Below, piece after piece: positions 1 to 64,000 of a stretch of 64,000 nt of DNA (positions are counted from its first letter, which is position 1; each line of letters begins with the position of its first letter). The stretch covers positions 1,571,479-1,635,478 of the forward strand of contig CAWFIF010000001.1 in the NCBI GenBank assembly GCA_963815835.1, written 5' to 3'. A program made the position numbers and the translations under genes. The notes beneath the pieces were generated by a model. It made no database searches. It saw nothing but the letters and a program-made list of their open reading frames with translations, and had not been told where the DNA came from. The stretch comes from an uncultured delta proteobacterium (GTDB lineage Bacteria; Desulfobacterota; Binatia; Binatales; Binataceae).

Positions 1-108
1 CTGAATGAGGACGAGCGCGTCAAAATTCTCGGCCTCAACGCGGCTCGGATGTTCAACTTCGACGTTGACCGATTGTTAGCATACCGCAAGGAGCAGCCGG
101 CCAACTGA
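1..108 (+). CDS. C-terminal end of an amidohydrolase-family protein (partial, 5' end outside window)
   Basis: Frame 1 translates to ...LNEDERVKILGLNAARMFNFDVDRLLAYRKEQPAN*, resembling the C-terminal helix of amidohydrolase-2 family enzymes. Only 35 codons are visible. Confidence 0.35.
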   Translation: MNEDERVKILGLNAARMFNFDVDRLLAYRKEQPAN

Positions 109-117
109 AGCGCGTCC

Positions 118-933
118 TCAGGCTTTGTTGAAGATTCGCGCGTAGGTCTTTTGCGTAGCCGCAGCCAGATCCTGCGCTTTTCTTCGTTCCTCCGGCGTCG
201 CCATTTCGGCGATCATCTTCCGCTCCAGCGCGAGTCCGTCCTTAAGAGGAAGCTCGACGCCGCGATTGATCAGGGCCTTGGCGGTCTTGAGCGCATACGC
301 GGCGCGCTCGATATAGACGCCGGCGATCTTTTCGCATTCGGGAATCAGCTCCGCGGCAGGAACCATCTTATTAACCAAACCGATCCGCAGTGCGTCCTCG
401 GCGGTGTAAGGCAGGCCGCTGAAGATCATTTCCTTGGCGATACCCGTACCGACCAGCCGCGGCAGTCGCTGCGTTCCGCCGCCTGCCGGCAACGCGCCGA
501 AGCGAATTTCCGGAAGGCCGATCGCCGCGGTGTCAGCGATTACGCGGATATCGCACGCCAACGCGATCTCGCATCCTCCGCCCATCGCCGCGCCATTGAT
601 CGCGGCGATCACCGGCACGCGCGATTCTTCCAGCGCGCTGAACAGGTCGCGCCGCGGCGAAACAAAATCGCCCCCGCTCGGGCGCTCGCCGTGGCTCTTC
701 GCTTCACGGGCGCGCTCCGCGAAATCGCGCAGATCGGCGCCCCCGCAGAAATGCTTTCCGCCGGCGCCGGTCACTATCACGACGCGGAACTCGGGATCCT
801 TCTCGACCTCGTCCATCGCGTTCACCACATCGATCATCAGCTGAAAACTGATCGTGTTGGCGCGCTCGGGGCGATTGAGAGTGAGGTAACCGATCCCGTT
901 CTTACGCTCGAGAATTACGGTCTCGTATTTCAC
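118..933 (-). CDS. Enoyl-CoA hydratase/isomerase (crotonase family)
   Basis: 293-aa ORF with a crotonase fold: ...VIVTGAGGKHFCGGADL..., oxyanion-hole region ...AAINGAAMGGGCEIALACDIRV... A GTG start near 933 avoids overlap with the upstream SDR gene. An alternative ATG at 999 would overlap it. Confidence 0.8.
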   Translation of the reverse strand: MKYETVILERKNGIGYLTLNRPERANTISFQLMIDVVNAMDEVEKDPEFRVVIVTGAGGKHFCGGADLRDFAERAREAKSHGERPSGGDFVSPRRDLFSALEESRVPVIAAINGAAMGGGCEIALACDIRVIADTAAIGLPEIRFGALPAGGGTQRLPRLVGTGIAKEMIFSGLPYTAEDALRIGLVNKMVPAAELIPECEKIAGVYIERAAYALKTAKALINRGVELPLKDGLALERKMIAEMATPEERRKAQDLAAATQKTYARIFNKA

Positions 934-944
934 GCGATTTTCCC

Positions 945-1736
945 CTACAGCGCGAACGAATAGCCGCCGTTTACCGGAATGGTTTGGCCGGTGATCCATT
1001 CCGATGCGTCCGAACTGAGAAACAGGATCATGTTGGCCGCGTCCTCGGGCTCACCCAGCCGCTTGATTTGGTAGACCTTGAGAATCCGTTTGCGTGCTTC
1101 CTCGTTGGCCATCTGCGGTGCGACCGCTGGCGTCATGGTCGTGCCGAGGGCGACGCAGTTGGCGGTGATAGATTGCCGCCCGAGCTGTTTTGCCATCGCG
1201 CGCATGAAACCCGCCGCGCCCGCCTTCGCCGCCGAATAAATTTCGAGAAAGGGTTCGCCGACTCGGCCCGCATCTGAAATTACGGTGACGATCTTGCCGT
1301 ACTTCTTCGCGATCATCGCGGGCCCGGCCGCGCGTATGCAGTTGATCACGCCGTAGAGATTGGTGGCCATGAAAGGGTCCCAGTCCTTCGGCTCCTGTTC
1401 CCAGAACGGTTTGCGCGCGACCCGGCTCGGATCGGGACCCGCGTTGCCGGCATTGTTGACGAGGATATCGACGCCGCCGAACTTCGCCTTGGCCTTGTCG
1501 AACATCGCGACGACGGCGGCGAAGTCTGTCACATCGCATTGCGCGGGTAGCGCTTTGACGCCGAGCTTTTCGACTTCCGCCGCGACCGCTTCGGCCCGCT
1601 CAAGGCGGAAATCGTTGACCACCACGCCGCCGGCATTGTTTTCCGCGAAACGCAGCGCGACCGAACGGCCAACGCCCTGCCCCGCACCGGTCACTAATCC
1701 GATGCGACCTTTCAGATCGAGAATGTTGGTACTCAA
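945..1736 (-). CDS. Short-chain dehydrogenase/reductase (SDR) family oxidoreductase
   Basis: 263 aa with a TGAGQGVGR glycine-rich NAD(P)-binding motif, NNAG, and catalytic YSAAK (YxxxK). Length is typical for a 3-oxoacyl-ACP-reductase-like SDR. Confidence 0.85.
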   Translation of the reverse strand: MSTNILDLKGRIGLVTGAGQGVGRSVALRFAENNAGGVVVNDFRLERAEAVAAEVEKLGVKALPAQCDVTDFAAVVAMFDKAKAKFGGVDILVNNAGNAGPDPSRVARKPFWEQEPKDWDPFMATNLYGVINCIRAAGPAMIAKKYGKIVTVISDAGRVGEPFLEIYSAAKAGAAGFMRAMAKQLGRQSITANCVALGTTMTPAVAPQMANEEARKRILKVYQIKRLGEPEDAANMILFLSSDASEWITGQTIPVNGGYSFAL

Positions 1737-1754
1737 AGTATCCTCCTTGCGATG

Positions 1755-2967
1755 TCAAACGAGCACGCCGGCTTCGGCGAGCTGCGCGATTTCAGCTTTC
1801 GACAGACGACAGATCGCTTCGAGAATTTCCTGCGTATGTTCTCCGATGCGCGGACCGCGCCGAGTCTCGGGCAACGGCGTGCGATCGAGCGCGCATCGCG
1901 GACCTTCGATCTCAGCTTCGCCGATAACAGTATCGGTGAATTTCTTGAAATGTCCGAGATGATGCAGGTCCGCATCGCGCCCGAGGTCGTCGCCGCGGCT
2001 GACGATGTGCGCGGGAATGCCTGCCGACTGCAGCATCGACTCGATCGCGTCGGATTCCTGGTCGCTGGTCCAAGCCGAAATCGCTGAATCGATCGCGACT
2101 CGATTGCGTATGCGGCCAAGTACAGTAGCGAATCGCGATTCGCGCAGCGCACCGCCGATGATGTTGCGCAGCGCTTTCCAGTGCGGCGAGTCACTCGCGC
2201 TGATCGCGACCCATCGATCCTCGCCAGCGCATCGATAGACGCCGTCGGGCACGCGCAGCGGCGATCCCGCGACGCCTCGGCGCTCGGGAATTTTTCCATT
2301 CGCCGCAAATTCGTAATACGCGGGCATCATGAACTGCACGCCGGCCTCAGCCTGCGCGACATCTATATAGCAACCCTCGCCGGTGCGGGTGCGGCGATGC
2401 AGCGCAGCCAGGATGCTCGCCACGATGAAGCGCGGCGCGACGCCGTCGGTCCACGGTCCAAACGGTCCGCATGGCGGCCGGTCAGGCCATCCGAATTGAT
2501 AGGTCGCACCCGACATCGCTGCGCCCATCGTGCCGACACCGCTGGTTCCTTTCGCATCGGGACCGGTCTGCCCGAGGATGGCGGTCGACGCCATGATGAC
2601 CTTCGGATTGCGGCCGCTGAGTTCGCGATAGCCGAGCCGCAATTCGTCGAGCACGCCGGGCGTGAAGCTCTCGAGCACCACATCGGCCCAATCCGCCAGG
2701 CGCATCACCAGTTCGCGTCCCTCGGGCTTGCGAATGTCGAGCGTGATGCATCGCTTGCCGGCGTTGAGGTTGTGATAACTCACCGAACGTTCCGGACCCG
2801 AGCGTCCGTCCTTGAACGGGCCGAGCGTGCGCACGCGGATCGATGCGGCGCGAGCTTTCAACCTTGATGACATCTGCGCCGAGATCAGCAAGATAGCGCC
2901 CGCTCACCGGGCCGACCATCACCCAACTCAGATCGAGGACGTGAATTCCATCGAGCGGCGCCGTCAT
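1755..2967 (-). pseudogene. CoA-transferase family III (CaiB/BaiF) gene interrupted by a frameshift near 2825
   Basis: The N-terminus MTAPLDGIHVLDLSWVMVGPVSGRYLADLGADVIKVES is in one frame (ORF 2482..2967). The rest of the family-III fold (..RTLGPFKDG..NLNAGKRCITLDIRKPEGRELVMRLADWADVVLESFTPGV.. to C-terminus) is in a second frame (ORF 1755..2891). The two frames switch between about 2815 and 2835. Confidence 0.6.
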
Positions 2968-2976
2968 TCTCGTCTC

Positions 2977-4197
2977 CTAAATGACTCCATGCGCGAACAG
3001 CGCCTGGATTTCGATTCGCGAAAGTCCGAGGTCAGCTTCGAGGATCTCGACCGTATGCTCCGATAGCATCGGCGCGGGCCTGCGCATTTCTATGGAGAAA
3101 TTCGAGAACTGCGCGAAGCGCGAAGGCACTTCGATCTCGCGCTCGGGTGCAACCGCGACCGAGGTAAACAATCCGCGCTCGCGATACTGCGCGGACTCGG
3201 CAACATCTTTCATGCTGAAAACGGGAGAAGCGAGCAATCCCAGCTTGCGTGCGGCTGCGCCAAACTCCGCTTTGGTCTTGTGTCGGGTAAGAGATTTCAA
3301 GCCCTCGACCAGCGCGCCGAGATCAGAGGGCGATACTTTCTTCTGCGAGAGGTCGCTCAAGAAAGACGGCCAGCTAATCTCCGCGATGTTTCGCGCGAGG
3401 GGATTTTCGTCCGCCGCCCATTTTGCCAGCCGCTGCGTCATCTGGCCGAACACCGGTCCGAAGGCGACGGTGATCATCACGAAGCCGTCGGCGCATTCAT
3501 ACATGCTCGGAACCTGCACGCCGGCGATCGTCATCGCGCCGTAATTGCGTTTCGTCTCCGGATTGCCCGAAGGCGGCCCGAGATGCTGACTCATCGCGCT
3601 CATCATGGCGGCTATGCGCCCCGACACATGACCGCTTTGACCGAGGCCGTCGCGATCGCGCGCCGCAATGCCAGCCAGCGCAGCAATCGCGGCGTCGGAA
3701 CCGGTTTCCATCATCGCTTGCGGTATCGGGAAAAAGAGCGGCGGCCGATCCGGATCGCCGGTAACGCCGGGCGCGCCGCTCGCGCCCATCACGGTGAGAT
3801 CCGACGATGCATAAGCACTCTTCGGACCGCTGTGCCCAAACGGCGCAATGCGAATCCTCACCATCTTTTCGGGAATCGTGAAATCGTCGAGTGGCGCGAC
3901 GCCATTGCTTGTCGAGTCGAATGCGACATCGAACTTCGGGAGCAGACCGGCGAGCAGCTCGCGTGAATCAACGCTATGCATATCGAGCGTGATGCCGCGT
4001 TTGTTGCGATTGAGCGCGTGCCAGGTGAGGCTCCGCTCGAGGCCGGGAATCTCGTTGAGGAAAGGTTCCATTCTGCGTCCCGCCGAGCCGGTTAGCGGCT
4101 CGACCACGACGACGTCAGCGCCTAGCGCGGCGAGAACGTTTCCGGCCTGCATAGTTTCGGGCGCCGAGATCTCGAGGACGCGAATGTCGCTAAGCAT
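2977..4197 (-). CDS. CoA-transferase family III (CaiB/BaiF) protein, intact paralog
   Basis: 406 aa. N-terminus is MLSDIRVLEISAPETMQAGNVLAALGADVVVVEP, followed by ..ALNRNKRGITLDM.. and a conserved C-terminal region. Confidence 0.8.
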   Translation of the reverse strand: MLSDIRVLEISAPETMQAGNVLAALGADVVVVEPLTGSAGRRMEPFLNEIPGLERSLTWHALNRNKRGITLDMHSVDSRELLAGLLPKFDVAFDSTSNGVAPLDDFTIPEKMVRIRIAPFGHSGPKSAYASSDLTVMGASGAPGVTGDPDRPPLFFPIPQAMMETGSDAAIAALAGIAARDRDGLGQSGHVSGRIAAMMSAMSQHLGPPSGNPETKRNYGAMTIAGVQVPSMYECADGFVMITVAFGPVFGQMTQRLAKWAADENPLARNIAEISWPSFLSDLSQKKVSPSDLGALVEGLKSLTRHKTKAEFGAAARKLGLLASPVFSMKDVAESAQYRERGLFTSVAVAPEREIEVPSRFAQFSNFSIEMRRPAPMLSEHTVEILEADLGLSRIEIQALFAHGVI

Positions 4198-4316
4198 CGC
4201 GCCCGCTCCATTGAGCGCGGCATCGCTCCGACAGGGTGAATCTGGTTTCCGGCATTTTGGTTGACTAACAATTGCGTTACCCTACGCGGGAACTCAAGCG
4301 CGATGAGAGGTCGAAC

Positions 4317-4742
4317 ATGCCCGATCAGGTACTGGCCCAGCCGGCGCTGTACACCGCGGAAGAGGCGCCGAAGCTCAACGGAGGCCGCTGCAAGAGTTGC
4401 GGCTACGTGTTCTTTCCGCCGCAGAGTTACGGGTGCGAATTCTGCGGCGCGTTTTCCGATCAGCTCGAACCAGTCGCCCTCATAGGAGCCGGCACACTCC
4501 ATTCATTTGCCACCGTGCATCTCCATCAGGATCGCAGCAGCGGGGGGTTGAAGGCGCCCTTCACGGTGGGCGTGATCGTTCTCGACGATGGTCCCGCGGT
4601 GCGTTCGATTCTGACCGTGCCCACCGATGAAGGACTTCGCATCGGCGACCGGATGCATTCGGTGCTCGCTCCGGCCGGCGTCAACGATGAAGGAAAACAG
4701 ATTGTAGAGCTTCGCTTCGCGAAGACGGAGGCGTCGCGATGA
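4317..4742 (+). CDS. DUF35 OB-fold/zinc-ribbon protein (thiolase partner subunit)
   Basis: Carries a CKSCGYVFFPPQSYGCEFCG rubredoxin-like zinc ribbon, then an OB-fold region. Its stop overlaps the ATG of the downstream thiolase (ATGA at 4739). The predicted start is an internal Met of ORF 4272..4742. Confidence 0.7.
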   Translation: MPDQVLAQPALYTAEEAPKLNGGRCKSCGYVFFPPQSYGCEFCGAFSDQLEPVALIGAGTLHSFATVHLHQDRSSGGLKAPFTVGVIVLDDGPAVRSILTVPTDEGLRIGDRMHSVLAPAGVNDEGKQIVELRFAKTEASR

Positions 4743-5890
4743 AGAAAACCATCCGCGATATGCGTCCCGTGTACGTGGTCGGGATCGGCCTGCACAAGTA
4801 TCAGTACTTGAGCGAGACCACTTTCGTGACGCTCGGCCTCACTGCGGTGCGCGAGGCGCTGCGCGACGCGGGAATCGAGTGGCGCGCCGTTGAATCCGCG
4901 TACACCGGCACCGCGCTGATCGGGATGGCGGTGTCGCGTCCGATGTTGCGTCATCTTGGTGCGAGCGGGATTCCGATGGCGCAGGTTGAAAACGCATCGG
5001 CCTCGGGTTCGACCGCGTTTCGCCAGGCGTGCCTCGATGTCGCAAGCGGAATCAGCGACGTGGCGTTGGCGGTCGGCGTCAACAAACCCGCAATCCCAAG
5101 CATCGCCGCCGGCAAGACCAACATCCGCGATTTGGTTGGGTCTCGGGTGGTTCCCTTCACGCACTTCGCGTTGCTCGCGAATGAGTACATGAATCGCTAC
5201 GGAGTGAAGCCCGAGCAGGTGGCGGCAGTAGCGGTGAAGAACAATCGTAACGGCGCGCGCAATCCCTACGCGCAGCGCCAAAAGGCGGTGACGCTGGAGG
5301 AAGTGATGGCGGGTCCGCCGATTTCCGGCAGCCTGACGCGGCTGCAATGCTGTCCGGTGGGCGAGGGCGCTGCCGCTTTGATCGTCGCGTCGGAAGATGC
5401 GATCGCGAAGCTCGGAATCGATCGGTCGCGGGCGGCGAAAGTGATCGCGTCGGTGACGCGCACCGAGCGCGTCTATCGCGGAGCGAAAAACTTCGACGCC
5501 GAGCTTACGCGGGAAACCGTCGCGCAGGCATATGAGGAAGCTGCGATTGGTCCCAAGGACCTCGATCTCATCGAGTTGCATGACGCATTCACGATCGAAG
5601 AGTTGCTCTACGTCGAGGCGATGGGACTTTGCGGCGAGGGTGAGGGGGCGGCGATGATTGGCAGCGGCGCGACCGATATCGGCGGCAAATGCGCGATCAG
5701 CGCGTCGGGCGGATTGCTCGCGATGGGTCATCCTATCGGTCCCACCGGCGTTGGTCAGATCGCAGAGATCACGCGGCAGCTTCGCGGCGAGGCCGGTGTG
5801 CGGCAACATCCTAACGCGAGAGTCGGGCTGGCTCACATGGTAGGCGTCGGCGCGGTGTGCGTCGTACACGTTCTGCAAAAGGCGGCGTGA
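4739..5890 (+). CDS. Thiolase-like protein (SCP-x / nonspecific lipid-transfer type, Ltp-like)
   Basis: 383-aa thiolase fold with the active-site region ..VENASASGSTAF.. and ..CAISASGGLLAMGHPIGPTGVGQIAEI... It is paired with a DUF35 protein, as in aldolase/thiolase heterocomplexes. Confidence 0.8.
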   Translation: MKKTIRDMRPVYVVGIGLHKYQYLSETTFVTLGLTAVREALRDAGIEWRAVESAYTGTALIGMAVSRPMLRHLGASGIPMAQVENASASGSTAFRQACLDVASGISDVALAVGVNKPAIPSIAAGKTNIRDLVGSRVVPFTHFALLANEYMNRYGVKPEQVAAVAVKNNRNGARNPYAQRQKAVTLEEVMAGPPISGSLTRLQCCPVGEGAAALIVASEDAIAKLGIDRSRAAKVIASVTRTERVYRGAKNFDAELTRETVAQAYEEAAIGPKDLDLIELHDAFTIEELLYVEAMGLCGEGEGAAMIGSGATDIGGKCAISASGGLLAMGHPIGPTGVGQIAEITRQLRGEAGVRQHPNARVGLAHMVGVGAVCVVHVLQKAA

Positions 5891-6873
5891 TGAACAGTCG
5901 GCGCCTGCCAGAGAAGATCGCGCGACGGCTGAGGCTTCCGCTGATCGCCGCTCCGATGCTCGCCGTATCGGGTCCAGACCTCGCGATCACCGCATCCATC
6001 AACGGCGTGATCGGGGCGTTTCCGGTTGCCAACGCGCGCAGCATCGACACGCTCGATGCGTGGCTGACGAAGATCGCGGGCGCACTCGATCTCGCAGCGC
6101 GCGAAAATCCCGACCGGCCGCCCGCGCCGTTTTGCCCCAACCTGATCATCAAGCGCGCCGAGATGAGATTGGAACTCGCGTGCCTGCTGCGCCATCGCAT
6201 TGAGATGGTGATCACGAGCGTCGGTTCTCCGACCGAGGCGATCGGACCGCTGCATGACATGGGATGCACAGTTTTCGCGGACGTCGCGACGATTCGGCAT
6301 ACGGAGAAAGCGATCGCGGCGGGTGTCGATGGATTGGTGCTCCTCACCGCGGGCGCAGGCGGGCAAACCGGATGGCTCAATCCGCTCGCCTTCGTGCGCG
6401 CGGCGCGGCAGATGTTCGAAGGCCCCATCGTGCTGGCGGGCGGCATCAGCGACGGCGCCGCATTGTGGGCGGCGGAAGTGCTCGGGTGCGACCTCGCTTA
6501 CATGGGCACGAAGTTCATCGCGACGAATGAGAGCATGGCGCCTGACGCATACAAGCGGATGCTGGTCGAGTCGAACATGGACGACGTGATGTTGACCCAG
6601 GCATTCACCGGACTCGATACCAACATGCTGACGCCCTCGATGATCGCGGCGGGGCTCGATCCGAGGATCTTGCCGCCGCGCGTTTCGATTGAAGAGGCGG
6701 CGCGGAACTTCGGCAGCAAGGGCGAGATGAATGCGCCGCGCAGATACAAGGACATCTGGAGCGCGGGGCATTCGGTATCAGGGGTGACGCGCGTGCAAAG
6801 CGCCGCGGGACTCATCGAGCAGACGATTCGCGAATACGAGGAGGCGCGCCATCGCACGCGCGCCATACTGTAG
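5890..6873 (+). CDS. Nitronate monooxygenase / 2-nitropropane dioxygenase family (NMO, FMN-dependent)
   Basis: N-terminal ..LPLIAAPMLAVSGPDLAITASINGVIGAF.. and ..GGISDGAALWAAEVLGCDLAYMGTKFIAT.. are typical of the NMO/FabK TIM-barrel. The ATG overlaps the thiolase stop (TGATG). Confidence 0.75.
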   Translation: MNSRRLPEKIARRLRLPLIAAPMLAVSGPDLAITASINGVIGAFPVANARSIDTLDAWLTKIAGALDLAARENPDRPPAPFCPNLIIKRAEMRLELACLLRHRIEMVITSVGSPTEAIGPLHDMGCTVFADVATIRHTEKAIAAGVDGLVLLTAGAGGQTGWLNPLAFVRAARQMFEGPIVLAGGISDGAALWAAEVLGCDLAYMGTKFIATNESMAPDAYKRMLVESNMDDVMLTQAFTGLDTNMLTPSMIAAGLDPRILPPRVSIEEAARNFGSKGEMNAPRRYKDIWSAGHSVSGVTRVQSAAGLIEQTIREYEEARHRTRAIL

Positions 6874-6933
6874 CCCCGCGCAGATCCGTCGATTCGCGGC
6901 TGCACGCTTCGTAAGATGTTGTAGAGCCATCTC

Positions 6934-8151
6934 ATGAAGCATCTCATCGCGGCGGCCGTATTCATCGGCCTGCAGTTAACATCAAGTCAGCCGGCGCGTG
7001 CGCAAAGCAATGCATGTAGCGGAATGACAGTCGGAAAGCTGACGAGCCTCAACGGGTTTGTGCCGTTCTCGCCGAGCAGCTTGTGGAATACCGACATATC
7101 GAATGCTCCGGTCAACGCGAATTCCGCCAGCCTCATCGATTACATTGGCGCGAACCTGACGCTGCATCCGAATTTTGGCTCCGGCGATTACGACCGCCAA
7201 TCTATCGGCATCCCGTATCAGATCGTCCCTGGCGCGCAGAAAAAGGTGACGGTGAAGCTGACGGCCTACGGTGACGAGAGCGATCCCGGACCGATGCCGG
7301 TTCCATCGACTGCGCCAATCGAGGGCTATCCTAAGCCTGGTAACGGCGACCGCCACGTACTGGTCCTCGACAAGGACGGATGCTGGCTCTACGAGCTGTA
7401 CCATTCATTTCGGCGCAGCGGTGGCGCGTGGAGTGCCGATTCCACTGCTATCTGGGACATGACGATTGACGAACGACGTCCTTATACCTGGACCTCGGCG
7501 GACGCCGCCGGTCTGCCGATTTTCGCGGGACTGGCGAAATATGATGAGGTCGCGGCTGGCACGATCAATCACGCTTTGCGATTCACTGTGCCGGTGACGC
7601 GCCAGGCCTTCACGCCGCCCGCATCGCACTGGGCTTCTTCCGTTGATGATCCCAACGCGCCGCCGATGGGGATGCGCCTGCGTCTGAGAGCGAGTTTCGA
7701 CATCACTTCTTTCTCGGCCGCCAATCAGGTGATCCTCACCGGACTGAAGAAGTACGGCATGATTCTCGCCGACAACGGGAGCGGCATTTTTATCAGCGGC
7801 GCGCCCGACAGCCGCTGGAACAACGACGACCTCGGCAAGTTGAAGACGATTACCGCGTCCGACTTCGAGGTCGTCGCGATGGAGGTGGTTTATACAGATG
7901 ACAACATCCCGACTGGCGCGGCTCCGACGATCAGCAGCTTCACCGCAAGTCAGTTGTCCGTCGCACGCGGAAAGCCGATTACGTTGAGTTGGACGATCAG
8001 CGACGCCATCTACAACGTCATCTCGCCGGCGGTCGGCCCGGTGCGTGGCGACAGCGTCATCGTAAATCCCTCATCGAAGACGACCTACACGCTGTACTCA
8101 ACCAACCAGTATGGGCGAACGACCGCGAGCGTAACGATCAAGGTTCATTAA
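6934..8151 (+). CDS. Secreted hypothetical protein (signal peptide, C-terminal Ig-like region)
   Basis: N-terminus MKHLIAAAVFIGLQLTSSQPARA/QS is a classic Sec signal peptide. No recognisable catalytic motifs. The protein is 405 aa. Confidence 0.5.
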   Translation: MKHLIAAAVFIGLQLTSSQPARAQSNACSGMTVGKLTSLNGFVPFSPSSLWNTDISNAPVNANSASLIDYIGANLTLHPNFGSGDYDRQSIGIPYQIVPGAQKKVTVKLTAYGDESDPGPMPVPSTAPIEGYPKPGNGDRHVLVLDKDGCWLYELYHSFRRSGGAWSADSTAIWDMTIDERRPYTWTSADAAGLPIFAGLAKYDEVAAGTINHALRFTVPVTRQAFTPPASHWASSVDDPNAPPMGMRLRLRASFDITSFSAANQVILTGLKKYGMILADNGSGIFISGAPDSRWNNDDLGKLKTITASDFEVVAMEVVYTDDNIPTGAAPTISSFTASQLSVARGKPITLSWTISDAIYNVISPAVGPVRGDSVIVNPSSKTTYTLYSTNQYGRTTASVTIKVH

Positions 8152-9286
8152 GAGCCGAGGCCTTTCGCTGGGAGAGAAGGCGGGGCGCGTCGCGCGTCAG
8201 GCGACGGCTGTTCCTGGCGTCGCGATAAACCAGTTCGGTGCCGGCTCCCGAGTCATTCAGCGCAGCCTCAACCGCCTCGCGATGCGAGGACAAGCGGCAG
8301 ATCGGATCCGCCTCGGCCGCATTTCCCGCGAGCATGAAAGCCTGGCATCGGCATCCGCCGAAGTCGATATCTTTGCGTGCACAACTGCGGCATGGCTCGA
8401 GCATCCAACCATCGCCGCGAAATGTATTCAGGCCGGGCGAATCGCGCCAGATCTTCGCGAGTGAGTTATCGCGCACAGTTTCGAAGCGCAGCCCGGGAAT
8501 CACCTTGGCGGCGTGACACGGCAGCACTTCGCCCGCGGGATTGATGCACATGTAGCTGCGGCCCCATCCGCCCATGCACGGCTTCGGCTCACCTGAGAGA
8601 TAATCGTTTTGCACGAACACGATTTCGAGCTTTCCGCGATACGTCGGTATCGCTTCGAGCGCGATTTCCTCGGCATGAAGATATTGCTCTCGCGTCGGCA
8701 TCAGCGCGCGGCGATTCTCTGCTCCCCACGCGTAGAACTGGGTGTTCGCCAATTCGAGACGTTGTGCACCGAGCTCGACCGCGAGACGAATCAGTTCCGG
8801 AATTTCGGCGATATTGAGCCGGTGAATCACGACGTTCAGCGTAAATGGAAAACCGAGGGTGGTGATGAGACGCGCGACCTCGAGTTTCTTGCGATGCGAT
8901 CGCACCCCGGCGACCATTTCAGCATTCGCAATCGAGGCGCCCTGAATGCTCAGTTGAATATGCTCCAGGCCCGCATCGCGAAATCGTCGCAGTTTGTCTC
9001 CGTCGAGTAGCGTGCCGCCGGTTATCAAATTCGTGTACAGGTCGCATGCCCGCGCATGCTCAATGAGCTCGGTGAGATCCTCGCGCAACATCGGCTCGCC
9101 GCCCGAGAGATGCAGTTGCACCACGCCAAGTTCCGCAGCCGCAGAAATGGTGCGGCGCCATTCGGCAGTAGAGAGTTCGTCGCGGGTATGCGCGAAATCG
9201 ACCGGATTGCTGCAGTAAACGCATCGCAGCGGACATCGATAGGTGAGTTCCGCGACGAGCGTGTATGGACGCGGCGCGGGGCTCAT
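8138..9286 (-). CDS. pqqE: PQQ biosynthesis radical-SAM protein PqqE
   Basis: ..RPYTLVAELTYRCPLRCVYCSNPVDFA.. carries the CxxxCxxC radical-SAM motif characteristic of PqqE, with a SPASM-like Cys-rich C-terminus. The ATG overlaps the pqqD stop (ATGA). The start is taken at the internal Met of ORF 8138..9418. Confidence 0.85.
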   Translation of the reverse strand: MSPAPRPYTLVAELTYRCPLRCVYCSNPVDFAHTRDELSTAEWRRTISAAAELGVVQLHLSGGEPMLREDLTELIEHARACDLYTNLITGGTLLDGDKLRRFRDAGLEHIQLSIQGASIANAEMVAGVRSHRKKLEVARLITTLGFPFTLNVVIHRLNIAEIPELIRLAVELGAQRLELANTQFYAWGAENRRALMPTREQYLHAEEIALEAIPTYRGKLEIVFVQNDYLSGEPKPCMGGWGRSYMCINPAGEVLPCHAAKVIPGLRFETVRDNSLAKIWRDSPGLNTFRGDGWMLEPCRSCARKDIDFGGCRCQAFMLAGNAAEADPICRLSSHREAVEAALNDSGAGTELVYRDARNSRRLTRDAPRLLSQRKASALNEP

Positions 9287-9558
9287 TGCAGGAGTCCTCG
9301 CGCGCGAATCGATTCGAGGAAACTCTCCACCTCGTGCCGAAGCACATTGCGATCGGCGCCACGAAATTTGGCCGCCAGACCGTCGATGATTTGATCGATC
9401 GAGCGCTCGCCGTCGCACAGCCGCACGATGGCGGCTCCGGTTTCATTCAGGAGCAGGGCCGCTTCGGGGAACAGAAGCATTTCCTGGTTCGCCACTGAAT
9501 CAAACTTGAGCCGCGCCCTCGATGCGAGCCGCGGTCGCCATGTGCGCTCGGCGTGCAT
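9283..9558 (-). CDS. pqqD: PQQ biosynthesis peptide chaperone PqqD
   Basis: 91 aa. ..QEMLLFPEAALLLNETGAAIVRLCDGERSIDQIIDGLAAKF..VESFLESIRARGLL matches the PqqD fold. The ATG at 9556-9558 overlaps the pqqC stop, and the stop overlaps the pqqE ATG. Confidence 0.7.
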   Translation of the reverse strand: MHAERTWRPRLASRARLKFDSVANQEMLLFPEAALLLNETGAAIVRLCDGERSIDQIIDGLAAKFRGADRNVLRHEVESFLESIRARGLLQ

Positions 9559-10325
9559 CAGAGTTTGCGCGAGTCGTACCAGAGCGGCGGCAGGAACCCC
9601 GGAGAGACGTAGGCGTAGTGAATCGCATCGAGGAGCCCCCACAGGATATGACACTTGATCGTGAGCGCCTCGGCCGCGCGATCCTGCGACTCGCGCGTGG
9701 TGCAGTGCGCGACGACATATTGCAGGCCGAACTCGGAGTCGCGCGGCGCTTGCACAAGGCGTCCGCGGAAATAATCGAGGCCGCGGCGATCGAGCCATGG
9801 GTAGAGCTTCTCCAACGCGACGATTCGATCCGCCATCAGAACGGGGGCGAACAATTCGGTGAGCGAGGATGCGACCGCTTCGGTCAGTGGGCGCGACGCA
9901 CACAAATTCACATAGGCATCGACGGCAAAGCGTACGCCGGGCAGTACGTAGCGCAAGCTGGCGACGTCGGCAGCATCGAGGCCCGCAGCCTCCGCGAGCC
10001 GGTACCATTTGCTGATGCCGCCTTCGGTGTCGCCGATTCCGTCGTGGTCCGTGATCCGCGTTATCCAGGCGCGGCGGAACTCGCGATCGTCGGCCTTCGC
10101 AAGGATGATCGCGTCTTTCTTTGGGATGCTCCACTGATAGTAGAAACGATTTTCGATCCACGCCTGCAGTTGGCGCTTAGTGAGTTTGCCCTGATGCATC
10201 AGGATATGGAACGGATGCTTGTCGTGATAGGCAGCCGCTCCAATCGCACGCAATCGCGCGACAAACTCTTCGGGCGAGTCGGGTGGCTGCAGGGCGGGAG
10301 TGGCAGAGCTACTTCTTTCGTTCAT
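9558..10325 (-). CDS. pqqC: Pyrroloquinoline-quinone synthase PqqC
   Basis: ..YHDKHPFHILMHQGKLTKRQLQAWIENRFYYQWSIPKKDAIIL..ITDHDG..LPGVRFAVDAYVNL..SSLTELFAP.. are PqqC hallmarks. The start is the internal Met (MNERSS) of ORF 9558..10421. Confidence 0.85.
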   Translation of the reverse strand: MNERSSSATPALQPPDSPEEFVARLRAIGAAAYHDKHPFHILMHQGKLTKRQLQAWIENRFYYQWSIPKKDAIILAKADDREFRRAWITRITDHDGIGDTEGGISKWYRLAEAAGLDAADVASLRYVLPGVRFAVDAYVNLCASRPLTEAVASSLTELFAPVLMADRIVALEKLYPWLDRRGLDYFRGRLVQAPRDSEFGLQYVVAHCTTRESQDRAAEALTIKCHILWGLLDAIHYAYVSPGFLPPLWYDSRKL

Positions 10326-10341
10326 CTCTCGCACCGCGGAA

Positions 10342-11241
10342 CTACAGCGTGAAGTCCATGCCGTCCTCGGCGACCTCCCATCCGGCTTTCTCGATCGCGC
10401 GCCGCTCGGGCGAAGTTTCATCGAGGATGGGATTGGTGTTGTTCACATGAGTATAGACCTTTCTGGCGCGAAGATGGCTGAGGCGCGCGAGGCTGCCGTC
10501 GGGTCCATCGATAGGAACATGCCCCATCGCCGAGGCGGTACGGGTGCCGACGCCGCGGCGCTCCATTTCGTCTTCGGACCAGAAGCTCCCATCGAACAGG
10601 ATGCAATCGCACTCCGAGGCCGCCGCAACCAACTCCTCGCTGATGTGCTTGATGGCGGGGACGTACAGAATCGAGGTTTTACTGCTACTGTCTGCTACAC
10701 AGTACGACAGAGTACTTCCGGCGAGGCTGTCAAACGGTGTTTTAGCGTATGTCGGTACCTTCCCCTCCACGAAGATCGCCTCGTAGCTGAGGCCGTCTCG
10801 ACATTGCGTCGGTTGACGATTCGTCACCTCCTGCCATCGAAATCTCGCCGGCTGGATGAGGCCGCCGAAGATGGGATTCGATTCGAATACCCAATCGTAC
10901 ACCCGCCGCGTGCAATGCATCTCGATGGGTTCATTTTCGCGCAGTGACAGCAGTCCGGTGACGTGATCGAGTTCCGCATCGGTCAGCAGCACCGACGCGA
11001 TCGATGATCCTCTCGCGCCATCTTTGGGAAGCAGTTCCGGGAATGACGATATCTGTGCTCGAAGGTCGGGGCTTGCGTTCAGCAACAACCATCGCGAGCC
11101 ATCACCACTGATGGCAACTGAGCATTGGGTCCGCGCCTTTGCGCGAATCACGCCCGCTCTCAGTCCGCGGCAATTAGCGCAATTACAGTTCCATTGCGGA
11201 AAGCCGCCCCCCGCCGCGGAGCCAAGGACATGGACCCGCAC
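10342..11241 (-). CDS. pqqB: PQQ biosynthesis protein PqqB (metallo-beta-lactamase fold)
   Basis: N-terminus (M/V)RVHVLGSAAGGGFPQWNCNCANC is the PqqB signature. Apparent GTG start. Confidence 0.85.
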   Translation of the reverse strand: MRVHVLGSAAGGGFPQWNCNCANCRGLRAGVIRAKARTQCSVAISGDGSRWLLLNASPDLRAQISSFPELLPKDGARGSSIASVLLTDAELDHVTGLLSLRENEPIEMHCTRRVYDWVFESNPIFGGLIQPARFRWQEVTNRQPTQCRDGLSYEAIFVEGKVPTYAKTPFDSLAGSTLSYCVADSSSKTSILYVPAIKHISEELVAAASECDCILFDGSFWSEDEMERRGVGTRTASAMGHVPIDGPDGSLARLSHLRARKVYTHVNNTNPILDETSPERRAIEKAGWEVAEDGMDFTL

Positions 11242-11252
11242 AACTGCCGAGC

Positions 11253-11405
11253 TTATGACTCCGAACTATTTTCCGAGGCCGACTCGGTCATCACCGGACG
11301 ATTCGGAATCCGAACCTTGCCGGTTTCAGGCAGCGCGGAACTGTAGCAGTTGATTTCCGCATCCATGCGGATTTCGACGAACTCAGGCGTTTTCCAATCG
11401 TTCAT
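11253..11405 (-). CDS. pqqA: PQQ precursor peptide PqqA (unusually long, 50 aa)
   Basis: Small ORF not in the track. Reverse strand reads ATG AAC GAT TGG AAA ACG CCT GAG TTC .. = MNDWKTPEFVEIRMDAEINCYSSALPETGK.., stop TAA. It contains the conserved W-K-(P/T)-x-F and the E-x-x-x-Y pair (EINCY) that are cross-linked to form PQQ. It lies 11 nt upstream of pqqB. Confidence 0.7.
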   Translation of the reverse strand: MNDWKTPEFVEIRMDAEINCYSSALPETGKVRIPNRPVMTESASENSSES

Positions 11406-11613
11406 AAGCTCTCACCCCGTCTCGGCATTATAGGGGATGCTTTTCTCCTCAAGCAACCGAAATTTCTCCATCGGTTATGCCGATGGGAATACGGAGGCGC
11501 TCCCGCCGATGCGGGAGCGCAACGAGGATTCCGTAGAGCCGGGCAGGATGGCACTCCGGTCGCAGAGAGAAAAAAGAGCGACCGTCGCGCCATCCCGCCC
11601 GGCCCCCTCCTCC

Positions 11614-11651
11614 ATGCGTGCGGGCGGGCGATGACGCCCGCCCGCACGCAT
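11614..11651. terminator. Perfect 17-bp inverted repeat with a 4-nt loop between the RND efflux operon and pqqA
   Basis: ATGCGTGCGGGCGGGCG-ATGA-CGCCCGCCCGCACGCAT. It sits 30 nt downstream of the RND permease stop on the minus strand. It is a GC-rich hairpin without a U-tract. Confidence 0.45.
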
Positions 11652-11681
11652 ACCCCTCGTCAGGAATCCTGAAAGCCGCGA

Positions 11682-14600
11682 TTAGTGCGGCGAGCGTTTG
11701 AGGACCCCCACTGCGACGGGCGGTTCTTGCTCCTGGCGAGGTTGCGTCATGTTGAGCACTGTTCCCTCCGTCCGGTGCGATAGGCGCTCGACGATCACAA
11801 AGAGCACCGGAATCAGGAAGATCGCGAAGGCGGTTGAGAAGATCATCCCGGTTATCGTGACGGTCCCGATAAGGCGGCGCGCCTGGGCGCCGGCGCCCAG
11901 CGCATTCCACAAAGGGAACAGCCCGAAGATGAACGCGAACGAGGTCATGAGTATTGGCCGCAGACGCGCGCGGGCGCCATTGAGGGCCGCATCGACCAGC
12001 GGCTGGCCCTTCTCCAGCTCAGCCTTCGCGAACTCGACGATAAGGATCGCGTTCTTCGCGGACAGACCTATCAACATGAGCAGCCCGACCTGCGCGTAGA
12101 CATCGTTGTCGAGGCGGCGCGCCCACAATCCAAAGAAGGCGCCGCATACCGCGACCGGCACGCTCAGAAGTACGCTGAACGGCAGCGACCAGCTTTCATA
12201 GAGTGCGGCGAGGATCAAGAACACGAGCACTAATGACAGGGCGAATATTCCCGCGCCACCGCCGGCGATGGATTGCTGGTACGAAATCCCATTCCAGGCG
12301 AAACCCATATCGCGCGGCAGGACCTGATTCGCGACCTCGCTCACCGCTTGCATCGCCTGGCCGGTGCTGTACCCGGGCGCCGGAATCGCGAAAATCTCGA
12401 TGCCGCGGTACTCGTTGAAGCGAGTGGTATATTCCGGGCCGAATACGCTCTGCATGTTCACCAGCGTGGATAGCGGCACCATGTCGCCGTTGTTGTTGCG
12501 CACGTAGAATTGGCCGACCTGGCTGGTATCGGCACGATATTTCGGCTCGGCCTCGACGAATACTTTCCAGACCCGGCCAAAACGGTTGAACTGGTTAACG
12601 TAATACCCTCCCAGCAGTGTCTGCAGCGCGCTGTAGACATCCTGGATTGAGACTCCCAGTTTAAACACCTTGTCCTTGTCCACCCCGGCGTAGATCTGTG
12701 GATTAGCGGGATTGAAGAGCAGCGCCAGCATGCCGATCTCTTTGTGCTGCTTCGCGGCAGCAAGAAATTTCTGCGTGTTCTGCCAAAGGTAGTCAACCTC
12801 TTTGCCGGCGCGATCCTGAACGAAAAAGTCGACCCCGCTGGCCTGGCCGATACCGGGGATCGCCGGAGGCAAAAATCCAAACGCTTGCGCATCGGGTAGA
12901 GCCGCCAGCTTGCGATTTACGTCCGCAACGATCGCATCGGCATGAAGTCCCGCATTCTTTCGCTCTTCGTACGGCTCGAGCTGGCAGAAGTAGAGACCGT
13001 TGCGGCTGCTGACGGTTTGTGAGAGCAGGCTGTACCCGGCCACCGCGCTGTAATACTGGATGCCAGGCTCGCTGCCGATGATGCGATCGATCTCGCGCAT
13101 TACCGCGCCGGTCCGTTCGAGCGAAGCGGCGGGGGGAAGCTGCACGTTCATGAAGAAATAGCCGTTGTCTTCATCGGGCAAAAACGAATTCGGCAATATC
13201 TTGCCCAGCCCGCCGACGAGCACAATGAATCCGGCCAAGAGCACCACCGCCATCAACAGTTTGTGGACCAGCAGATTACAAGCCCGTACATACCCGCTCT
13301 GCGCCCTATCGAATGCCGCATTGAATCCGTTAAAAAAGCGCCCGAGTGGACCGCGACCGCCACCACTCTCGCGCGGCCGCAGGAGCATCGCCGCCAGCGC
13401 CGGGCTTAGAGTGAGTGCGTTGAGCGCGGAGAGCAAAACTGAAAACGCGATCGTCAGCGCGAATTGCTTGTACAGCGACCCGGTGATGCCGGCCATGAAT
13501 GCCGCGGGAATGAACACGGCGGCGAGCACCAGCGCGATGCCGACCAGCGCTCCGCTGATTTCATCCATCGCTTCGAATGCGGCATCGCGGGGAGAGCGTC
13601 CCTGTTCGATCTTTGCCTCGATCGCCTCAACCACAACGATCGCGTCATCGACCACTAGTCCTACCGCCAGCACCAATCCGAGCAGCGCGAGCGTGTTGAT
13701 CGTGAATCCCACCACCGGAAAGAACATAAACGCGCCGACCAGCGAGACGGGAATCGTGAGCATCGGAATCAGCGTGGCACGCCAGTTCTGCAGGAAAATG
13801 AACACGACCAGGATGACCAGCACAATGGCCTCGAGCAGCGTCTTGACGATTTCGCGCGCGCCTTCCGTTATCGGAATCGTAGTATCCAGAGTCAGCCTGA
13901 CCTGCATGTCGGAAGGAAAATGGCGCGCGAGCTCGGCCATCTTTGCCTTGGCCAGATTCGCGGCCGCCAAAGCGTTGGACCCGGGGTTTTGATACAGCCC
14001 CACGATGGCCGAAGGCAGTCCGTTCGTGGAAGCCTGCTGGGTATACGATTCCGTGCCGAGCTCGATGCGCGCGACATCCTTCAGCCGTACCAACGAGCCG
14101 TCGGGGTTCGCGCGAATTATGATGTCGCCGAACTGCTCCGCGGTCATCAGCCGTCCCTGCGCAGTAACGGAGTACGTGGTTTGCTGACCGGCGGGTGCGG
14201 GTGCGCCGCCAATTTGTCCGGCAGGGTTCACCACGTTCTGCGCCGAGATCGCGTTCTGGAGGTCGCCGACCGTCAATTGAAGCTTGGAAAGGATGTCGGG
14301 AGCGACCCAGACCCGCATCGCATAGTTGGAAGCACCAAACACCTTCACCTGGCCGATGCCGGGGATGCGCGCCAGTTCATCCTTGATGTTGATTGCCACG
14401 TAGTTCGAAAGGAAATTTTGGTCCCACGTGTGCTTCGGTGAGTTGATGGTGAAAACCAGCAGCGGAATGCCGACCGTCTGCTGCGTGGTGAGACCATAAT
14501 TGTTCACGTCGTTCGGCAGACTTGCAGTTGCCTGCGCGAGCCGATTCTGCACTTGCACCTGATCGAGATCGACATTGGTTCCGACCTCGAAACTGACTTG

Positions 14601-14870
14601 CAACGTCATCGTTCCGTCGTTGCCGTTGATCGACTGCATGTAGATCATGTTCTTGGCGCCGTTGACCTGCGCCTCGATCGGAGTGGCGACCGATTGCTCC
14701 ACCGTGAGCGCGTCGGCGCCGGTATACGTCGCGGTGGTCTGGATCTGCGGCGGAACGATGTCGGGGAATTGCGCGATGGGCAGCCGGAAAATCATCACCC
14801 CGCCCGCGATGACGAAGAAAATCGCGATTACGATCGCAACCGTCGGGTGACGGATGAAAAACTTCGACAT
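11682..14870 (-). CDS. RND-superfamily efflux permease (HAE1/AcrB-like)
   Basis: 1062 aa and 12-TM architecture. The N-terminus [43 protein letters not shown] is a typical AcrB start, with two large periplasmic loops. Confidence 0.9.
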
Positions 14871-14874
14871 GGCG

Positions 14875-16104
14875 CTAGCTCTGGCCGCTTGAGTTTGCGG
14901 CCGCCGGGGGCGACTGGCCGGCCGCTCCGGGAGTGCTCTCTACTGTCGGCGCGGCCGCGACGTGGGGGTTGACTTCCATTCCATCGCGAACCTTCTGGAG
15001 TCCTTCGGTTACAACGCGTTCGCCGGGCGCGACCCCGCTCTGGAGGAGCTGAAGGCCGCCCACCTGCTCGCCCATCGTGACGGTGCGCATCGTCACCTTA
15101 TTGTCCGAATCCACCACGGCGACCTGATATTGCCCCTGGGTCTGAAGCACGGCGTTTTGCGGCACCAAGAGCGCATTGTGCACGGTGCCGGTCGGGGCGC
15201 GGATTTTCGCATACAAACCGGGGCGCAGAATGTTGTCGGGATTCGGGAAGGTCGCTTGAACTTTGATGGTGCCGGTCTGGATTTCGACCTGCCGATTCAC
15301 AGCGTAGAACCGGCCCACGTATTTGTAGGTGCTTCCGTCAGAAAGGGTCATTCCGAGCTTGGGCCCGTTGTTAGGATCCCGGTTGATTTGATCGGAGAAG
15401 TGAAGATAGATCTGCTCGCTGATTGGAAATTCGACCTTGATCGGATCGAGTTGCGAGACGGTCGTAAGCAGCGAGGTGGTTGAGACGAGATCGCCGACCT
15501 GCGCCTTCGCGATCCCGGCGACGCCATTAACCGGCGAAGTCACCTTGGTCCATCCCAGGTTAAGCTTCGCGGTCTCGACTGCGGCCTGATCGGCTTGCAC
15601 TTGCGCTGCAGTTGCGCGGGTGGTCTGCGTTTGGTTATCGAAGTCTTGCCGCGATATCACTGCCTCCTTGAAGAGGCCCGTATAGCGGTCGAGATTCAGC
15701 TGGTTCAGCTTCAACTTCGCTTGCGCCTGGGCAAGATTGCCGAGCGCCTGGTCAAGAGCAGCCTGGTACTCGCGCGGATCGATCTCAAACAGCAGTTGTC
15801 CCGCATGCACTGCATCGCCGTCCCGATAATTCTGCTTGATTAGATAGCCGGAGATCTTCGGGTAAATGTCGGCGTTCACGAAACCTTCGGTCGTGCCGAC
15901 CGCCTCTGAGTACAATCTTACGTCCCGCTGGATGACATTGGTTACCGCGACGTCGAGAACCTGCGACGCTGCTGTCGGCGCAGACTTTCGGCAGCCGAAC
16001 GCCGCAACGGCCATCGCTGCCACGGAAATCCCGGCGGCGATGCATAGTATGGATCGCCCGATCAAAGCGTTTCGATGCGAGCTCATTCGAGTGCGATTCT
16101 CCAA
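14875..16104 (-). CDS. RND efflux periplasmic adaptor (membrane fusion protein, HlyD/AcrA family)
   Basis: Has a lipoprotein-like N-terminus, a coiled-coil hairpin (..[26 protein letters not shown]..) and beta-barrel/MP domains. It lies 5 nt upstream of the RND permease. Confidence 0.85.
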
Positions 16105-16220
16105 AGCGATGGTTATACCATAAGCAATTTATCTCCAAACAGCGTCTTTAGGTCCACCGCGTGCCTGGACGTCTCGCATTTCGCGATGGCTCGCATTTGT
16201 CGAAGTCGTGAGCCGTCTCA

Positions 16221-18668
16221 CTACGGCGATGATGTCCCCATCAACGGAATCCTGATGCCGCCATAGATCGCGCGGCGAGGGCCATAGGCCGGCGAGAACA
16301 CGCCGATGCCGCTGCCGTTACGGATCTGGTAGATGTGGTCGAATAGGTTGATGATGCTCAGGCGGCATTCCGCCTCGCCGATCTGTGGCAACTTCACCCC
16401 TCGCACGATTCCCGCATTGAACTGGAGGATCGGTGGCAACTCGCCCGAGTTCGCGAAGCCGCGCCGATAGCCGGTGCCCCAGATGCCGTCGGCGGTGAGT
16501 AAAAATCCCCACAATTTGTAAGCCGCGCCTGCCGAGCCCGTGAACATCTGACTATCGTCGAGCGTGACCCAATGATTGGCGATGTAGCTGATTTCGGCCG
16601 CATCGCCGGCCAGGAACCCTCCCGCATTGATGTAGCGCGCTTGCAGCACCGAGTATGAGAAATTGAGGTAGGTAGTTAGCGTCTCGCCTTGATACGCCAG
16701 GCTGAAATCCGAGCCCCACGCGCGGCTGCGACGATAGGTGAGCGGCGCCGTCACGACCGTTCCGCCAAACTGGGCGAGGTCAAGCTGATTGTGCCCGAGC
16801 TTGAAAAATCCATCGAGGCCGAGATTCAGATGCTGGACGATGCGCTGTCTGATGCCCACATCAAAATAGTCATCGGTCTCCGCGCCGATTTTGTCGCTGC
16901 CACTATTGATCGGCGCGGCATTAGTAGTGCCGGCGAATTTCTCCACCGTCCCGAGCGCCACCTGGTCGAATGGCGGCACTTTGAAGTACCGCGCATATCC
17001 GCCATGCAGGATGGTCCCGCGTGTCACTTCGTATTCCAATCCGATGCGAGGGCTCAGCTGATTGCGGGTCACGAACGCGCTCATCCAGTCCCATCGCGCG
17101 CCGAAGTTGATGGTCAGTTTCGGCGTCGGGCGCCATTCGTCCTGCAGATAGAATCCCAACAGCCACGCGATTTGGTTGTTGTTGTCGATGATCGAGATGG
17201 GAGTCGAGCTTTTCTGCTTCCCATCTCTCGTCGCCATGAAGGTCTGCGCATGATCATCCAGCTCAATAGCCTCGCCGCTTAGATAGAACCCGGCGCCGAT
17301 CGTGTGATGTGAATCGAGCTTGTAGCTGGTGTCTTCCTGCACGCCATTGATGAAACCGGTGTGGAGGATTTTCGCGGCGACGCCGTTGTAAATGAGATCG
17401 CCTTTGGGATCGGGATCGAAACCTAAAACGTAGTACCGGCTGAATGCCGCGAGCTGGTAGTTGGTTTGGTCGCCGATGGCGCCTTGCAGCGCCAGCACGC
17501 CGTAGTAGTTCTGCTCGAGCTCGCTCTCATCAACCTGCGCCGACGGATAGACGGGCACGCCGGCCAGCATGAATTGCTGCGCGAGACCCGGTTGCGGCGG
17601 AATCTGGAAATAGTTGACCGCGGTTCCTGTCACCAACGACAGCCGTGTCTCGGAATCGATCAGATAGGAAAGATTCGCGAATCCCTGCCCCTGGTCGGTG
17701 TGATCATGATGAGGCGTCGGACTCGCGGTCGGCGACTGAAGGCCCAGATCGTCGCGCAGATAGTAGCCGCTCGCATAGTAGCTGAGCCGCCCGTCGCATC
17801 CGCCGAGTTCGAAACTGGGCTCGATCGTGTCGCGCTGCCCGCCGTAAATCTCGAGGTTGTTCAGGTCCGCGCCGCCATCGATGCATCCATCTTTGGTATG
17901 GATGTCGATGACTCCCTCGTTGCGATAACCGATCTCGGCCGGCAGCACGCCGGTAAGCAGCGTGATGCTATGCACGAAGCGGGGGCTGAAAATCTCGCCG
18001 AAGCTGGTGACCGCGTCGGGGATGAAGACATCGTTGATTCGATACTGGATGCCGCCGCCGTTCTCGCCATGGATATGAATCTGCCCCTGGCCCTGACCGT
18101 AGGAGTCCTGGCTCACGCCGGGCGCCTGTTGCAGAACCTGCGCGAGCGTCGAGTTCTCTCCCTCGGGCATCCGATGAATCGATTCGCGATCAAAATGATA
18201 TGCGGTGCTGCCGGTTTCGGGTGAGAGATCGTTCAGCGCGCGATCGAATCGTGGAGCGAGCACTTGAAGCGTCAGCGGCTGGTTCGCCTCCATCGCCAGC
18301 ACGACCGGTTTGGTTGGGGTTCCGAGGGTGATGACGACCGACACGGTTGCGGTCTTGAACCCCGGCTTGGTGGCGACGATCTTGAGGGCGCCAAGGGGAG
18401 CCCGCAGGCCGAATTTCCCGTGGTTGTCAGTCTGTTCGAAGGCCTCGACCATACCGTCGGCCGTTTCGAGGCGCACCTCGGCGCCGGCAATCGGTCTTCC
18501 GAGCGAGTCATTGATCGTGCCCTCAACCAATTGTACTCCACCATGCTGGCTACCCTCAGGGGCAATGATCGTCGCGCTCGATTGCGTGAACCCTGCGGAG
18601 AGCAACAGCCCAACCGATATGCCGACGAATAGCCAGACTGTGGTGGAATACCTGGGCCGCAACGACAC
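16221..18668 (-). CDS. TonB-dependent receptor-like outer-membrane protein with N-terminal carboxypeptidase-regulatory-like domain
   Basis: 815 aa. Signal peptide, then ..GTINDSLGRPIAGAEVRL.. (CarbopepD_reg-like), then a plug region ..STLAQVLQQAPGVSQDS.., then a long beta-barrel. Confidence 0.75.
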   Translation of the reverse strand: MSLRPRYSTTVWLFVGISVGLLLSAGFTQSSATIIAPEGSQHGGVQLVEGTINDSLGRPIAGAEVRLETADGMVEAFEQTDNHGKFGLRAPLGALKIVATKPGFKTATVSVVITLGTPTKPVVLAMEANQPLTLQVLAPRFDRALNDLSPETGSTAYHFDRESIHRMPEGENSTLAQVLQQAPGVSQDSYGQGQGQIHIHGENGGGIQYRINDVFIPDAVTSFGEIFSPRFVHSITLLTGVLPAEIGYRNEGVIDIHTKDGCIDGGADLNNLEIYGGQRDTIEPSFELGGCDGRLSYYASGYYLRDDLGLQSPTASPTPHHDHTDQGQGFANLSYLIDSETRLSLVTGTAVNYFQIPPQPGLAQQFMLAGVPVYPSAQVDESELEQNYYGVLALQGAIGDQTNYQLAAFSRYYVLGFDPDPKGDLIYNGVAAKILHTGFINGVQEDTSYKLDSHHTIGAGFYLSGEAIELDDHAQTFMATRDGKQKSSTPISIIDNNNQIAWLLGFYLQDEWRPTPKLTINFGARWDWMSAFVTRNQLSPRIGLEYEVTRGTILHGGYARYFKVPPFDQVALGTVEKFAGTTNAAPINSGSDKIGAETDDYFDVGIRQRIVQHLNLGLDGFFKLGHNQLDLAQFGGTVVTAPLTYRRSRAWGSDFSLAYQGETLTTYLNFSYSVLQARYINAGGFLAGDAAEISYIANHWVTLDDSQMFTGSAGAAYKLWGFLLTADGIWGTGYRRGFANSGELPPILQFNAGIVRGVKLPQIGEAECRLSIINLFDHIYQIRNGSGIGVFSPAYGPRRAIYGGIRIPLMGTSSP

Positions 18669-18808
18669 CCTCGCGTCTCGTGAGGGTTGATACTGTTTGA
18701 ATTCGCGCCCCCGCTCAAGGAAGCCAATCGCGGCTGAGACGGCGCGCCGACTTTCGACTCTGGGATTGATTCGCCGACGCCGGTATCTTAGCCGGGACAG
18801 TCAATCCC

Positions 18809-19717
18809 GTGAATCAGTCCCTTCATCGACACCCGCTGTGGCTAGCGCTAACGACGGGACTCGTTTCTGCGTTTTTCAGCATACTGTACCAGGCCATCGA
18901 CGAGTTCCTGACCCTCGCCCCGCACGAGCAGTTCAAAGAGCTGATTGTCATCGCGGTGACCTCGATCGGAATGCTGCTCGCGATCGAGCCGATCCTCGAA
19001 AGAATCTCACCGGTACAAGCTCACCAGTCATTCAAGCGCGAGGACGACATACTGATCAGGGCAGGCGCTTTTCTGACCATCGTCGCCACCGCCTTCCTTC
19101 ATGGACTCTTGCATGCACACATCAGCCAGAGCCTCAGCGTTCATGGGATGCTGGTGTTGGAACAGTTACTGACCGCGCTGGTGGCTCCCACCCTCATCAC
19201 GCTTTCATGGATCTATGGTGTGAGGCGTAGGCAGGCGCGATGGTATGGGCTGATCGTCGGCGTGCTGACGGGCTTGGGGTTGGTCATGTTCGCGATGGTG
19301 CAACTTTACTTCTTGCGTCCATCGGCGGGACTTCGCGATGCCTCCCCTCGCAACGCCGCGATGGCATTGCTTGCCGTCGCGATCTCTTTCCTATGGTTCA
19401 TCCTGCCGACCTGCGCCGTGAACGGATACCTGGGCGGCCTCGCGGTTGACATGAGGTGGAGCGGCAAGGCGTGGAGCGCGGTCGCACTCGGTCTGACGAT
19501 AGCTGCTGCGGTCGAGGCCGGGTCATTCTTCCTGGTTTCCACCGTCGAGCTTCCCTCGATAAGGCCGGCTGATCTCATACATTCAGAGTCGTTGGTATCT
19601 CTGCTCGCGGAGGTCGTCATCGGCAACCTCGGCTGGTCGATGGGCCTTTGGGTTCGCCCCGACTCCGACGCTTTGCTGTTAGGTGCGCGTCAACCCCTGA
19701 CTGGGCGCGACATATAA
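18809..19717 (+). CDS. Hypothetical polytopic membrane protein
   Basis: 302 aa with about 7 hydrophobic segments. No recognisable motif. Divergent from the TonB-dependent receptor. Confidence 0.4.
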   Translation: MNQSLHRHPLWLALTTGLVSAFFSILYQAIDEFLTLAPHEQFKELIVIAVTSIGMLLAIEPILERISPVQAHQSFKREDDILIRAGAFLTIVATAFLHGLLHAHISQSLSVHGMLVLEQLLTALVAPTLITLSWIYGVRRRQARWYGLIVGVLTGLGLVMFAMVQLYFLRPSAGLRDASPRNAAMALLAVAISFLWFILPTCAVNGYLGGLAVDMRWSGKAWSAVALGLTIAAAVEAGSFFLVSTVELPSIRPADLIHSESLVSLLAEVVIGNLGWSMGLWVRPDSDALLLGARQPLTGRDI

Positions 19718-19804
19718 AAAGGTGCTCGGCATCGCGGGTATGGACTTTCTGCGGCGGCATGGTATGTCGATACCGCTCGACATCAAATGGAGATTGAGGT
19801 CCCG

Positions 19805-21973
19805 ATGATTGTGAAGTCCAGTCATCTCGCAGCAGTTGCAATCGGTTTGACGATCGGGGGGTTCAGCTTTTTGCATTACAGCGCCCATGCCGAGGCTCAG
19901 GAGTCTCCCGCCGCGGCTGCCGCGACGCCATCGGCTCCCGCGCAAGTTGATTCTGCCCGGCTGGTCAGCGCCGACAAGGAACCCGGCAATTGGATGACCT
20001 ACGGCCGGACCTACAGCGAGCAGCGCTTCAGTCCGCTCAACAAAATCAACGCCGACAACGTCAAGAACCTCGGGCTGGCGTGGTACTACGATCTCGATAC
20101 TGACCGCGGGCAGGAGGCGACGCCCATCGTGGTCGACGGTGTGATGTACATCTCGACTGCGTGGAGCATGGTGAAGGCCTTCGATGCCAAGACCGGCAAG
20201 CTACTATGGGACTTCGATCCCAAGGTAGGCCGCGAAATCCTGATCCATGTCTGCTGCGATGCGGTCAATCGCGGCGTCGCGGTGTGGAAAGGTAAAGTCT
20301 ACGTCGGCACTATCGATGGACGATTGATCGCGCTCGATGCAGCTACCGGCAAGCCGGTGTGGAGCGTTCAAACAACCGACAGGACCAAGCCTTACACCAT
20401 CACCTCAGCGCCGCGCGTGTTCAACGACAAAGTCGTAATCGGCAACAGCGGCTCCGAGTATGGTGTGCGTGGATATATGTCGGCCTACGAGACCGCGACC
20501 GGCAAGCTGCTATGGCGCACCTATACTGTCCCCGGCGATCCTTCCAAGAGATTTGAGAGCCCGGCGATGGAGAAGGCTGCCAAGACCTGGACCGGGAAAT
20601 GGTGGGAGGAGGGCGGCGGCGCCACCGCCTGGGGCGGCATCTCCTACGACCCGGACCTCGACCTGATGTACTTCGGTACCGCTAACGGTGTCGAATGGGA
20701 TCAGAAGCATCGCAGCCCTGGCGGCGGTGACAATCTGTACGTCGCCTCGATCATCGCGTTGAAGGGTTCGACCGGTGAGTACGCGTGGTACTACCAGGTC
20801 GTTCCCGGCGATGTGTGGGATTACGACGCGACCCAGGACGTGGTCCTCGCCGATCTGACTATCGACGGCAAGCTGCGCAAAGTGGCGATGCAAGCGGGCA
20901 AGGACGGCTACTTCTACGTGCTCGATCGCAAGACCGGTGAACTGATCTCGGCGAACAATTTCGTGCCGGTCAACTGGGCGAAAGGTATCGACCTGAAGAC
21001 CGGGCGCCCCATCGAGATTACGGCGGCACGCTACGACAAGACCGGCAAAACCTTCCAGATCACGCCGGCCCCAAGCGGCGGTCACAATTGGCAGCCGATG
21101 GCGTTCAATCCGCAAACCGGATTGGTCTATATCCCGGCGCAAGAGGAAGGTTTCCCGTTCGCAACGGACAAGAATTTCAAACCCACCACCGTCGGAAATA
21201 ACCTCGCCATCGATCTCGCAGCCGTGACCGTGGCGGAGCCCGCGGCAAGAAAGAAGGCGATGAAAGGTGAGAAAGGCTTTCTCCTCGCATGGGATCCGAT
21301 CCATCAGAAGGAGGTCTGGAGATACCAGTACATGGGTCCATGGGACAGCGGCATCATGACGACCGCCGGCAATCTGGTATTTCAGGGCAACGCGACCCAC
21401 GAATTCGCAGCCTATCGCGCGGACAACGGCCAGAAGCTATGGTCGGCGCCGACTCAGACCGCGGTCCTTGCGGGTGCGATGACTTATGAAGTTGACGGCG
21501 AGCAATACGTCGCGACGCTGGTGGGATGGGGCGGCAGCTATGCGATCCTCGGCGGGAGCCTTTCCACCATCTCGGGCCCGCAGCGCAACATCAGTAGACT
21601 GCTGGTCTACAAGTTGGGCGGCACCGCAACCTTACCGCCTCCGCCCGCTGAAGAAGTGAAGGTGCTCGATCCACCGAAACAGACCGCTAGCCCCGCGACC
21701 ATCACCGAGGGCAAGAAGCTGTATGGACGCAACTGCGTCATCTGTCATGGTGTCGATGTGATCAGCGGCGGACTCAATCCGGATCTGCGCTACAGCAAAC
21801 TCCTCGATGACGACGGATGGTACGACGTCGTGCTGGGCGGCAAGTTCAAGGATCAGGGGATGGTGTCCTTCGCCAAGAACATCAACAGACAACAAGCGAC
21901 GGCGATTCGCGCCTTCGTAATCCAGCGCGCGATCGATTCCAAGGCCGAGGAATCAAAGCAAGCGAAGAACTGA
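19805..21973 (+). CDS. PQQ-dependent alcohol dehydrogenase, quinohemoprotein type (PQQ beta-propeller + C-terminal cytochrome c)
   Basis: Signal peptide MIVKSSHLAAVAIGLTIGGFSFLHYSAHA. Vicinal-Cys motif ..IHVCCDAVNRGVAVW.. of quinoprotein ADHs, repeated W-containing propeller blades, and a C-terminal ..GKKLYGRNCVICHGV.. heme-c site. Confidence 0.85.
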   Translation: MIVKSSHLAAVAIGLTIGGFSFLHYSAHAEAQESPAAAAATPSAPAQVDSARLVSADKEPGNWMTYGRTYSEQRFSPLNKINADNVKNLGLAWYYDLDTDRGQEATPIVVDGVMYISTAWSMVKAFDAKTGKLLWDFDPKVGREILIHVCCDAVNRGVAVWKGKVYVGTIDGRLIALDAATGKPVWSVQTTDRTKPYTITSAPRVFNDKVVIGNSGSEYGVRGYMSAYETATGKLLWRTYTVPGDPSKRFESPAMEKAAKTWTGKWWEEGGGATAWGGISYDPDLDLMYFGTANGVEWDQKHRSPGGGDNLYVASIIALKGSTGEYAWYYQVVPGDVWDYDATQDVVLADLTIDGKLRKVAMQAGKDGYFYVLDRKTGELISANNFVPVNWAKGIDLKTGRPIEITAARYDKTGKTFQITPAPSGGHNWQPMAFNPQTGLVYIPAQEEGFPFATDKNFKPTTVGNNLAIDLAAVTVAEPAARKKAMKGEKGFLLAWDPIHQKEVWRYQYMGPWDSGIMTTAGNLVFQGNATHEFAAYRADNGQKLWSAPTQTAVLAGAMTYEVDGEQYVATLVGWGGSYAILGGSLSTISGPQRNISRLLVYKLGGTATLPPPPAEEVKVLDPPKQTASPATITEGKKLYGRNCVICHGVDVISGGLNPDLRYSKLLDDDGWYDVVLGGKFKDQGMVSFAKNINRQQATAIRAFVIQRAIDSKAEESKQAKN

Positions 21974-21980
21974 GCTGCGA

Positions 21981-22889
21981 TCACTGCGCGCGGCGCTTCT
22001 TGAGATCCTCCAACTCCTCGAGAGTGCGCGGCCAGTCCTGATGCATCAGGCGCGACAACGCGCGGTCCGCCAGCAGTCGGCCGCCGGTCTGGCATGGCGC
22101 GCAGTAGTTGGTCTCGTTGCTCGCGTAGCGGATGCGCTGGATCTTGGCGCCGCAGCGCGGGCACGGCTGGCGATAGCGCCCATGCACCGCCATTTCGGGA
22201 CGAAACGCGGTGACGCCCTCGGGAAATCCATCGCCGGCTTCGGCACGCAAGCGGTCGGTCCATTCGATGAGCGTCGCGCGAGTCGCATCATAGAGCCGCT
22301 CGATTTCCTCGGCGGTTAGTTTCTGCGACATCGCGATCGGCGACAATTGCGCGCGATGCAAAATCTCATCGGAGTACGCATTACCGATACCGCTGAAAAT
22401 GTGCGGATCGGTGAGCGCGCGCTTCAAGGTATGATTTTCCGCACGCAGCGCATTGGTGAATGCGTCGAGGCTCACATCGAGCGGTTCGATACCACCGGCG
22501 CTGAGCGACTGCAGGCCCGCTTCGCCCTCCACCACCGTGAGCGAGGCTCTGCGCTGCGTTCCGGCTTCCGTTAGCCATAGCCATCCGTTGTCGAACTCAA
22601 ACGCGGCGAGGGTATTTCGGCTGCCCATCTTCGGCGCCTTGGTGTCCCAATGCAGCCGGCCCGCGATCATGAGATGCAGCACCAGCCATAGGTTGCCCTC
22701 GACTCCTATGGCGATGCGTTTTCCCAGCCGCCGAACGTCATGAACCATCGTGCCGTAGGTCGCGTTTAGTGGTGGCTCGGCGGAGCGGAGCAGGAAGGGC
22801 GACTTGACCAAGGCGCGGACGAACTTGCGCCCGACGATGCGCGTTCGCAACGCTTCGACATAGACGCTGACATCGGGTAGTTCGGGCAC
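21981..22889 (-). CDS. Fpg/Nei family DNA glycosylase
   Basis: N-terminal MPELPDV catalytic-Pro motif and a C-terminal CPRCGAKIQRIRYASNETNYCAPC zinc finger. Confidence 0.85.
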   Translation of the reverse strand: MPELPDVSVYVEALRTRIVGRKFVRALVKSPFLLRSAEPPLNATYGTMVHDVRRLGKRIAIGVEGNLWLVLHLMIAGRLHWDTKAPKMGSRNTLAAFEFDNGWLWLTEAGTQRRASLTVVEGEAGLQSLSAGGIEPLDVSLDAFTNALRAENHTLKRALTDPHIFSGIGNAYSDEILHRAQLSPIAMSQKLTAEEIERLYDATRATLIEWTDRLRAEAGDGFPEGVTAFRPEMAVHGRYRQPCPRCGAKIQRIRYASNETNYCAPCQTGGRLLADRALSRLMHQDWPRTLEELEDLKKRRAQ

Positions 22890-22931
22890 GATGCTATCGT
22901 TGACAAGCTTGGCGATCGCGTCAACACCGCA

Positions 22932-24287
22932 TCAGACCAAGGGTTTGCTGTCCTCGGTAACCGGGGTGATCGTGGTTGGAACCGCTTCTCCGGTGCGCGC
23001 CGTCGCGCCGCGTCGAAACTCCTGCAGGCGCTGTCCCAACCGATCTATCGAAAGCATCGGGACTTCGAGAAGAAATGGAAGGGGATCGTCGGCCGCGAGC
23101 ACAGCATGCTCAAGCGGCGCGCGCAGCGACCGGAAGTAGGATGAAACAGATATCCTGCCGGCGAAAATCTCGCGCACGGCGGCGGGCAAATCGGTCGTCA
23201 TCCGCACCCATCGATAGCCTGCTTTGACGCGGATTTCCGGGACCGGCAGTTGATTAGCAAGCCGCCACACGAAATAGGGGAAGTTGACGCCGCCTGGCCG
23301 CGCCAACGTGTGCCATCCCCATACGCGGGGATTTAGATCGAGTAGCTTATAGCGATTGTCACGGCGGTCGTACTTGAACTCGGCCTCCATCAAGCCGGTG
23401 TAGCCGAGACCCTCGAGCAGGTGGCGTGCGGCATGTTCAACCGCGGGCGCGTTGACGCTTTCAACGAACGAACTGGAGCGGCCGAAATCGACCGGGTACT
23501 GGCGAGCGCGGCGCGCCACCACCGACGCGAGCGCGCGGCCATTGTCACAAATCGCCCCGTAAGAAAACTGCGCTTCACCACCTCCAGGGATCAATTCCTG
23601 GATCATGATCAAGCTTGGATCTATGAGCGTACAGGCCACATCGTAGCGAGCCAGCAATGAGGCACGGTCTGCGATCGGCCATGCTTTTTCCCGCGTAAAC
23701 CGATTGACCGCTTCCTTGATTGCCGGCTTGAGAATGACCGGGAAGGAACAGTCGAGGATTTCGACCTCGCGGCGATCGCGCGGGTAGTGCGTCACCGGAC
23801 AGTCAACCCCGAGCTTCTGCGCGACCCGGTAGGTGGACCTTTTGTCGTATGCTATCTCGACGGTCTCCCACGGCGACGTAGCGAGCCTGAATCCGGCCGC
23901 GAGCTTCGCTTGATGCCGAGCCAGCATCGCCGCGTGGCTATCTTCGGTTGGAAACAGTAGCCATCCGCCGAGGCCATAGCGTTCCCCAACGGCAAGCAGG
24001 AAATCGACCTGTTCCCTCTCATCACCGCGCGGCAATGGGATCTGCTTGAGCGCATAGCGTGACTTGGTCGCTATCTTCTGTTGCTCCGGAAAAACCCATA
24101 CTGGTATGCGATGGCGGCCAAGGCTGCGCACGACGGTGAGGGCACGATAGTCTCCGCCAAGTACCAGCGCGCCGGAGATCTTCTTTTCCTCCGTAGCTGG
24201 CGCTGCGTTGCAAGTCGCGGTTTCTGTCGGATCTGTTTGTAAAGGTCCGGCGCCACGCGCGCCAACATCGACGTCGTTGCTCATCAC
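22932..24287 (-). CDS. ATP-grasp domain protein (carboxylate-amine ligase-like)
   Basis: 451 aa. ..FPVILKPAIKEAVNRF.., ..IMIQELIPGGGEAQFSYGAI.., ..EFKYDRRDNRYKLLDLNPRVWG.. are typical ATP-grasp Mg-ATP site segments. The start overlaps the stop of the upstream flavoprotein. Confidence 0.65.
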   Translation of the reverse strand: MMSNDVDVGARGAGPLQTDPTETATCNAAPATEEKKISGALVLGGDYRALTVVRSLGRHRIPVWVFPEQQKIATKSRYALKQIPLPRGDEREQVDFLLAVGERYGLGGWLLFPTEDSHAAMLARHQAKLAAGFRLATSPWETVEIAYDKRSTYRVAQKLGVDCPVTHYPRDRREVEILDCSFPVILKPAIKEAVNRFTREKAWPIADRASLLARYDVACTLIDPSLIMIQELIPGGGEAQFSYGAICDNGRALASVVARRARQYPVDFGRSSSFVESVNAPAVEHAARHLLEGLGYTGLMEAEFKYDRRDNRYKLLDLNPRVWGWHTLARPGGVNFPYFVWRLANQLPVPEIRVKAGYRWVRMTTDLPAAVREIFAGRISVSSYFRSLRAPLEHAVLAADDPLPFLLEVPMLSIDRLGQRLQEFRRGATARTGEAVPTTITPVTEDSKPLV

Positions 24288-25474
24288 TAGCTTCGAGTTC
24301 TGGCGGAGCGAACGATTGCTTCAGTCAATGCGCGCGCGCTGTAGCCGGTCCCCGAGACAAACCGCACCAGCGGACCGAGGCTACGAGCCGCTGGAGCACC
24401 CATAAAGTGCAGTCCTGCAATCGAGGACTCGAGACCGAGGGTGAGCCTGGGATATCCCTGGTTGACTTGCAGGTTGCGAAGGAGTTCGGGCCCGAGGAAA
24501 TCATAACGCGACACGTCGACTCGAAACCCGGTTCCTAGGATGACATGGTCAACCTCTCTCCGCGTTCCGTCGTTGAGCTCGACGCGAGCCATATCACCGC
24601 AAGCAATCGCTCGCATCACGCGCCGCCCGGTTGTGACTCTTACGCCATCCATGCGATCGCGGAGCCAGGTCGATGCGGCGGGCCGAATCGCTCGATAGGC
24701 CCACTTGGTTTGCAACACACGCGGTAGCAATCGAAACAGGTGAGGTCTGGCAATGAGTTGATTGAGACCCGGAGGACCAACGTCCGTGGGCGGATACAGC
24801 AGGCGTCGAAGCCATCCCAAATTAGTGCGGAGATGGACACTCCCATGAAGCCAGCGTACCTCCCGCGCACGCATCACTAACTCGACTTCGGCACCATTTT
24901 CTTTGAGCAAGGCGGAGGATTCGAAGGCGCTTTGGCCGCCGCCTATCACCAGCACCCGCTGACCACGGAAGCTACTAAGGTCTCGATGCTCACTCGAATG
25001 TGACGCCAGTTGGCGAGGCAGGTTACAAAATTCAGGTGGCCGCTGGGCGAACCGAGAAATGCCGGCCGCGATCACGACCCGCCTGGCGTTGAGGGTTTCG
25101 CCATCGCTCAGCGACAGCCGAAAGCTCCCATTCTTCTCGATGCGCGTCACTTTACGTCGATCGACATCTGGTAGCAGGCGACGCTGAAACCAATGTCCGT
25201 AACGCACAAAAGATTCCAGCGGCACCGGAGCAGAGAACTCCTCCTTCTCGCTGCTCTTGAAGTCGTTGAGACTGAAGTGCCCGGAAGGATCTGAGATATC
25301 GCATGCGTACCAGGCGGAGCGAAGGAACATTCCCGCCGGCATCTGCCGTTCCCAGAACTCCATGGGCTGTCCGAAGACGATCGTCTCCTTGCCTGACGCA
25401 CGCAGATGAGCGCCCGCCGCGAGCCCATAGGGCCCGGCACCGATAACTGCCACTTCGGTAGTTGGAAAGGACAT
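24287..25474 (-). CDS. FAD/NAD(P)-binding oxidoreductase (flavin-monooxygenase-like, two Rossmann motifs)
   Basis: VAVIGAGPYGLAAG (GxGxxG #1) and VLVIGGGQSAFES (GxGxxG #2). 395 aa. Resembles N-hydroxylating and pyridine-nucleotide-disulfide flavoproteins. Confidence 0.65.
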   Translation of the reverse strand: MSFPTTEVAVIGAGPYGLAAGAHLRASGKETIVFGQPMEFWERQMPAGMFLRSAWYACDISDPSGHFSLNDFKSSEKEEFSAPVPLESFVRYGHWFQRRLLPDVDRRKVTRIEKNGSFRLSLSDGETLNARRVVIAAGISRFAQRPPEFCNLPRQLASHSSEHRDLSSFRGQRVLVIGGGQSAFESSALLKENGAEVELVMRAREVRWLHGSVHLRTNLGWLRRLLYPPTDVGPPGLNQLIARPHLFRLLPRVLQTKWAYRAIRPAASTWLRDRMDGVRVTTGRRVMRAIACGDMARVELNDGTRREVDHVILGTGFRVDVSRYDFLGPELLRNLQVNQGYPRLTLGLESSIAGLHFMGAPAARSLGPLVRFVSGTGYSARALTEAIVRSARTRS

Positions 25475-25791
25475 CAGATTGTTGTGGTGATGACGGCGTA
25501 GCTGTAATTTTGCATTTTCTTCTATTATTAGACGCGAATAGGAATTTAAGTTACCAAAAGCTTAAGAAACAGTCAAACCTGTTTGTTTCAAATCTGATAT
25601 TAGATTCTCGTGAGCCTACGCGTGTTCTCGATGACAAAGGCCATCAGAGTTTACTACGCATGGCGGCGCGTGCGGGATTGCGACCGGGAGTTCTCAACCA
25701 AGGTTGGCAGTTCTGCTACAGCCGGCGTTATATGCGAGCGAAGGCCCATTTGGAGATCGCCGAGGCCAACCGGCGAGAGTGCCCCTTCCCG

Positions 25792-26549
25792 TTATGGCGT
25801 CGGCAGCAGCGCTGGAATTTCGCCAACTGTTCCGACGATGCTGACCACCATCGGACCGCTGATCGGTATCGGATTGGCGTTGGTTGCGACTGGTATGTGG
25901 ATCGATCCCGAAGCGACCAAAGTTCCCGCCGCCCAAGTTACCGATCCAGCCACCAAGGGAGATTGGATGATCGATATGGTTCCTGAGAGCACGAGATGGT
26001 TGGCACTATCGGAACAGAACTGTCCCACGAAATTGACGGAATAATCGGTGCCGGAGAAAGTCCCGCTGCCAGTCGCCGGACGGCATCCCGGGAAGAGCGG
26101 GAAGATCACACCTCCTGATTCGAGCGCGTCGATTTCCTGCTGAAGCGATTGGGTCTGTTGCTGAAGCGCCTGAATTTGGGATTCGAGGCTGGGTGCCTTG
26201 GCTTTGGCTTTCGCGCCTGCTGGTGGAACCGCACCCGATGATGGCAAGGGGCTTGGCGCCACGCACGGAATGATTGCCGGGCACGGGTAGACTGTCTGAG
26301 CTCCGCAGATGCAGGGGAACGGATTGCTCGTCTGCAAATTCATCTGCAATCCTGATTCACCGGTTGGGCCAATTGGCCCGAGAGCGTCGCGCTGAAGAGA
26401 CCCGAGCAGACGCTCGGCGCACACGCCCCCGGTCCGGGACCTAAACTCCCGGTGCCCTCGAGGTTAAGGCTCGGGGTTGATTGCGCATAGACCAAACTGC
26501 CCGTCAGAACGAAGCCGATAATCAGGACCGCGAACCCACCTGCCTTCAT
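25792..26549 (-). CDS. Hypothetical secreted protein, possibly frameshifted (signal peptide in ORF 26340..26549, body in ORF 25792..26424)
   Basis: MKAGGFAVLIIGFVLTGSLVYAQS signal peptide, a coiled-coil LESQIQALQQQTQSLQQEIDALE, and a Gly/Ser-rich C-terminus. The two ORFs overlap in different frames. Confidence 0.3.
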
Positions 26550-26639
26550 GCCGACCCGCCTCCCGGTGGTGTTTCGATAATTATATCCACACTAACGATT
26601 TGACAACCGACCGGAACATCAAACGTCAGTATCGCGGCG

Positions 26640-27224
26640 TCACCACCAATGCCAGAACCTGCGGCGACGCCTGGGGTGACCGGGCAATCCCTGCTTCTGA
26701 CTGAACTGGCGTCGGGCTTCCTGACGTTGCGCGGGCGTCATTTGTTGCCAGTGCTGATAATTGTTGAGCACGCGCTGGCGCTGCTCGGGAGGAAGTTTTT
26801 CGAAACGAGAATAGCGTTGGGCGATTTGCTGACGGCGCTCGGGCGAGAGCGTCTTGTAATGCAGATAGGCCTTCCGCAGTTCCTCACGGCGCTGCTCGGG
26901 AAGTCTTCGCCATCGACGTAGCGCGTCCAGTGCACGACGACGCTCTTCGGGCGGAAGCTGGCGGAACTCATTGAACTTTCTTTGGGCCGCGGCCCGGTCT
27001 TCCGGACCCATGCGCTGCCATTGTCGGTAATTCTTTAATACGGTTTCGCGTTGCTCGGGAGTCAGATTTGCCCATTGATTAGGATGCTGCTGCGCAAAAG
27101 CTCGCTCCGCCGCGTCCGACGGCTCTCCAATGGCACCCGATTGAGTTCGGGCCGCAGGCGTCCAGACGCAAATGACGACGCCGAGAAACAGCGAGACGGT
27201 CGCGAGTCGGGCGAGCCGAATCAT
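26640..27224 (-). CDS. DUF3106-family periplasmic repeat protein
   Basis: Signal peptide, then more than 6 repeats of the W-x-x-(L/M)-x-PE-x-R motif (..WANLTPEQRETVLKNYRQWQRMGPEDR..). Commonly found downstream of ECF sigma/anti-sigma pairs. Confidence 0.65.
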   Translation of the reverse strand: MIRLARLATVSLFLGVVICVWTPAARTQSGAIGEPSDAAERAFAQQHPNQWANLTPEQRETVLKNYRQWQRMGPEDRAAAQRKFNEFRQLPPEERRRALDALRRWRRLPEQRREELRKAYLHYKTLSPERRQQIAQRYSRFEKLPPEQRQRVLNNYQHWQQMTPAQRQEARRQFSQKQGLPGHPRRRRRFWHWW

Positions 27225-27529
27225 TGCTGTACCCCCGGGCTGGCACCGGCCGCGCGAGTGCTCGCGCCGTGAGGATCATCGAAGTCGGACGCATCGGGCA
27301 ACGGTCCATCCGGACTCAGGTAACCCATAGCCCTTAGCGCACGGATTTGGTCCAACATTGAATCAGCGTCGGGGGCGGCGTTTTGTCCAGCAGGACGGTT
27401 GCGATCATTGCCGGCCGGAGGTGCAAATAGATCGAGATTCAGCAACATCATCGGATCCGGCGTTTGCTCTTGGGCACGGCTAAGGCTGCTCCCGCCAAGA
27501 ATGAACGCGCCGGCGAGTAGTATCGTCAT
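27221..27529 (-). CDS. Hypothetical periplasmic protein
   Basis: MTILLAGAFILGGSSLSRA signal peptide. Low complexity, about 100 aa. Start chosen downstream of the anti-sigma stop. Confidence 0.4.
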   Translation of the reverse strand: MTILLAGAFILGGSSLSRAQEQTPDPMMLLNLDLFAPPAGNDRNRPAGQNAAPDADSMLDQIRALRAMGYLSPDGPLPDASDFDDPHGASTRAAGASPGVQQ

Positions 27530-27536
27530 GATCCAG

Positions 27537-28046
27537 CTACGACCGGTTGCCATTACTGTCTTCTGCCGGCAACTCGTCGAGATGTTCGATGACATCGTAG
27601 TTTTCCAGGAGGTCGAGTTGCTCCAGCACCGGGTAGTTGCGCAACAGTCCGACGTCAGGAGCCGCCATGTCCTGTTCCATCGCGAGTTGCTCAAAGGGCG
27701 GCATCTCGGGCTGCGCCGCAGGACGCATCGAGAGCGCGATTATGAGCATCGCGAGCGCCGCCGTTGCCACCAGCGTCCACCGAAGTCCTTGCCAGCGCCA
27801 CCAATCCGGTCGCTCTGTGCGGCGCGTCACTCGGAGTCGCAGTTCCCGCCGATATGCCGTCCATTCCGGAGTCGTCAGCTCTTCGAGCCGCGACGCAACC
27901 TGATTCAGCGTCGAGGCGAGCTCGTCCATCGACTCTCGGCACTGCCGACAATCCTCCAGGTGACGGAAGACTTGATCTCGCTCGTCGGCGTCGAGCTCGC
28001 CGCGAAAATATGGGATCAGCTCGCTATCAGGATGTGCGGCGGACAT
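27537..28046 (-). CDS. Anti-sigma factor (zf-HC2 zinc-finger, single TM)
   Basis: HLEDCRQCRE (H-x3-C-x2-C) near the N-terminus. One TM segment ..WTLVATAALAMLIIAL... Lies immediately downstream of the ECF sigma. Confidence 0.7.
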   Translation of the reverse strand: MSAAHPDSELIPYFRGELDADERDQVFRHLEDCRQCRESMDELASTLNQVASRLEELTTPEWTAYRRELRLRVTRRTERPDWWRWQGLRWTLVATAALAMLIIALSMRPAAQPEMPPFEQLAMEQDMAAPDVGLLRNYPVLEQLDLLENYDVIEHLDELPAEDSNGNRS

Positions 28047-28062
28047 TTCTATTTGTCCTTGG

Positions 28063-28704
28063 CTATTCGTCCTTGAATATCTTCTTCAACTGGCTAAGTC
28101 CCCGATGGATATGCACGCGAGCGGTGCTCTCCGAGCACTTAAGTACTTCGGCGATTTCGCGACTGGAGAGATTTTCTTGTGCCTGGAGAAGCACGGCGAT
28201 GCGCTGATTCGGCGACAGCTGCTGGAGCGCCTGGTCCAACTTGAGCCGCGTCTGTCCCTGGATGGTGGCCATTTCCGGATTCGGCGTCGGTGACGGCGGA
28301 TCGATTGGTGGTGCGTCCGAATCGTCGCCTGGCCCCGAGAGTGGAAGCAGTCGGCGCCACCATTTGTCGCGTCGGCGGCGATCGATACACAAATTGACCA
28401 CCACCCGGTAGAACCAGGTCGAAAAGCGCGCACGCCGATCGAATCGATTGGCCGATTCGTACAGTCGGATGAATGCATCCTGCGAAACATCGCGTGCATC
28501 GGATTCGTTGCCGAGGATCGAGCAAGCGAGCCGGTACGCGCCGGCCTGATGCCGCTCGACCAGCAGCTCGAATGCCTGCGTATCGCCATCGCCGACTTTC
28601 CCACACAAATCCTCATCCGAAGGCTCCGCCAAACCGGTCCGCCCCCTCGCGGATTCGGCCGGCTTTCCTCGCTTAAGCACGAAGCGGAGGCGAAGATCGG
28701 GCAT
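28063..28704 (-). CDS. ECF-subfamily RNA polymerase sigma-70 factor
   Basis: Region 2 ..GDTQAFELLVERHQAGAYRLACSILGNESDARDVSQDAFIRLYE.. and region 4 ..LSSREIAEVLKCSESTARVHIHRG... The N-terminal 25 aa may be an upstream extension. Confidence 0.8.
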   Translation of the reverse strand: MPDLRLRFVLKRGKPAESARGRTGLAEPSDEDLCGKVGDGDTQAFELLVERHQAGAYRLACSILGNESDARDVSQDAFIRLYESANRFDRRARFSTWFYRVVVNLCIDRRRRDKWWRRLLPLSGPGDDSDAPPIDPPSPTPNPEMATIQGQTRLKLDQALQQLSPNQRIAVLLQAQENLSSREIAEVLKCSESTARVHIHRGLSQLKKIFKDE

Positions 28705-28859
28705 CGGCCGCGACTTCGATGCTACCCCCGCAGCGTCGTTAGACGAAACCGCATGGCCATTCGTTTACCAACAGAATTCCGATTTTCTGCGATCAATAGC
28801 GGCGCGCAGGTCGGTAAACGAAACGACCCCACAGCGCGTCCAACTGCCCGAGGCAGGAG

Positions 28860-29168
28860 TTGTCAATGATTGTGCGAGCCGCAAATTTCAGAAAGCCGAA
28901 TCTCATCGCCATCGCCTCGATTGGGATGACGATTGCTGTCGCGTGTGCAGGCTGTGCGGCGTTCGATCCTCAGGGCGCGGCGCAACAGTCCGCGCCGAAC
29001 TACTACAACGCGCCATACAGCTCACTTAGTCCGCAACAGAAGATGCAACTGGAAGACCATCTCTCAAATCAAACTAATCAGGCTTGGCGTACCACCGCCG
29101 GCGTGATGTCGGGAATGGGGCATCTGGCGGGCGGAACCGGAATTTTGTTGTATGCCGTGCGCCGTTGA
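28860..29168 (+). CDS. Hypothetical lipoprotein
   Basis: Signal peptide with a lipobox-like ..IAVACAGC... 102 aa. Confidence 0.4.
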   Translation: MSMIVRAANFRKPNLIAIASIGMTIAVACAGCAAFDPQGAAQQSAPNYYNAPYSSLSPQQKMQLEDHLSNQTNQAWRTTAGVMSGMGHLAGGTGILLYAVRR

Positions 29169-29228
29169 GCGCAATAAGCGCAACCTAAACAGCAGATCAT
29201 CTACTCGGATGGACAGGAGGACGCACTA

Positions 29229-29504
29229 ATGAAACGGACAGTTACCACATTGGCAGTGGCGATGATTCTCGGCGCCTCGATGGGTTCCTCGGCGATCGCG
29301 CAGGTTCCCCCGAACGTCGACCAGCATCCCGAGGTTGCGCAACAATTGAAGGCGAATCCGCAGTTGGTCGACAACCGCCAGTACGTCCAGAATCATCCGG
29401 GACTCCATGAGTTCCTGGAGAATCATCCGGATGCGCGCGCGCAATGTAGATCGCATCCATACAAGTTCACGTGCCGCGAGGATCGCTACGATCGCAATCA
29501 CTAG
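29229..29504 (+). CDS. Small secreted hypothetical protein
   Basis: MKRTVTTLAVAMILGASMGSSAIA signal peptide. 91 aa. Confidence 0.4.
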   Translation: MKRTVTTLAVAMILGASMGSSAIAQVPPNVDQHPEVAQQLKANPQLVDNRQYVQNHPGLHEFLENHPDARAQCRSHPYKFTCREDRYDRNH

Positions 29505-29602
29505 TCCCTCCCTGTTCAAAGCGGGGTCCGCCGTCGGACCCCGCTCAACACGACGGAACCCCCGCAGCATCAATGGCGAGGGTTGTCGAGCAGGGCCATC
29601 AA

Positions 29603-29980
29603 CTAGTGGCTTATGATGCCATTAATTTCGGAGATGCCGCGCCTGGTACGCGAGTCCAGGACGCTGTGACCGGCGCTTGGAGAGATGCTGATCAATTCGT
29701 CCAGAGTGGATATGGCGACGCTATCCGGAGCAATCAGCGCGAGGAGGTTCTGCGCTACGCGCTTCGCATCTTCATCGACGACCGTGAATTCAACCTTGAG
29801 CCTGGAGAGCAGATCCAAAGTGTATTCATGGCCCCGATAGACCCGTCCGTGTTCCCTAACCGCGATACTCGGGCAACGACGCACTTCAGAGACATCGTAT
29901 TCGAAAATTCCCAGGTGCGCCGCCGACTCTCGGAACGTCTCCAAGGCCGAAGTCTTCATTACTACTTCCACCTTTTTCAT
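29603..29980 (-). CDS. P-II (GlnB) family-like small regulatory protein
   Basis: MKKVEVVMK..GIFEYDVSEV..GRVYRGHEYTLDLLSRLKVEFTVVDEDAKRV.. aligns with the P-II ferredoxin-like fold (MKKIEAIIKP..GMTVTEV..YRGAEY.VDFLPKVKIEIVV). It lacks the C-terminal GDGKIF motif. Confidence 0.5.
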   Translation of the reverse strand: MKKVEVVMKTSALETFRESAAHLGIFEYDVSEVRRCPSIAVREHGRVYRGHEYTLDLLSRLKVEFTVVDEDAKRVAQNLLALIAPDSVAISTLDELISISPSAGHSVLDSRTRRGISEINGIISH

Positions 29981-30417
29981 TTGGTAACTCCTGGATTTCC
30001 TTCTGACGCGAGCGTACGAGGCTAGTATGCTGATTGGTACAGAGCAGGAGTCGTGCCGCGGAAAAATCTAGAAGATTACTGCATTTGTCCCGCCCTCGCT
30101 TGGAGGGGTTGCGCATTGAAGCAATCCACATTGCAGTTTGAAAGGACCGAACCTAACGCGGTTCCCTGTAATCGCAGCGATTCATCTGGTGATTCAGCGA
30201 TTTGCCGCTCGTCGCATGGCTTCTGACATGTATCGCGAGGCCAAGCCAACATTCATTAAACACGTGGTGCGTGAATTGCTTTAGACATGCAACTGTTCGC
30301 TTGCGCCGATTTCGCGCGATGACGTGGCACCCGAGTGGGTTTTTGATTTGCGATAATGTGGAGGGCGGTTCAGCATAGTTATGACCCGACGATGACAATC
30401 CACCCCGAGGTTGAGCA

Positions 30418-31728
30418 ATGAGTGACAATGGAGCAGGGCGGCATACGCTTGCAATTCTGGTTGGTGGCGGACCGGCGCCCGGAATCAATGGTGTAATCGC
30501 TTCCGCGACTATCGAGGCAGCTAATCGCGGTCTCCGGGTGCTCGGGCTGCTGGACGGTTATCGATGGTTGGTGAATGGCGATAGTTCACATGTCGTCGAG
30601 CTTGGCATCCGCGATGTCAGCCGCATCCAAAACACCGGCGGCTCCATCCTCAGGACCTCGCGCACCAACCCCGCGAGCAAACCGGAGATGCTCGACCGTA
30701 CTGTCGAGACGCTGGTCAAACTCGGAGTGCGCTATCTAGTCTGTATCGGCGGCGATGACACCACCTACGGCGCCGCAAAACTCGCCGAGCATGCCCGGGG
30801 GCGCATCGGAGTGGCGACGGTGCCCAAGACTATCGACAATGATCTCCCGCTTCCGGAAAATGCGCCGACCTTCGGGTTCGAGAGTGCGCGCGCGGCGGGA
30901 ACCGCGACCATCGAGCCCCTGATGGAGGACGCCCGCACCACGGGGCGTTGGTACTTCGCAATCACGATGGGCCGGCGCTCGGGCGCGTTGGCGCTGGGGA
31001 TGTGCAAATCGGCAGGCGCCACGCTGGCATTAATTCCGGAGGAATTTCGTACCGAAAAGCTCGACCTGCAAATGGTGGCGGACACTCTGGTCGGCGCGAT
31101 AATCAAGCGGCGAGCTTCGGGGCGCGACAACGGTGTGGCGATCATCGCGGAGGGAATCGGCGAGCGGCTCGATCCGGATAAGATACCGAGCGTGAAGGAA
31201 CTCGAACGTGACGCATACGGACAGGTGCACCTGTCGGACCTGCCACTTGGAGCGATACTGCGTCATCAAGTGCGCGCCTCGCTCGAGGAACTCGGACTCG
31301 AAACCACGATCGTTACCAAGGACATCGGCTACGAACTGCGATGTGCCAAGCCCATCCCGTTTGATATCGAGTACACCCGCACGCTCGGCTACGGCGCCGT
31401 GCGCTACCTTCTCAAGGGCGGGTCTGGGGCGTTGATCGCGATCACCGGCGGGAGGATCACGCCGGTGGCGCTCGAACAGTTGCAGGACAAACAGACCGGC
31501 CGGATCCGGGTGCGCACCGTCGATGTCGCGACCGAATCGTACCAGGTTGCACGCTCCTACATGATTCGTCTCGAAGCCTCCGACCTGGGTGGCGAGTCAC
31601 TCACGCGGCTCGCGGCGTTGACCAAGCTGACGCCGCAGGCATTTCTCGATCGCTTCGGCCCGGTGGTGCGCTCGACCGTATCGGTTCCGCTCCACGAGCC
31701 CGCGCCGCTCGACGACGATCTCATATGA
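30418..31728 (+). CDS. pfp: 6-phosphofructokinase, probably pyrophosphate-dependent (PPi-PFK)
   Basis: ..LVGGGPAPGINGVI.., ..CIGGDDTTYGA.. (GGDD rather than GGDG) and ..PKTIDNDL.. (Lys) are signatures that distinguish PPi- from ATP-dependent PFKs. Confidence 0.7.
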   Translation: MSDNGAGRHTLAILVGGGPAPGINGVIASATIEAANRGLRVLGLLDGYRWLVNGDSSHVVELGIRDVSRIQNTGGSILRTSRTNPASKPEMLDRTVETLVKLGVRYLVCIGGDDTTYGAAKLAEHARGRIGVATVPKTIDNDLPLPENAPTFGFESARAAGTATIEPLMEDARTTGRWYFAITMGRRSGALALGMCKSAGATLALIPEEFRTEKLDLQMVADTLVGAIIKRRASGRDNGVAIIAEGIGERLDPDKIPSVKELERDAYGQVHLSDLPLGAILRHQVRASLEELGLETTIVTKDIGYELRCAKPIPFDIEYTRTLGYGAVRYLLKGGSGALIAITGGRITPVALEQLQDKQTGRIRVRTVDVATESYQVARSYMIRLEASDLGGESLTRLAALTKLTPQAFLDRFGPVVRSTVSVPLHEPAPLDDDLI

Positions 31729-31937
31729 CGCGCCACTTCGTCGCCCACCGTTGATGATCTTTGCTGAGGCATCCCACGATGGGCGCGCGTTCTCGATGCG
31801 AATTTAAAGATCGATTTGGTGCCGCACGCGACATCACGAACCGCCTACCAGAAAACTAGGGTTCATCGATCGTGAGGTCTCGCGCGGAGCCTAACTTCGA
31901 TCCGGCTCGGTGTTCGACTCAAATCGCCGCCTGTCCA

Positions 31938-32810
31938 CTAGAGGAACCGCAGGAGGCGAGGTAGCCAAATGGAGGGGGAGGACGGCAACCAGACCAGAGG
32001 GAGATCTGACGCGAAGTGGACCAGCGTGCAAGCGGGAAGGTTGCGCCGCCACACGTACAGGGTCGCATAGACGGTTGCGACGGCAGTAACCACGAAGACA
32101 TAGCCAAATCCCCCGCCGGTAGCATGAGCGAGTCCGAACAGAACGCACGACAGAATCGCGGCTATCCACGTGCCGCCGGTCAGTTCCTCAACGCGTTCGA
32201 TGAAATAGCCGCGAAACGTGATCTCCTCGCAGATCACCCCGCTCAGCATCCAGAGTCGCGCTATCCACGGTAGCGCGAATAGGGCGGCGCCAAACTTCGG
32301 ATTAGGGATGGAGCCGAGCTGGTTCCCAACAAATCCGATCAGATGGAACACGACACAAGCACCGAGCGCGGCGAGAAGATCTCCGACCCCGGGCATTCGC
32401 CATCCAATAGATGTCAGCGGACGCTTCTCCCACAAGATCACGATGAGAACCAGCGCGATGCCTATGGTCTAGGTGACGCCGCTCCCGATGCTCATTTTGC
32501 GTGTCATCTCACCGAGAGATTGGGGGTCAACCCAATAACCGCCACCGGCGAGGCGATGCATGCGGACGCCCATCGAGGTCGGCAGATCGCGAGGCCCCAA
32601 CCACGCATACACCACATTATTGGTGACCAGGCCGACGACGATCGTTAGACCGACGACTGTGGGAAGCCTCGCGCGCCAACTTGCAGGTAAACGGCTTTGT
32701 TCCGGTGACGAACCGGAAAGAGGAGCTTGTTGCATTGCCCCTGAGCTTCTACACATCCCGCTCCAGCGCAATCTGTCTTGTTGGCTAAGTAGTGCTCCAA
32801 CAATGCACAT
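31938..32810 (-). pseudogene. CPBP-family (CAAX/Abi) intramembrane metalloprotease interrupted by an in-frame TAG at 32469-32471
   Basis: ORFs 32469..32810 and 31938..32441 are in the same frame: ..MSIGSGVT-TAG-TIGIALVLIVILWEKRPLTSIGW... The downstream part carries the catalytic EEITFRGY and FGLAH motifs. Confidence 0.6.
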
Positions 32811-32829
32811 TCCAGCAGGGTCTCGATTC

Positions 32830-33138
32830 TCAGCCCAGCGCTTTCTGCGCGATGCCGGCGCCGCGGCGGCCCAGCATCCGGCGGATGCTCGATACCATCA
32901 CTGCCGTCGACGCCCAGAATGTATCGATCGATGCGTCGCGAAATTTTCCCTGACGTAGCTCGATGTGCGCGCGGCCGAGATGACCTCGCGCATGACATCG
33001 CACGTTGTCATCGCCGAGGTTGTGCGCCTGCGTGTAAAGCGAGAATGCATCGTCGAGGCGGCCCGCTGTCATCGCTGCGCGCGCATCGCGTAGACGCGCG
33101 CGGCTCTCCGACCAGCGCTGCTGTTGTTCGGATTCCAT
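32830..33138 (-). CDS. Small hypothetical protein (DUF3703-like)
   Basis: 102 aa. ..GRLDDAFSLYTQAHNLGDDNVRCHARGHLGRAHIELRQG.. resembles the DUF3703 pattern. Co-directional with the CPBP gene. Confidence 0.3.
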   Translation of the reverse strand: MESEQQQRWSESRARLRDARAAMTAGRLDDAFSLYTQAHNLGDDNVRCHARGHLGRAHIELRQGKFRDASIDTFWASTAVMVSSIRRMLGRRGAGIAQKALG

Positions 33139-33253
33139 CGCCGCTAGCCTAGAACATTTGCTTCGCTACAAAAAGAAGCGGGCCCGCGTGAGCAGGCCCG
33201 CCTCGCTTCTTCAGGTGGTCTGGTCGAAACCACCTGTGGGTGGGAAGCCGATA

Positions 33254-34735
33254 CTAGAAGGCGTAGATCAGTACGCCTTGCAGGGTGTCCTGCCCCTTCC
33301 ACTCGTGCTGAACGTCGTTGACTGGATTGACGAACTCATTGTTGAAGAAAACATGGTGATTGGACTGGTCGTGGCGGTATTCTGCGCGGACCAGGAATCC
33401 AGTCACGTCGGGTACTTTGTAGGTGAGCGTCTGAGTGATATCCCAGAGCGTCTGGTGAACCCCGCTACGCGCGCCGTCTTCATCGTCGAACATTTCGCCG
33501 CGGGTCGCGGATTCCCATGCGTTCCAATCGTAGACGATATACTGCGCTACACCCTGCCAGGTCGCACCATGCCCATTTTGAAATTTGCCCGTCTCGCTTC
33601 CGTACAGATACTCGGTGGCGAAAGTCGTATTGGGCAGGAAGGCCGGCTTGATGGTGACGATCGGATCCACCGCTCCGCGATACGAATTGGAATGTCCAAG
33701 CTGGTTAGGCCCGTAAATTCCATTGAGCACAAGGGCCACCGACTTGTCTTTGTTATTCAGGGTTAACTCGGTTTCGTAGTTGGGACCCCCATTGTTAAAG
33801 TTCCCAGGATTGTCCCATCCGTTGTTGAGCCCGCCGGTCGCCGCGAAGTAGTCGTTAAAGGTGTACGAGGCCCTTACTCCAGTCTGGGTAAAGGGACTAC
33901 CCAGGCCGAAGATATAGTCGCGTGATTCGTTGTAATTCTGGTTGGTATAGGTGGGAATCACTTCCTGATCCAGAAGTGTCACAAACCTGCCTGCCTGTAA
34001 GCTGATCCCCGAACCCACCGGAAGCGTGTAAGTCAGATAGTACTGAGTTGGATCGATCCAACGGCCCGAGAATCCATCCGGCGGCGAATTGGAGAAATGC
34101 GTACTGGCGTTAAGCGTTTCCGCAACCTGGCCGACATTGATGTCGGTTACGAATCCAACCGTGCCGTCCTTTTCGATGTGCAGATTTCCCTGGTTGAGCT
34201 GGAAGCCGTCGTTGTTATCGAAAGTACGGAGGTTGTTGGTTTCGTGGATCGGCTGGTTGAAGTTGTGGTCGTAGCCCGCATCGACCAGGCCATGGATGCT
34301 CACGCCGAGGTTGGTCGAGAGATCCTTTTTGGTCTGCGCGAGGTCGCCCTCAACCACCGCGACATGCTGGCCAATCGTGGCCGGACTCGGAGCGGCCGCG
34401 GGCGAAGGAGCATTCGCGGGCGCGGCCGGTGCCGCCACGGCCAACTGCGTCTTCATGTCCTTGATCTGCGACACCAGCTCAGCCTGCTGCTTTTGCATTT
34501 CCTCCAATTGCCTGCTGAGCGCGTCGATCTTCTTCTGCTGTTCAGACTCCGCGGTCGTCGTAGTTGTGGTGGTCGTTGTGGTGGTTGTTTTGCTGCTCCT
34601 CTTCTTATGATGGTGCGTCGGCGTCGGCGGCGCCTCCTGCGCCCATGCTCCTCGCAGCCCAGGCGCAAGCGCCGTGCCGACCGCGATCAGCGTCACGACG
34701 GCAAGCCGTGTCGTCCTCCCAGTTGACGTGGTCAT
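33254..34735 (-). CDS. Outer-membrane porin-like beta-barrel protein with N-terminal coiled coil and a 12-Thr tract
   Basis: Signal peptide MTTSTGRTTRLAVVTLIAVGTALAPGLRGAWA, then KKRSSKTTTTTTTTTTTTAESEQQ, then the coiled coil IDALSRQLEEMQKQQAELVSQIKDMKTQL, then a long beta-rich region ending ..GVLIYAF (terminal Phe). Confidence 0.5.
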   Translation of the reverse strand: MTTSTGRTTRLAVVTLIAVGTALAPGLRGAWAQEAPPTPTHHHKKRSSKTTTTTTTTTTTTAESEQQKKIDALSRQLEEMQKQQAELVSQIKDMKTQLAVAAPAAPANAPSPAAAPSPATIGQHVAVVEGDLAQTKKDLSTNLGVSIHGLVDAGYDHNFNQPIHETNNLRTFDNNDGFQLNQGNLHIEKDGTVGFVTDINVGQVAETLNASTHFSNSPPDGFSGRWIDPTQYYLTYTLPVGSGISLQAGRFVTLLDQEVIPTYTNQNYNESRDYIFGLGSPFTQTGVRASYTFNDYFAATGGLNNGWDNPGNFNNGGPNYETELTLNNKDKSVALVLNGIYGPNQLGHSNSYRGAVDPIVTIKPAFLPNTTFATEYLYGSETGKFQNGHGATWQGVAQYIVYDWNAWESATRGEMFDDEDGARSGVHQTLWDITQTLTYKVPDVTGFLVRAEYRHDQSNHHVFFNNEFVNPVNDVQHEWKGQDTLQGVLIYAF

Positions 34736-35022
34736 TCTCACTCTCGTGTCTCCTCCCATGCGGCGATGGCCGCGTTGTCGTGCACCCACACACGTAGGGC
34801 GTGCTCGTTGCTAGAGCCGGAGCGCTTGTGTTCAAGATTCATACCGCGCTGTAATCAGGTCTCGTCGTGCAAATATGTGCTGACTATTGATGAATCGAAA
34901 AGCCAACTAATCGGGCTGACGCCCGCAAAGCATGCATGTGCCAAGCAATTATGCAGGGCTGGGAATCGTGCATTTTGCAGCGTTACACATCCAGATTGAT
35001 ATGCGAGGGAGGCAGGAAACGG

Positions 35023-36189
35023 ATGGATTTTGAACTGACCGCGGCCCAGCAGGAAATCGGGCGCCAGGTGCGCGCGCTATGCGAGAAATTCGACGATGAG
35101 TATTGGCGCGAGCGCGACAGCAAGGCGGAGTTTCCGCACGACTTTTACGCCGCGGTGGCGAAGGCCGGATACCTCGGCGTCGCGATTCCGGAAGCCTACG
35201 GCGGCAGCGGGCTCGGCATCACCGAGGCGGCGCTCGTGATGAAGGAAGTCGCGGGCTCGGGTGGCGCGATGGCGGCGGCGAGCGCGATCCATCTTTCGAT
35301 CTTCGGCGTGAGCCCGATCGTTTTTCACGGTACCGAGGAACAGAAGCGGCGCTTCCTGCCGCCGGTGGTGCGCGGCGAAGTGCATGCGGCGTTCGCGGTG
35401 ACCGAACCCGACGCCGGGAACGATATCACGCACATCAAAACCGCGGCGCGACGCGAGGGCGACTACTACGTCATAAACGGGCGCAAGGTTTTCACTACCA
35501 AGGCGCGCGAAGCCAAAAAGATGCTCATCCTCACGCGCACCACTCCGTTCGAGAATGTGAAGAAGAAAACCGACGGCATGAGCCTGTTCTTCGCGGACCT
35601 CGATCCGGCGGCGGTGGAAGTTCGTGAGCTGCACAAGCTGGGGCGCGCGGCGGTCAACACCAACATGCTCTTTATCGACAACCTTAAGGTGCCGGCCTCG
35701 GATCTGATCGGCGGCGAAGGACGCGGATTTCATTCGCTGCTCGACGGGCTCAATCCGGAAAGAATTTTGATCGCGGCGGAAGCTATCGGCATCGGCACGA
35801 TTGCGATCAAAAAGGCGGTGCGCTACGCGAAGGAGCGCATCGTGTTCGGACGGCCGATCGGACAGAACCAGGCCATCGCGCATCCGCTCGCGGACGCCTA
35901 CTCGAAACTCGAGGCGGCGGAACTTATGATGATGAAAGCGGCGTGGCTGTTCGACAATCGCAAGCCATGCGGAGCGGAGGCGAACGTCGCAAAGCTGCGC
36001 GCCGCCGACGCCGCATGGGAGGCATGCGACCGCGCGGTGCAGACCCTCGGCGGTTACGGATATATGCGCGAGTACGACGTCGAGCGATATTTTCGCGAAT
36101 GCCGGCTGTTGAAAATCGCGCCGGTGTCGCAGGAGATGGTCCTCAATTCGATCAGCGAGCACGTGCTGGGGCTGCCGCGCTCGTATTAG
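35023..36189 (+). CDS. Acyl-CoA dehydrogenase
   Basis: MDFELTAAQQEIGRQVRALCEKF.., ..FAVTEPDAGNDITHIKT.., ..GGYGYMREYDVERYFRECRLLKI.. (catalytic Glu region). Confidence 0.85.
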   Translation: MDFELTAAQQEIGRQVRALCEKFDDEYWRERDSKAEFPHDFYAAVAKAGYLGVAIPEAYGGSGLGITEAALVMKEVAGSGGAMAAASAIHLSIFGVSPIVFHGTEEQKRRFLPPVVRGEVHAAFAVTEPDAGNDITHIKTAARREGDYYVINGRKVFTTKAREAKKMLILTRTTPFENVKKKTDGMSLFFADLDPAAVEVRELHKLGRAAVNTNMLFIDNLKVPASDLIGGEGRGFHSLLDGLNPERILIAAEAIGIGTIAIKKAVRYAKERIVFGRPIGQNQAIAHPLADAYSKLEAAELMMMKAAWLFDNRKPCGAEANVAKLRAADAAWEACDRAVQTLGGYGYMREYDVERYFRECRLLKIAPVSQEMVLNSISEHVLGLPRSY

Positions 36190-36210
36190 CCGCAGGTTAA
36201 GGATAGTCAG

Positions 36211-36564
36211 GTGAAAATCGGTCGAATTACGGGCCTGATAGTAGCGCTGGGCTTCGGCGGGTTCGTTATCTACAGTTTGTTACAGACGGAGCCGGTCAAG
36301 GTGCTGCATCCGCGGCTGGAGCATACCATCGACGGGGCGTTCGTCAGCGGGGCGGTGGAGAATACCGGGTCGGCGGAGGAATCGGTAAGCCTCGAGATCC
36401 GGTACTACGACGCGGGCGGGCATCAGATATATTCCGATATCGTGAAACTGGATCAACTAAGCAGCGGTGCAACACGCCCCTTCGCCGCTCCCCATCGCAA
36501 GCTGCCCGACGATGCAAGTTATTCGATTTACCTTAATCATGGCCGGAATCCCTATGGAAACTGA
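36211..36564 (+). CDS. Hypothetical membrane-anchored protein
   Basis: N-terminal TM ITGLIVALGFGGFVIYSLL. 117 aa. No motif. Confidence 0.35.
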   Translation: MKIGRITGLIVALGFGGFVIYSLLQTEPVKVLHPRLEHTIDGAFVSGAVENTGSAEESVSLEIRYYDAGGHQIYSDIVKLDQLSSGATRPFAAPHRKLPDDASYSIYLNHGRNPYGN

Positions 36565-36852
36565 TCGCGCTAGCGGAATATGCATGAATTATTTTAATGT
36601 CAAACATTCCTTCTACTAAAGTAGGTTTGTCGCGGACCCTTCCTAAATCAACCATTTGGATGCTCTCGGATGGTGCCGATATCGCCCCATAGTTGACAGC
36701 CATGAAACAGCCATTACGCCTCTGCGTATTTCAATTGCCTCAATGGTGCATGAATGCTACAAACAGTTAGTAGCGACTTTACATCTATCTGATTGTAGAG
36801 GCGCGGCGGGGGAGCCAGACGGCTCGGGGACCCGCAACAGGAGTTACATTCT

Positions 36853-37281
36853 ATGGCTAAGGCAAAAGATCGCTCGTTCGGACAGGTGATTCGCGACCGC
36901 CGTCGCCAGCTGGACCTGACCCAGGAGGAGGTCGCCCATCGCATCAAGACCTCCACTCCCTATGTCGGCCATCTGGAGTCCGGCAAGCGTCATCCGTCCG
37001 ACAAGATCGTTTCGCGGCTCGCCGAGGTGCTGGGGCTCGACCGCCGCGAGCTGTTCTTCCTCGCCAATCCGCGCGCGCAGGCCCTGCTGACTCCGCGCGA
37101 AGAGGCGATCGATAATTCAGCCTGGGAAGATTTCCGCAAGAACGAGCAGATTCGCCGTCTCCACAACATCAACAATGAGGAGATGGAGGCGCTCTCGCGC
37201 GTCGCTCTGATGGGCGAGGTTCGTTCGCAGCGCGATTTCATCTACATCCTGACCACGATCCGCCAGGCGCTCGGCCGCTAG
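36853..37281 (+). CDS. XRE-family helix-turn-helix transcriptional regulator
   Basis: ..FGQVIRDRRRQLDLTQEEVAHRIKTSTPYVGHLESGKRHPSDKIVSRLAEVLGL.. is a canonical HTH_XRE. It is preceded by an AT-rich leader. Confidence 0.7.
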   Translation: MAKAKDRSFGQVIRDRRRQLDLTQEEVAHRIKTSTPYVGHLESGKRHPSDKIVSRLAEVLGLDRRELFFLANPRAQALLTPREEAIDNSAWEDFRKNEQIRRLHNINNEEMEALSRVALMGEVRSQRDFIYILTTIRQALGR

Positions 37282-37403
37282 CAGACCGCTTCTCTTCAAA
37301 ATCGGCGCGATGATGCGCGCGGAGCACTGCTCCGTGCGCGTCGTGCTTTCTGCCAATGCGCTGGCTTTCGCGCTCGCGCACGGGCTAAGCTTCGCGCTTC
37401 ACC

Positions 37404-37943
37404 ATGCAGCGCGAACTCGTCGATCAAATCGCACGCCCGCTCGCATGGCCGCGCCGATTCACGGTGGTGGCGCTCTTCTTCCTCGCCACCGTGCTCTGCT
37501 ATGTCGATCGGGTCAGCATCTCGGTCGCGATCATTCCGCTCTCGCGCGATCGCGGCTACGACGGCGCCGCGCAGGGAATCGTCCTGTCCGCATTTTTCTG
37601 GGGCGATCTATGGCCACAACTGCTGGGCGGATGGATGTCCGACCGCTTCGGCGGACGGCGCGTGCTCGCGGCCGGCGTCGCGGTATGGTCGATAGCGACG
37701 TTGCTCACGCCGCCGGCCTCGGTGGCTTTCAGCCTGCTGATCGCGATGCGCGTTCTGCTCGGCCTCGGCGAGGGCGTCAACTTCCCGGCAATTCACAGCA
37801 TCACCGCGCGATGGACGCTGGCCGAGGAGCGCTTGCCTTGCGGCAACCTGCTCGAATTGGAGCGCGCCCTCAGCAGGTCGGTGGCGACATGGGTCGAAGC
37901 GGTCTTTGAGGGCTTTGCTCGATGCCGCTCAGACGGTTGCTAG
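37404..37943 (+). pseudogene. Truncated N-terminal fragment (about 4 TM) of an MFS transporter (anion:cation-symporter-like)
   Basis: ..LFFLATVLCYVDRVSISVAI..GIVLSAFFWGDLWPQLLGGWMSDRFGGRRVL..LLGLGEGVNFPAIHSITARW.. is an MFS N-domain. It then diverges into non-membrane sequence and stops. A full MFS transporter would be about 430 aa. Confidence 0.55.
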
Positions 37944-37980
37944 AAATGAAACTCGACGTGTTCGGTGATTGAGCGCGCTG

Positions 37981-38421
37981 GATCGGTCCACGTAGTGTCG
38001 GCTTAGCCATCGATCTCTTTTTCCGCTCGCTCGCGGTGTCGCGCGCGGCGACGGCTTCGCGGTCGTACTCTCGGGCAGTGGCTCGGACGGAGCGCTCGGT
38101 TCGCGGGCGGTCAAGGAAGCGGGCGGGCTGGTGCTGGTGCAGGATCCCCACGAGGCAGCGCATGGCGACATGCCGCGCGCGGTAATTGAGACTGGCTTGG
38201 CCGACGTAGTCCCACCGGTCAGGAAGTTGGTCGAGCGTCTCGCCGAGTTGGCGCGCAAAAAGGAGCGCTTTAGCGGCCTGGTGCGCGCAGACAAGGAATC
38301 GAATCCGATAGGACTTGATGAGGAGGTGGCGCTTCGCGCCATCTTCGATCTGCTATTTGCGGCCTCGGGCCACGACTTCTCCTTCAGAAGAAGTTCTAGC
38401 AGCGCGGTCGTGCGTGCTTAG
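37981..38421 (+). pseudogene. Degraded fragment of a chemotaxis methylesterase (CheB-type, possibly a CheB/CheR fusion)
   Basis: ..GDGFAVVLSGSGSDGALGSRAVKEAGGLVLVQDPHEAAHGDMPRAVIETGLADVVPP.. matches the CheB methylesterase C-terminal core. A preceding ..IDLFFRSLA.. is in another frame. There is no N-terminal receiver or catalytic Ser/His region. Confidence 0.5.
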
Positions 38422-38476
38422 CGGGCAGCTTCGCGGCGCCTGACCCGCGATCATCATTGCGACGCACGGTAGATCA

Positions 38477-41400
38477 GTGAGCCGCGCGGTGATAGAAGAG
38501 CCTCCCGGTGAGGACGCGATGCGCTGCCCGACGTGCGGGACCGAAAACCCGGCATCCAAGAAATTCTGTGGTGATTGCGGCTCACCGCTGAGCAATCGCT
38601 GCCCGAAATGCGGCGCCGACAGTCCGCTCGACAAGCGATTCTGCGGCGATTGCGGAACCGCGCTCCCGGCCAATAGCTCTACACCCGCACCAGATGCTGC
38701 CACTGCGGAGTCTCACCGAACGGCCGAGGGCGAGCGCCGTCATCTGACAGTACTGTTCTGCGATCTGGTCAACTCAACCGGAATCTCCGCTCATCTCGAT
38801 CCCGAGGATTGGCACGACCTGGCCGCGGAGTATCAGCACAACGCCGCCGAGGCGGTGACGCGTTTCGGCGGCTATGTTGCCAAGTATCTCGGCGATGGGC
38901 TCCTGGTGTTCTTCGGCTACCCGCAGGCGCACGAGGACGATCCGGAGCGGGCGGTGCGCGCCGGACTGGCGATCGTTGATGGGATCGCGGCACTGAATGA
39001 TCGACTCGCCGACAAACCGGGCGCACTAAAGCTCTCGGTTCGCGTCGGTATTCATACTGGCGCGGTGGTCGTCGCGCAGGGTGGCGGCAAGGAAGCCGAC
39101 GTGTTCGGCGCCGCGCCCAATATCGCCTCGCGGGTCCAAGGCGTGGCGGAGCCCGATACCGTGATGATGACTTCGGCCGTGGTCGAGCTGGTGTCGGGCC
39201 GGTTCGTGGTCGAGGATCGCGGCGCTCATGAACTGAAGGGCATCGAGCAGCCGGTACGGATCTTTCGCGCCGTATCCGCCGGCCTGGCAAGAGGCCGCGG
39301 ACGGAGCTTCTCCGCCCACGAGCTCGCGCCATTCGTCGGACGCGACGACGAGATGCATCTGCTTTTGAGCCGCTGGAAACGGGTGCGTGACGGCCAGGGC
39401 CAGCTGGTGATCGTGACGGGGGAGCCTGGGATCGGTAAGTCGCGCCTGATGGAGGAGTTTCGAAGGCACATCAAAGGCGAGCCACATCTCTGGATCGAAT
39501 GCGCGTGCGCGCTGTTTTTCGCCAATTCGCCCTTCCACGCTGTTACCCAGATGCTTGACCAAGGCCTGGGTTGGCGCGGCGACGAGAGTCCGCAGGAGCG
39601 CGTGAGCGTTCTCGAACGGGTGCTGGAGCTATCCGGGATGAAAACCGGTGACGCGGTGCCTCTAATCGCGGAGATGCTGAACCTTCCGATCCCGGAGAAA
39701 TATCCGGCGCTGAGCTTCTCGGCGGAGCAAAGACGCAGGCGGCTGCTCGGCCTGTTGGCGGCATGGGTGTTCAGCGCGACGGGAAATCAGCCGCTGGTGA
39801 TCGTCATGGAGGATCTGCACTGGGTCGATCCATCGACGGTTGAGCTGATTCAGACCCTGGTCGAGCAGGGGGCCACGGCGCCGCTGATGCTGCTCTGCAC
39901 CGCGCGCCCCGAGTTCCGCTCGCCATGGCCGATGCGGGCGCATCACGCGCAGCTCACGCTCAATCGCCTCGATCAGCGCCAGACGCTGGAGTTGGTGGCC
40001 GCCGTGATCTCCCGCGCCGGGGTGACCCGGGAGCTGATCGACGCGGTGGTCAATCGCACCGACGGCGTGCCCTTGTTCGCCGAAGAACTGACGCGGCTGC
40101 TGCTGGAGGGCGACGGGCGCTCAGTGGTGAAGGATATCCCGGCCACGCTGCGGGACTCTTTGATGGCACGACTGGACCGGCTGGGGCGGGCCAAAGAAGT
40201 CGCGCAGGTTGCCGCGGTGATCGGACGAGATTTTTCCTATGCGTTGCTTCAGGCCGTCGCGCGGACGCCTGAAGCGGAATTGCAACTGACGCTGACGAAG
40301 CTGGCCGACGCCGAGTTGCTATACGTGCGCGGCATTCCGCCCGAGGCTACCTACCAGTTCAAACACGCGTTGATCCAGGACACCGCCTACGAAGCGTTGC
40401 TCAAGAGCAAGCGCAAGGAATTGCATCTCCGCGTCGCCAGGGCGATCAGCGAAAAATTCCCTCCGCTAGCGGAAGCGCAGCCAGAGATTCTCGCGCGGCA
40501 CTGGTCAGAAGCCGGTGAGACGGAGCCGGCGATCGCCGCATGGACCAAGGCGGCCCGCGCGGCCGAGGCGCGGCATGCGCTCAAGGAGGCCGAAGAGGAT
40601 TGCCGTCAGGCGCTCGCGATACTTAAAAATCTGCCGGAATCGCGGGAGCGCGACACCAGCGAGTTCACGCTCCTGACCCTGTTGACCTCAGTGCTGCACC
40701 GGAGCAGGGGATATTCCACCGGCGACTTGGGCGAGGTGCTCGAGCGCGCTCGTGTTATTGCGGAGAGGACCGGCAACCTGATCCTGCTCGTTCTACAGGG
40801 AATGGCGGCGTGGGTCGCCGTCCTGGTCTCAGGCGACTACTCCCGCGCCCAGGCGCTGGCTGATCAGCTACTCGACCTGGCCCAGCGCGAGGGCAGCGAC
40901 ACGAGTCTCGGCTTCGCTCACGCGGCTCAAGTGTCGTCACGCTTCTATCGCGGGGATCTCATCGGACTCGAGGAGCACTTTGCTCGCCTGCGCACCTTCT
41001 CCGAAGCTCCTGGTTTAAGAGACTATCCCGGTGCAGTTATGGGCCCAACGGGCTACGCGACTGAGGGCCTGTGGATCCTGGGTCATCCCGAAAAAGCCCG
41101 CAGCCGGATCGCCGACGCGATAGGTCGGGCCCGCAACGAGAAGAAAGCCTTCGACATTGCGGTCGGCCGAGATCTCGAGGCCTACCTTTGCCGCTGGCTC
41201 AAGGAACCTCAGCTGTGCGCAGATGCGGCCAGCGAAACCGTCGCGATTTCCGAAGAGCATGGCTTTTCGGACTACCGTGTTTACGCCTCCAAGATTCTGG
41301 GCTGGGCGCGAGCGCAGCTTGGCAAACCGGATGAAGGAGCGGCGCTCATCCGGGAAAATATGGCAGTCCAGGTCGAGGCCGGGGTACGCAACGATCTCAC

Positions 41401-41791
41401 CAATTCTCTCACCTTGTTAGCCGAGGCTCAGGCGTTGGACGGCAAGATCGATGAGGCCCTGCTCACGCTCGACGAGGCGCTGGTGGCGAACCCGGAAGAA
41501 CTTGTCTTTCGGCCAAACATCCTGACGTGGCGCGGACAACTGCGCCTCAGAACTGACAAGTTCGAATTGGCCGAAGCCGACTTCCGTGACGCGATCGCAT
41601 TAGCAGGGCAGATGAGTGCAAAGTCGCTCGAGCTGCGCGCGACGATGAGCCTCGCGCGGCACCTGCGCGACACCGGTCGTCGCGACGAGGCAGGCGCGAT
41701 GCTGGCCGAGATCTACAATTGGTTCACCGAGGGCTTCGACACCGCCGACCTGAAGGACGCTAAGGCGCTGCTCGACGAATTAAGCCAGTAA
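38477..41791 (+). CDS. Multidomain signalling protein: double zinc-ribbon + class III adenylyl/guanylyl cyclase + STAND-type P-loop NTPase + TPR repeats
   Basis: CPTCGTENP..CGDCG..CPKCGAD..CGDCG zinc ribbons. Cyclase core ..RRHLTVLFCDLVNST..YLGDGLLVFFGYPQAHEDDPERAV..VGIHTGAVVV... Walker A ..VIVTGEPGIGKSRL... Long helical/TPR C-terminus. Alternative start at MRCPTCG (38519). Confidence 0.8.
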   Translation: MSRAVIEEPPGEDAMRCPTCGTENPASKKFCGDCGSPLSNRCPKCGADSPLDKRFCGDCGTALPANSSTPAPDAATAESHRTAEGERRHLTVLFCDLVNSTGISAHLDPEDWHDLAAEYQHNAAEAVTRFGGYVAKYLGDGLLVFFGYPQAHEDDPERAVRAGLAIVDGIAALNDRLADKPGALKLSVRVGIHTGAVVVAQGGGKEADVFGAAPNIASRVQGVAEPDTVMMTSAVVELVSGRFVVEDRGAHELKGIEQPVRIFRAVSAGLARGRGRSFSAHELAPFVGRDDEMHLLLSRWKRVRDGQGQLVIVTGEPGIGKSRLMEEFRRHIKGEPHLWIECACALFFANSPFHAVTQMLDQGLGWRGDESPQERVSVLERVLELSGMKTGDAVPLIAEMLNLPIPEKYPALSFSAEQRRRRLLGLLAAWVFSATGNQPLVIVMEDLHWVDPSTVELIQTLVEQGATAPLMLLCTARPEFRSPWPMRAHHAQLTLNRLDQRQTLELVAAVISRAGVTRELIDAVVNRTDGVPLFAEELTRLLLEGDGRSVVKDIPATLRDSLMARLDRLGRAKEVAQVAAVIGRDFSYALLQAVARTPEAELQLTLTKLADAELLYVRGIPPEATYQFKHALIQDTAYEALLKSKRKELHLRVARAISEKFPPLAEAQPEILARHWSEAGETEPAIAAWTKAARAAEARHALKEAEEDCRQALAILKNLPESRERDTSEFTLLTLLTSVLHRSRGYSTGDLGEVLERARVIAERTGNLILLVLQGMAAWVAVLVSGDYSRAQALADQLLDLAQREGSDTSLGFAHAAQVSSRFYRGDLIGLEEHFARLRTFSEAPGLRDYPGAVMGPTGYATEGLWILGHPEKARSRIADAIGRARNEKKAFDIAVGRDLEAYLCRWLKEPQLCADAASETVAISEEHGFSDYRVYASKILGWARAQLGKPDEGAALIRENMAVQVEAGVRNDLTNSLTLLAEAQALDGKIDEALLTLDEALVANPEELVFRPNILTWRGQLRLRTDKFELAEADFRDAIALAGQMSAKSLELRATMSLARHLRDTGRRDEAGAMLAEIYNWFTEGFDTADLKDAKALLDELSQ

Positions 41792-41843
41792 GTGCGCCAC
41801 GAAAAATCACGGTAGCAATCCATCGTAGCGCGACCTGCTCGGC

Positions 41844-42455
41844 TCATGAATGGGTGAGGTAGGTCAGGCGCGCTTCGAGTAACTCATGCAGAACCTGGTC
41901 CAGTTGCGGGACTTGAAGCAAGCCAGTCAAATCAACCGGGTCTATTCTGATTACCTCGGAGTCGCTCAGCGCTCTGACTGTATAGTGCTGGCGTCCGTGG
42001 GCCAGCAACGCATGGACGCCGAAGTGATCTCCCGGTCCAAATTTTCGAATCTCGCCCGTTTCCGGGCCCGCCGCGGTTCCTTCAAGTTGGCCGGACCGCA
42101 CCAGGTAAATGAAGTCGCTGGGTTCGCCTGCCGAATAGACCGCGTCGCCAGTGCGATAGTGTTGGAGCAACAAGGTCTTGCCTCCGAATGCCGCCGCGAT
42201 CAGGAACATTGCGATTCCAATCACTAGAAGTGGCTGCAGGAACAAGAATGTCAGCAGTAGCACTGGGATCAATGTCAGCCATGCAACGACTCCGATCAGG
42301 GCCGGGATGGCGACTGTGACGCGCGCGACCCTGGTCAGAGTTACAGGCCAATTACCGCGAGCGATTCGGCGCGAACCCAGACTTGGGGGGATAGCGTGAG
42401 AACTTTCGGTAGTCACCCGTTGGATGCTCCTATCATATGACCCGATGGATGACAC
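41844..42455 (-). CDS. Small membrane protein with two N-terminal TM helices and a C-terminal cyclic-nucleotide-binding (CAP_ED) domain
   Basis: TM segments ..VAIPALIGVVAWLTLIPVLLLTFLFL.. and ..LLVIGIAMFLIAAAF... cNMP domain ..GDAVYSAGEPSDFIYLVRSGQLEGTAAGPETGEIRKFGPGDHFGVHALL... The start is uncertain; the ORF overlaps the upstream NapC-like stop by 43 nt. Confidence 0.6.
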   Translation of the reverse strand: MSSIGSYDRSIQRVTTESSHAIPPSLGSRRIARGNWPVTLTRVARVTVAIPALIGVVAWLTLIPVLLLTFLFLQPLLVIGIAMFLIAAAFGGKTLLLQHYRTGDAVYSAGEPSDFIYLVRSGQLEGTAAGPETGEIRKFGPGDHFGVHALLAHGRQHYTVRALSDSEVIRIDPVDLTGLLQVPQLDQVLHELLEARLTYLTHS

Positions 42456-43132
42456 ATCGTGCAGGAAATGGTTCCTTTCAGGATCAACGCCGAGACCTTT
42501 CCCTGCGTATCAAGATGCAGGCGCTGAGAGAGAAAGAACGAAGAGTCGATGTGACACTTCAAACAAAGTTCGTTGGGGAACGGCCCTCGCAAATGGATTG
42601 GCGTCGTATACCAGCCGGTCACGTACCGGTAGGCATCATTCAGGCCTTGCAACTTCGCACGCATCGTACCATGCACTCCGTAAGTGGCATGGCACGAGTA
42701 ACAGGCGGTCCCGGGTTGAGTGGGAGCGAAGTTAAGCTTGAAATGAAGCGCCGATAGCGATTGGCTCTTCGGGTCCGTCACATCATGAACATAGGGCTGC
42801 ATCGCGACATGACACGAGCCACAGAAGTTTTCCTGCTTGGCGTATTCGAAGATGGTGAAATTGGCGAACGGCAGTAGCATCGCCGGCAGGAACACCAATC
42901 CGAGGGTGTTGATGAAAAGGGCCCGGCCGTGAGTCACGCGCTGAGGAAAAAAAATCGAACCCAGCACTACAAACACCAGAATCGCGGTGCTGAGGGTCAA
43001 AGACAGTACGATTCCCCAATCCACCCAGGTGCCCCATCCCTCACCCAGGATGTGGCCGGAATGGATGAAAGCGAGGAGACCCGGATGAGTCGTTGCCCAT
43101 CGCTCGATCGGAGTTATGGTGTCAGTCGGCAT
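42413..43132 (-). CDS. Membrane-anchored tetraheme cytochrome c, NapC/NirT/NrfH-like
   Basis: N-terminal TM helices, then four CxxCH sites (CGSCH, CYSCH, CLKCH, CTMCH). Confidence 0.7.
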   Translation of the reverse strand: MPTDTITPIERWATTHPGLLAFIHSGHILGEGWGTWVDWGIVLSLTLSTAILVFVVLGSIFFPQRVTHGRALFINTLGLVFLPAMLLPFANFTIFEYAKQENFCGSCHVAMQPYVHDVTDPKSQSLSALHFKLNFAPTQPGTACYSCHATYGVHGTMRAKLQGLNDAYRYVTGWYTTPIHLRGPFPNELCLKCHIDSSFFLSQRLHLDTQGKVSALILKGTISCTMCHPSGHMIGASNG

Positions 43133-43158
43133 TGCGCGAATAGTCTTGCTAGGGCCGC

Positions 43159-43533
43159 TTACTTTCCGAGCGACCGAATGTAGGCAACCAGATCGGCGAT
43201 ATCGGCGTCACTCAGCTGACCCTTAAACGCCGGCATCAATGGCGAAGCCTTAAGCGCCGTGCCTCCGTTGTTGATGACGTCGGTCAGCTTTTGATCAGTG
43301 AATTGTGCCATCTTGGCCTTATCGGTCCATGGCACCGGTGGAACCTGCACACCAAGGGTTGCCAACAGCACGCCGTCGCCGGCACCGGTTGCGCCGTGGC
43401 AGCCGGCGCATTTCGCGGCGGCGATTCGTGCCCCGTTGCTCGCATCCGCGGCGAAGGCTGCCGATACGGGTGCAAACGCGGCGATCATGAGAGCGGCAAT
43501 CACGCGATTCATGTATTCCCTCCATTGCTCCAT
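43159..43533 (-). CDS. Monoheme class-I c-type cytochrome
   Basis: Signal peptide, then ..AAKCAGCHGATGAGDG.., with a C-terminal ..DIADLVAYIRSL.. typical of small soluble cytochromes c. Confidence 0.8.
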   Translation of the reverse strand: MEQWREYMNRVIAALMIAAFAPVSAAFAADASNGARIAAAKCAGCHGATGAGDGVLLATLGVQVPPVPWTDKAKMAQFTDQKLTDVINNGGTALKASPLMPAFKGQLSDADIADLVAYIRSLGK

Positions 43534-43542
43534 CGATCGAAT

Positions 43543-44937
43543 TCAGAATTCATATATCAATTCGAGATTGGTCCCGTAGTCAAATCGATCGCCCGCCAGC
43601 GAAGTGTTTTGATTGCGCACGCCGAGAATTGTCAGCCTCACCTCGCTACCATATAAGAGGCCCCGGCGCTTGAGATCGTTCAGCGTATCCCCCGGCATCA
43701 CGAATTTGCTGACATCGGTCTGGATCTGCAAGGCCAAACCGACCTGATCGTTGTCGGTTGACTCGTTATCGATCAGCCATCCGAACTCCGGGGCAAAGGT
43801 AATGTGGCCGGTGGGATTGATGATATCTCCAACCACGCCGCCGACGGTACCAGAGGCGCGCGGGTTCAGCTGAGGAGTTGCGACCAAACGATCGAAAGTG
43901 AACAGGATGCCCTCGCGGTTGAGCGCCGAACCCTGCACCGACGGTGCGATCCAGTTGCGTGTCGCGCCAAAGATATTGCTGTAGAGCTGCGTGCCGAGGA
44001 CGCCACGTTGAGCCTCGAGCACGAACAATTCTCCGTCACTCGCGGTAGAGTTGGCCGTGCTGCCCATTGCGCGGAATGACACGCTGCCGTTGTAGCTGAA
44101 GCTGCGCGTTACGGATACCGCCCAAAAGTTGCGGTTCAGGTTCATCTGCGCGCCGGGAACCCTGCCGTTCGCATAGCTAAGCGCCCAGCTACCTTCGATG
44201 AAGTAGTCGCTCCAATTGAAATTGAAGTTGACCCCCATCACTTTCTTTTCAGATTCGCGCCTGCTTGGTGTGGTGAGGGTCAGTCCGGGCTGCGTCTCAC
44301 CCAAAGTCAGAAAGTACAGGACATTGAAATTGGAGAGATTGCCGAGCTGGATGTTGTTCTTGGCGATCGAAAATCCGTCAAAGAAGTTGTTGAACCATAG
44401 TCCGTTGTGCAGGAAGAGCGGAATGCGTCCCACCGACAGCGTCATGTCGAGTGGCAACCTGTCATTGGGGCTCAGCCAGTTAAACGGCGTCCCCTCGAAG
44501 AACAATGCTTGTGGCGTTGCGCCGAAGCTGCCGGTCCATCCGTGATCGTTGCCAAATTTGTAGAAGGTTGGTTCCCGGTCTCCGTACTCCAGCGGCCGGA
44601 ATAGCGCGAAAACGCGCTGGGTGGCGGTTAGCTGTAAATTGGTTTGGAGGTTGACCTCGGGAACGATAAGGTCATTGTGCTGATTCTGCAGTTGATCGTC
44701 GAGTATCTGCACCCTTGCGAGGCCGTTAACATCGAGCCGTGGAGAAAGCTCCTCGCCAAACAGAGAAAACCCAGGATCCCAGATCTTGCCCGGCGACAGG
44801 AAGTCGCTGCCAAATATGGTGACCGCCCATCCCGATTTCGGCCACATCATGCTCAACGAGAGCAACACAACCAGCCACACGCACGAATATTTTCGGGTGG
44901 CTGCCATGTTAAATCGAGGTGACATTGCTGGGCGCAT
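43543..44937 (-). CDS. Outer-membrane beta-barrel protein (porin-like), within the cytochrome operon
   Basis: Signal peptide ..YSCVWLVVLLSLSMMWPKSGWA. Alternating amphipathic beta-strand pattern and Asn/Gly/Tyr/Phe-rich. Ends ..LELIYEF. Confidence 0.6.
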   Translation of the reverse strand: MRPAMSPRFNMAATRKYSCVWLVVLLSLSMMWPKSGWAVTIFGSDFLSPGKIWDPGFSLFGEELSPRLDVNGLARVQILDDQLQNQHNDLIVPEVNLQTNLQLTATQRVFALFRPLEYGDREPTFYKFGNDHGWTGSFGATPQALFFEGTPFNWLSPNDRLPLDMTLSVGRIPLFLHNGLWFNNFFDGFSIAKNNIQLGNLSNFNVLYFLTLGETQPGLTLTTPSRRESEKKVMGVNFNFNWSDYFIEGSWALSYANGRVPGAQMNLNRNFWAVSVTRSFSYNGSVSFRAMGSTANSTASDGELFVLEAQRGVLGTQLYSNIFGATRNWIAPSVQGSALNREGILFTFDRLVATPQLNPRASGTVGGVVGDIINPTGHITFAPEFGWLIDNESTDNDQVGLALQIQTDVSKFVMPGDTLNDLKRRGLLYGSEVRLTILGVRNQNTSLAGDRFDYGTNLELIYEF

Positions 44938-44946
44938 GATGCCGAT

Positions 44947-46593
44947 CTACTTTGCCAGCGAGACGCTTCCTTCATAGGTCTTCATATCGACGATCCTCAG
45001 TTTGGGTATGACATCAGCAACCCCGAGGTCGCGCAGGAAGTGCGCCGGGAAATTCCGGTAGCGCAACCGCACGCTCAACCTCAGCGGACCGGTCGCATCG
45101 ACGGGTACGCTTACACGGTACGTGGCGGTTTTGCTCTTGAGCGGCGGAATACCTTCCTTGAACACTCGTCCCGCGAATGGGAAGCCTTGCAGGAAAGTTG
45201 GGTTCGGCGGGGGAGCGAGAAACGGCGCGGGACCGAGAAGCCGATTCGTGGTGCTGATAGCTTCCGATTGGGTGCCGAGGAAGTTGGTGATTACAAAGGT
45301 AGCTTCGAGGTTAAGAAGATCGCTGTCATATGGCAGGGTCCCATCTTGAACCGCCATGCTCTCGTAGTCGCGCAAGTCCTGGTACTGATCATAGTCGCCC
45401 GACTCATAGATCTTTTCCCCACGCCCATCCAGCACTTTTATGTCAAGCCAGACCTGGCGCTCGGAGGCAAAGCCCGTCGGCAGATTGTGACCTGCGCCCG
45501 AGTTGGTAACAGTCACGTCGAAGCGCATCGTGGAACCGGGACGGACGCTGTCGGGGTGGCTTACATCGATCGTCGCAGCGTTGCGCAGGAGGGTTTCGCG
45601 CTCAGAATCGAGATGCGTCTGGAGTTCCGCAAATCCCTTATCGCCGAGGAAGAGCTCATTCTTGCCGAAGTCCTTTATCACCGAATAATCAGGGCCGGTG
45701 AACTTATGACTCGATTTATGGCGGCGTGGCGCTGTGGGAAAAATACCGTTGTTTACGATGTAGCCCTCGGGCAGCTCCGAGTGAGGAGTCGGCTTACCGG
45801 CTTCCGGACCCATATGGCAGTCTTCGCAGACGATACCACGCCGCGCGTACGGGCCATTCTTCCACTCACTGTATGCCTCTTCCAGACGGAAGCCGTCCGG
45901 AGTGAAGACGTCATGGCATGCGCCGCATAGGTGTCCCGAGGTAAACAGCGGAGAGTAACGCGACTTGTGCGGCGTCTTGATGAGACGAAGGGACGGATCG
46001 GATGGAGCGCCCGGTTCGTCGGAGCCATAGTATGGCCCATACACCGTCGGTTCCGGATCGCCCGGAACCGGAAGCGGAATCTGACCAGTGGCTTCGACGA
46101 AGTTAGCGCTCTGCGAATGGCACGTCATGCAAGTGACGCTCTCCATCGCGATCGAGGAGCGTTTGCTGTTCGATTCGATGGCGCTCTCGCCCGAGGAAAT
46201 TCCGATCCCGCTATGACAGCGCACGCAAAAGGTGCCGAGACTCCCCCCTGTACCATTCAACACGAAAGAATTGAATGCGATGAACACCGGACTGTGTTGC
46301 GCATACGCATGCATCGAGGTCGCCCACTCGTTGTACTGAGTAGGATGGCAGGTCTGACAGGTCGTCGCGGGAAGGAAGACGGTTTGCTTGGGACTCTTCG
46401 GAGGCGGAACTGTTGCAAGCCGAGTCAGTCCAGGACTTGTGCCGCAAGCATAAAACACCCCGACCACGGCAAGTGCCGCGAGAGTGGCCGCGATCGCCCG
46501 ATAGTTTACCCCTTTCCGTCGCGGGGACGCATGTGGGCGCCGACCCGCACCACGGGGAACCTCATCAGCGAACGGTTTGCTCCGGTTACTCAT
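44947..46593 (-). CDS. Pentaheme c-type cytochrome (N-terminal membrane anchor/signal)
   Basis: Five CxxCH sites (CQTCH, CVRCH, CMTCH, CGACH, CEDCH) in 548 aa, with an N-terminal hydrophobic segment AIAATLAALAVVGVFYAC. Confidence 0.8.
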   Translation of the reverse strand: MSNRSKPFADEVPRGAGRRPHASPRRKGVNYRAIAATLAALAVVGVFYACGTSPGLTRLATVPPPKSPKQTVFLPATTCQTCHPTQYNEWATSMHAYAQHSPVFIAFNSFVLNGTGGSLGTFCVRCHSGIGISSGESAIESNSKRSSIAMESVTCMTCHSQSANFVEATGQIPLPVPGDPEPTVYGPYYGSDEPGAPSDPSLRLIKTPHKSRYSPLFTSGHLCGACHDVFTPDGFRLEEAYSEWKNGPYARRGIVCEDCHMGPEAGKPTPHSELPEGYIVNNGIFPTAPRRHKSSHKFTGPDYSVIKDFGKNELFLGDKGFAELQTHLDSERETLLRNAATIDVSHPDSVRPGSTMRFDVTVTNSGAGHNLPTGFASERQVWLDIKVLDGRGEKIYESGDYDQYQDLRDYESMAVQDGTLPYDSDLLNLEATFVITNFLGTQSEAISTTNRLLGPAPFLAPPPNPTFLQGFPFAGRVFKEGIPPLKSKTATYRVSVPVDATGPLRLSVRLRYRNFPAHFLRDLGVADVIPKLRIVDMKTYEGSVSLAK

Positions 46594-46900
46594 CGCAATT
46601 CAGCGGAATGATCGGAGACGAAACCCCACCCACCGCCGCGTCGGTCTTCATACCCTATCTCGGCATCGTAAGTCCAAGACCGAGGGCCAGAATTTGCACA
46701 AAGAAAGTTTTTATGAATTCTCGGTTAACAAACGGATCTTCCGTATCGCGGGTTACCAAGCCGGGGCCAGAGTTGGAGCGGATGTTGTCCGAACTCCAAC
46801 TCGGCGAGTTCATCTACGATCGGACGGAAGCGAGTGCTCAAAGGCCACTCCCGCGCGATTCGATGGGAAAAATCACGGTGGTAACTTCTGCGCCACCGCC

Positions 46901-48409
46901 TCATACAAGTTCCGCAGGCTCGACGGTGCGCGAAAGGGTCTCCGCCGGTGTGGGGCCGCGACGCTGGCCGAAGAAGGGCTTGAGAATCAGGTAGACCACG
47001 TCGCGTATCCGCATGAAGCGCGTGAAACGGCGCAGGAGCCGAACCGTCTGCAGCGGATAATGAAGCAGCTTGTAACGGAATATTCTGCGGAAACCCGCGT
47101 TGCGCTCGCGGTTGATCACCTCGCCCGGCAGGCAGGTCCGATCGATCTCGGAGCACTTGAAAAACTTGAACCAGTCGCGGTCCTCGTCCACCAGGTTGCG
47201 GCGGATATATTCCTGCCACAACGGGGTGCCGCGATAGACACACAGGCGGTTGAAGTTGAAGGTGTCGAGCGGAAGCCGCGCGGCAAAATCAAAAGTCGCT
47301 CGCAGGTCGGCCACGGTCTCATCGGGGTTGCCTACCACGAAGAAGCCGTGCACGATTTCGATCCCCGCCCGCTTGGCATTCGTGACCGCGGTCTCAACTT
47401 GCTTAAGGGTTTGCTCCTTCTCGAGCCGGTCGAGGACCTTCTGACTGCCGCTCTCGATCCCGAACATCACGGTGCGGCAATTGGCCTTTGCCATCAACGG
47501 ATACAGATGCTCGGCGACCGAATCGACTCTGCCCTCGCAACCCCAGTGGATAGCCGGACCGCTCTCGATTAGCCCGTTGCAGATGGCTTCGATCCGCCTC
47601 GGTTGCAATAGGAAATGATCGTCGACAAAGTACACCGCACCGTAGCCGTGTTCCCTCAGATGATTGAATTCCGCGAGCACATGCTGATGGCTGCGGGCGC
47701 GCCATTTATGCTGGTTGAAGCCCGGAATGTCGCAGTAAACACAATGGCGTGGGCATCCGCGCGACGCCTGCATCGTGGTGAAACGGTCCATTGACAGAAC
47801 CGCGGGCACATCCAGCGGCATCGACTCGACGAAGTCCAGCGCGAGGCTTTCGCGGTCCGGAAAAGGCCACTGGTCGAGATCGCGCTCGACCGCGCGGTCC
47901 GGATTGTTTACCACCTGGCCGTCTCGCGCCCAGGTGAGCCCGGCGACCGCCGCGGGATTGTCGAGCTGCTCAAGCAGGTCGAGAATCAACTGCTCGCCGT
48001 CACCGCGGCAGACAAAGTCCACCTCGCTGCATTGCAGTTTCACCAGCGGCGCGTTCAACGTCGCGAACACGCCGCCGATGGCGACTTTGACCTTGGAATC
48101 GGCGGCGCGGATCTGGCGGGCGAGGATCCTGGCGTACGGATAGCTGGTGGTGCTCAGAAAACTCAACCCGACCAGTTGCGGCCGTCGCATGCGAATCTGC
48201 TCGATGATGACCTGGTTTGGAGTCGCGGGGTTGGCCTGATCGAACATCACGCATTCATGGCCGGCACGCTTTAGCACCGCGGAGAGCGACATGATTCCGA
48301 TCGGTGGGAACCCCATGATGCGCAGGTTGCCGTTTTTCGCGCGCCCGGCTGTCGGCACGGCGTAAAATTGCGGATCGCGAACATGGATTAGAAATACCAA
48401 CATGGCCAC
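46901..48409 (-). CDS. B12-binding-domain radical SAM protein
   Basis: N-terminal cobalamin-binding Rossmann fold (..GFPPIGIMSLSAVLKRAGHECVMFD..VGLSFLSTTSY..VAIGGVFAT..), then ..ASRGCPRHCVYCDIP.. (CxxxCxxC). Confidence 0.8.
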   Translation of the reverse strand: MAMLVFLIHVRDPQFYAVPTAGRAKNGNLRIMGFPPIGIMSLSAVLKRAGHECVMFDQANPATPNQVIIEQIRMRRPQLVGLSFLSTTSYPYARILARQIRAADSKVKVAIGGVFATLNAPLVKLQCSEVDFVCRGDGEQLILDLLEQLDNPAAVAGLTWARDGQVVNNPDRAVERDLDQWPFPDRESLALDFVESMPLDVPAVLSMDRFTTMQASRGCPRHCVYCDIPGFNQHKWRARSHQHVLAEFNHLREHGYGAVYFVDDHFLLQPRRIEAICNGLIESGPAIHWGCEGRVDSVAEHLYPLMAKANCRTVMFGIESGSQKVLDRLEKEQTLKQVETAVTNAKRAGIEIVHGFFVVGNPDETVADLRATFDFAARLPLDTFNFNRLCVYRGTPLWQEYIRRNLVDEDRDWFKFFKCSEIDRTCLPGEVINRERNAGFRRIFRYKLLHYPLQTVRLLRRFTRFMRIRDVVYLILKPFFGQRRGPTPAETLSRTVEPAELV

Positions 48410-48658
48410 CTCTGGTCGCTGCCAACGCTCGGAGCGCGCGCTGTGCCTGCATCGCTCTTTCCCAGCACGTGAGCCTGTTCGCCGGACGCCGATTGCGAGT
48501 TCCCGTCGGAGTTGAATGTATGTGGCCGGAGCCTTTTGGACAAGTTGGCAATAGATTCAGCGCATGAATTCCGCTGCGAGCAACCCGAGGAAAAATCATG
48601 GTGGCAATCGATCGCGCCGCCGCGTTATACAGACATACGACCGCGGAGTTATTGTTTA

Positions 48659-49912
48659 ATGAGTGATGCAAACCGCCTCTCGCCGTATCGATGGGTCATC
48701 GAGATCCTGCTCCTCCTTACGCTGCTCTCGCAGTCGGTGACCTGGCTGGCCCCCGCGCCGATCCTTGTCCCGATAAGCAAAAGTCTGAACATCTCGCTCG
48801 CCAACGCCGGCCTCATCATTTCGATCATCGCGCTATGCATCGCGATCTTCTCGATGGCGGGCGCGATCGTCATGGAGAAACTCGGGGCGCTGCGCGCGCT
48901 CATTGCGGGCATCTGGCTGATGTCGATCGCGGAGATTCTGAGCGGCTACTCGGGCAGCTTTGGGCAACTGCTTTTCTGGCGCGTGCTCGAGGGCATCGGC
49001 TATGGCGTCATCATCGCGCCGCCCGGCGCGCTCACGATGCAATGGTTCGGCGAGCACGAATGGCCCTACATCAATATGGTCAACGCGCTGTGCGCCTACA
49101 TCGGGCTGTTCGCGGTATTCCAGTTGACCGCGCCGATCTACGTCGGAGTTGGATCATCATGGCTGCTGGTGCTGCGCGACTATGGGATCGCATGCGCGGT
49201 CGTCGCGCTGCTGTGGACGATTTTCGGCTACGAGCGCCGCAACCCGATCGTCGATGCCGCGGTCACCGAATCGGCAGAGGAGCGCGGCTCGGCCCTTGGC
49301 GAAGTGGCGCGGCGTCGCGAGATCCTGCTCATCGCGGCCGGGCTGTTCGGCGGGATGTGGGTCTTCCAGCTCTACACCGCGTTCCTGCCGACCTACTACA
49401 GCCAGTATCGGGGGCTGGGCCTCGCGGAAGCATCGTCGCTGACCTCGGTGTTGCCGCTCACCGGCATCTTCGCGGCGTTAGCCGGAGGACTCGGGACGGG
49501 GATGTCGGGACTTCGAAAGCCGTTCCTGTGGCCAGTCGCGATCTGCGCGCTGTTCGGATGCTTCGGCGCGGTCGTATTTTCCGATCCGATGCTGATCCGG
49601 GCATCGCTAGTGTTGTTTGGAATTGGCGCCGCGGGATCGCTCGCCGCGATCACGACGTTGGTGATGGAACTTCCGGGGATGACGCCCGAAAAGATGGGCG
49701 TCGGTTTGGCGTTCGTATGGTCGGTGGGCTATGCGGGCGCGTTCGTATCGCCCATCGTGGGTGGCGCGCTGGCCGCATCGATCGGGCTCAAGAACGTGAT
49801 GATGTTTTTCCTGGTCTTCCATTTTCTGCCGATCGGTTGCATGTACCTGCTGCCGGAAACCGGAAAAGGAAGAGCGGCACCGGCGCAAACTGCCACCGCA
49901 GCCGCGGGCTGA
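48659..49912 (+). CDS. MFS-family transporter
   Basis: 12 predicted TM segments of a typical MFS fold. The start is the internal Met (MSDANRL) of ORF 48512..49912. An overlapping out-of-frame 432-aa ORF is rejected. Confidence 0.7.
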   Translation: MSDANRLSPYRWVIEILLLLTLLSQSVTWLAPAPILVPISKSLNISLANAGLIISIIALCIAIFSMAGAIVMEKLGALRALIAGIWLMSIAEILSGYSGSFGQLLFWRVLEGIGYGVIIAPPGALTMQWFGEHEWPYINMVNALCAYIGLFAVFQLTAPIYVGVGSSWLLVLRDYGIACAVVALLWTIFGYERRNPIVDAAVTESAEERGSALGEVARRREILLIAAGLFGGMWVFQLYTAFLPTYYSQYRGLGLAEASSLTSVLPLTGIFAALAGGLGTGMSGLRKPFLWPVAICALFGCFGAVVFSDPMLIRASLVLFGIGAAGSLAAITTLVMELPGMTPEKMGVGLAFVWSVGYAGAFVSPIVGGALAASIGLKNVMMFFLVFHFLPIGCMYLLPETGKGRAAPAQTATAAAG

Positions 49913-50069
49913 TGCTGCGCGCTTCATGCTCGAAGCCACCGCATGAGGCGCGCCAGCCACGTAATCCTCTTCGAGTTCGCTTCGAATAGCGCGATCTGGC
50001 CCTACGAAAACATTTCCCATTGGACGTCAAACGGCGTAAGGGAAAACAGGCCCCAAGGAGATCCGTGCA

Positions 50070-50416
50070 TGTCTTGCGGTCAACGCATGCGTGGAATCAT
50101 ATGGCTCGCCTGCGCTGTGGCGTTGGCGTCGGTTGGATGTGCCGCGGGTAGCGCGAAATCGACGTTGCACCCGCGCCAGGCGCCGATTGCCTCGCTCGAT
50201 TCTCCGGCGATGGGATTGGTGGGGCTCCTACCGATGGACCCTTGGACTGGCCCTCCACGTGCGGTGGGAATGAAAGCCGTGGTGGTCGGCTACGTGGTTT
50301 CGCATCCCGCGTTGGAGACCGATTTGTCGGTTCCAGGGGGCCGGGATGGTCATGCGCTGCCGGTTCTCGCATTCAAGCTGACCATGATCATCACGCAGAG
50401 GCCAACGGCTCGGTAG
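50070..50416 (+). CDS. Hypothetical lipoprotein; may continue by frameshift into ORF ending at 50805
   Basis: MRGIIWLACAVALASVGC lipobox. A protein-like segment ..VYHGHGNLNVFYKPDGF..LRTFRF (ends in Phe) lies in another frame from about 50380 to 50805. Confidence 0.35.
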
Positions 50417-50912
50417 GGCCGGAAGTGTACCATGGGCACGGCAACCTCAATGTCTTCTATAAGCCGGACGGATTCAGCGACGCCCTGTTGAACTATGCTG
50501 GAGCAATCGAGAATACCCAGCAGATTGAGTCGGACAATATCGAGTTTGACGGCAACCCCGATTTCGATACCTCTCGCTTCTATTTGCACGTGCGGGAGAC
50601 CGTGGTTGCGACGCGGGCTTTCATCTTTGCCGGCCGCAGTTGGCGCACGCCGGTCTCCCGAACTGCGTCGGACGTACTGGTCGGTCAATATTCCGATAGT
50701 TTTTTCGGCGAGGCGTTCGCGTCGAGCAATGTGATGCCGCCGCTCTCGCCGGAGGAGAAGCTGATCGCTCTGGCCGGTTCGCCGCTGCGCACGTTTCGAT
50801 TTTGATGACAGGCGAATGGGTGGACGGGAGGAGCATCGCATGAAGCACCGACCCTCCGCTCGCAAAAAAAGCGCGAGGGACCCGGAAAAGAACCCGGACC
50901 AAGTTGAAGGAG

Positions 50913-51788
<876 letters not shown>

Positions 51789-51796
51789 TAATGCAG

Positions 51797-52924
51797 CTAC
51801 GATTCGCCGCGCGCCAGCCGCTTCTTGCGGACCTTCTCGTATGCCGAGGTCAGCTCGGCGAGCATCTTCTCGCGCTCTTCGTACAATCTTCGCGCCTTGC
51901 GAGGCTTCCGCTTGTTGAGTGCATAAGCGGTGATGAGCGGCAACGCGACCGTCGAATCGACATAACAGACGACAGAATCAGGGAGCTTGCTGGGATCGAT
52001 TTTTCCCCAGCTCACCGCCTCCGATGGCGTCGCACCCGAGAGGCCGCCGGTGTCGGGACGCGCATCGGTCACCTGCAGGAAGTAGTCGTGACCGTTTTCC
52101 GCGACACCCATCACTTCCTGAATTTGCGGCTCGGTCTGCAACACGAAATTTTTCGGCGAGCCGCCGCCGAGGATGAACACCGCGCTCTTTCCGCCGCTCT
52201 TCTTCGCCGCGTAGACAATAGCCGCGGTCTCATTCACGTCGGCGAGCGGGTCGATTCGCAGGGCCCCGCCCTCGAGCTCGAGCAGCGCGAGGTTCATCCC
52301 GATCGACGAGTCACCCGGCGACGAGGTGTAGATCGGCACCGCATGTTCGTATGCGGCGGCCAGCAACGAGCGGCGCGACAGCTTGAGCACGCGCTCGCGC
52401 TCCGCGACGTAACGGCCGGCGCGATAATGAAATTCCGCGCTGCTCATCGGATGCTGAAATTCCTCGTTACGCGCGACTTGACGAAAGAAAGCGTCGGTCG
52501 AGAGCAGCACGTGATAATCGAAAAAGATGTCGTAGATGCGCACCACGCCGGCGTCGCGCAGCGCCACGTCATCGGCCTCGGCCGAGCCCTGAAACATCTT
52601 GAGCCCGATGCCGAAATGCGTGTCGTGATAGAGATTCGCGCCGGTCAACACAATCCAATCGACGAAGCCATTTTCGATGAGCGGAATCAGGCACGACATT
52701 CCGAGGCCGGCCGGCGTCAGCGCCCCGGTGACGCTCATGCCGACCGTCACGTCGCGCTCGAGGATCTTCTCGGCGAACAGGCGGCACGCCTCGCGCAGGC
52801 GCCTGCCATTGTAGGCGAGGAATGCGCTATCGATCAGTTCGGCGGCGCTCATATCGCCGCGCACCGCCTGCGGATTTATTTGCTGGCCGCCGAGCAGACT
52901 CGGCCTTCTTTTCTTCTGCGCCAT
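51797..52924 (-). CDS. Deoxyhypusine-synthase-like protein (bacterial DHS homolog)
   Basis: 375 aa. ..[10 protein letters not shown].., ..[14 protein letters not shown].., ..[20 protein letters not shown].. resemble the NAD-binding DHS fold. Confidence 0.65.
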
Positions 52925-53111
52925 CGCGTCTCCTGGGCATCACGTCTCTTGGGTGGGCGAGCCGGCCAACGCCGCGCGGCCAAAGGCTTCGCAGGATCGC
53001 CGAAATCCTACTTATCATCCTGACGGCTTTCCACCATTTCGTTTGCGCAAGCCGAATTTCGGACCCTAAGATTGCTGTGGGGCTTGAAAATCTGCCTGCT
53101 TGGGGTGCGCG

Positions 53112-53933
53112 ATGGCCATTATCGCTATCAACCAGCAACTCGGCAGCCGCGGCGACGAACTCGGGCAACTCGCCGCGGATGCCCTCGGGTATCGCTTCTG
53201 GGGTCGCCGGGAACTCGTCAGCGCGGCCTCGCGCGCGTACAACGTCGAGCCGGAGCAGTTCCTCATCATCGACGAACGAAAGCCCTATTTTTGGGAACGT
53301 CCCAAGGTCGATGTCGATCGACTACGCGCCTTTCTACACGCGGCGATCTTTCGCGAGATGGCGCAGGACCGCATGGTGTTCGCGAGCAGTTCGGGTGCGC
53401 AACTGATGCCCGCCAACGGATGCGGCTTGCGCGTGCGCGCGATGGCGCCGTTTCCGATTCGCGTGCGCAACATCGTCAGCATCGAGAAGCTTACGGCCGC
53501 CGCGGCGGAAAAGCGCGTTCGCGATCACGACCGCGAAGTGAAAGCGCGCGCGCTATCGCTGTACCGCTTCGATATCGACGACCCCTGCATCTACGATCTG
53601 GTCCTCAATACCGCGGTGCTCCCGATCGACACAATGGTGGAGGCGCTGAGGTCATGCGCGCAGAAGATCAATGCTTCGTGCGGTGGCCGCGAATGGCAGG
53701 AGCTGCGCGACGCTGCGGTCGCGGCGCAAGTGCGTGCAGCGCTGCTCTCTCATCCGAAGTTTGGACTCGCTGATATCAACGTCGAGTGCGTGCTCGGCGC
53801 GGTACGGATGAACGGACCCGGGCTGGTCCCGCCGTGGGACGAGCTCGCGCGCAAAGTCGCGGCTCAGATCGAGGGCGTGAAATCCTGCGACATTGGAGCC
53901 AACGATACGCCGATGCCGCTGCGCGCCGAATAA
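53112..53933 (+). CDS. Cytidylate-kinase-like family protein (P-loop NTPase fold, function unknown)
   Basis: The N-terminus MAIIAINQQLGSRGDELGQLAADALGY.. matches the Cytidylate_kin2 family start (IITISRQ.GSGG.EIA..LA..LGY). Confidence 0.6.
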   Translation: MAIIAINQQLGSRGDELGQLAADALGYRFWGRRELVSAASRAYNVEPEQFLIIDERKPYFWERPKVDVDRLRAFLHAAIFREMAQDRMVFASSSGAQLMPANGCGLRVRAMAPFPIRVRNIVSIEKLTAAAAEKRVRDHDREVKARALSLYRFDIDDPCIYDLVLNTAVLPIDTMVEALRSCAQKINASCGGREWQELRDAAVAAQVRAALLSHPKFGLADINVECVLGAVRMNGPGLVPPWDELARKVAAQIEGVKSCDIGANDTPMPLRAE

Positions 53934-53975
53934 CCGCGCCCCAAAGTTCTCTTACCCAACTCGCTGGGCCGTGCT

Positions 53976-54464
53976 ATGGTCGCGGCTTCGCCGAAAACCC
54001 CGATGCGCCAGGTCATTATTTTTCTCGCCACCGGAGCCTACACCGGCTATTCGCCGTTCGCGCCTGGAACCGCGGGCTCGGTGGTGGGACTCATCATCGG
54101 ATACTTCTTCTGCGCACCGATGTGGCAGGAGGAGCCGATGATCTTCGTCGCGATCTTCGCGGCAGTTTTCGTGCTGGCATGCCTCATCGCGGGCCGCGCC
54201 GAACAGATCTTCGGTGAGCATGACAGCTCGAAGATCGTGCTCGACGAAGTGCTCGGCATGATCGCGACGATGTTTCTAAATCCGCTTGGATGGCCATGGC
54301 TGCTCGGCGGGTTCTTGCTGTTCCGGCTGTTCGATGTCATCAAGCCGTTCCCAGCCTCCGTGATCGATCGGAGAATGCCGGGTGGGCCGGGCGTGATGCT
54401 CGATGATCTGTTCGCGGGAATTTATGCAAATATCGTCGTGAGAATTTTGGCGCACGTGCTGTAG
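53976..54464 (+). CDS. pgpA: Phosphatidylglycerophosphatase A
   Basis: ..GYSPFAPGTAGSVVG.., ..DEVLGM.., ..FRLFDVIKPFP.., ..GGPGVMLDDLFAGIYAN... Confidence 0.85.
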   Translation: MVAASPKTPMRQVIIFLATGAYTGYSPFAPGTAGSVVGLIIGYFFCAPMWQEEPMIFVAIFAAVFVLACLIAGRAEQIFGEHDSSKIVLDEVLGMIATMFLNPLGWPWLLGGFLLFRLFDVIKPFPASVIDRRMPGGPGVMLDDLFAGIYANIVVRILAHVL

Positions 54465-54500
54465 CTGGAACCTCACGGCGGCACGCGTTTACGGGAGGCA

Positions 54501-55787
54501 GTGATGATTCAGAAAGCGGTCATTCTTTCCACCGGTGACGAAATCACCACCGGGAAAGTAGTCGATACCAACGCGAACTACCTCGCGGACAAACTGCATG
54601 AGAACGGAATCGACCTCGCGGCCGTGATCACCGTCGGCGACGTGCCGGAGCGGCTGGAGTGGGCGTGGCGCACCGGCATCCAGCTCGGCGACGTGGTCAT
54701 CTCGACCGGCGGCATCGGACCAACCGCCGACGACCTCACGACCGAGACGATCGCGCGCATCACCGGACGCAAACTGGTTCGCCATGAGCCGAGCGTCGAA
54801 ACGATGCGCCGCATGTTCGCGACCATCAATCGCGTGATGCCTGAGAACAACCTCAAGCAGGCCGACTTTCCTGAAGGCGCCGAGGTGATTCCCAACCCGC
54901 TCGGCACCGCGCCTGGATTTCATTTACCGGTACCCGATGGCGGTCGCGTGAGTCATCTGATCGTGATGCCCGGCGTGCCGCGCGAAATGAAACCGATGAT
55001 GGAAAACTGGGTGGTACCGTGGCTGGCGAAGAATCGCGGTACCAACAAGGTTTTCGCGGTGCGGATTTTCCAGACTTTCGGAATCAGCGAATCGGGCCTC
55101 GACCAGGCGGTGCTGGGGCTCATCAAGCCGGAAGAGGGCCGCGTGGCGTTTCGCGCGAGCTTTCCGCAAATATCGATGCGTATCACCGTCGAGGGTGAGC
55201 CGGGCGAGGCCGAGCGCAAGCTCGAGGAGCTGAGCGAGCGTGTCCGTGCGAAGATTTCCAATTATCTTTTTGCTGAAGGCGACTCGTCAATGGAAGAAGT
55301 CGTGGCGCAGTTGCTGACACGTCACAACATCAAGCTGGCAGTTGCTGAGTCGTGCACGGGCGGACTGATCGGGAACCGCCTTACTAATGTTCCGGGAAGC
55401 TCGAAGTTCCTGTTGGCGGACCTCGTCACCTATTCCAATGAAACCAAGAAGTCGCTGCTCGGCGTGAGCGACGCAACCCTCAGCACTCATGGCGCGGTGA
55501 GCGAGGAGTGCGTGCGCGAGATGGCGGCCGGGGTGCGCAAGCGCGTCGGCGCGGATGTTGGCATCGCAACCTCGGGAATCGCGGGGCCCGATGGCGGCAC
55601 TCCCGACAAGCCGGTCGGCACGGTGTGTATCGCGCTCGATTCCGAGGACGTCAAAACGTCCCGCCGCTACCAGATGCGCGGCACGCGCGATTGGGTGAAG
55701 CTACTCAGCTCGCAGGTGGCGTTGGATTGGATGCGCCGTTACGCGCTGCAGCTCCCTATCGAGGAATCGCAGCTCTTCCGGCGCTAG
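54501..55787 (+). CDS. cinA: CinA-family protein (MoCF-binding N-domain + CinA C-domain; NMN deamidase-like)
   Basis: ..AVILSTGDEITTGKVVDTNANYLADKL.. and ..AVAESCTGGLIGNRLTNVPGSS... Confidence 0.85.
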   Translation: MMIQKAVILSTGDEITTGKVVDTNANYLADKLHENGIDLAAVITVGDVPERLEWAWRTGIQLGDVVISTGGIGPTADDLTTETIARITGRKLVRHEPSVETMRRMFATINRVMPENNLKQADFPEGAEVIPNPLGTAPGFHLPVPDGGRVSHLIVMPGVPREMKPMMENWVVPWLAKNRGTNKVFAVRIFQTFGISESGLDQAVLGLIKPEEGRVAFRASFPQISMRITVEGEPGEAERKLEELSERVRAKISNYLFAEGDSSMEEVVAQLLTRHNIKLAVAESCTGGLIGNRLTNVPGSSKFLLADLVTYSNETKKSLLGVSDATLSTHGAVSEECVREMAAGVRKRVGADVGIATSGIAGPDGGTPDKPVGTVCIALDSEDVKTSRRYQMRGTRDWVKLLSSQVALDWMRRYALQLPIEESQLFRR

Positions 55788-55872
55788 GATTTGCCCTAAC
55801 CGCCGGTTAGCGGACTTGGAAATTACTTAGTAATATCAATCGGTTACGCCGTTCGTTCTCCTGATCTGCGAA

Positions 55873-56296
55873 GTGGGTTTGTTTTTGCGATTTTCCGTGT
55901 CGCGGCGCGAGTGCGGAAGTGGGTTTGTTTTTCCGCTTTAGGATATTTGCGTCGGTACCGTCCGAGGCCCTTCGCAAAGCCTCAGGGCCATTGCTCGCGA
56001 TGCTCGCAATGGGTTTGTTTCTGCACTTTCTTTTCTGCCCCTCGCCAATCATGACAACCGCATGAGAGTGTGCGGACGCCACCCATCCTTGGAAGAAAGC
56101 GCGCGTCTTTCCTCGTAGATTTGGGTTCGTTCTTGCAAATCACGATGCATCGCAGATCCAGAATCTGGAGCCAAGCTCCCTCCTAGACCCTTCATGATTT
56201 TCGCTTCGCCCTGACGGCGAAAATCGCTTGGACCACTTCCTCGGAACAACCGAGGGAAGCCCAGAAGACGCAACCCTTGGTGGGTTTGTTTCGCCA
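55873..56296 (+). repeat. Array of five dispersed direct repeats (core TGGGTTTGTTTYTGC) in a convergent intergenic region; three copies fit a sigma-54 -24/-12 spacing
   Basis: Copies start at about 55873, 55919, 56009, 56121 and 56280. Copies 1, 3 and 4 read TGG-N8-TTGC or CTGCA, matching the GG-N10-GC spacing of RpoN promoters. See findings. Confidence 0.5.
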
Positions 56297-56298
56297 TT

Positions 56299-56628
56299 TC
56301 ACTTCAAGCGCGCGTATGAGATCGAATCGCCGCCGGTGCCCGAGAGCGACAGCGATCCGATCGAGGGCGTGCATCGCACCGGGTTCGCCATCGTGTTGTC
56401 GCTGCAGAGCACTACGTTGTAGCTGCTGGTGAAGCACGCGTCGGTCACCGTCGCGAAGCCGCCTACCAGACTTGTCTGCCCGGCGCAGTTCCCACCGGAA
56501 CTGAACGAGAAGCTGCCGGTCGGACTCCACGCGGTCATCGAGGTCGGAGGAGGTGGTGGCGCCGAGTAGGTGAAACATCCCGCCACCATCAAACCGCTCA
56601 ACGCCAGAAGAATTATCGAGGTGCGCAT
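56299..56628 (-). CDS. Small Cys-rich lipoprotein, paralog A
   Basis: Signal peptide plus lipobox LMVAGC. The C-terminal half is paralogous to the next gene (..CFTSSYNVVLCSDNTMANPVRCTPSIGSLSLSGTGGDSISYARLK). Confidence 0.5.
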   Translation of the reverse strand: MRTSIILLALSGLMVAGCFTYSAPPPPPTSMTAWSPTGSFSFSSGGNCAGQTSLVGGFATVTDACFTSSYNVVLCSDNTMANPVRCTPSIGSLSLSGTGGDSISYARLK

Positions 56629-56641
56629 GACTCTCATTATT

Positions 56642-57004
56642 TCAGCGCATCCGCGCATAAGCGATAACGTCGTTGCTGTTGCCGCCGATCAGGAGCGATC
56701 CTGCGCCTGGCGAGCATCGGACCGCGCTTATGCTGGTAGCGTCGGTGCATACCACGACGTTGGTGTCGCCGGTGAAGCATGAATCCTTGACGATGGCATT
56801 ACCGCTATTTAGTGGGACTCGTCCCGCGCATACGATCATCGAGTGTAGGTTGACGTTGGCGCCGCCGAAGATGCCGACTGCATTGATCGAGTCGTTCGGC
56901 GTTTTGGTATCGCTGGGGAGAGTCACCTTTACTTCGTTGGGCGTCATGTGGCAGGCCCCCAGGGTCAGACCTGCCACCGCGAGCGGAACAATCGCCATGC
57001 GCAT
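56642..57004 (-). CDS. Small Cys-rich lipoprotein, paralog B
   Basis: MRMAIVPLAVAGLTLGAC lipobox. ..CFTGDTNVVVCTDATSISAVRCSPGAGSLLIGGNSNDVIAYARMR aligns with paralog A. An alternative start at 57037 would overlap the PspA stop. Confidence 0.5.
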   Translation of the reverse strand: MRMAIVPLAVAGLTLGACHMTPNEVKVTLPSDTKTPNDSINAVGIFGGANVNLHSMIVCAGRVPLNSGNAIVKDSCFTGDTNVVVCTDATSISAVRCSPGAGSLLIGGNSNDVIAYARMR

Positions 57005-57033
57005 GATGTTCTGCATCGGCCCGCGGTTTCCGT

Positions 57034-57768
57034 TCAATTGCCGCTGACGTGCGGATTGCCGTTGGCGCCGTTCTGCACGAACGCATCCATCGGCACCAGG
57101 CCGCGGCGCCGACGCTTGATGTCGTCGAGCTCGGCCTCGGCCTTCGCTTCGGCGTTGCGACGCCGGATCTCGCCGAGCTTCTCCTCGACCTCGGCGCTAT
57201 GCAGCTCCTTGTTGACGCCGGCCTGCGCGAGCATCTGCTGAATCGACTCGCGCACTTCCTCGAGCGATCGCACATCCTCGTCGTAGGAGAGGCTTTCGAG
57301 CGCCTGCTGGATGCGCACCCGCGCCTGCGCGTTGCGAAGCCGCGCCATCATCCGGACTTTCTCGACCTTCAGCTTTTCGATTTCGTCCTTGAACGCGATG
57401 AGATTTTTCTTCGCGTCCTCGGCTTCGTTCGTAAGCTGCGTCAGCTCTTCCTTGAGGCGTTCGGTTTCCGCTTCGAGCTCATGCTTGCGCCGCAAGAGGA
57501 TGAGGGCGCACTGATCCTCATTCATGTCGGCAGCCTGCACAGCTTGCTCCGCCACCTCGACCAGCTCCGAGGTCTTGCGCTTGAGGTCGCGCTCCAGCTT
57601 GCTGCGCATATAGATGACACCGGCGGCCGCGCTCTTCAGTTGCTGATAGCGGCGCACCCGGTCCGCGATCGCGGATTCGTAGACCGCCTCGGGGTCGCGC
57701 GACTCGCGCGCTTTGATCCATCGCCGCAGCTTGCCGCCGAATAGACTCAGAATTCTTTCGATAAACAT
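57034..57768 (-). CDS. pspA: PspA/IM30 (Vipp1) family protein
   Basis: MFIERILSLFGGKLRRWIKARESRDPEAV.., followed by a long coiled coil. Confidence 0.65.
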   Translation of the reverse strand: MFIERILSLFGGKLRRWIKARESRDPEAVYESAIADRVRRYQQLKSAAAGVIYMRSKLERDLKRKTSELVEVAEQAVQAADMNEDQCALILLRRKHELEAETERLKEELTQLTNEAEDAKKNLIAFKDEIEKLKVEKVRMMARLRNAQARVRIQQALESLSYDEDVRSLEEVRESIQQMLAQAGVNKELHSAEVEEKLGEIRRRNAEAKAEAELDDIKRRRRGLVPMDAFVQNGANGNPHVSGN

Positions 57769-57829
57769 CTCACTTCTCCTCGATTCGCGCGGGCTGCGTG
57801 GCAACCTCGCGTGATACTTGTGAATTTGC

Positions 57830-58348
57830 CTACAGCCAGCGCCTCACGCGCGTTTTGTAATCGGAGTATTGCGCGCCAAAAAGCCGCTCCATGTTTTGTT
57901 CTTCAAGCGGAATCACCATCCGATCGATGATGACGACGAACGCGATCGGCGCGAGCAGCATCGCGATCGACGCGAAGAAAACCGCGAACCCGAAAAGAAC
58001 AAGCGTGATGCCCAGGTACATCGGATTGCGGGTGAACGTGTACGGCATCTCGACGACGAAAGCGGTCGCTTCGCCTTGCGGGTTCTTGGTTGTGCCGCGC
58101 GCCTGGAACAGTGCAGCCGCGTAGAAGCAAATCCCGGTTCCTCCCGCGACCAACAGCAGACCAAGAATGTGATGCGCATAAACGGCACGCGGACCGCCCG
58201 ACAGGGCGTGCAGCAGCAATCCACCCGCCAGGCACAGCAGCGCGAGTAACGGAGGAGGAATCGGGAAACCCTTGGCCTCCGGAACATTCGGCGCGCTTGA
58301 AGTCGTCGCCGAACTACCGCTCGATGACGTGGTTGAAGTCTCATCCAT
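57830..58348 (-). CDS. Isoprenylcysteine carboxyl methyltransferase (ICMT/PEMT) family membrane methyltransferase
   Basis: ..YTFTRNPMYLGITLVLFGF.. and ..EEQNMERLFGAQYSDYKTRVRRW.. are ICMT-family motifs. N-terminal Ser/Thr-rich tail. Confidence 0.65.
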   Translation of the reverse strand: MDETSTTSSSGSSATTSSAPNVPEAKGFPIPPPLLALLCLAGGLLLHALSGGPRAVYAHHILGLLLVAGGTGICFYAAALFQARGTTKNPQGEATAFVVEMPYTFTRNPMYLGITLVLFGFAVFFASIAMLLAPIAFVVIIDRMVIPLEEQNMERLFGAQYSDYKTRVRRWL

Positions 58349-58360
58349 GATTCGCCGTCC

Positions 58361-59836
58361 TCATTCCTCTTCGGCCTTGAGTCCCAACTCCGCGACGCTG
58401 ATTCCCAGCTCGCGCATTTTCTGCTGGAAGCTCTGCCGATACATTCCGACTTTTTCGGCCGCGCGCGAGATGTTTCCATTGGTCGAGCGCAGCGCCCGCA
58501 CAAAATATTCGCGCTCCCATTCGCTGACGAATTTCTCTTTCGCCTCGCGAAATCGTAGGCCGTTGCCACCATTGCCGTTTTCGTTGAGATGAATCTCTGC
58601 CGGCGGTGAAGATGACGCGCCGGCGCCGCTCTCCAGTTTCATGGTCGCCTCCGTGGGTGTGCCGCCGAACAACTCGGCGGGCGTGATTTCGTCGCCCGAG
58701 GACAGGATCACTGCCTGCTCGATAGCCGAACGCAGCGAACGCACATTCCCGCGCCATGGATTCTCGACGCATGCGCGCATCGCCTCGGGCGTGAGTTGCT
58801 TGTGAAGCGGCTTCTGCGCGGTCCCGAATCGCTCGCAGGCTTCCTTCAGAAAATGCTGCACAAGACGCGGGATGTCTTCGCGCCGCTCGCGCAGTGGCGG
58901 GACGCGAATCTCCACCACCTTGATTCGATAATAGAGGTCCTCGCGGAAGCGCCCCTCGGCCACCATCGCTTCGAGGTCCTGGTTGGTCGCGGCGATGATG
59001 CGGACGTTTGCCGAGAGCGACTGATTGCCGCCGATGCGCTCAAAGCGCTTCTCCTGGATGACGCGCAGCAATTTCGCCTGCGTCTCCGGATTCATGTCGC
59101 CGATCTCGTCGAGAAACAGCGTGCCGCCTTCCGCCGCCTCGAATTTGCCTTCGCGCCGCGCAATGGCGCCGGTGAAGGATCCCTTCTCATGACCGAAGAG
59201 TTCGCTCTCGACCAGCTCGCGCGAGAACGCCGCGCAATTGACAGCCACGAACGGGCCTTTGGCGCGCGGGCTCCTGAAGTGGATCGCCTTTGCGACCAAC
59301 TCCTTGCCCGTCCCCGATTCTCCACGAACCAGCACCGTCGCATCGGTCTGCGCGACCTTCTCGATGGTCTCGTACACGCGCACCATCGCGAGCGAGCCGC
59401 CCACCATATCGGCGAATCTCCCGGCCTCGCGCGCTGCCTGCTCACTGAGTTGTTGATGGGCGCGCTTCAGGAGCTGCTTCTCCATCACCTTGCGCACCTT
59501 GATCCGCAACTCGTCGTTGTCGAATGGCTTGGGAAGGTAGTCCTCGGCGCCGGCCTTCATCGCCTCGACGGCGATTCGCTGCGAGCCGTAGGCGGTGATC
59601 ATCAGGACCGCGCACTCCGCGTCGAGCTGGCGCACCGCGCGCAACAGGTCGAGGCCGCTCATTCCCTTCATGCTCAAGTCGGTGATGATGACGTGAAACG
59701 GCGCGGCTTTGACTTTTTCGAGCGCCTCTTCACCGGACTCCGCGGTCTCGACCTCGTAACCTTCCTTGGAAAAGAGTCCCTTGAGCGCGATAACGATGCC
59801 GCGCTCGTCGTCAACGATCAGCAAGCGCCCCGTCAT
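58361..59836 (-). CDS. Sigma-54-dependent response regulator (REC + AAA+ bEBP + Fis HTH; NtrC family)
   Basis: Receiver ..[21 protein letters not shown]... AAA+ ..[25 protein letters not shown].. (GAFTGA variant). C-terminal ..[24 protein letters not shown].. HTH. The ATG overlaps the upstream kinase stop. Confidence 0.9.
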
Positions 59837-61485
59837 TGACGTCCCCTCATCGAGTCAGCCGCCGCGCTAAGTTGCACGGTCGGCGACGAATCCAAAATCG
59901 TAGTTGTGGATGAAGTGTTGTTGCCGCTGTTCATTGGCGAGCCTGCGGGCTTCGCCTGCGGCGGCGAGTCTGCAGGTTGTGCCTGCGCGGCGGTTCCGTT
60001 TTGATTCACGGCTGACGCGGCGCCATTCAGATCGGCGTTGATCCAGGCGCGTGCCGCATCCGCAAGCGGAATAGAAATCGATAGCTCAGTGCCTTCGCCC
60101 ACGCGGCTGTTCACATCGATCTTGCCGCGATGTGAATCGACCACCTTCTTCGCGATTCCCATCCCGAGCCCGGTACCGGTCTGCTTGGTGGTGTAGAAGG
60201 GATTGAAAATCTTCGCGAGCTTGTCTTCCGGAATGCCGCATCCGTTGTCGCGAATCGTCACCGTCGCCATGCCCGGATTCGCGCTGCGGATCGCGACATC
60301 GAGATGACGCTCGCTGGTGTTGTTTTCCATCGCATCGATCGCGTTGTCGATGATGTTGGTGAAAACCTGGCGCAGCTTGTCCGCATCGGCGCGGACCGTG
60401 GGCCCTCCGATGTAGTTGCGCGAGATCGAGACGTTCTTCGATTCCAACTTGCCGCGCATCTGAGTCAACGATGCGTCAAGAATCGCGGCCAGATTCACGT
60501 TGTCGAAGTTGTAGTCTTCTTCCTTCGCATACTTGAGAAGATGCGACACGCTCTTCTCGACCCGCTGCAACTCATCGAGCGCGACCTTCGCATACTCGAC
60601 GTTTTCCTGCGAGGTCGGATCTTCGCCCATCTGCTGCACGAGGCTCTTGGCGGCGGCGATCGGATTGCGGATCTCATGCGCGAAGCTGGCGGTCAGCTCA
60701 TCGAGCGAGGCCTGCTTCTCGGTCGCCATCACCTCTTTTTCCTTGGTGACCTCGGCGCGCACCTCGCGCTGAATCGCGGGCTCGAAGACGCGCTGGCGGA
60801 TGACGTCCCATCCGTAGACCGCGGCGAAGTGGCTCACGATGCCGAACCCCCATCCGAACGCGGGCCATTGCCACCACCAGTGGAACGGACTGGTGAACAT
60901 GTTGAGCAGGAACAGGAATCCGATGACGATGCCGTACCACATCAGGTGGATGTAAAAGCCGGCCTCGCGCGAAGCTTGTTTGCGCGCCAGCAGGTAGGCG
61001 CGGCGCTCATCATCGGTCTTGAATTTGGGATCGTCGTTGGCGCTGGGACGAGGATCGCGTGGAGCTTCGGGTGCGACGGCAGCCGCAGCAGGCGTCTTAC
61101 CACTGAACTTCGATGCCTCGCGGTCGATGGTCTCGCGCAGCTTGCGCTGAAAATCGCGCGCCGCAGCCTCGATATCCTTGGCGCCGCTCCTCCAATCCTG
61201 CTGCCGGGACCAGGCCTTGAATTCCTTCCACTCGGCGCGCCCCCAATCCTCGAAGTCCTTCGGCCAATTGCCCCAGTGCTCCGAGGCGCACGCACCGCGG
61301 TCTGAAGCGTCCGCCTGCGGATCATATTTGCGCATGTAGCGGTCCCATTTTCTCGACCATCTATCCGAGCCTCTATTGCACGACATGCGCCGATACCTGC
61401 GTCTTTGAATCAATGCGAAAATGATTATTGCGGCGATTATAAAACCCATGATTCCTGGCTTGGCCGCTCGAAAGCCGTCCAGCAT
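59833..61485 (-). CDS. Sensor histidine kinase (N-terminal TM, Trp-rich 2TM-like segment, HisKA, HATPase_c)
   Basis: ..[44 protein letters not shown].., H-box ..[12 protein letters not shown].., and N/G1/G2 boxes ..[24 protein letters not shown]... Confidence 0.85.
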
Positions 61486-61723
61486 TTTTGTAGAGATTGG
61501 CGGCGACCTTCTTGCAGCTTAGCTCTCACGCAGGGGTAATGGGAGCAAGGCGGATGCCATCAGGCCATCGCTAAAATGTCTTGAATATCAAGGTTTTTTT
61601 CGATGCAGGAATTCCTCGAAGCTTGGAATGCAGTCCGCGGACTGCATTGGGCCGACTGCGCATGGCTCGCGCGTTAGAAATTACGAATCGAATCGGTGTA
61701 CAGTTTTTCTGGGCACGATTCCA

Positions 61724-62512
61724 ATGAGTCAGTATTGGCCGTTTTCCGGCCTGACCCGTTACGGCGCTCTGCGCGAGCGCCTCATCGTATCGCTCGACTT
61801 GGGCGATCGGCGCGAAGCTTTGAAGATGGTCAACCAGCTCGGGCGGCTGGTTGGCATGTTCAAGATCGGCAAGCAGCTTTTTGTTTCCGGCGGCCCTGAC
61901 TTCGTGCGCGAGGTTCGCCGTCGCGGCGCCGAGGTTTTCCTCGACCTGAAATTCCATGACACGCCGCGGGCGCTGATGCGCACTGCGATGGAGGCCACGC
62001 GCCTCGGGGTGCGGATGTTCGATGTCCACCTCAATGGGCATGCGGAATCGATTGCGCGGGTGCGCGCCGAAATCAACCGACTGTGCCAGAACGAAGGGCT
62101 GCGTAAGCCGCACATCGTCGCGGTTGCGATGCTGATGGGTGTGACGCGCGAAGACGCGGAGAACGGTTCGCGTCACGGAATCGACGGAATGGTGGAACTC
62201 GCGCGGCATGCGGCGACCGCGGGCCTCGACGGAGTTTTCACCTCGGCGCAGGGAGCCCCGCGCATCCGCAGCATGTGCGGAAGGCGCTTCATTATTGTGA
62301 CGCCGGTTCCATGTCTGCGCGATGGTGCGAGCGAGTTCGTCGATGGCGCCGCGGCGATTCACGCGGGTGCGGATTTTCTGGTGGTTGGCAGCCCAATCTG
62401 GAAGGCCAGCGAGCCGATGCGGGCGGTGCGCGAGATTGTCGATCAGATAGACCGTGGGCTTCGCAGCGGACCTCCCAGCGGACCGATCTCAATCATCCCG
62501 CGTCACCGCTAA
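61724..62512 (+). CDS. pyrF: Orotidine-5'-phosphate decarboxylase
   Basis: ..LIVSLDLGDRREALKMV..MFKIGKQLFVSGGPDFV..VFLDLKFHDTP.. shows the catalytic DxKxxD region. Confidence 0.85.
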   Translation: MSQYWPFSGLTRYGALRERLIVSLDLGDRREALKMVNQLGRLVGMFKIGKQLFVSGGPDFVREVRRRGAEVFLDLKFHDTPRALMRTAMEATRLGVRMFDVHLNGHAESIARVRAEINRLCQNEGLRKPHIVAVAMLMGVTREDAENGSRHGIDGMVELARHAATAGLDGVFTSAQGAPRIRSMCGRRFIIVTPVPCLRDGASEFVDGAAAIHAGADFLVVGSPIWKASEPMRAVREIVDQIDRGLRSGPPSGPISIIPRHR

Positions 62513-62536
62513 TAGCAGAAAATCGTAACAGGTTGG

Positions 62537-63079
62537 GTGAGAGAAATGTCACGGCTGAGCATTCCGGCCAATGAGCAACTCCCTTCGGAGATGCGCAAAC
62601 AAGTTGAATCGATCGATGCGACCGGTGCGGATTCGACGGTGCTGCGAGTGTTGGGCCATCGGCCCGACATGATCGAATCCTACTTTAAGTTCTACTACCC
62701 GCTGCACAACGGCGGCATCGTGGACCCCACGCTCAAGGAGTTGGTGCGGCTAAGGATCGCGTCGCTGAACCAATGCCTCACTTGAAAGAAAGCGCGATTT
62801 CCATCGGCGATGGAAAAAGGTCTGACTGAAGAGAAAATTTCGCGGCTGGAAAATTTCCGCGCCGACCCGGCGTTTAACGAGCGCGAGCGGATCGCGCTGG
62901 AGTTCGCGGAGAAAATGGCGACCAATCACACTTCGATCGACGACGATTTCTTTCGCAGGATGCGCGCGCATTTTTCCGACGCGGAGATCGTCGAAATTGG
63001 GATGGCGGCGGGGCAATATATCGGCTTCGGCCGCCTGTTGATGGTATTGGACCTGGAGCGTCCCGTCTGTAACATCTGA
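62537..63079 (+). CDS. AhpD-like / carboxymuconolactone-decarboxylase-family protein with in-frame TGA at the second Cys of the CxxC motif (candidate selenoprotein, CxxU)
   Basis: ORFs 62537..62785 and 62810..63079 share a frame. Read through, they give ..ELVRLRIASLNQC-L-T-[TGA]-KKARFPSAMEKGLTEEKISRLENFRADPAFNERERIALEFAE.., which aligns with AhpD-core ..LVRLRVSQINGCAYC..W.....F.ERERAAL... A hairpin follows the TGA. Confidence 0.55.
62798..62816 (+). promoter_or_regulatory. SECIS-like stem-loop 12 nt downstream of the in-frame UGA
   Basis: TTTCCATC-GGC-GATGGAAA is an 8-bp perfect stem with a G-rich apical loop. The position and size are compatible with bacterial SelB-binding elements. Confidence 0.4.
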
Positions 63080-63090
63080 GCGGTTTATTT

Positions 63091-63386
63091 AGGATAGAGG
63101 CCCGATGGGGGCGCACAGCGCCGCGACGAAGTCGCTCCCGAGGCGGAGCGAAGCGTAGTCGAGGGAAACGAGAGCCGTCAGTTGAAGTTTCAAAAAACGT
63201 AAAATCGAGGCCCGAAGGGGGCGCGGAGCGCCACGCCGCAGGCGTACCCGAGGCGGAGCGAAGCGGAGTCGAGGGAAACGAGAGCCGTCAGTTGAAGTTT
63301 CAAAAAACGTAAAATCGAGGCCCGAAGGGGGCGCGGAGCGCCACGCCGCAGGCGTACCCGAGGCGGAGCGAAGCGGAGTCGAGGGA
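63091..63386 (+). repeat. 110-nt tandem direct repeat (about 2.7 copies) forming paired hairpins, ending 10 nt before the TauE/SafE start codon
   Basis: Copies run 63091-63200, 63201-63310 and 63311-63386. The last two are identical. The first differs by compensatory changes that preserve two hairpins: GGCGC-ACA-GCGCC and GCGAC-GAA-GTCGC versus GGCGC-GGA-GCGCC and ACGCC-GCA-GGCGT. Confidence 0.7.
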
Positions 63387-63396
63387 TATATTAAGG

Positions 63397-64000
63397 ATGG
63401 GGGAAATCCTACTCGGACTATTCGCGCTGTCGGTCGGCTCCGGCTTCATCGGCGCGCTGTCGGGGCTGGGCGGCGGCGTCTTCATCGTGCCCGCGCTGGT
63501 GGTGCTCGCGAAAATGCCGATGAAGGTCGCGGTCGGCGCGAGCCTCATTTCGGTAGTTGCGACCAGCGCCGGCGCCAGCGTCGCATTCGTGCGCGATGGA
63601 TGGACCAACCTGAAGGTCGCGATGGTGCTCGAATGCGCGACCGTCACCGGCGCGCTCACCGGCGCATACCTCGCAGGGGTGATCCCCACGACCGTTCTCG
63701 AATTGCTTTTCGCGCTGATGATGCTGCAATCGGCATACTTCTCATTGGAAAAACAGGAAGACGATCTGATTGAAAGCGGCGATCCAATCGCCAAACGATT
63801 GCATCTCATGGGCGAGGTCCAGGACGAAACCGGAAAGCTGGTGCACTATGAAGTTATCAATTTTCCCAAGGGCGCGGCGCTGATGGTCGTCGCGGGCATC
63901 ATGTCGGGGTTGCTCGGAATCGGTTCCGGAGCGCTCAAGGTGATGGCGATGGATTACTTCATGCACCTGCCGCTGAAGGTTTCGAGCGCGACCAGCAATT
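63397..64000 (+). CDS. TSUP-family (TauE/SafE, DUF81) membrane transporter, 3'-truncated by window edge
   Basis: Not in the ORF track because there is no stop before the window end. ATG at 63397 gives MGEILLGLFALSVGSGFIGALSGLGGGVFIVPALVVLAK..GASLISVVATSAGASVAFVRDGW.., the TauE/SafE glycine-rich signature. Confidence 0.7.
   Translation, partial: MGEILLGLFALSVGSGFIGALSGLGGGVFIVPALVVLAKMPMKVAVGASLISVVATSAGASVAFVRDGWTNLKVAMVLECATVTGALTGAYLAGVIPTTVLELLFALMMLQSAYFSLEKQEDDLIESGDPIAKRLHLMGEVQDETGKLVHYEVINFPKGAALMVVAGIMSGLLGIGSGALKVMAMDYFMHLPLKVSSATSN

Follow-up and report, generated by a model that had tools for sequence, protein, structure and literature searches.

A membrane-anchored CNB-fold protein belongs to a conserved cytochrome operon and probably meets its convergent STAND-cyclase neighbour by chance

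The locus was analysed within a 64,000-nucleotide stretch of an uncultured delta proteobacterium, hereafter the window. A large cyclase gene on the plus strand and a small gene for a protein with a cyclic-nucleotide-binding (CNB) domain on the minus strand converge there, and the cyclase domain and the CNB domain were each the only one of their kind in the whole 64 kb. The 52 bp between the two stop codons (41792..41843), a distance correctly given by the first-pass annotation, contained no terminator-like site and form an apparent synteny breakpoint, as revealed by the sequence and by comparison with a related locus (L004).

The cyclase reading frame (38477-41791, plus strand) encoded 1104 aa and was open back to a GTG at 38477. 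An identical database protein, P0011 (1090 aa), begins at Met15, equivalent to window position 38519, and the gene was accordingly placed at 38519..41791 (1090 aa from the ATG at 38519) as a stand-alone double zinc ribbon (DZR), class III adenylyl cyclase, AAA_16 STAND NTPase and TPR protein. Residues are numbered here on the 1104-aa form, for which the earlier reading frame and every earlier domain call held in Pfam. The double zinc ribbon (residues 17-60; 38525..38656; PF12773, 47.6 bits) carried eight cysteines (C17, C20, C31, C34, C42, C45, C56 and C59), each retained in 103-111 of 121 aligned family sequences, with nearly all of the remainder being gaps. The AAA_16 module followed at residues 285-472 (39329..39892; PF13191, 94.3 bits), with a Walker A motif GEPGIGKS (315-322) and a Walker B region VIVMEDLHWVD (441-451). 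The C-terminal helical-repeat region of TPR or MalT-like type, a presumed sensor arm, had approximate boundaries at 40574..41788; it was placed by the TIGR03903 alignment and by weak TPR_12, TPR_2 and TPR_7 matches at 785-807 and 1014-1083 that were individually below the Pfam cutoffs, and homologues carry PF17874 (TPR_MalT). Judged from its motifs, the protein thus has a STAND-type architecture, with a P-loop NTPase (Walker A and B) followed by helical repeats.

The cyclase catalytic domain matched Guanylate_cyc (PF00211) at residues 89-257 with 71.9 bits against a cutoff of 21.9. Its catalytic residues were placed by alignment to Cya2 (2w01), to Cya2 engineered from Glu to Lys (6fht) and to CyaB (3r5g), and with the family conservation counts these gave a full set at 38741..39247: D96, D140, K136, D208, R189, N215 and R219. 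Both metal-binding aspartates were present, D96 in FCDLVNST and D140 in LGDG, and Asp occupied these positions in 116 and 119, respectively, of the 121 aligned family sequences; the transition-state residues N215 and R219 (in PNIASR) were kept in 115 and 119 of the 121. K136 aligned with Glu in the guanylyl cyclase Cya2 and with Lys in the engineered adenylyl form of that enzyme, and D208 with the Gly of Cya2 and the Thr of CyaB. By these residues the large protein is probably a catalytically competent class III cyclase with Lys136/Asp208 as an ATP-type specificity pair, and it carries the aspartates whose absence the first-pass annotation would have taken as the mark of an inactive domain. 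The Lys position was occupied by Gln in 22 of the 121 aligned family sequences.

More than 7,600 homologues were found at E<=1e-50, many of them named Binataceae, and the window cyclase belongs to this very large set of paralogues, in which a double zinc ribbon is combined with a class III cyclase, a STAND NTPase and TPR. The closest curated model was TIGR03903 (TOMM system kinase/cyclase fusion). Window residues 67-1059 aligned end to end with its cyclase-NTPase-repeat part (E = 1e-149, 500.7 bits); however, the score fell below the cutoff of 705.75, the N-terminal kinase of the model (positions 1-264) was unmatched, and the window protein has its zinc ribbon where the model has that kinase. 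Membership in the TOMM fusion family was rejected on the score and the missing kinase, and no TOMM biosynthesis genes were seen near the window cyclase. Mycobacterial multidomain adenylyl cyclases of the Rv0386, Rv1358 and Rv2488c type combine cyclase, ATPase, TPR and a LuxR HTH that sits C-terminally. The window protein shares with them an N-terminal class III cyclase, then an AAA_16-type NTPase, then helical repeats, and presumably the logic of nucleotide-dependent oligomerisation, but it has the additional N-terminal zinc ribbon and no C-terminal LuxR/GerE HTH in Pfam, placing it outside this group of regulators; no HTH family occurred among its 14 Pfam matches at E<=0.01. The specificity pair also differs, being Gln/Asn in Rv0386 and the canonical Lys/Asp in the window protein, while the Gln seen in part of the family resembles the Rv0386 pair. 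The idea that a zinc ribbon replaces the LuxR HTH of actinobacterial relatives was therefore right about the N-terminal double zinc ribbon and loose about the replacement, since the HTH of the mycobacterial relatives lies at the other end of the protein and TIGR03903 has a kinase at the N-terminus.

On the minus strand, the open reading frame 41844-42455 was present and matched cNMP_binding (PF00027) with 61.9 bits against a cutoff of 27.5. Every full-length homologue (8 of 10) starts with MTTE, which in the window is the GTG at 42416, and a GGAG lies about 10 nt upstream of this codon. Because of these starts, the gene was placed at 41844..42416 and encodes 190 aa, not the 203 aa first proposed; the hairpin and CNB fold of that proposal stood. 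The protein was laid out as an N-terminal cytoplasmic tail, a membrane hairpin (about 23-78), a CNB beta-barrel (80-160) and C-terminal helices. A hydrophobic stretch covered residues 27-84, and a monomer structure model of moderate confidence (pLDDT 70.7) had two helices at 23-48 and 51-78. In this model the CNB fold matched Thermus thermophilus CAP, Mycobacterium tuberculosis CRP, GlxR and the CNB domains of PKA, PKG and HCN with a Foldseek probability of 1.00. In the small protein, then, a hairpin of two membrane helices is joined to a CNB fold. The protein shares that fold, and the above-threshold PF00027 match, with the CRP/CAP-type and PKA/PKG/HCN-type domains; however, it has no DNA-binding, kinase or channel module, and its domain sits on the hairpin. 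The hairpin was the best-conserved part (mean identity 88%, compared with 75% in the CNB barrel and 51% in the C-terminal helix).

HMMER alignments to PKG/PKA CNB domains and family alignments located a non-canonical phosphate-binding cassette, FGVHALLAHGRQHYTVRA, at residues 132-149 (41970..42023, minus strand), in which Val stands where the canonical Glu would be and Gln takes the place of the canonical Arg. In CNB domains the Gly-Glu contacts the ribose 2'-OH and the Arg contacts the phosphate (PMC11224242). Throughout the window clade the canonical Glu was replaced by Val, Ile or Met and the canonical Arg position held Gln, His or Tyr, and an invariant Arg lay one residue before that position. 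Relative to CRP/CAP and PKA/PKG/HCN domains, the window cassette is missing the ribose-contacting Glu and has its Arg one residue out of register. By its Pfam and Foldseek matches the window domain has the CNB beta-barrel, but by the alignments it lacks the canonical Gly-Glu and Arg combination. Intermediate relatives (P0131, P0137, P0142 and P0145) had fully degenerate cassettes, and distant relatives (subfamily A) retained the canonical FGE...PR[ST]AT cassette; those with a canonical cassette probably respond to cAMP or cGMP. Given that the canonical Glu is gone from the window-clade cassette and the Arg displaced by one position, cyclic-nucleotide binding or response by the window-clade protein is doubtful, and with a cassette so diverged its ligand may be something other than a cyclic nucleotide.

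The CNB gene closes a five-gene operon in which a pentahaem cytochrome, a candidate outer-membrane barrel, a cytochrome c, a NapC/NirT-like tetrahaem cytochrome and the 2TM-CNB protein follow in that order on the minus strand. The first gene (44947..46593) encoded a 548-aa c-type cytochrome with five CXXCH motifs, Cytochrome_C7 and C554 matches and a short match to the ExtKL model. The second (43543..44937) encoded a 464-aa protein with no Pfam, NCBIfam or PDB sequence match; its signal-like N-terminus, the absence of a long hydrophobic helix and an end at ...LELIYEF, with a C-terminal Phe, make it a candidate outer-membrane beta-barrel. The third (43159..43533) encoded a 124-aa monohaem cytochrome c with a signal peptide (PF00034 and PF13442; one CXXCH). 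The fourth (42413..43132) encoded a membrane-anchored, NapC/NirT/NrfH-like c-type cytochrome of 239 aa with four CXXCH motifs, at 104, 144, 190 and 224. It matched Cytochrom_NNT (PF03264) just under threshold (23.9 bits against a cutoff of 24.1) and the NrfH and NapC models weakly; its homologue in L021 had an unmarked PF03264 match. One N-terminal membrane helix is typical of the NapC/NirT/NrfH family. The tetrahaem membrane cytochrome, periplasmic cytochrome c, multihaem cytochrome and candidate barrel may resemble NapC/NirT/NrfH/CymA systems and porin-cytochrome conduits, but the window tetrahaem cytochrome differs in having two N-terminal hydrophobic helices. No sequence relatives of these operon proteins were found among solved structures, and no described NapC/NirT/NrfH/CymA or porin-cytochrome member with a dedicated CNB-domain membrane partner was found in the literature.

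The CNB gene lay directly 3' of a homologous NapC/NirT-like tetrahaem gene in all eight independent contexts (window counted), across identities of 31-91%. In the window its start overlaps the tetrahaem stop by 4 nt (GTGA), and for every full-length homologue that could be traced (L001, L004, L006, L008 and L010) it again closed this five-gene operon, also with a 4-nt overlap. Two distant CNB subfamilies (31-34% identity; L021-24 and L025-26) likewise followed a homologous tetrahaem gene directly, with tetrahaem identities of 48% in L021 and 40% in L025. A cytochrome c gene adjoined the tetrahaem gene in every context and was fused to it in L025. These results strongly support a conserved, translationally coupled place for the 2TM-CNB gene at the end of a membrane cytochrome operon, with the tetrahaem membrane cytochrome as its partner across the family, in a sample that was small and drawn mostly from short metagenome contigs (eight contexts for the CNB family and four for the cyclase family). 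The fallback suggestion of the first-pass annotation, that the CNB protein ends and serves the cytochrome operon, was the one supported. No description of this pairing was found in the literature.

The cyclase gene did not follow this pattern. It was next to the CNB gene in none of the six relatives with enough flanking sequence, and tblastn with the cyclase gave no match in any CNB locus. Downstream of the CNB gene were Amidohydro_2 in L001, PMT in L010, PGA_cap in L021 and a second CNB protein in L025, and neither the 576 bp available in L006 nor the 411 bp in L008 contained a cyclase match. In L004, the closest relative, the operon DNA was 93-96% identical to the window, yet the 79 bp past the CNB stop were unrelated to it and no more similar than shuffled sequence (0.61; shuffles averaged 0.55 and reached 0.66 at most); synteny there seems to break off with the CNB stop codon, on a stretch of only 79 bp. 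Around four cyclase homologues (61-67% identity) the neighbours were unrelated, differed between homologues and included no CNB or cytochrome genes. GC3 was 0.63-0.70 in all five operon genes, CNB included, and 0.756 in the cyclase gene; among six other genes measured it was 0.735-0.80 in five and 0.705 in the BBP2 porin.

We therefore consider it probable that the two genes are chance neighbours, functionally separate units that abut by genome arrangement, with the CNB protein in the service of the cytochrome module. The first-pass annotation, whose observation of the locus was confirmed and whose interpretation was partly supported, had put forward a local cNMP producer/receiver pair as plausible. 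A dedicated pair, in which cAMP from the STAND cyclase acts specifically on the neighbouring 2TM-CNB protein, would fit the 52-bp distance, a cyclase that looks active and ATP-specific by its residues beside a CNB fold, and the presence of only one cyclase and one CNB domain in 64 kb. Nevertheless it is unlikely, with the genes convergent and not co-transcribed, their codon composition different, the window-clade cassette without its canonical Glu and with its Arg displaced, and the adjacency missing from six of six testable CNB contexts, four of four cyclase contexts and, seemingly, the 93-96% identical relative. The annotation had itself named such a lack of co-occurrence as evidence against the pair, and because the genes co-occurred in no testable relative, that claim is not supported. 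Gene order is compatible with supply in trans: cAMP is diffusible, and therefore any cyclase in the genome, the window cyclase included, could still feed the CNB protein.

Abortive infection of the Pycsar or Pucsar kind, in which phage sensing by the cyclase would lead a cNMP-sensing membrane effector to kill the cell, was judged extremely improbable. A class III-type cyclase near a small protein with membrane helices and a CNB fold recalls those systems, PADLOC PycC models matched the cyclase domain (best E = 4.8e-16), and PDB matches included the Pycsar cytidylate cyclase (8jsf) and PycTIR (8jsk); however, these matches reflect homology of a generic kind, between class III cyclases and between CNB folds. 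None of the effector models in PADLOC matched the small protein, whose gene sits not in a defence island but in a respiratory cytochrome operon, with which it is conserved. The window genes form no operon and their adjacency is not conserved, and the cyclase is a STAND fusion of 1,100 aa with Lys/Asp residues of ATP, not pyrimidine, type. Known PycTM/PucTM effectors are three-TM proteins of the pJV1-spdB3 family, not 2TM proteins with a CNB domain (preprint 10.64898/2026.08.12.744502), which removes the PycTM-like architecture once suggested for the small protein, and the known CNB-domain effectors carry TIR domains. Pycsar/Pucsar membership was rejected, as there was no conserved cyclase-effector operon and the small protein was neither a CNBD-TIR nor a 3TM pJV1-spdB3 effector. 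It is also improbable, if less remotely so, that the large protein works in immunity, as a STAND sensor whose effector is its cyclase, rather than in housekeeping signalling. Its family is hugely expanded and its genomic context variable, and predicted NTPase-based conflict systems include some with cNMP cyclases as effector domains (PMC7159879), but none of five contexts (the window and four homologue contexts) had a partner effector or other defence genes nearby, and PADLOC gave no system-level match beyond generic cyclase homology.

Within the cytochrome module, the CNB fold of the window clade may be vestigial, in which case the protein would bind no ligand and serve the tetrahaem cytochrome only as a subunit for structure or assembly; we regard this as possible but less likely than not. 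The replaced Glu and Arg positions, the fully degenerate cassettes of intermediate relatives and a hairpin more conserved than the CNB domain argue for it, as does the faster evolution of the CNB protein (61-91% identity among relatives, compared with 83-97% for its operon partners). On the other hand, the cassette's Gly141-Arg142 and Thr146, like many residues of the barrel, were invariant within the window clade, which suggests that selection still acts on the site. A phosphate-containing ligand could sit there in a shifted register, or the ligand could be a different one, as it is for this fold in NtcA and CLP.

With the two genes taken as separate units, the membrane hairpin of the CNB protein would pack against the two membrane helices of the tetrahaem cytochrome in the inner membrane, where the cytoplasmic CNB domain might adjust, or merely stabilise, electron flow between the quinone pool and periplasmic cytochromes. 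In the cyclase, by analogy with STAND proteins, ligand binding by the TPR arm would trigger nucleotide-dependent oligomerisation of the AAA_16 module, and this could bring the cyclase domains, whose catalytic residues are seen in the sequence, into active dimers that produce cAMP. Just upstream of the cyclase gene lay broken pieces of two other genes, one MFS and one CheB, as scars of rearrangement.

The small minus-strand open reading frame, first called at 41844-42455, carried a cNMP_binding (CNB) domain (61.9 bits, cutoff 27.5) preceded by a long hydrophobic stretch, as the first-pass annotation had described; the 203-aa length given there did not stand. MTTE was the start in all eight full-length homologues and matched a GTG at 42416, which had GGAG approximately 10 nt upstream and overlapped, within GTGA, the TGA stop that ends the preceding tetrahaem cytochrome gene, indicating that the CNB gene is 41844-42416 (minus strand) and its predicted product 190 aa. 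In a structural model from 56 sequences (pLDDT 70.7), helices at residues 23-48 and 51-78 were followed by the strands of the CNB barrel (82-158) and then by C-terminal helices; a 9-sequence model (pLDDT 65) that drew the hairpin as one long helix was superseded by it. Foldseek neighbours of the barrel were CRP/CAP, GlxR, NtcA and the CNB domains of PKA, PKG and HCN. The N-terminal tail had five Arg/Lys and a single acidic residue, while the turn between the membrane helices was uncharged; the topology inferred from these features by the positive-inside rule should therefore place both termini and the CNB domain in the cytoplasm. When 1.84 billion representative proteins were searched with a profile, distant proteins of about 190 aa matched over both the hairpin and the CNB domain, and an alignment-based search put the family at 176 protein clusters or more, including several with the name Binataceae and one with the name NC10. 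Across the relatives' loci L001-L010, the CNB protein diverged faster than its operon partners (61-91% identity, versus 83-97% for the tetrahaem cytochrome, 86-94% for the candidate barrel and 83-94% for the pentahaem cytochrome).

For every full-length homologue looked up, the CNB gene closed the same five-gene operon, with a 4-nt overlap. The order was a pentahaem cytochrome (about 548 aa), an unassigned product of about 464 aa, a monohaem cytochrome c (43159-43533 in the window), a 239-aa tetrahaem cytochrome (42413-43132) and the CNB protein. The tetrahaem cytochrome had two hydrophobic helices, with a basic loop (PQRVTHGRA) between them, ahead of the first haem motif. In the loci of two distant subfamilies, whose CNB proteins were 31-34% identical to that of the window, the partnership was retained. 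In L021-24 the CNB gene lay 2 nt after the gene of a 214-aa Cytochrom_NNT (NapC/NirT) protein, 48% identical to the window tetrahaem cytochrome and preceded by a cytochrome c gene; in L025 (5949-8385) it overlapped by 1 nt a gene for a 350-aa fusion of cytochrome c and a NapC/NirT-like domain, 40% identical to the window tetrahaem cytochrome. The genes for the pentahaem and 464-aa proteins were absent from both of these subfamilies, so the conserved core is cytochrome c, a tetrahaem membrane cytochrome and the 2TM-CNB protein, found in 8/8 independent contexts. The fallback suggestion of the first-pass annotation, that the small protein belongs with the cytochrome module, is thus supported. 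The result that survives is a small membrane CNB protein and a NapC/NirT-like tetrahaem cytochrome that are translationally coupled and whose pairing is conserved, a modestly novel combination of known parts. The L025 locus also held a second CNB protein after the 2TM-CNB gene (192 aa, with an N-terminal CNB domain at residues 9-94), and genes for a PQQ dehydrogenase and a GAF-histidine kinase downstream.

The window operon is similar to electron-transfer chains headed by NapC/NirT and to porin-cytochrome conduits, with the barrel as a candidate component. The 464-aa protein (43543-44937, minus strand) had no Pfam, NCBIfam or PDB match, was 86-94% conserved among relatives and ended in LELIYEF; it may be a new outer-membrane barrel that partners the pentahaem cytochrome. 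The C-terminal half of the pentahaem cytochrome (44947-46593, minus strand), about 290 aa, was haem-free, and the only notable model match of this cytochrome covered 23 residues of the ExtKL (seleno)protein model. Sequence searches of PDB chains returned nothing significant for the pentahaem, candidate barrel or tetrahaem proteins. A B12-binding radical SAM gene (46901-48409, minus strand) immediately preceded the operon and was also present at the edge of the L004 contig; it was not seen in the other loci.

The large plus-strand protein on the other side of the CNB gene (38477-41791, 1104 aa) was present as annotated, with all of the domain elements named for it: a double zinc ribbon at residues 17-60, a class III cyclase domain at 89-257 (71.9 bits, cutoff 21.9), an AAA_16 NTPase at 285-472 (94.3 bits) and TPR matches, which were weak and near the C-terminus. 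An identical database protein, P0011, from a 3.4-Mb contig was 1090 aa, starting at Met15 (window 38519). When aligned residue by residue with Cya2 (2w01, a guanylyl cyclase), the adenylyl form engineered from Cya2 (6fht) and CyaB (3r5g), the window cyclase had Lys136 and Asp208 at the two substrate-specifying positions. Among 121 aligned family sequences the catalytic set was complete and conserved (metal-binding Asp96 and Asp140, Arg189, Asn215 and Arg219), as were all eight zinc-ribbon cysteines; the Walker A motif GEPGIGKS (315-322) and a Walker B-like stretch, VIVMEDLHWVD (441-451), were intact. Since the catalytic residues were all present, an inactive domain, which the first-pass annotation had named as a refuting outcome, was not indicated, and the cyclase looks like a working, ATP-specific enzyme by its residues. 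The same alignment had Gln at the adenine-specifying Lys136 position in 22/121 sequences, and Glu (15/121) or Asn (6/121) at the Asp208 position, so paralogues may differ in their substrates.

The cyclase architecture is not rare, as more than 7,600 homologous proteins were found at E<=1e-50 (a lower bound, the search being saturated), and the window cyclase is an ordinary member of this very large family. The layout of zinc ribbon, cyclase, AAA_16 and TPR was common to most of the best 120 of these matches (53-67% identity); the ribbon was absent from about a dozen of the 120, and several were named Candidatus Binatus or Binataceae. Mycobacterial relatives have a cyclase-ATPase-TPR-LuxR layout, which the window cyclase resembles, except that it lacks the HTH and carries a zinc ribbon. 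The nearest curated model was TIGR03903 (TOMM kinase/cyclase fusion), to which residues 67-1059 aligned; membership was rejected at 500.7 bits against a cutoff of 705.75, with the kinase part of the model unmatched. Nothing relevant on Binatia adenylate cyclases was found in open-access texts.

The stop codons of the cyclase and CNB genes were 52 bp apart, and the two products had been proposed as a local cNMP producer and receiver. No terminator-like site that could serve as a shared bidirectional terminator was found in the 52-bp spacer. With the cyclase as tblastn query, no match was obtained in any locus carrying a homologue of the small protein. Downstream of the CNB gene were an amidohydrolase in L001 (within the 10 kb flank), a glycosyltransferase-like PMT gene in L010, and short unrelated ORFs only in L006 (576 bp) and L008 (411 bp). 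In all, 0/7 contexts from relatives had an adjacent cyclase, one of them (L004) with only 79 bp after the CNB stop. L004 was the closest relative: its operon was 93-96% identical in DNA and the region upstream of it 90%, yet the 79 bp past the CNB stop scored 0.61 against the window, within the range of shuffled sequence (shuffle mean 0.55, maximum 0.66). To judge from this short tail, synteny appears to break off at the CNB gene's 3' end. The sample for co-occurrence is small because CNB-alignment scans of genomes and metagenomes added only one new locus each (L011 was the L001 contig, L013 the L010 contig, and L012 an unrelated CNB domain). From the side of the cyclase, four homologues (61-67% identity) on contigs of 7.6 kb to 1.7 Mb had unrelated and mutually different neighbours, with CNB or cytochrome genes in 0/4 contexts. 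GC3 was 0.63-0.70 in the five operon genes including CNB and 0.756 in the cyclase, a difference that agrees with no link between cyclase and CNB; five of six other genes measured 0.735-0.80, the exception being the BBP2 porin (0.705). The producer/receiver pair therefore found no support in either set of contexts, showing that adjacency alone does not make a cyclase and a CNB protein partners in signalling, a caution that counts most where cyclase families have expanded. The pair is not Pycsar or Pucsar, and the likeness of the small protein to PycTM was not upheld. PADLOC returned generic cyclase homology only, without an effector model, and the genes were neither operonic nor conserved as a pair. 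The TM effectors of Pycsar and Pucsar are 3TM pJV1-spdB3 family proteins (10.64898/2026.08.12.744502), and the CNBD-bearing effectors carry TIR domains, in contrast to the 2TM-CNB protein of the window.

As a rule in CNB domains, the ribose 2'-OH is contacted by Gly-Glu and the cyclic phosphate by Arg (PMC11224242). The window cassette, FGVHALLAHGRQHYTVRA, had Val at the conserved Glu position and Gln at the conserved Arg position, in a register on which HMMER alignments to PKG/PKA domains and family alignments agreed. An Arg invariant in the window's clade sits one residue before the canonical position. R142 is a possible true cassette Arg within a shortened loop; such a placement needs two gaps, a deletion ahead of the Arg and an insertion behind it, and the ungapped register was preferred by both HMMER and MAFFT. 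The wider family offers a natural series on one scaffold, comprising a canonical type A (FGE[ML]ALL..APR[ST]AT), a type B Asp variant with a one-residue insertion (FGD.ALLRRNLP[HR][RH]) and the Glu-less type C of the window's clade; intermediate relatives had fully degenerate cassettes. The ancestral protein was probably a sensor of cAMP or cGMP. Because Gly141, Arg142 and Thr146 are invariant within the window's clade, its site looks changed yet still selected, and the chance that it binds cAMP or cGMP is put at roughly one in three.

Mean identity within the CNB protein was highest in the hairpin (88%), followed by the barrel (75%) and the C-terminal helix (51%), a gradient more in keeping with a specific contact inside the membrane than with a passive anchor. 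On this basis the hairpin may dock on the membrane helices of the tetrahaem cytochrome, and the CNB domain, on the cytoplasmic side, would adjust or simply stabilise electron transfer linked to quinone. It is conceivable, if rather doubtful, that the 2TM-CNB family is a dedicated second-messenger-sensing subunit of NapC/NirT-type cytochromes, in which a cytoplasmic ligand gates electron flow from the quinone pool post-translationally. Electron flow into periplasmic or outer-membrane cytochrome chains would then be under the control of a cytoplasmic ligand, cAMP or cGMP in the canonical-cassette subfamily and a different one in the window's clade. The CNB domain would directly and allosterically control an entry point of respiratory or extracellular electron transfer, with the second messenger acting on the module itself and not on transcription, a simple and testable example of such regulation. 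No description of such control, and no paper linking a NirT-type cytochrome with a CNB-domain partner, was found in the open-access literature, a scope that makes this weak evidence of novelty.

The surroundings of the operon differed among L001, L010 and L004; together with its lower GC3, this is consistent with the operon (41844-46593) being a mobile or acquired cassette. Two apparent gene remnants shortly precede the cyclase, the N-terminal part of an MFS_1 transporter gene (37404-37943, plus strand; 2-119 of 347 profile positions) and the C-terminal part of a CheB methylesterase gene (38131-38421, plus strand; 139-174 of 174 positions; 21.1 bits, cutoff 24), and they suggest that this locus was rearranged in the past. 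A 511-aa protein (33254-34789, minus strand) had a strong match to BBP2 (OmpL-like beta-barrel porin) and a coiled-coil-like N-terminal region; it has no bearing on the cyclase and the CNB protein.

Follow-up and report, generated by a model that had tools for sequence, protein, structure and literature searches.

The closest described relatives of the gene pair studied here are PtdA and PtdB, a pentaheme cytochrome and a porin that have been named together and for which a porin-cytochrome hypothesis has already been put forward (Elbon/Glass, bioRxiv 10.1101/2023.11.21.568154). The ptdABCDEFG clusters occur in marine Alpha- and Gammaproteobacteria, Nitrospinota/Nitrospirales and Planctomycetota, and the same preprint reports PtdA/PtdB-type pairs in several further phyla. 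A full-text literature search for the ptd names found no other paper. High transcription of this cytochrome-barrel family has been reported for an ocean oxygen-deficient zone. A second point of comparison is MccSep (ExtKL, GSU2937-2936) of Geobacter sulfurreducens, the sole characterised member of the c552/MccSep fold, an enzyme of the periplasm that acts on a soluble substrate (bioRxiv 10.1101/2025.11.18.688581). As for electron conduits, the Mto system of Sideroxydans lithotrophicus (MtoA-MtoB-MtoD-CymA/ImoA) and MtrCAB of Shewanella have a parts list equal to that of our locus, namely a multiheme cytochrome, an outer-membrane barrel, a periplasmic monoheme class-I cytochrome and an inner-membrane NapC/NirT tetraheme (PMC4412085; bioRxiv 10.1101/2022.01.10.475773). 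The NrfH-NrfA and NirT-NirM(c551)-NirS systems also resemble it, with a membrane tetraheme, an optional monoheme cytochrome c and a periplasmic heme enzyme.

The locus lies in a 64-kb stretch of DNA, hereafter the window. A sequence-only reading had described four co-directional, closely packed genes as one operon, and the coordinates, the common strand and the intergenic gaps of 9, 9 and 26 nt from the pentaheme gene through those of the barrel and cytochrome c to that of the tetraheme bear this out. All four ORFs are present, but the count has to be raised to five, as a further gene with conserved synteny, overlapping the tetraheme gene by 43 nt, belongs to the operon too. The features are as follows.

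46594..46900, minus strand: candidate promoter/regulatory region of the operon, 307 nt, non-coding, 5' of the pentaheme gene
44947..46593, minus strand: PtdA-like pentaheme c-type cytochrome lipoprotein, 548 aa, five CXXCH motifs and a lipobox
43543..44937, minus strand: PtdB-like outer-membrane beta-barrel, 464 aa, signal peptide, 18 strands, C-terminal Phe, no CXXCH
43159..43533, minus strand: periplasmic monoheme class-I cytochrome c, 124 aa, signal peptide, one CXXCH (CAGCH), Pfam PF13442/PF00034
42413..43132, minus strand: membrane tetraheme, NapC/NirT/NrfH-like, putative quinol dehydrogenase, 239 aa, two TM helices followed by four CXXCH motifs
41844..42455, minus strand: two-TM protein with a cytoplasmic cNMP-binding-fold domain, 203 aa, Pfam cNMP_binding E 5.7e-17

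Among ORFs of at least 80 aa in the whole window, the only other one with a CXXCH motif codes for a PQQ dehydrogenase, and the clustering of cytochromes is thus far beyond chance. The 307-nt gap is bounded by the stop codon of an unrelated B12-radical-SAM gene (46901) and the ATG of the pentaheme gene (46593). We looked for a sigma-70 consensus site and a terminator on its minus strand and found neither, so that its probable function as the operon's promoter and regulatory region is assigned from position alone.

In the account that we favour, and to which as a whole we give about an even chance, this is a five-gene respiratory operon of a Binatia-like soil bacterium. Its conserved core would be a two-protein module homologous to PtdA/PtdB, in which the pentaheme is an oxidoreductase of the c552/MccSep fold with a dedicated 18-strand channel and would draw electrons from the quinone pool. 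This account builds on what is established for the locus, namely the order of the genes, the number of hemes, the folds, the homologies and the synteny. The pentaheme has 29-33% identity over ~520 aa to PtdA of loci L006, L014 and L016, and the barrel has 28-30% identity to the PtdB-type barrels of the same loci (for the L014 barrel in PtdB position, 30% over 355 aa with E 6e-18), homology extending along the whole of both proteins; L014 and L016 were called ptd loci by their gene content as described in the preprint, not by its accession numbers. The window protein and PtdA have the motifs RLEEA.SEW and GH..PTGF..ER in common, the barrel gene lies directly 3' of the pentaheme gene (9-nt gap), and a protein with a cNMP-binding fold recurs in both clusters. 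In contrast, none of ptdC-G (flavoprotein, c554-type tetraheme, cNMP-plus-4Fe-4S protein, membrane protein and decaheme) was found within the 64-kb window, where the monoheme cytochrome c, the NapC/NirT-like tetraheme and the small two-TM cNMP-fold protein replace them. PtdA is a lipoprotein here and a soluble periplasmic protein in the ptd cluster, and the hosts of window-type loci are soil lineages, unlike the saline ptd hosts. The suggestion that the system might be undescribed therefore holds for the arrangement with cytochrome c, NapC-like and cNMP-fold genes and for the soil lineages, both absent from the ptd preprint, but not for the PtdA/PtdB pair itself. The operon can be regarded as a terrestrial version of the marine PtdAB module, which was named only recently, and it adds soil lineages to the range of this core.

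We examined 14 distinct loci, with identities ranging from 86% to ~27% and from at least five phyla, and in every one the barrel gene neighbours the cytochrome gene; the set takes in ptd-type loci of Gammaproteobacteria and one complete Bremerella genome. For 11 of them, ORF clustering revealed no flanking gene in common. The barrel was proposed to be dedicated to the cytochrome rather than a generic porin, and the constant pairing amid ever-different flanks supports this. Divergence of the pentaheme is matched by that of the barrel (r = 0.98 across 10 loci), although any co-resident gene pair correlates somewhat. The family is widespread, occurring in soil Binatia, Rokubacteria, Eremiobacterota, planctomycetes and marine bacteria, and its cultured hosts include Bremerella and Roseibium aggregatum. 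It comprises a few hundred sequence clusters, and a profile search for barrel relatives returned 549 clusters at the 50% identity level; the barrel has no Pfam model.

The pentaheme protein begins with a signal peptide, Cys50 being the lipobox Cys; a linker of ~25 aa leads to the helical domain with the five hemes, and an Ig-like beta-sandwich bearing the motif GHNLPTGFASERQVW makes up the C-terminal part. Its AlphaFold2 model comprises the helical heme domain and the beta-sandwich, linker residues 51-75 being of low confidence. MccSep likewise combines a helical cap, holding five c-type hemes, with an Ig-like stem, which supplies a G-H-x-x-P-x-G loop beside heme 2. For both proteins, the gene cluster also encodes an outer-membrane porin-like protein of 45-50 kDa, ExtI in the case of Geobacter (PMC5877670). 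Sequence homology between the two is remote (profile E 4.5e-5). The NCBIfam model ExtKL (NF040886) is matched by 50/50 members of the pentaheme family, with a best E of 6.9e-18, and the window protein scores 47.3 bits, below the curated cut-off of 250. Only four invariant His residues outside the heme motifs (95, 209, 296 and 369) are available for five hemes, which matches the four bis-His hemes and one special heme of MccSep; His100 is replaced by Leu or Ile in gammaproteobacterial PtdA. Cys50 is the sole Cys outside the heme motifs.

The differences from MccSep are nevertheless substantial. The Sec/Cys of its loop is replaced here by Phe375 (GHNLPTGF), which is near-invariant across the family, and Cys239, the distal ligand of heme 2, aligns with Leu237/Glu238. 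The region of the Cys ligand in MccSep and c552 aligns with an invariant Glu in PtdA and with Met in a paralogue. Cytochrome c552 of Thermochromatium tepidum (PDB 5ZE8), a low-potential pentaheme with 16-19% identity to ours, has Cys where PtdA has Glu238, and the window protein is ~120 residues longer, with insertions. [quoted passage not shown] One heme of the pentaheme, heme 2 by homology, would have a non-His distal side and is putatively catalytic. Close to this putative active site lie the invariant carboxylates Glu238, Glu239, Glu243 and Asp228; heme ligation, the placement of Glu238 and the pore size of the barrel were judged from alignments, not from model geometry. The possibility had been raised that the pentaheme is a characterised reductase of a soluble substrate. 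It does have the c552/MccSep fold, but the catalytic Cys/Sec pair is absent, and a search of the pentaheme for the NrfA/HAO/ONR fold and active-site signature (a CXXCK heme or a Tyr cross-link) was negative. An enzymatic role is thus suggested through analogy to MccSep by fold only. PtdA is nonetheless linked by fold and motifs to a newly characterised polysulfide reductase with other catalytic residues, and the comparison singles out Glu238, His369, Phe375 and Lys479.

As for the localization of the pentaheme, the N-terminal anchor predicted earlier exists, but it is a lipoprotein signal peptide (Cys50, then Gly-Thr). Nearly all relatives of at least 50% identity with a complete N-terminus have a classic lipobox, ...[AG]-C-G-[TYF]. 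Although a surface lipoprotein is a hallmark of Mtr/Pcc conduits, the lipobox does not reveal the face of the membrane, and non-lipoprotein PtdA homologues exist. Gammaproteobacterial PtdA has an ordinary signal peptide, is predicted to be periplasmic (also in Table S8 of the ptd preprint) and is still paired with PtdB; the pairing therefore needs no surface display. Most likely, the window pentaheme is lipid-anchored at the periplasmic face of the outer membrane, beside its channel. A lipoprotein multiheme next to a barrel also marks surface-exposed conduits. That the barrel exports or anchors the lipoprotein, with the N-terminal linker threading its lumen like RcsF in OmpA/C/F or the LptD-LptE plug-and-barrel, strikes us as very improbable. 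The low-confidence 25-residue linker after the lipidated Cys, the strict co-inheritance of the two genes and their parallel divergence would suit such a role, but the pairing is kept in Gammaproteobacteria, whose PtdA has neither lipobox nor linker, and the conserved polar lumen and long internal loop of the barrel point more to a selective channel.

The 464-aa protein is an outer-membrane barrel with a signal peptide and a C-terminal Phe, as anticipated: its sequence ends in ...LIYEF, and AlphaFold2 predicts a barrel of 18 strands (mean pLDDT 80.8). Its structural neighbours are 18-strand substrate channels of the MOMP/AlgE/OprD type, and a Pfam scan matched no family, neither Porin_O_P nor MtrB_PioB. 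The polar lumen is conserved, and so is a long internal loop; these features are more typical of selective channels and suggest a channel role. An N-terminal segment of ~30 aa is also conserved, residues 33-66 being disordered in the monomer model. The same holds for residues 446-472 of the pentaheme. A search for heme motifs found none in the barrel or in seven long relatives inspected.

These features bear on the proposal, made in the sequence-only reading and in the ptd preprint, of a true porin-cytochrome conduit, with the pentaheme as a surface lipoprotein, an electron path through the barrel and, as acceptors, Fe(III), Mn(IV) or other insoluble or extracellular species; the cytochrome c and NapC-like protein would link it to the quinone pool. 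We consider this proposal unlikely. It draws on the outer-membrane-type lipobox of the pentaheme, on the 9-nt spacing of the two genes here and their synteny at all loci examined, on the conserved disordered segments, which could be mutual docking elements, and on a gene set equal to the Mto cluster, including MtoD and NapC/NirT (PMC4412085; bioRxiv 10.1101/2022.01.10.475773). Moreover, a Geobacter strain with extHIJKL only, and hence with porin-like ExtI and an MccSep-type pentaheme, reduced ~50% of Fe oxide and 75% of Mn oxide (PMC6148476). However, the barrel seems too narrow for a multiheme domain: wide barrels of 20-28 strands (MtrB/PioB or OmbB type) characterize Mtr and Pcc conduits, and ours has 18. 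MtrB uses 26 strands to hold MtrA. A periplasmic protein with 8-12 hemes able to insert in the barrel is absent from the operon, which has no cytochromes besides the pentaheme, the monoheme and the membrane tetraheme; the 10-kDa monoheme cytochrome would be unable to bridge the membrane. The non-lipoprotein PtdA of Gammaproteobacteria, predicted to be periplasmic, and the lack of heme motifs in the barrel and its seven inspected relatives likewise argue against a conduit. Finally, the expectation that these proteins are not MtrA/B/C or OmaB/OmbB was correct: they show no homology to the MtoA/MtrA decahemes or the MtrB/PioB barrels (no Pfam match), and the multiheme is globular and enzyme-like with an Ig domain, unlike the elongated wire of Mto and Mtr. 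Of the two options offered earlier, a periplasmic respiratory module is favoured and the conduit weakened. In our favoured account, the module looks more like an enzyme with a substrate channel than a classical electron conduit. If it were a true trans-outer-membrane conduit on an 18-strand barrel, the assumed requirements for extracellular electron transfer would change.

A Cyc2-type cytochrome-porin fusion was also considered and rejected on the same lack of CXXCH motifs. The sole apparent barrel-cytochrome fusion in the database, P0182, results from an internal deletion, by which a truncated barrel runs straight into the middle of a cytochrome.

The remaining genes appear to supply electrons. 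The small soluble cytochrome c proposed earlier is a class-I cytochrome (Pfam Cytochrome_CBB3, E 7e-14) whose nearest solved structures are cytochrome c6 and CcoP. Its gene lies 3' of the barrel gene in 8/11 clustered loci and is also present in L017, L021 and L022. Planctomycete PtdA homologues have an N-terminal monoheme domain fused on in place of the separate cytochrome, which supports the view that it is a likely direct redox partner of the pentaheme. The assignment of the tetraheme to the NapC/NirT type is sustained by its homologues, most of which carry PF03264 and one of which NCBI names 'NapC/NirT family', but its own score is borderline (23.9 bits, 0.2 bits under the cut-off of 24.1; 24.5 bits for TIGR NrfH), and it has two N-terminal TM helices instead of the usual one. 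Among PDB entries, the family profile matches NrfH best (2J7A_C; TM helix and heme 1, E 0.063). This tetraheme is unrelated to PtdD. Cytochrome c, NapC-like and cNMP-fold genes are found together without PtdAB in L019, and hence form a separable supply module. An alternative set is found in L004, in L021 and in the canonical ptdC-G genes; it includes periplasmic multihemes, an Fe-S protein, a membrane protein and a flavoprotein of the cytoplasm. As electron-input modules, these two sets of accessory genes (NapC-like plus cNMP-fold, or flavoprotein/Fe-S/membrane/multiheme) replace each other, which favours electron flow towards PtdA. The same core is thus wired to the quinone pool by NapC/NirT-type protein and cytochrome c here and to a flavoprotein-linked transmembrane route elsewhere, and these two wirings narrow its role to that of a terminal electron sink.

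In the favoured account, the two-helix NapC/NirT-like tetraheme would oxidise quinol and the monoheme cytochrome would ferry electrons over the periplasm into the heme chain of the pentaheme. They would end at heme 2, by homology, in a pocket formed by invariant Glu238 and the loop GHNLPTGF of the Ig-like domain. A small soluble substrate or product would move through the barrel, which would house no cytochrome, to or from this site. As to direction, we infer that reduction is somewhat more probable than oxidation. Class-I monoheme cytochromes c are usually high-potential, and together with NapC/NirT they also fit oxidative pathways (Mto, HAO/c554/cM552).

An equal architecture running oxidatively has a rather low probability in our judgement. 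The pentaheme would then oxidise a small inorganic donor entering via the barrel, for instance Fe(II), Mn(II) or a reduced compound of sulfur or nitrogen, with electrons passing via cytochrome c to a terminal oxidase and, uphill, via the NapC-like protein to the quinone pool, as proposed for MtoA-MtoD-CymA/ImoA or HAO-c554-cM552. Binatia, Rokubacteria and planctomycetes such as Bremerella appear mostly to have an aerobic or microaerobic lifestyle, and the occurrence of the operon in these carriers fits, as do the kinship of the cytochrome to c6, c551 and CcoP, types that usually feed oxidases, the NapC/NirT protein and monoheme shuttle in one operon as in the Mto cluster, and the four carboxylates, which could bind a metal cation. 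Against it, sister loci swap the NapC-like module for an NAD(P)H-type flavoprotein/Fe-S/membrane/multiheme set, a layout for electron export and not uptake; ImoA is reported as a quinol oxidase (bioRxiv 10.1101/2022.01.10.475773); and the 64-kb window shows no sign of lithotrophy.

It is tempting to speculate, albeit with considerable doubt, that PtdA and PtdB constitute a new kind of outer-membrane redox complex, with either trans-membrane electron passage or a novel heme-Glu chemistry. Such a complex might dock through barrel residues 33-66 and cytochrome residues 446-472, and would use an environmentally common substrate and at least two input systems.

The cNMP-fold gene, always 3' of the NapC-like gene, is syntenic in L001, L003, L007, L009, L011, L017, L018 and L019. 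The 203-aa protein, in which no DNA-binding domain was found, shares with PtdE the domain alone, and it might regulate the NapC-like protein or act as its partner. Its phosphate-binding cassette is degenerate here (FGVHALLAHGRQHYTV) and near-canonical in L018 and L019.

The cassette comprises the following genes:

44947-46593, minus strand: pentaheme cytochrome, 548 aa, five CXXCH motifs
43543-44937, minus strand: barrel protein, 464 aa, no CXXCH motif
43159-43533, minus strand: cytochrome c, 124 aa, one CXXCH motif
42413-43132, minus strand: NapC-like tetraheme cytochrome, 239 aa, four CXXCH motifs
41844-42455, minus strand: cNMP-fold protein, 203 aa, two hydrophobic helices; matches Pfam cNMP_binding (E 5.7e-17)

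The sequence-only reading had proposed an operon made of the first four genes, all of which are present at exactly the coordinates that it gave. Their tight spacing is real, with gaps of 9, 9 and 26 nt, but the fifth gene, which shares a 43-nt overlap with the tetraheme gene, had been missed. As this ORF (41844-42455) accompanies the other four in related genomes, we consider the unit to consist of five genes. The clustering of cytochrome genes is not due to chance, since, of all ORFs of 80 aa or longer in the whole window, just one more harbours a CXXCH motif. That ORF (19787-21973, plus strand) codes for a PQQ-dependent alcohol/glucose dehydrogenase of the quinohemoprotein type, with a beta-propeller and a C-terminal cytochrome c domain. 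Upstream of the cassette, 307 nt of non-coding DNA are followed by a B12-radical-SAM gene; promoter and terminator scans and an Rfam search yielded nothing useful.

A pentaheme gene directly followed by a barrel gene was found at loci of other genomes, denoted by L numbers. These include Binatia-type MAGs with barrel identities of 46-86% (L001, L003, L007, L009-L012, L017), one Rokubacteria MAG, one Aquilonibacter (Eremiobacterota) MAG, Gammaproteobacteria with approximately 30% identity (L006, L014-L016), and the planctomycete Bremerella sp. T1, whose genome is complete. In the latter, the barrel is the 513-aa product of the gene downstream of the cytochrome gene; an 811-aa unannotated gene upstream of it was considered and rejected. 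The barrel is thus tied to the cytochrome, the two genes being adjacent in all these loci, and the idea of a generic porin unrelated to cytochromes elsewhere clearly fails. All-against-all clustering of the ORFs of 11 loci recovered the pentaheme and barrel genes in every one, the cytochrome c gene in eight, and the NapC-like and cNMP-fold genes in seven each. The cassette genes alone are common to these loci, whose flanks all differ. The identities of the pentaheme and barrel proteins fall in parallel (r = 0.98), which is weak evidence because any two co-resident genes would correlate. The G+C content of the cassette (0.564-0.569 at 42001-46000) is slightly below that of its surroundings (approximately 0.60-0.645; window approximately 0.60). 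Its genomic context also changes from one related MAG to the next, and both observations would fit movement of the cassette as a unit.

A cluster called ptdABCDEFG has been named in marine and saline bacteria, in which PtdB is a porin, PtdC an FAD/NAD(P) oxidoreductase, PtdD a tetraheme cytochrome, PtdF a membrane protein and PtdG a decaheme cytochrome; its authors regard it as a putative porin-cytochrome complex whose function is 'completely unknown' (bioRxiv 10.1101/2023.11.21.568154). L014 and L016 have the same gene content as this cluster, and the pentaheme and barrel proteins of the window are full-length homologues of the products of their first two genes, indicating that the core of the cassette is of the PtdAB kind. 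The suggestion that the module might be undescribed therefore does not hold for the core pair, already named PtdA/PtdB; the other cassette genes differ from ptd. Unlike ptd, the window cassette has no flavoprotein, Fe-S protein or decaheme cytochrome, its PtdA is lipidated, and the hosts of window-type cassettes are soil lineages absent from Table S7 of the ptd report (bioRxiv 10.1101/2023.11.21.568154). As for possible counterparts, PtdD is unrelated to the NapC-like tetraheme, and PtdE has only a domain in common with the small cNMP-fold protein; both were rejected. Cultured bacteria carrying ptdA and ptdB homologues include, besides Bremerella sp. T1, Roseibium aggregatum, Tistlia consotensis and Sulfidibacter corallicola.

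Database searches returned 168 relatives of the pentaheme protein, 50 of which were aligned. The column of Cys50 holds the Cys residue of a classic lipobox (...[AG]-C-G-[TYF]) in the clade with at least 50% identity. We therefore regard the protein as a lipoprotein rather than as helix-anchored, and the N-terminal anchor of the sequence-only reading is replaced by a lipoprotein signal. In planctomycete relatives (35-40% identity, 640-720 aa), the same column belongs to an extra N-terminal CXXCH motif of a PSCyt1-type monoheme domain. Pfam gave only generic multiheme matches (c554, c7, c3), with the NrfA-type Cytochrom_C552 model under its cut-off, and membership of the NrfA, HAO or ONR families was rejected. 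The family profile matched three PDB sequences, namely the Thermochromatium tepidum pentaheme cytochrome c552 (5ZE8, E 5e-11), 'MccSep' (9WT8, E 4.5e-5) and MccA (E 9e-5). The NCBIfam ExtKL model weakly matched all 50 aligned members, far under its cut-off. These relatives point to sulphur chemistry.

MccSep (ExtKL, GSU2937-2936) is a periplasmic polysulfide reductase with four bis-His hemes; its heme 2 has His and Cys239 as ligands and is approached by Sec325 from the D-G-U-P loop of an Ig-like domain (bioRxiv 10.1101/2025.11.18.688581). In the pentaheme family alignment this loop is kept as GHNLPTGF, with Phe375 of the window protein at the position of Sec, whereas the Cys region of both MccSep and c552 aligns with Leu237/Glu238. 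Every PtdA-type sequence examined has Glu in the column of residue 238. Only four non-motif His residues (95, 209, 296 and 369) are invariant, for five hemes, and His100 is replaced by Leu or Ile in the gammaproteobacterial homologues. By analogy with MccSep, we infer that the distal environment of heme 2 is non-His and that this heme would be the reactive site. As the Cys/Sec pair is replaced by Glu/Phe, the reaction is likely to be different from that of MccSep. Of note, two Binatia-type MAGs harbour, beside the cassette, a pentaheme paralogue of 864-877 aa with six CXXCH motifs (L007, 3565-6159; L011, 8510-11143) that is absent from the window. It has a Met residue in the Glu238 column, which corresponds to the region of the MccSep Cys ligand, a GHSFPSG motif and a weak cytochrome P460-like N-terminal domain, and its N-terminus is lipobox-like in L007.

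The barrel has no match in Pfam, NCBIfam or PDB sequences. A word-based search gave 67 relatives, and a full scan of 1.84 billion representatives with a barrel HMM retrieved 549 clusters (445 at E <= 1e-10), many of them with a long N-terminal extension of low complexity that is in several cases Pro-rich. In a check for cytochrome fusions, seven long relatives of PtdB (662-1255 aa) showed low-complexity extensions, several rich in Pro, without any CXXCH motif. One database protein, P0182, at first resembled a naturally occurring Cyc2-like fusion of barrel and cytochrome c. As its barrel lacks the last strands and continues into the middle part of the cytochrome, we read it as a probable internal deletion or assembly artefact. 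The most conserved barrel residues map to the polar register of its strands and to a long loop (326-363). This pattern is expected of a selective lumen, but an internal protein contact would also fit. That the barrel might be an export or anchoring device for the pentaheme lipoprotein appears very improbable.

A genuine porin-cytochrome conduit, as first proposed, would agree with the lipoprotein signal of the pentaheme protein, with a parts list resembling that of Mto systems, and with the partial metal-oxide reduction by a Geobacter strain that has extHIJKL only (PMC6148476). Nevertheless, the size of the barrel, the lack of a cytochrome to thread it and the existence of PtdA proteins without lipidation make this reading unlikely. 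What stands is a real, dedicated and conserved module, but its barrel resembles a substrate channel, its cytochrome has an enzyme-like fold and its core pair had been named before.

As for the accessory genes, the 124-aa protein is indeed a small soluble cytochrome, secreted and of class I, nearest to c6 and CcoP. In the 239-aa tetraheme protein, two TM helices precede the four CXXCH motifs; Met111, Lys160 and three His residues outside the motifs are invariant. Its proposed NapC/NirT-like nature is only partly borne out: the window sequence falls 0.2 bits under the Pfam NapC/NirT cut-off, but PF03264 is present in most of the 32 relatives found in the database, one of which NCBI names NapC/NirT. 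The best PDB match of the family profile is NrfH, where the match (E 0.063) spans the TM helix together with heme 1. We treat the protein as a putative divergent member of the NapC/NirT/NrfH family. The cNMP-fold gene always directly follows the NapC-like gene, adjacent or overlapping, so that a cytochrome of predicted quinol-dehydrogenase type and a cNMP-fold membrane protein form a conserved pair. We know of no description of such a pairing. The two genes are also found in L018 (377-1660). A trio of cytochrome c, two-TM NapC-like and two-TM cNMP-fold genes, as in the window (41844-43533), stands without PtdAB in L019 (2610-4348), which makes the trio a separable module. The phosphate-binding cassette of the cNMP-fold protein is near-canonical in L018 and L019 and degenerate in the window copy, making cyclic-nucleotide binding by the latter uncertain.

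In one MAG labelled 'uncultured delta proteobacterium' (L004, L012) and in the Aquilonibacter MAG (L021), PtdA-PtdB-cytochrome c occurs with a different gene set, oriented divergently (L004, 11946-16636; L021, 924-5658). One of its products is a cNMP-plus-4Fe-4S protein; another combines, in one polypeptide, a periplasmic multiheme domain (approximately eight CXXCH motifs), one TM helix and a cytoplasmic pyridine-nucleotide-disulfide-oxidoreductase (Pyr_redox) domain. L021 alone adds a 300-aa protein without a Pfam match, which may be membrane-bound by analogy with PtdF. This set looks like a transmembrane unit exporting electrons from the cytoplasm outwards. We favour electron flow towards PtdA chiefly because the NapC-like module is interchangeable with this set; the same hardware run oxidatively seems improbable. 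Planctomycete PtdA has a monoheme domain fused to it, which supports a monoheme cytochrome as the immediate donor.

We favour a scheme in which the NapC-like tetraheme oxidises quinol and passes electrons via the monoheme cytochrome c to the outer-membrane-tethered pentaheme protein, where a small substrate would be reduced at heme 2, the 18-strand barrel providing a dedicated path for substrate or product. We give this scheme roughly an even chance. ExtI and MccSep of Geobacter are the closest functional precedent: a porin-like 45 kDa protein is encoded beside the MccSep enzyme (PMC5877670), for which the passage of polysulfide through the outer membrane has yet to be explained (bioRxiv 10.1101/2025.11.18.688581). 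It is rather doubtful that PtdAB, with its 18-strand barrel, represents an outer-membrane redox complex of a new type; if true, this would be of high interest.

Several neighbouring genes were also considered. The B12-binding radical SAM gene directly upstream on the same strand (46901-48409, minus strand), whose product resembles BchE, HpnJ and ApyD, all well under cut-offs, was rejected as a module member since it is missing from that position in other loci. Similarly, the convergent gene next to the cNMP-fold gene, which codes for an adenylate-cyclase domain (38477-41791, plus strand), was rejected as a partner because this adjacency is not conserved in other loci. Its 1104-aa product combines a double zinc-ribbon, an adenylate/guanylate cyclase domain, an AAA_16 ATPase and TPR, and scores 500 bits with the NCBIfam TOMM kinase/cyclase fusion model, under the cut-off of that model. 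An RND efflux pump (AcrB-type, 1062 aa) is encoded with a membrane-fusion protein and a TonB-dependent receptor with a CarboxypepD_reg domain (11682-18668, minus strand), and a BBP2/OmpL-like porin is encoded apart from it (33254-34789, minus strand); these are ordinary outer-membrane functions with no relation to the cassette. Finally, a gene for a radical SAM/SPASM-domain enzyme (8138-9418, minus strand) adjoins a 405-aa ORF without a Pfam match (6934-8151, plus strand), and this region (6934-9418) may be a peptide-maturation locus.

Follow-up and report, generated by a model that had tools for sequence, protein, structure and literature searches.

We identified the gene for an AhpD-like selenoprotein of the CxxU type in a 64,000-nucleotide stretch of DNA (hereafter, the window) from an uncultured, Binataceae-like bacterium. 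The gene is interrupted by an in-frame TGA (62783-62785, forward strand), which is very probably decoded as selenocysteine (Sec) by means of a SECIS hairpin that lies shortly downstream. The doubt that is left stems from the selABCD genes, which were not seen in the window, and from the incorporation of selenium, which is predicted.

The complete gene for this AhpD-like (CMD-fold) protein occupies positions 62546..63079 of the forward strand, as indicated by the reading frame, the Pfam match, the ends of orthologous proteins and Ka/Ks values. Its 177 codons (including Sec80) form one frame in which TGA 62783-62785 is the sole interruption, and the true stop is a second TGA (63077-63079). The preliminary description had proposed that two listed open reading frames (ORFs) are one frame split by the first TGA, and both translation and frame arithmetic confirm this: ORF 62537..62785 terminates in that TGA, and ORF 62810..63079 is in frame with it (62810-62537 = 273 = 91x3). 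The read-through product has the motif ...LNQ-C-L-T, followed by the TGA and then by KKARFPSAMEKGL..., which places the predicted Sec80 codon at the second position of C77-L-T-U80. The start codon is likely ATG 62546 (177 aa), which is preceded by the purine-rich GGGTGAGAGAA, and not the alternative upstream start GTG 62537 (180 codons), since the orthologous proteins begin at MSRLS; these proteins end in ...VCxI. Thus, the earlier account of a complete AhpD/CMD protein holds with regard to the domain, which spans the TGA, but the length is more likely 177 aa than the approximately 180 aa first suggested.

The CMD domain (PF02627) was identified at residues 44-122 (E=5.6e-11; 42.7 bits compared to a gathering score of 23), a match that spans the TGA at residue 80. 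All solved structures with similarity to the read-through product are AhpD-like and align across the TGA. These are Atu0492 (2gmy, E=6.9e-13), PA0269 (2ijc/2o4d), 2prr, 2pfx and the debrominase Bmp8. The fold was tested by proxy, using an AlphaFold model of a Cys homologue (P0001) that is 51% identical to the window protein. The model (pLDDT 91.9, pTM 0.86) shows a single domain of nine helices, in which the CxxC motif is at the N-terminus of a helix formed by residues 78-90. Its best Foldseek matches (2prr, 2oyo and 6k40, TM 0.76-0.80) are approximately 185-residue "peroxidase-related" AhpD proteins. Thus, the predicted structure of this close Cys homologue is the all-helical AhpD fold. According to the model, a 79-residue N-terminal product would be without five of the nine helices.

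Invariant residues of the family are E65, R68, N75, C77, R84, E114, H128, E150, G160, G162 and R163. AhpD proteins use a proton relay of the form Glu-X11-Cys-X-X-Cys-X3-His (PMC3141380). The Glu/Cys/Cys part, i.e., the two-helix catalytic motif of the characterized Cys-type proteins PA0269 and M. tuberculosis AhpD (MtbAhpD), is present as E65, C77 and U80, with Sec in place of the second Cys. All of the codons involved are on the forward strand. Glu65 (62738..62740), 12 residues before the first Cys in E-X11-C-X-X-U, is the counterpart of Glu36 in PA0269 and of Glu118 in MtbAhpD. The codon for Cys77, the first Cys of CxxU, is TGC (62774..62776), and this residue is Cys in 97 of the 97 sequences covering the column among the relatives listed. 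The His expected four residues after the second Cys is not found. Unlike PA0269 (His55, to which it aligns) and MtbAhpD (His137), the window protein has an invariant Arg84 (62795..62797) at the relay His position, four residues after Sec80. It also differs from both proteins in an extra, conserved C-terminal Cys175 (63068..63070, in ...ERPVC-N-I), which is invariant in the Sec-type alignment and is also found in 81 of 92 full-length homologues of the Cys form. Cys175 may be a third redox residue.

A search of a protein collection returned 141 relatives, and the counts for individual columns are for the 120 of these that were listed. Among them, the residue at the TGA column is Cys in at least 91 full-length homologues (at least 90% of the Cys forms carry Cys at position 80). 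The claim that the TGA falls on the second Cys of an AhpD-like CxxC motif is thus borne out, and the alignment with Cys orthologues upholds the pairing of Sec and Cys at this column. Also among the relatives listed are at least three N-terminal fragments that stop exactly at ...NQCLT and at least 24 C-terminal fragments that start within a few residues past the TGA column. Such fragments are what gene callers make of a Sec gene. Two database entries among those listed have Trp at the column. Both are from a clade whose DNA shows TGA, as was established for one of them (P0004, encoded at locus L089).

We also examined orthologous DNA, using the best 80 matching loci to a Sec-type query among species-representative genomes. 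An in-frame stop occurs at the column in 79 of these 80 loci, and one (L064) has a Cys codon. In an ungapped, 62-nt alignment of the window and 78 further, non-identical orthologous sites, the codon is TGA in all 79 cases and never TAA or TAG. In the DNA checked, the column holds TGA or a Cys codon and nothing else, so no orthologue was found with a sense codon other than Cys. The closest of the 80 loci (72-93% identical) are from "Candidatus Binataceae" and "delta proteobacterium" metagenome-assembled genomes (MAGs), which assigns the window to a Binataceae-like (Binatia) bacterium. More distant loci are from other Binatia, Rokuibacteriota, Acidobacteriota, Myxococcota, Desulfobacterales, a Limisphaerales MAG and many Pseudomonadales (Azotimanducaceae and OM182), including many marine and freshwater MAGs of the latter group. 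Overall, the 79 Sec-form loci span at least six phylum-level lineages.

The predicted SECIS-type hairpin (62798..62816, forward strand) comprises a 5' arm (62798-62805, TTTCCATC), a GGC loop (62806-62808) and a 3' arm (62809-62816, GATGGAAA). As first described, it has 8 bp and starts 12 nt past the TGA; the apical loop is of 3 nt and starts 21 nt past the UGA. The hairpin is inside the coding sequence, in codons for F-P-S-A-M-E-K, and in isolation has a calculated energy of -7.3 kcal/mol. Compared to shuffled sequence, the stretch of 60-68 nt that follows the TGA has an unremarkable folding energy (z = -0.24 and -0.54), and thus thermodynamics alone gives the hairpin no support. Perfect 8-bp hairpins starting 8-20 nt past a TGA were found for only 2 of the 1876 TGA trinucleotides in the window. 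TGA 62783-62785 is the only hairpin-linked TGA of this kind that has open coding frame both before and after it, even if the stem is relaxed to 7 bp.

It is the comparative evidence that raises the hairpin beyond chance. In the 79-sequence alignment, 92.2% of cells are paired in the helix of 8 pairs (columns 25-32 with 36-43), compared to 39-58% in controls in which the partner was slid by 1-3 columns and 77% in a shuffle control. Double-sided changes occur in 86 cells of the observed helix and in 3-15 cells of the slid controls, and compensatory changes were identified in 6 of the 8 pairs. RNAalifold independently gives the same 6-bp core, with covariation in 6 of 6 pairs. Different clades have their own stems in the same register (TTTCCGTC/GACGGAAA, TTTGCATC/GATGCAA, TCCCTTC/GAAGGGA, TTCTGCA/TGCAGAA, TCCTGCA/TGCAGGA and CTTCGCGTC/GACGCGGA), and one clade of Binatia has CCATCGC-GGA-GCGATGG with the register off by 2 nt. 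G occupies both the first and the second position of the loop in at least 90% of sequences; among the 79 sequences the loop is GGC in 57, GGG in 13 and GGT in 3. This conserved register, the compensatory changes and the G-rich apical loop agree with the earlier reading of the stem-loop as consistent with a bacterial SECIS.

In bacteria, the SECIS hairpin is the presumed binding site of SelB (the Böck-laboratory model, as summarized in PMC1088965). As in the fdhF-type SECIS of E. coli, the hairpin in the window is within the coding sequence, shortly 3' of the UGA, and has G in its apical loop. However, it is much smaller, with a stem of 6-8 bp and a 3-nt GGC loop, no bulged U is evident, and it matches no Rfam model. 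Neither a SECIS nor another credible Rfam family was identified in the whole window at the gathering threshold or in 62740-62880 at E<=10.

One alternative is that the locus is a pseudogene, i.e., an ordinary Cys-type AhpD-like gene in which TGC mutated to TGA and the downstream half is decaying. TGA is indeed one base from this Cys codon, gene callers show the locus as two short ORFs in public records, and one metagenomic copy (L004) is truly truncated after the hairpin. However, when the window gene is compared to its orthologues from 11 Binataceae loci (Nei-Gojobori method, Ks 0.5-2.4), Ka/Ks is 0.03-0.18 after the TGA, similar to the values of 0.04-0.14 before it, which effectively refutes decay. 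Furthermore, the TGA is fixed in the 78 further orthologous sites, from several phyla and with Ks up to more than 1, and in all 79 Sec-form loci the frame runs on to the normal C-terminus without a shift or another stop. As judged from these patterns of sequence evolution, the half of the gene after the TGA is translated, and the locus does not have the form of a shorter conserved protein that ends at an ordinary stop. Alternatively, a split gene might encode two proteins that would then assemble, an N-terminal one of 79 aa and a C-terminal one of 89 aa started at ATG 62810. The window and many orthologues do have an ATG 24 nt past the TGA, and exactly these two products are predicted by gene callers. 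Against this, the eight-codon stretch that separates the TGA from the ATG (KKARFPSA) is kept as protein through synonymous changes (e.g., GCG-CGA, GCA-AGA and GCC-CGC), and Met is absent at this position throughout the gammaproteobacterial LLQGAEH clade. ATG 62810 sits in the 3' arm of the hairpin and has no Shine-Dalgarno-like sequence ahead of it. TGA is the stop in every case, a constraint that a simple split gene would not impose, and the modeled fold is one domain with its active site at the junction. Taken together, the Ka/Ks values, the conservation of KKARFPSA and the clade without Met rule out a pseudogene, to which we give virtually no credence, and strongly disfavor re-initiation in a split gene, which is exceedingly improbable. 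The initial preference for a Sec codon over a pseudogene thus stands, given the purifying selection downstream of a TGA that is so widely fixed.

Other alternatives accept a continuous protein and question either the hairpin or the amino acid inserted. The hairpin could be a by-product of the amino acid sequence (palindromic codons) and not a functional RNA element, given that its arms encode conserved residues (F-P-S and M-E-K), that TTTCCATCGGCGATGGAAA is identical in distant lineages and that the single-sequence folding z-score is unremarkable. We consider this highly improbable. Pairing is kept even where the peptide switches from FPSAME to LLQGAE, and clades that encode RHRGAME, RLLQGAEH, RIPSAKG or RFASATR retain a hairpin of 6-9 bp in the same register or within 2 nt of it. 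The excess of double-sided changes over the slid controls also argues against a by-product, as does the Cys-form locus L064, which has no comparable hairpin. Read-through without selenium is very unlikely, either as hairpin-stimulated, near-cognate decoding of UGA (as Trp or Cys) or through use of UGA as a sense codon. The Trp in two database entries could be taken to favor it, as could the lack of Sec machinery in the window and 86 related loci. However, TGA serves as an ordinary stop more often than any other codon in the window, where it terminates 21 of 46 long ORFs, and therefore the genetic code is not reassigned. In homologues the column carries Cys, for which Sec substitutes, and Trp or Gly is never encoded there in the DNA checked; the DNA for the "Trp" of P0004 is TGA. 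Moreover, the position of the hairpin, its small loop and the loop G fit the bacterial SECIS (PMC1088965), and published AhpD-like CxxU selenoproteins were defined by the same architecture (PMC2398784). We therefore retain Sec insertion at TGA 62783-62785 as the preferred reading.

Genes for Sec insertion were not identified. ARAGORN found no tRNA, and thus no tRNA-Sec, in the 64-kb window and no tRNA of any kind in 60 related loci (~0.9 Mb); zero tRNAs in ~0.9 Mb is fewer than expected, so the result for the 60 loci is a weak negative. Searches (tblastn) with E. coli SelA, SelB and SelD gave no match in the window or in 86 related loci, and no sel genes were present among the 30 window ORFs scanned with NCBIfam or Pfam models. 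Scans of the window for other TGA codons flanked by frames of high GC3, or followed by a hairpin, gave no further credible selenoprotein gene. ORFs 48512-49912 and 49943-50416, in the same frame across a TGA, were rejected because the downstream ORF has no family match and no hairpin. ORF 44947-46593 has weak matches to "(seleno)protein" cytochrome and UshA models that are far below the cut-offs, and was set aside.

The gene at 62546..63079 would thus encode a 177-residue AhpD-like thiol/selenol oxidoreductase with the motif E65-X11-C77-L-T-U80, in which UGA 62783-62785 specifies Sec. In the proposed mechanism, the mRNA hairpin (62798-62816) would act as a bacterial SECIS and recruit SelB.GTP.Sec-tRNA(Sec) to the ribosome, leading to insertion of Sec instead of termination. 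Decoding would involve the SelA/SelB/SelC/SelD pathway, with selenium actually incorporated into the protein. The product is predicted to be a single all-helical domain of the AhpD fold. Its U80 selenolate would take the place of the exposed, attacking Cys of AhpD, and C77 would be the buried partner that closes a selenenylsulfide, to be reduced again by an upstream reductant. The physiological substrate may be a peroxiredoxin or another disulfide or sulfenate.

The attacking position is the usual site for Sec. In MtbAhpD, the system that is characterized best, the second Cys (Cys133) is exposed and attacks AhpC, with Cys130 as the partly buried partner (PMC6626918). Sec80 would therefore sit at the attacking position, although the AhpD of B. 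thailandensis appears to differ (PMC6626918). The preliminary description had placed the TGA at the "second, resolving" Cys. The second Cys is correct, but "resolving" is doubtful given the exposed nucleophile Cys133 of MtbAhpD.

AhpD-like CxxU selenoproteins have been known since 2005, and the window gene adds a member. They emerged as a new selenoprotein family from the Sargasso Sea data (27 sequences, COG2128; PMC1088965). In the GOS study (2008) they ranked among the most abundant families, as AhpD-like 1 (299 Sec and 902 Cys forms) and AhpD-like 2 (PF02627, 70 Sec forms) (PMC2398784). A 2026 review of prokaryotic selenoproteomes lists AhpD-like CxxU proteins under TIGR01926 (PMC13188914), and they are also included in BSepDB (PMC13326102). 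The preliminary description was right to call AhpD-like proteins a known CxxU selenoprotein family (PMC1088965, PMC2398784, PMC13188914). The window protein shares with the published proteins the AhpD/CMD fold and a length of ~180 aa. As in those proteins, Sec takes the second Cys position of C-x-x-C and is aligned with Cys in homologues, and the UGA is directly followed by a stem-loop whose small apical loop contains G. It differs in its host, a Binataceae-like bacterium from a lineage for which we found no selenoprotein literature under the names Binatia and Binatota.

The TIGR01926 match is near full-length (2-153 compared to 1-156 of 178). Unlike members of that family, however, the window protein scores 45.6 bits, below the cut-off of 81.8, and five other clades of the same family (31-45 bits) also fall below it. 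The best NCBIfam match is NF053654 (E=9.3e-22), a "YciW-related (seleno)protein" model (GroundWater_YciW) for a family that is flagged by NCBI as having Sec forms and that has the same domain organization. The window protein is a relative and not a member of NF053654, with 77.6 bits compared to a cut-off of 310 (other clades score 52-96 bits). The clade reaches the cut-off of no NCBIfam selenoprotein model. Given the scores below both cut-offs, we file the protein as an AhpD-like CxxU selenoprotein that is a member of neither TIGR01926 nor NF053654.

Directly upstream of the selenoprotein gene is pyrF (orotidine-5'-phosphate decarboxylase, 61628..62512, forward strand; NF001273 and TIGR01740), preceded by genes on the reverse strand for PspA/IM30 (57034-57804), a PEMT-like protein (57830-58348), a sigma-54 response regulator (58361-59836) and a histidine kinase (59833-61485). 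The stop of pyrF is only 33 nt ahead of ATG 62546, and thus the two genes are probably co-transcribed. No terminator-like site was found between them on the forward strand. No sigma-54 promoter was found upstream of the selenoprotein gene; the only good sigma-54 site (61544-61559, reverse strand) is part of the divergent operon. Downstream are 2.6 copies of a 110-bp tandem repeat (63097-63386) and, on the forward strand, a gene for a TauE/SafE-family membrane protein (63397..64000; PF01925, E=8.6e-35) that runs off the window. The TauE protein is 65% identical to that of locus L001, and TauE is the conserved downstream neighbor, present in 11 of 13 Binataceae loci. Locus L001/L018 (72% identical) has the same gene order but lacks pyrF and the repeat, and DUF1634 and an SDR come after TauE there. 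On long ENA metagenome contigs (L090/L091), a more distant homologue has unrelated neighbors. As a further difference from MtbAhpD and PA0269, no ahpC or peroxiredoxin gene was identified next to the selenoprotein gene (its neighbors are pyrF and TauE) or elsewhere among the annotated genes of the window.

Several traits could define a subfamily: the motif E-X11-C-X-X-U-X3-R (Arg for the relay His), the conserved C-terminal Cys and, in Binataceae, a fixed position beside a gene for a TauE/SafE anion exporter. The GGC-loop SECIS is unusually small and is near-identical between phyla. In addition, 79 of the 80 best genome matches are Sec forms, from several phyla. We tentatively raise, as an unlikely but possible reading, a distinct AhpD-like selenoprotein subfamily without a curated model, which might function not in AhpC reduction but in sulfite, organosulfur or selenium handling, and for which the GGC-loop SECIS might mark horizontal spread of gene and SECIS together.

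The main value of the finding is in annotation, as the gene is split by pipelines and the selenoprotein family is already known. Standard gene callers and current NCBIfam models, as seen in public annotations (GenBank, JGI and ENA), cut the gene into two ORFs labeled "hypothetical" or "alkylhydroperoxidase family", and one JGI record translates the TGA as Trp instead. The same unrecognized Sec form is present in at least 79 species-level genomes, and a dedicated model would mend the annotation in all of them. The gene raises no new question regarding recoding or selenium biology. It provides an extra example of Sec at the position of the attacking Cys in an AhpD-type redox center. The gene also implies that this Binataceae-like bacterium uses Sec, and is thus indirect evidence for Sec use in Binataceae.

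Two gammaproteobacterial orthologues of the selenoprotein gene, the homologous proteins P0004 (encoded at locus L089, 717-1277) and P0007, have tryptophan at the Sec position in public annotations. The DNA that encodes P0004 has TGA at the position annotated as Trp, and thus the annotator used a genetic code that assigns an amino acid to TGA.

We identified a further copy of the gene at L004 (1322-1800), on JGI metagenome contig Ga0597208_0000062, and also at L005 and L006. The L004 copy retains the N-terminal half and the TGA, and the hairpin is kept with one mismatch. Homology ends about 15 codons past the TGA, where the copy adjoins a convergent gene of a glycosyltransferase cluster. In contrast to the gene in the window, this copy is a genuinely truncated remnant.

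No tRNA genes of any kind were found by ARAGORN in the window and the 60 loci L007-L066 (the loci amount to ~0.9 Mb). This is below expectation for that amount of bacterial DNA, and the negative result for tRNA-Sec is therefore to be taken cautiously. Elsewhere in the window, an MFS transporter gene (48512-49912, + strand) ends in TGA and is followed, 10 codons on, by an ORF in the same frame (49943-50416, + strand). The 157 aa product of this ORF has no Pfam match. The TGA between the two is not followed by a hairpin and there is no sign of read-through, so the shared frame is probably coincidence.

A tandem repeat (2.6 copies of a 110-bp unit; 63097-63386) lies between the selenoprotein gene and the TauE gene. 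The first ~70 nt of the unit, GAGGCCCGAAGGGGGCGCGCAGCGCCACGCCGCAGGCGTACCCGAGGCGGAGCGAAGCGGAGTCGAGGGAA, make up an element that is dispersed between the genes of close Binataceae relatives, in which the orthologous selenoprotein gene is often flanked by copies. These were identified at L007 (1729-1797 and 2568-2635), L008 (six copies), L009 (9925-9995 and 10542-10609), L011 (10552-10622) and L012 (18451-18747). The element contains a hairpin with compensatory variants (ACGCC-GCA-GGCGT, ACGGC-GCA-GCCGT and GCGAC-GAA-GTCGC). Nothing in Rfam matched; the appearance is that of a REP/MITE-like element or of a new small structured RNA.

An operon in divergent orientation to pyrF and the selenoprotein gene (57034-61485, - strand) resembles a psp-like envelope-stress module. 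Its products are a histidine kinase, a sigma-54-dependent response regulator, a PEMT-like protein and PspA/IM30. Directly upstream of the operon is a sigma-54-type promoter-like site with one mismatch (TGGCATCCGCCTTGCT; 61544-61559, - strand), a pattern whose matches across the whole window are not above chance in number. The psp-like module also adjoins the selenoprotein orthologue at L001, the 72%-identical locus.

Other genes of the window encode PqqE, the radical SAM protein of PQQ biosynthesis (8138-9418, - strand; 491 bits), and a PQQ-dependent dehydrogenase of the methanol/ethanol family with a C-terminal cytochrome c domain (19787-21973, + strand; 646 bits). These two predicted proteins fit a lifestyle of alcohol oxidation or methylotrophy in this Binatia-like organism.

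Follow-up and report, generated by a model that had tools for sequence, protein, structure and literature searches.

What is a tandem array of hairpin-forming units doing directly in front of a membrane protein gene? The question is raised by a locus near the downstream end of the window, the 64-kb stretch of Binataceae DNA that was analysed here, in which repeated units lead up to the start codon of a TauE/SafE (TSUP) gene. The original prediction took the array for a cis-regulatory leader, such as a tandem riboswitch or attenuator, on the grounds that paired substitutions preserve the hairpins of its diverged copy. An answer requires knowledge of how the array is built, where else its units occur, and how they are placed with respect to genes.

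Tandem Repeats Finder places the array at positions 63097-63386, with a period of 110 nt, 2.6 copies and 94% matches, in agreement with the 110-nt repeat that had been claimed. Each 110-nt unit consists of a 69-nt GC-rich element (E) and a 41-nt AT-rich spacer (S), and the array in the window reads E-S-E-S-E. Sequence comparison likewise bears out that copies 2 and 3 are identical (100% identity across their common 70 nt) and that copy 1 has diverged in its 5' half: 10 of the 110 positions distinguish it from copy 2, every one of them within the first 60 nt. The array ends at 63386, and a gap of 10 nt separates it from the ATG at 63397-63399, just as predicted; the downstream ORF matches Pfam TauE (E=8.6e-35). 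The parts of the locus are as follows.

62546-63079, forward strand: CMD/AhpD-like gene, upstream of the array and co-oriented with it, with an in-frame TGA at 62783-62785
63097-63165, forward strand: E1, element copy 1, 69 nt (covariance model R1, 96.9 bits)
Hairpins of E1, forward strand: H1 63101-03/63107-09; H2 63110-14/63118-22; H3 63123-27/63131-35; H4 63137-39...63163-65
63166-63206, forward strand: S1, AT-rich spacer of 41 nt, AAACGAGAGCCGTCAGTTGAAGTTTCAAAAAACGTAAAATC, absent from single-copy strains
63207-63275, forward strand: E2, element copy 2, the canonical form, identical to E3 (R1, 95.7 bits)
63276-63316, forward strand: S2, spacer, identical to S1
63317-63385, forward strand: E3, element copy 3, adjacent to the gene (R1, 97.0 bits)
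63386-63396, forward strand: AT-rich tail ATATATTAAGG, from the element to the start codon
63397-64000, forward strand: TauE/SafE (TSUP) membrane protein gene, continuing beyond the window

The stop codon of the CMD/AhpD-like gene lies 17 nt ahead of E1. Neither a sigma-70-like promoter nor a terminator was found in the spacer or the array, and the spacer S1 has no other occurrence in the window or in contigs L001-L007. Searches of the 64-kb window for further copies of E by repeat search, blastn-short, a 3-mismatch pattern and a covariance model found none.

The in-frame TGA of the CMD/AhpD-like gene lies in the context C-L-T-TGA (CxxU), reading the TGA as Cys lets the Pfam CMD match extend across it, and a hairpin, UUUCCAUCGGCGAUGGAAA, begins about 15 nt downstream of it. 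Judging by these features, the gene is probably a selenocysteine gene; public assemblies split it into ORFs of 79 and 89 aa.

Is the unit peculiar to this locus? A 29-mer pattern from the 3' half of E, for which 0 matches are expected by chance, was matched exactly 36 times in the genome collection. These matches fall at 32 loci, with several to a genome, and all of the MAGs concerned are assigned to Candidatus Binataceae or bear the label 'uncultured delta proteobacterium'. Metagenome contigs were searched with a 20-mer pattern from the 5' half of E, which leaves the 3' half free. This second pattern matched at least 120 contigs or loci from soil, peat and permafrost, and about 95 of the 138 matches listed are true full elements. 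The original prediction had proposed a covariance-model search for more copies, and a model (R1) built from 37 copies indeed uncovers many further loci outside the window, with 65, 92 and 76 copies in three partly overlapping locus sets, diverged and composite copies included. Viral contigs gave 0 matches to E. The failure to recognise the unit as a known riboswitch class is likewise borne out: Rfam 15 yields no relevant match in the window at the gathering threshold and none in the repeat at E<=10, and no RNA family described there matches it. No description of E turned up in the literature either, in searches that covered repeats of Binatota, GNA triloops, the sequence itself and repeats in combination with Shine-Dalgarno (SD) sequences. 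The best-supported interpretation is that E represents a new family of interspersed structured repeats, lineage-specific to the Binataceae (phylum Binatota), and we conclude with high confidence that it is a dispersed repeat whose copy number varies.

The element folds into four hairpins. H1 (consensus C-N-C GAA G-N-G), H2 (GGCGC GNA GCGCC, with a short form GGC GNA GCC) and H3 (RCGNC GCA GNCGY) are abutting mini-hairpins with C-GNA-G triloops, and H4 is longer, with the layout CCC / GA.GA / GGC:GUC / GGA.GGA / GC-GAA-GC. Two of the four had been overlooked, namely the 5' hairpin CCC-GAW-GGG and the long interrupted 3' hairpin that contains GAGGG. For the two that had been recognised, paired substitutions were claimed in both. 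One fits that description, with two exchanged pairs between GCGAC-GAA-GTCGC and ACGCC-GCA-GGCGT, whereas the other (GGCGC-ACA-GCGCC versus GGCGC-GGA-GCGCC) has changed in its loop only. The differences between E1 and E2 fall in the loops of H1 and H2, in these two compensatory pairs of H3, and in a G/T exchange in the internal loop of H4.

That the hairpins are real, as originally proposed, is clear from strong covariation across an alignment of about 110 distinct copies from other loci. In the copies collected with the 3' pattern, 98.8% of cells are paired versus 32-46% after sliding the partners; in the 5'-pattern set (72 distinct copies), 98.7% of cells are paired in the four hairpins, and slid-partner controls over both copy sets range from 32 to 49%. 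The statistical test of covariation that had been suggested for the aligned units gives scores of 0.161 and 0.182 versus 0.045 and 0.067 for shuffles, and 0 of 500 shuffles attain the observed values. Compensatory changes occur at eight pairs in the 5'-pattern set, where all three outer pairs of H4 covary (CG 59 / UA 8 / GC 1 and CG 55 / GC 16 / UA 1, for example) and the inner pair is GU 64 / GC 6 / AU 1 / CG 1. In the 3'-pattern set, the middle pair of H1 is CG in 26 copies, GC in 5, AU in 4 and UG in 1, and H3 has three covarying pairs. The unpaired positions behave quite differently from the covarying stems: a C:G pair closes an invariant G-N-A in all four loops, and the purines of the internal loops hardly vary. 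The two compensatory pairs within the window, once read as the signature of a functional RNA structure, amount to the ordinary variation seen among copies of a dispersed repeat.

Folding calculations agree with the shape of this structure. For a single unit of sense RNA, the minimum-energy fold is exactly the four-hairpin structure, and E3 plus its tail also folds into the covariation structure; the antisense strand lacks H4. The folding energies of the array and of single units, on both strands, are no better than those of shuffled GC-rich sequence (z of -1.25 to +0.4), and the structure therefore rests on covariation and not on energy.

Where does E lie with respect to genes? Genes were called with our own codon-usage caller, which was trained on E loci and reproduces the public calls in the window, and tRNAs with ARAGORN. 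From 147 non-redundant copies, 26 internal array members and 13 that could not be assigned were set aside. Among the other 108, a co-oriented gene or tRNA starts within 40 nt downstream in 80, the co-oriented gene is farther off in 20, and the remaining 8 point towards a convergent gene, at its 3' end. Copies between co-directional genes are sense in 62 cases versus antisense in 2 (p=2e-16). A plain ORF test points the same way: 65% of the tests are positive in the sense direction, compared with 24% for random positions and 18% for antisense. On the upstream side, 93 copies have a co-oriented neighbour (no more than 30 nt away for 49 of them) and 22 a divergent one, and E is thus mostly intercistronic. 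At one locus (L015), two divergent neighbouring genes each have a copy of E in their own direction, which argues that orientation tracks transcription and not a particular replication strand. Measured from the last G of GAGGG, the start codon is most often 8-11 nt away. The orientation rule favours a transcription-linked constraint, even though it does not prove that E functions as RNA.

The 3' end of the element resembles an SD sequence. Forty of the 45 elements located 5-12 nt before genes end in GAGGG or GAGGA, and 43 of these 45 genes have no other SD-like motif in the spacer (2 do). Where genes begin 14-38 nt after E, 26 of 30 have their own AAGGAG or GGAG, often within a shared tail, AAAATAAAGGAG; A/T-rich tails of the AAAWWWAAA type follow E at most loci. 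In the window, the GAGGG of E3 (63381-63385) lies 11 nt ahead of the ATG and is the sole well-placed SD candidate for the TauE gene. The TauE orthologue of a related species (L008) has a leader without E, in which a native AAGGA lies 8 nt before a TTG start; the counterpart of this AAGGA in the window abuts the ATG, and the GAGGG of E is found 11 nt upstream. We infer from this arrangement that E, in its short or its long-tail form, carries a ribosome-binding site with it; GAGGG would be used as the SD sequence, and transcription would run through E.

The GGG of this putative SD sequence pairs with CCC in H4, a hairpin with a predicted stability of -10.4 kcal/mol, and some damping of translation initiation is plausible on this model; a search for an alternative fold gave none. 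About one fifth of the copies have GAGCG, GAGCC or GAACG in place of GAGGG. The SD-like sequence is lost where the outer stem of H4 has switched to CGC/GCG, which suggests that pairing outranks the SD sequence. Moreover, copies of E in tRNA leaders cannot act in translation.

If E served the TauE gene in particular, its copies should share a type of neighbour. The genes downstream of E instead belong to at least 10 unrelated Pfam families (EthD, glutaredoxin, luciferase-like monooxygenase, FAD synthetase, MerR, CsbD, cold-shock, Ku, AhpC/TSA and ThiC), and inspection by eye adds EF-G-like, enoyl-CoA hydratase-like, SDR and thiolase-like proteins. In a Thr-Tyr-Gly-Thr-rpmG-Trp tRNA cluster, the spacers that hold E differ by species, and E lies 7-25 nt before the mature tRNA. 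With at least 10 unrelated families and tRNA genes downstream, the proposed tie to TauE/TSUP or to sulfur metabolism cannot be upheld. What remains of the predicted cis-regulatory leader is its position: E does occupy the leader or intercistronic spacer of the TauE gene and is presumably transcribed, while gene specificity and a ligand-specific tandem riboswitch have found no support.

Orthologous genes are often preceded by E in several species, and TauE orthologues at four other species-level loci also have it. Between species, E is about 91-96% identical (judged by eye), compared with 60-72% identity at the third-codon positions of TauE there. This conservation above codon sites would fit either selection on E or homogenisation among its copies. 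Beside E and before the EF-G-like gene, a tiny ORF, V-T-L-E-G-A-Y-[I/T/S]-stop, is repeated at two loci (L034:~990-1020 and L038:1760-1910); it might encode a leader peptide or represent the end of a gene in duplicate.

How stable is the array itself? The 89-aa ORF just upstream of the array was used to find the same locus in other strains, and seven contigs from independent metagenome assemblies with near-identical flanks were compared. The spacer between this ORF and TauE measures 95-96 nt in four contigs (0.64 unit, with one E and no S), 207 nt in one (E-S-E) and 317 nt in the window (E-S-E-S-E); contigs L004 and L007 end within the repeat. The copy states in these near-identical contigs are 0.64, 1.64, at least 1.64, and 2.64, all of them taken from metagenome assemblies, where repeats can collapse. 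Because near-identical strains carry 0.6, 1.6 or 2.6 copies, the array qualifies as a variable-number tandem repeat. In the single-copy allele, the 5' part of copy 1 is joined to the 3' part of the last copy, a chimera of the kind that recombination or slippage between copies would produce. The alleles also carry SNPs of their own (a GGA versus a GAA loop, the loss of one T, and TATATCAGG versus TATATTAAGG), and they are therefore not simply collapsed assemblies; one of the single-copy alleles is on an 85-kb contig.

The TauE gene itself is a single 275-aa ORF in L002, L003 and L005; in L002, this protein matches Pfam TauE with E=3.7e-47 and is followed by DUF1634 and SDR genes. In the 85-kb contig (L001:10366-11192), TauE appears as two ORFs of 161 and 127 aa, which is a frameshift or an assembly error.

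Another species (L021) has two copies of E upstream of its TauE orthologue, separated by a spacer that is recognisably like S. This similarity suggests that the E-S-E state is probably old, and that the identical third copy in the window is recent. A second variable array has three copies in L054 versus two in L145, and the other tandem arrays have periods or spacers of 79, 92, 95, 97, 117 and 123 nt, with the copies in direct repeat in all cases. The tandem arrangement is thus not a conserved design, given 0.6, 1.6 or 2.6 copies in near-identical strains and none in the TauE leader of L008.

Outside of arrays, too, the family shows signs of spread and decay. The presence or absence of E differs between orthologous spacers, and in composite copies other repeat modules are inserted at one point within H4, with the gene-proximal copy usually intact. 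The consensus of E contains no ATG, GTG or TTG, and copies of 68-75 nt and composites shift the frame. Terminal inverted repeats or a short target duplication were sought at E and not found, its ends GAGRCCCGAAGG... and ...GGAGTCGAGGGAAA not being inverted copies of each other. The 5' flank has only a weak YCGR-NN-GAG extension, with no information beyond -11 nt and no conserved promoter.

One of the inserted modules (GCGAAGCCGATTCGGGCTGTCTGAGGGCCGAATCGAAAT...), itself a hairpin, has a constant insertion point between the 5' outer arm of H4 and GAGGCGGAG; it occurs at L028:5058-5330, L029:5037-5150 and L025:2825-2940, and in L043, L071, L075, L088, L101, L115, L122 and L125. Another module (CCTCACCCGGCGCAGTAGCGCCACCCTCTCCCTGAAGGGAGAGGG) lies inside elements at L021:2492-2633, L030:4289-4383 and L129, and stands alone between tRNA genes at L025:2200-2290 and in the spacers of L055. 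Its occurrence both within E and by itself indicates that Binataceae spacers are a mosaic of several repeat families. At four places (L008:4660-4850, L045:1215-1360, L055:3990-4270 and L054:1630-1990), the same 28-47 nt of host sequence stand in direct orientation on either side of E; the duplicated stretch is drawn, for example, from the CMD gene (its 3' end), from tRNA-Thr(ggt) (likewise its 3' end) or from the gene downstream (its first 11 codons). Duplications of 28-47 nt are too long for the usual target-site duplication.

What kind of element would show all of these properties? We consider it likely that E is a portable structured leader with a ribosome-binding site, and that the window contains a variable-number tandem array of it. 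On this reading, E would fold on the gene-sense strand into its four hairpins while sitting in transcribed spacers, typically beginning no more than 30 nt past the upstream stop codon and ending about 10 nt before the next start codon. The 3' arm GAGGG, or the AAAUAAAGGAG attached to it in the long-tail form, would replace the SD sequence of the gene, and E could precede any gene with little harm. Since the GGG of the SD sequence is paired in H4, E probably sets or dampens translation initiation. At the TauE locus, recombination or slippage between the near-identical copies of an old two-copy state with its spacer would have produced the 3-, 2- and 1-copy alleles. We hold the portable ribosome-binding mechanism with moderate confidence; we infer the recombination step, as we do any effect on expression, and a regulatory role for E would be speculative.

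Other explanations have to be weighed against the same observations. Sensing of a sulfur compound, or of another ligand tied to a TauE/TSUP transporter, by a tandem riboswitch or attenuator would account for a covarying structured RNA directly upstream of the gene, for the pairing of the SD-like GAGGG in H4, and for the TauE orthologues that carry E at four other species-level loci. This earlier reading is now scarcely credible: E precedes at least 10 unrelated gene families and tRNAs, its copy number varies from 0.6 to 2.6 in near-identical strains, and the leader of the L008 orthologue does without it. Nor was a terminator/antiterminator alternative or an Rfam match found, and E lacks an unpaired pocket, save for its short purine internal loops. 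It is also very unlikely that the extra or missing copies arose by mis-assembly of short repeats. Two contigs do end within the repeat, which is typical assembler trouble, and all of the sources are metagenome assemblies. However, the four copy states were found in independent assemblies with allele-specific SNPs, and arrays with other spacers exist at many other loci, including some in long-contig MAGs; furthermore, the difference between copy 1 and copies 2 and 3 shows that the array is not a simple read-through loop.

Two further readings have more in their favour and are still unlikely. E could be a genome-wide cis-regulatory RNA, a recognition site through which a single trans-acting factor would jointly control the translation or stability of the many mRNAs with E, copy number tuning the response; the factor might be a small RNA, an RNA-binding protein or a physical signal such as temperature. 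The near-invariance of the unpaired G-N-A loops and of GA/GA and GGA/GGA while the stems covary is what this explanation would lead one to expect, as are conservation far above that of synonymous sites, the sense orientation with its fixed distance to the start codon, and an SD sequence half-sequestered in H4; several stress-type genes (Csp, CsbD, glutaredoxin, peroxiredoxin, Ku and MerR) are found downstream. On the other hand, other downstream genes are of the housekeeping type (FAD synthetase, ThiC, EF-G-like and tRNAs), E may be present in one orthologous spacer and absent from another, some copies are composite or decaying, and no candidate factor emerged. The conservation could equally well reflect recent spread or gene conversion. 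A more ambitious version, in which E is a self-spreading mobile riboregulator with a ribosome-binding site, whose purine loops are read by one trans-acting factor or by temperature and whose copy number tunes strains, appears doubtful to the same degree; it would place a large, changing group of Binataceae genes under common post-transcriptional control.

We are similarly sceptical that E acts as single-stranded DNA, as a selfish element whose hairpins serve a transposase (REP-associated or IS200/IS605-type Y1) or are hot spots of replication slippage, any effect as RNA being incidental. GNA loops and the CGAG/CGAG and GGA/GGA motifs are the most stable single-stranded DNA mini-structures known, and E has C-GNA-G in all of its loops and both motifs in H4. 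The many near-identical copies, presence/absence polymorphism, nested modules, tandem arrays and 28-47-nt flank duplications would suit such an element, as would the skewed composition of the sense strand (G 44%, C 29%, A 21%, T 5%). Sporadic mismatches show no preference for G.U over A.C (7 versus 9), which leaves room for a role at the DNA level. The orientation bias would mean that only tolerated insertions remain, antisense copies giving a C-rich, Rho-loading RNA. Yet orientation tracks gene direction (the divergent pair at L015, and the ratio of 62:2) and not one replication strand, and E lacks a GTAG-type 5' tetranucleotide, inverted pairs and terminal inverted repeats. In addition, the conserved G.U pair of H4 would be A.C on the other strand, and H4 is unpredicted by DNA energy parameters, which ignore G.A motifs.

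Several familiar classes of repeat were considered and rejected. A CRISPR array does not fit, as the spacers within an array are identical or near-identical and the arrays lie between ordinary genes. An integron attC site was dismissed because E forms four separate short hairpins with no single long palindrome and its copies lie by housekeeping genes and tRNAs, and a MITE because there are no terminal inverted repeats or short target-site duplication. A peptide-coding repeat is incompatible with a period of 110, which is not a multiple of 3, with the absence of start codons, and with indels that shift the frame.

Among known interspersed repeats, REP, BOX and MIRU have functions that are mostly unsettled. 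REP/BIME/REPIN elements, which are linked to RAYT transposases, are single palindromes of 20-40 nt with a conserved 5' tetranucleotide, typically arranged in inverted pairs, at 3' gene ends and in both orientations. E resembles them in being a many-copy, extragenic repeat with stems kept by compensatory change, present within operons and likely to fold as a single strand; it differs in its four hairpins, its exclusively direct arrays, its almost invariable sense orientation and its place at 5' gene ends. The ERIC and Correia repeats have terminal inverted repeats and target duplications (a MITE architecture), both of which E lacks; E resembles them in its small size and presumed co-transcription with genes, and they can change mRNA stability or expression in an orientation-dependent manner. 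ROSE-type RNA thermometers and tandem riboswitches share with E a multi-hairpin 5' leader, a last hairpin that pairs the SD sequence, and tandem copies before one gene. They serve one gene function or ligand and are not repeated at many genomic sites, whereas E is found ahead of unrelated genes and of tRNAs and shows polymorphism in its tandem copies. The BOX element of Streptococcus pneumoniae is a modular intergenic repeat with modules in the order A-B-C, in both orientations and with a variable number of internal modules; it is transcribed with neighbouring genes, has a predicted stable RNA fold, and is often found near 5' gene ends. E is also modular and intergenic, varies in its tandem copies, lies near 5' gene ends and is predicted to fold, but it is a single four-hairpin unit in sense orientation at a fixed distance from the start, with optional modules inside H4.

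By analogy, E comes closest in behaviour to MIRU and BOX, and closest of all to MIRU. MIRU is described as inserting at start codons, where a coupled ORF preserves downstream expression (PMC12548453). Like MIRU, E is a short intergenic unit oriented with its flanking genes, forms strain-variable tandem arrays and occurs at start codons. Unlike the small ORF of MIRU, which is coupled to the start at -4 nt, E has no start codon and offers an SD sequence 8-11 nt upstream instead. The length variants of E are not multiples of 3, its hairpins covary, the two share no sequence similarity, and they come from different phyla.

The rules that E follows are unusually clean (62 of 64 copies in sense, a spacing of 8-11 nt, its own SD sequence, four covarying hairpins and invariant purine loops), and they are found in a lineage of an uncultured phylum without genetics. 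If E does act as a portable leader that binds ribosomes, it shows how a repeat can settle in the most sensitive part of a gene and yet spare its expression, and the copies of E would be natural insulated variants of a ribosome-binding site, ready for testing. For annotation, E accounts for broken contigs and for intergenic lengths that vary among Binataceae assemblies, and it cautions against naming such repeats riboswitches on the strength of one locus.

Elsewhere in the window, at 20176-20515, three 34-nt matches occur with an exact spacing of 153 nt; these are probably the coding sequence of a repeat-domain protein.
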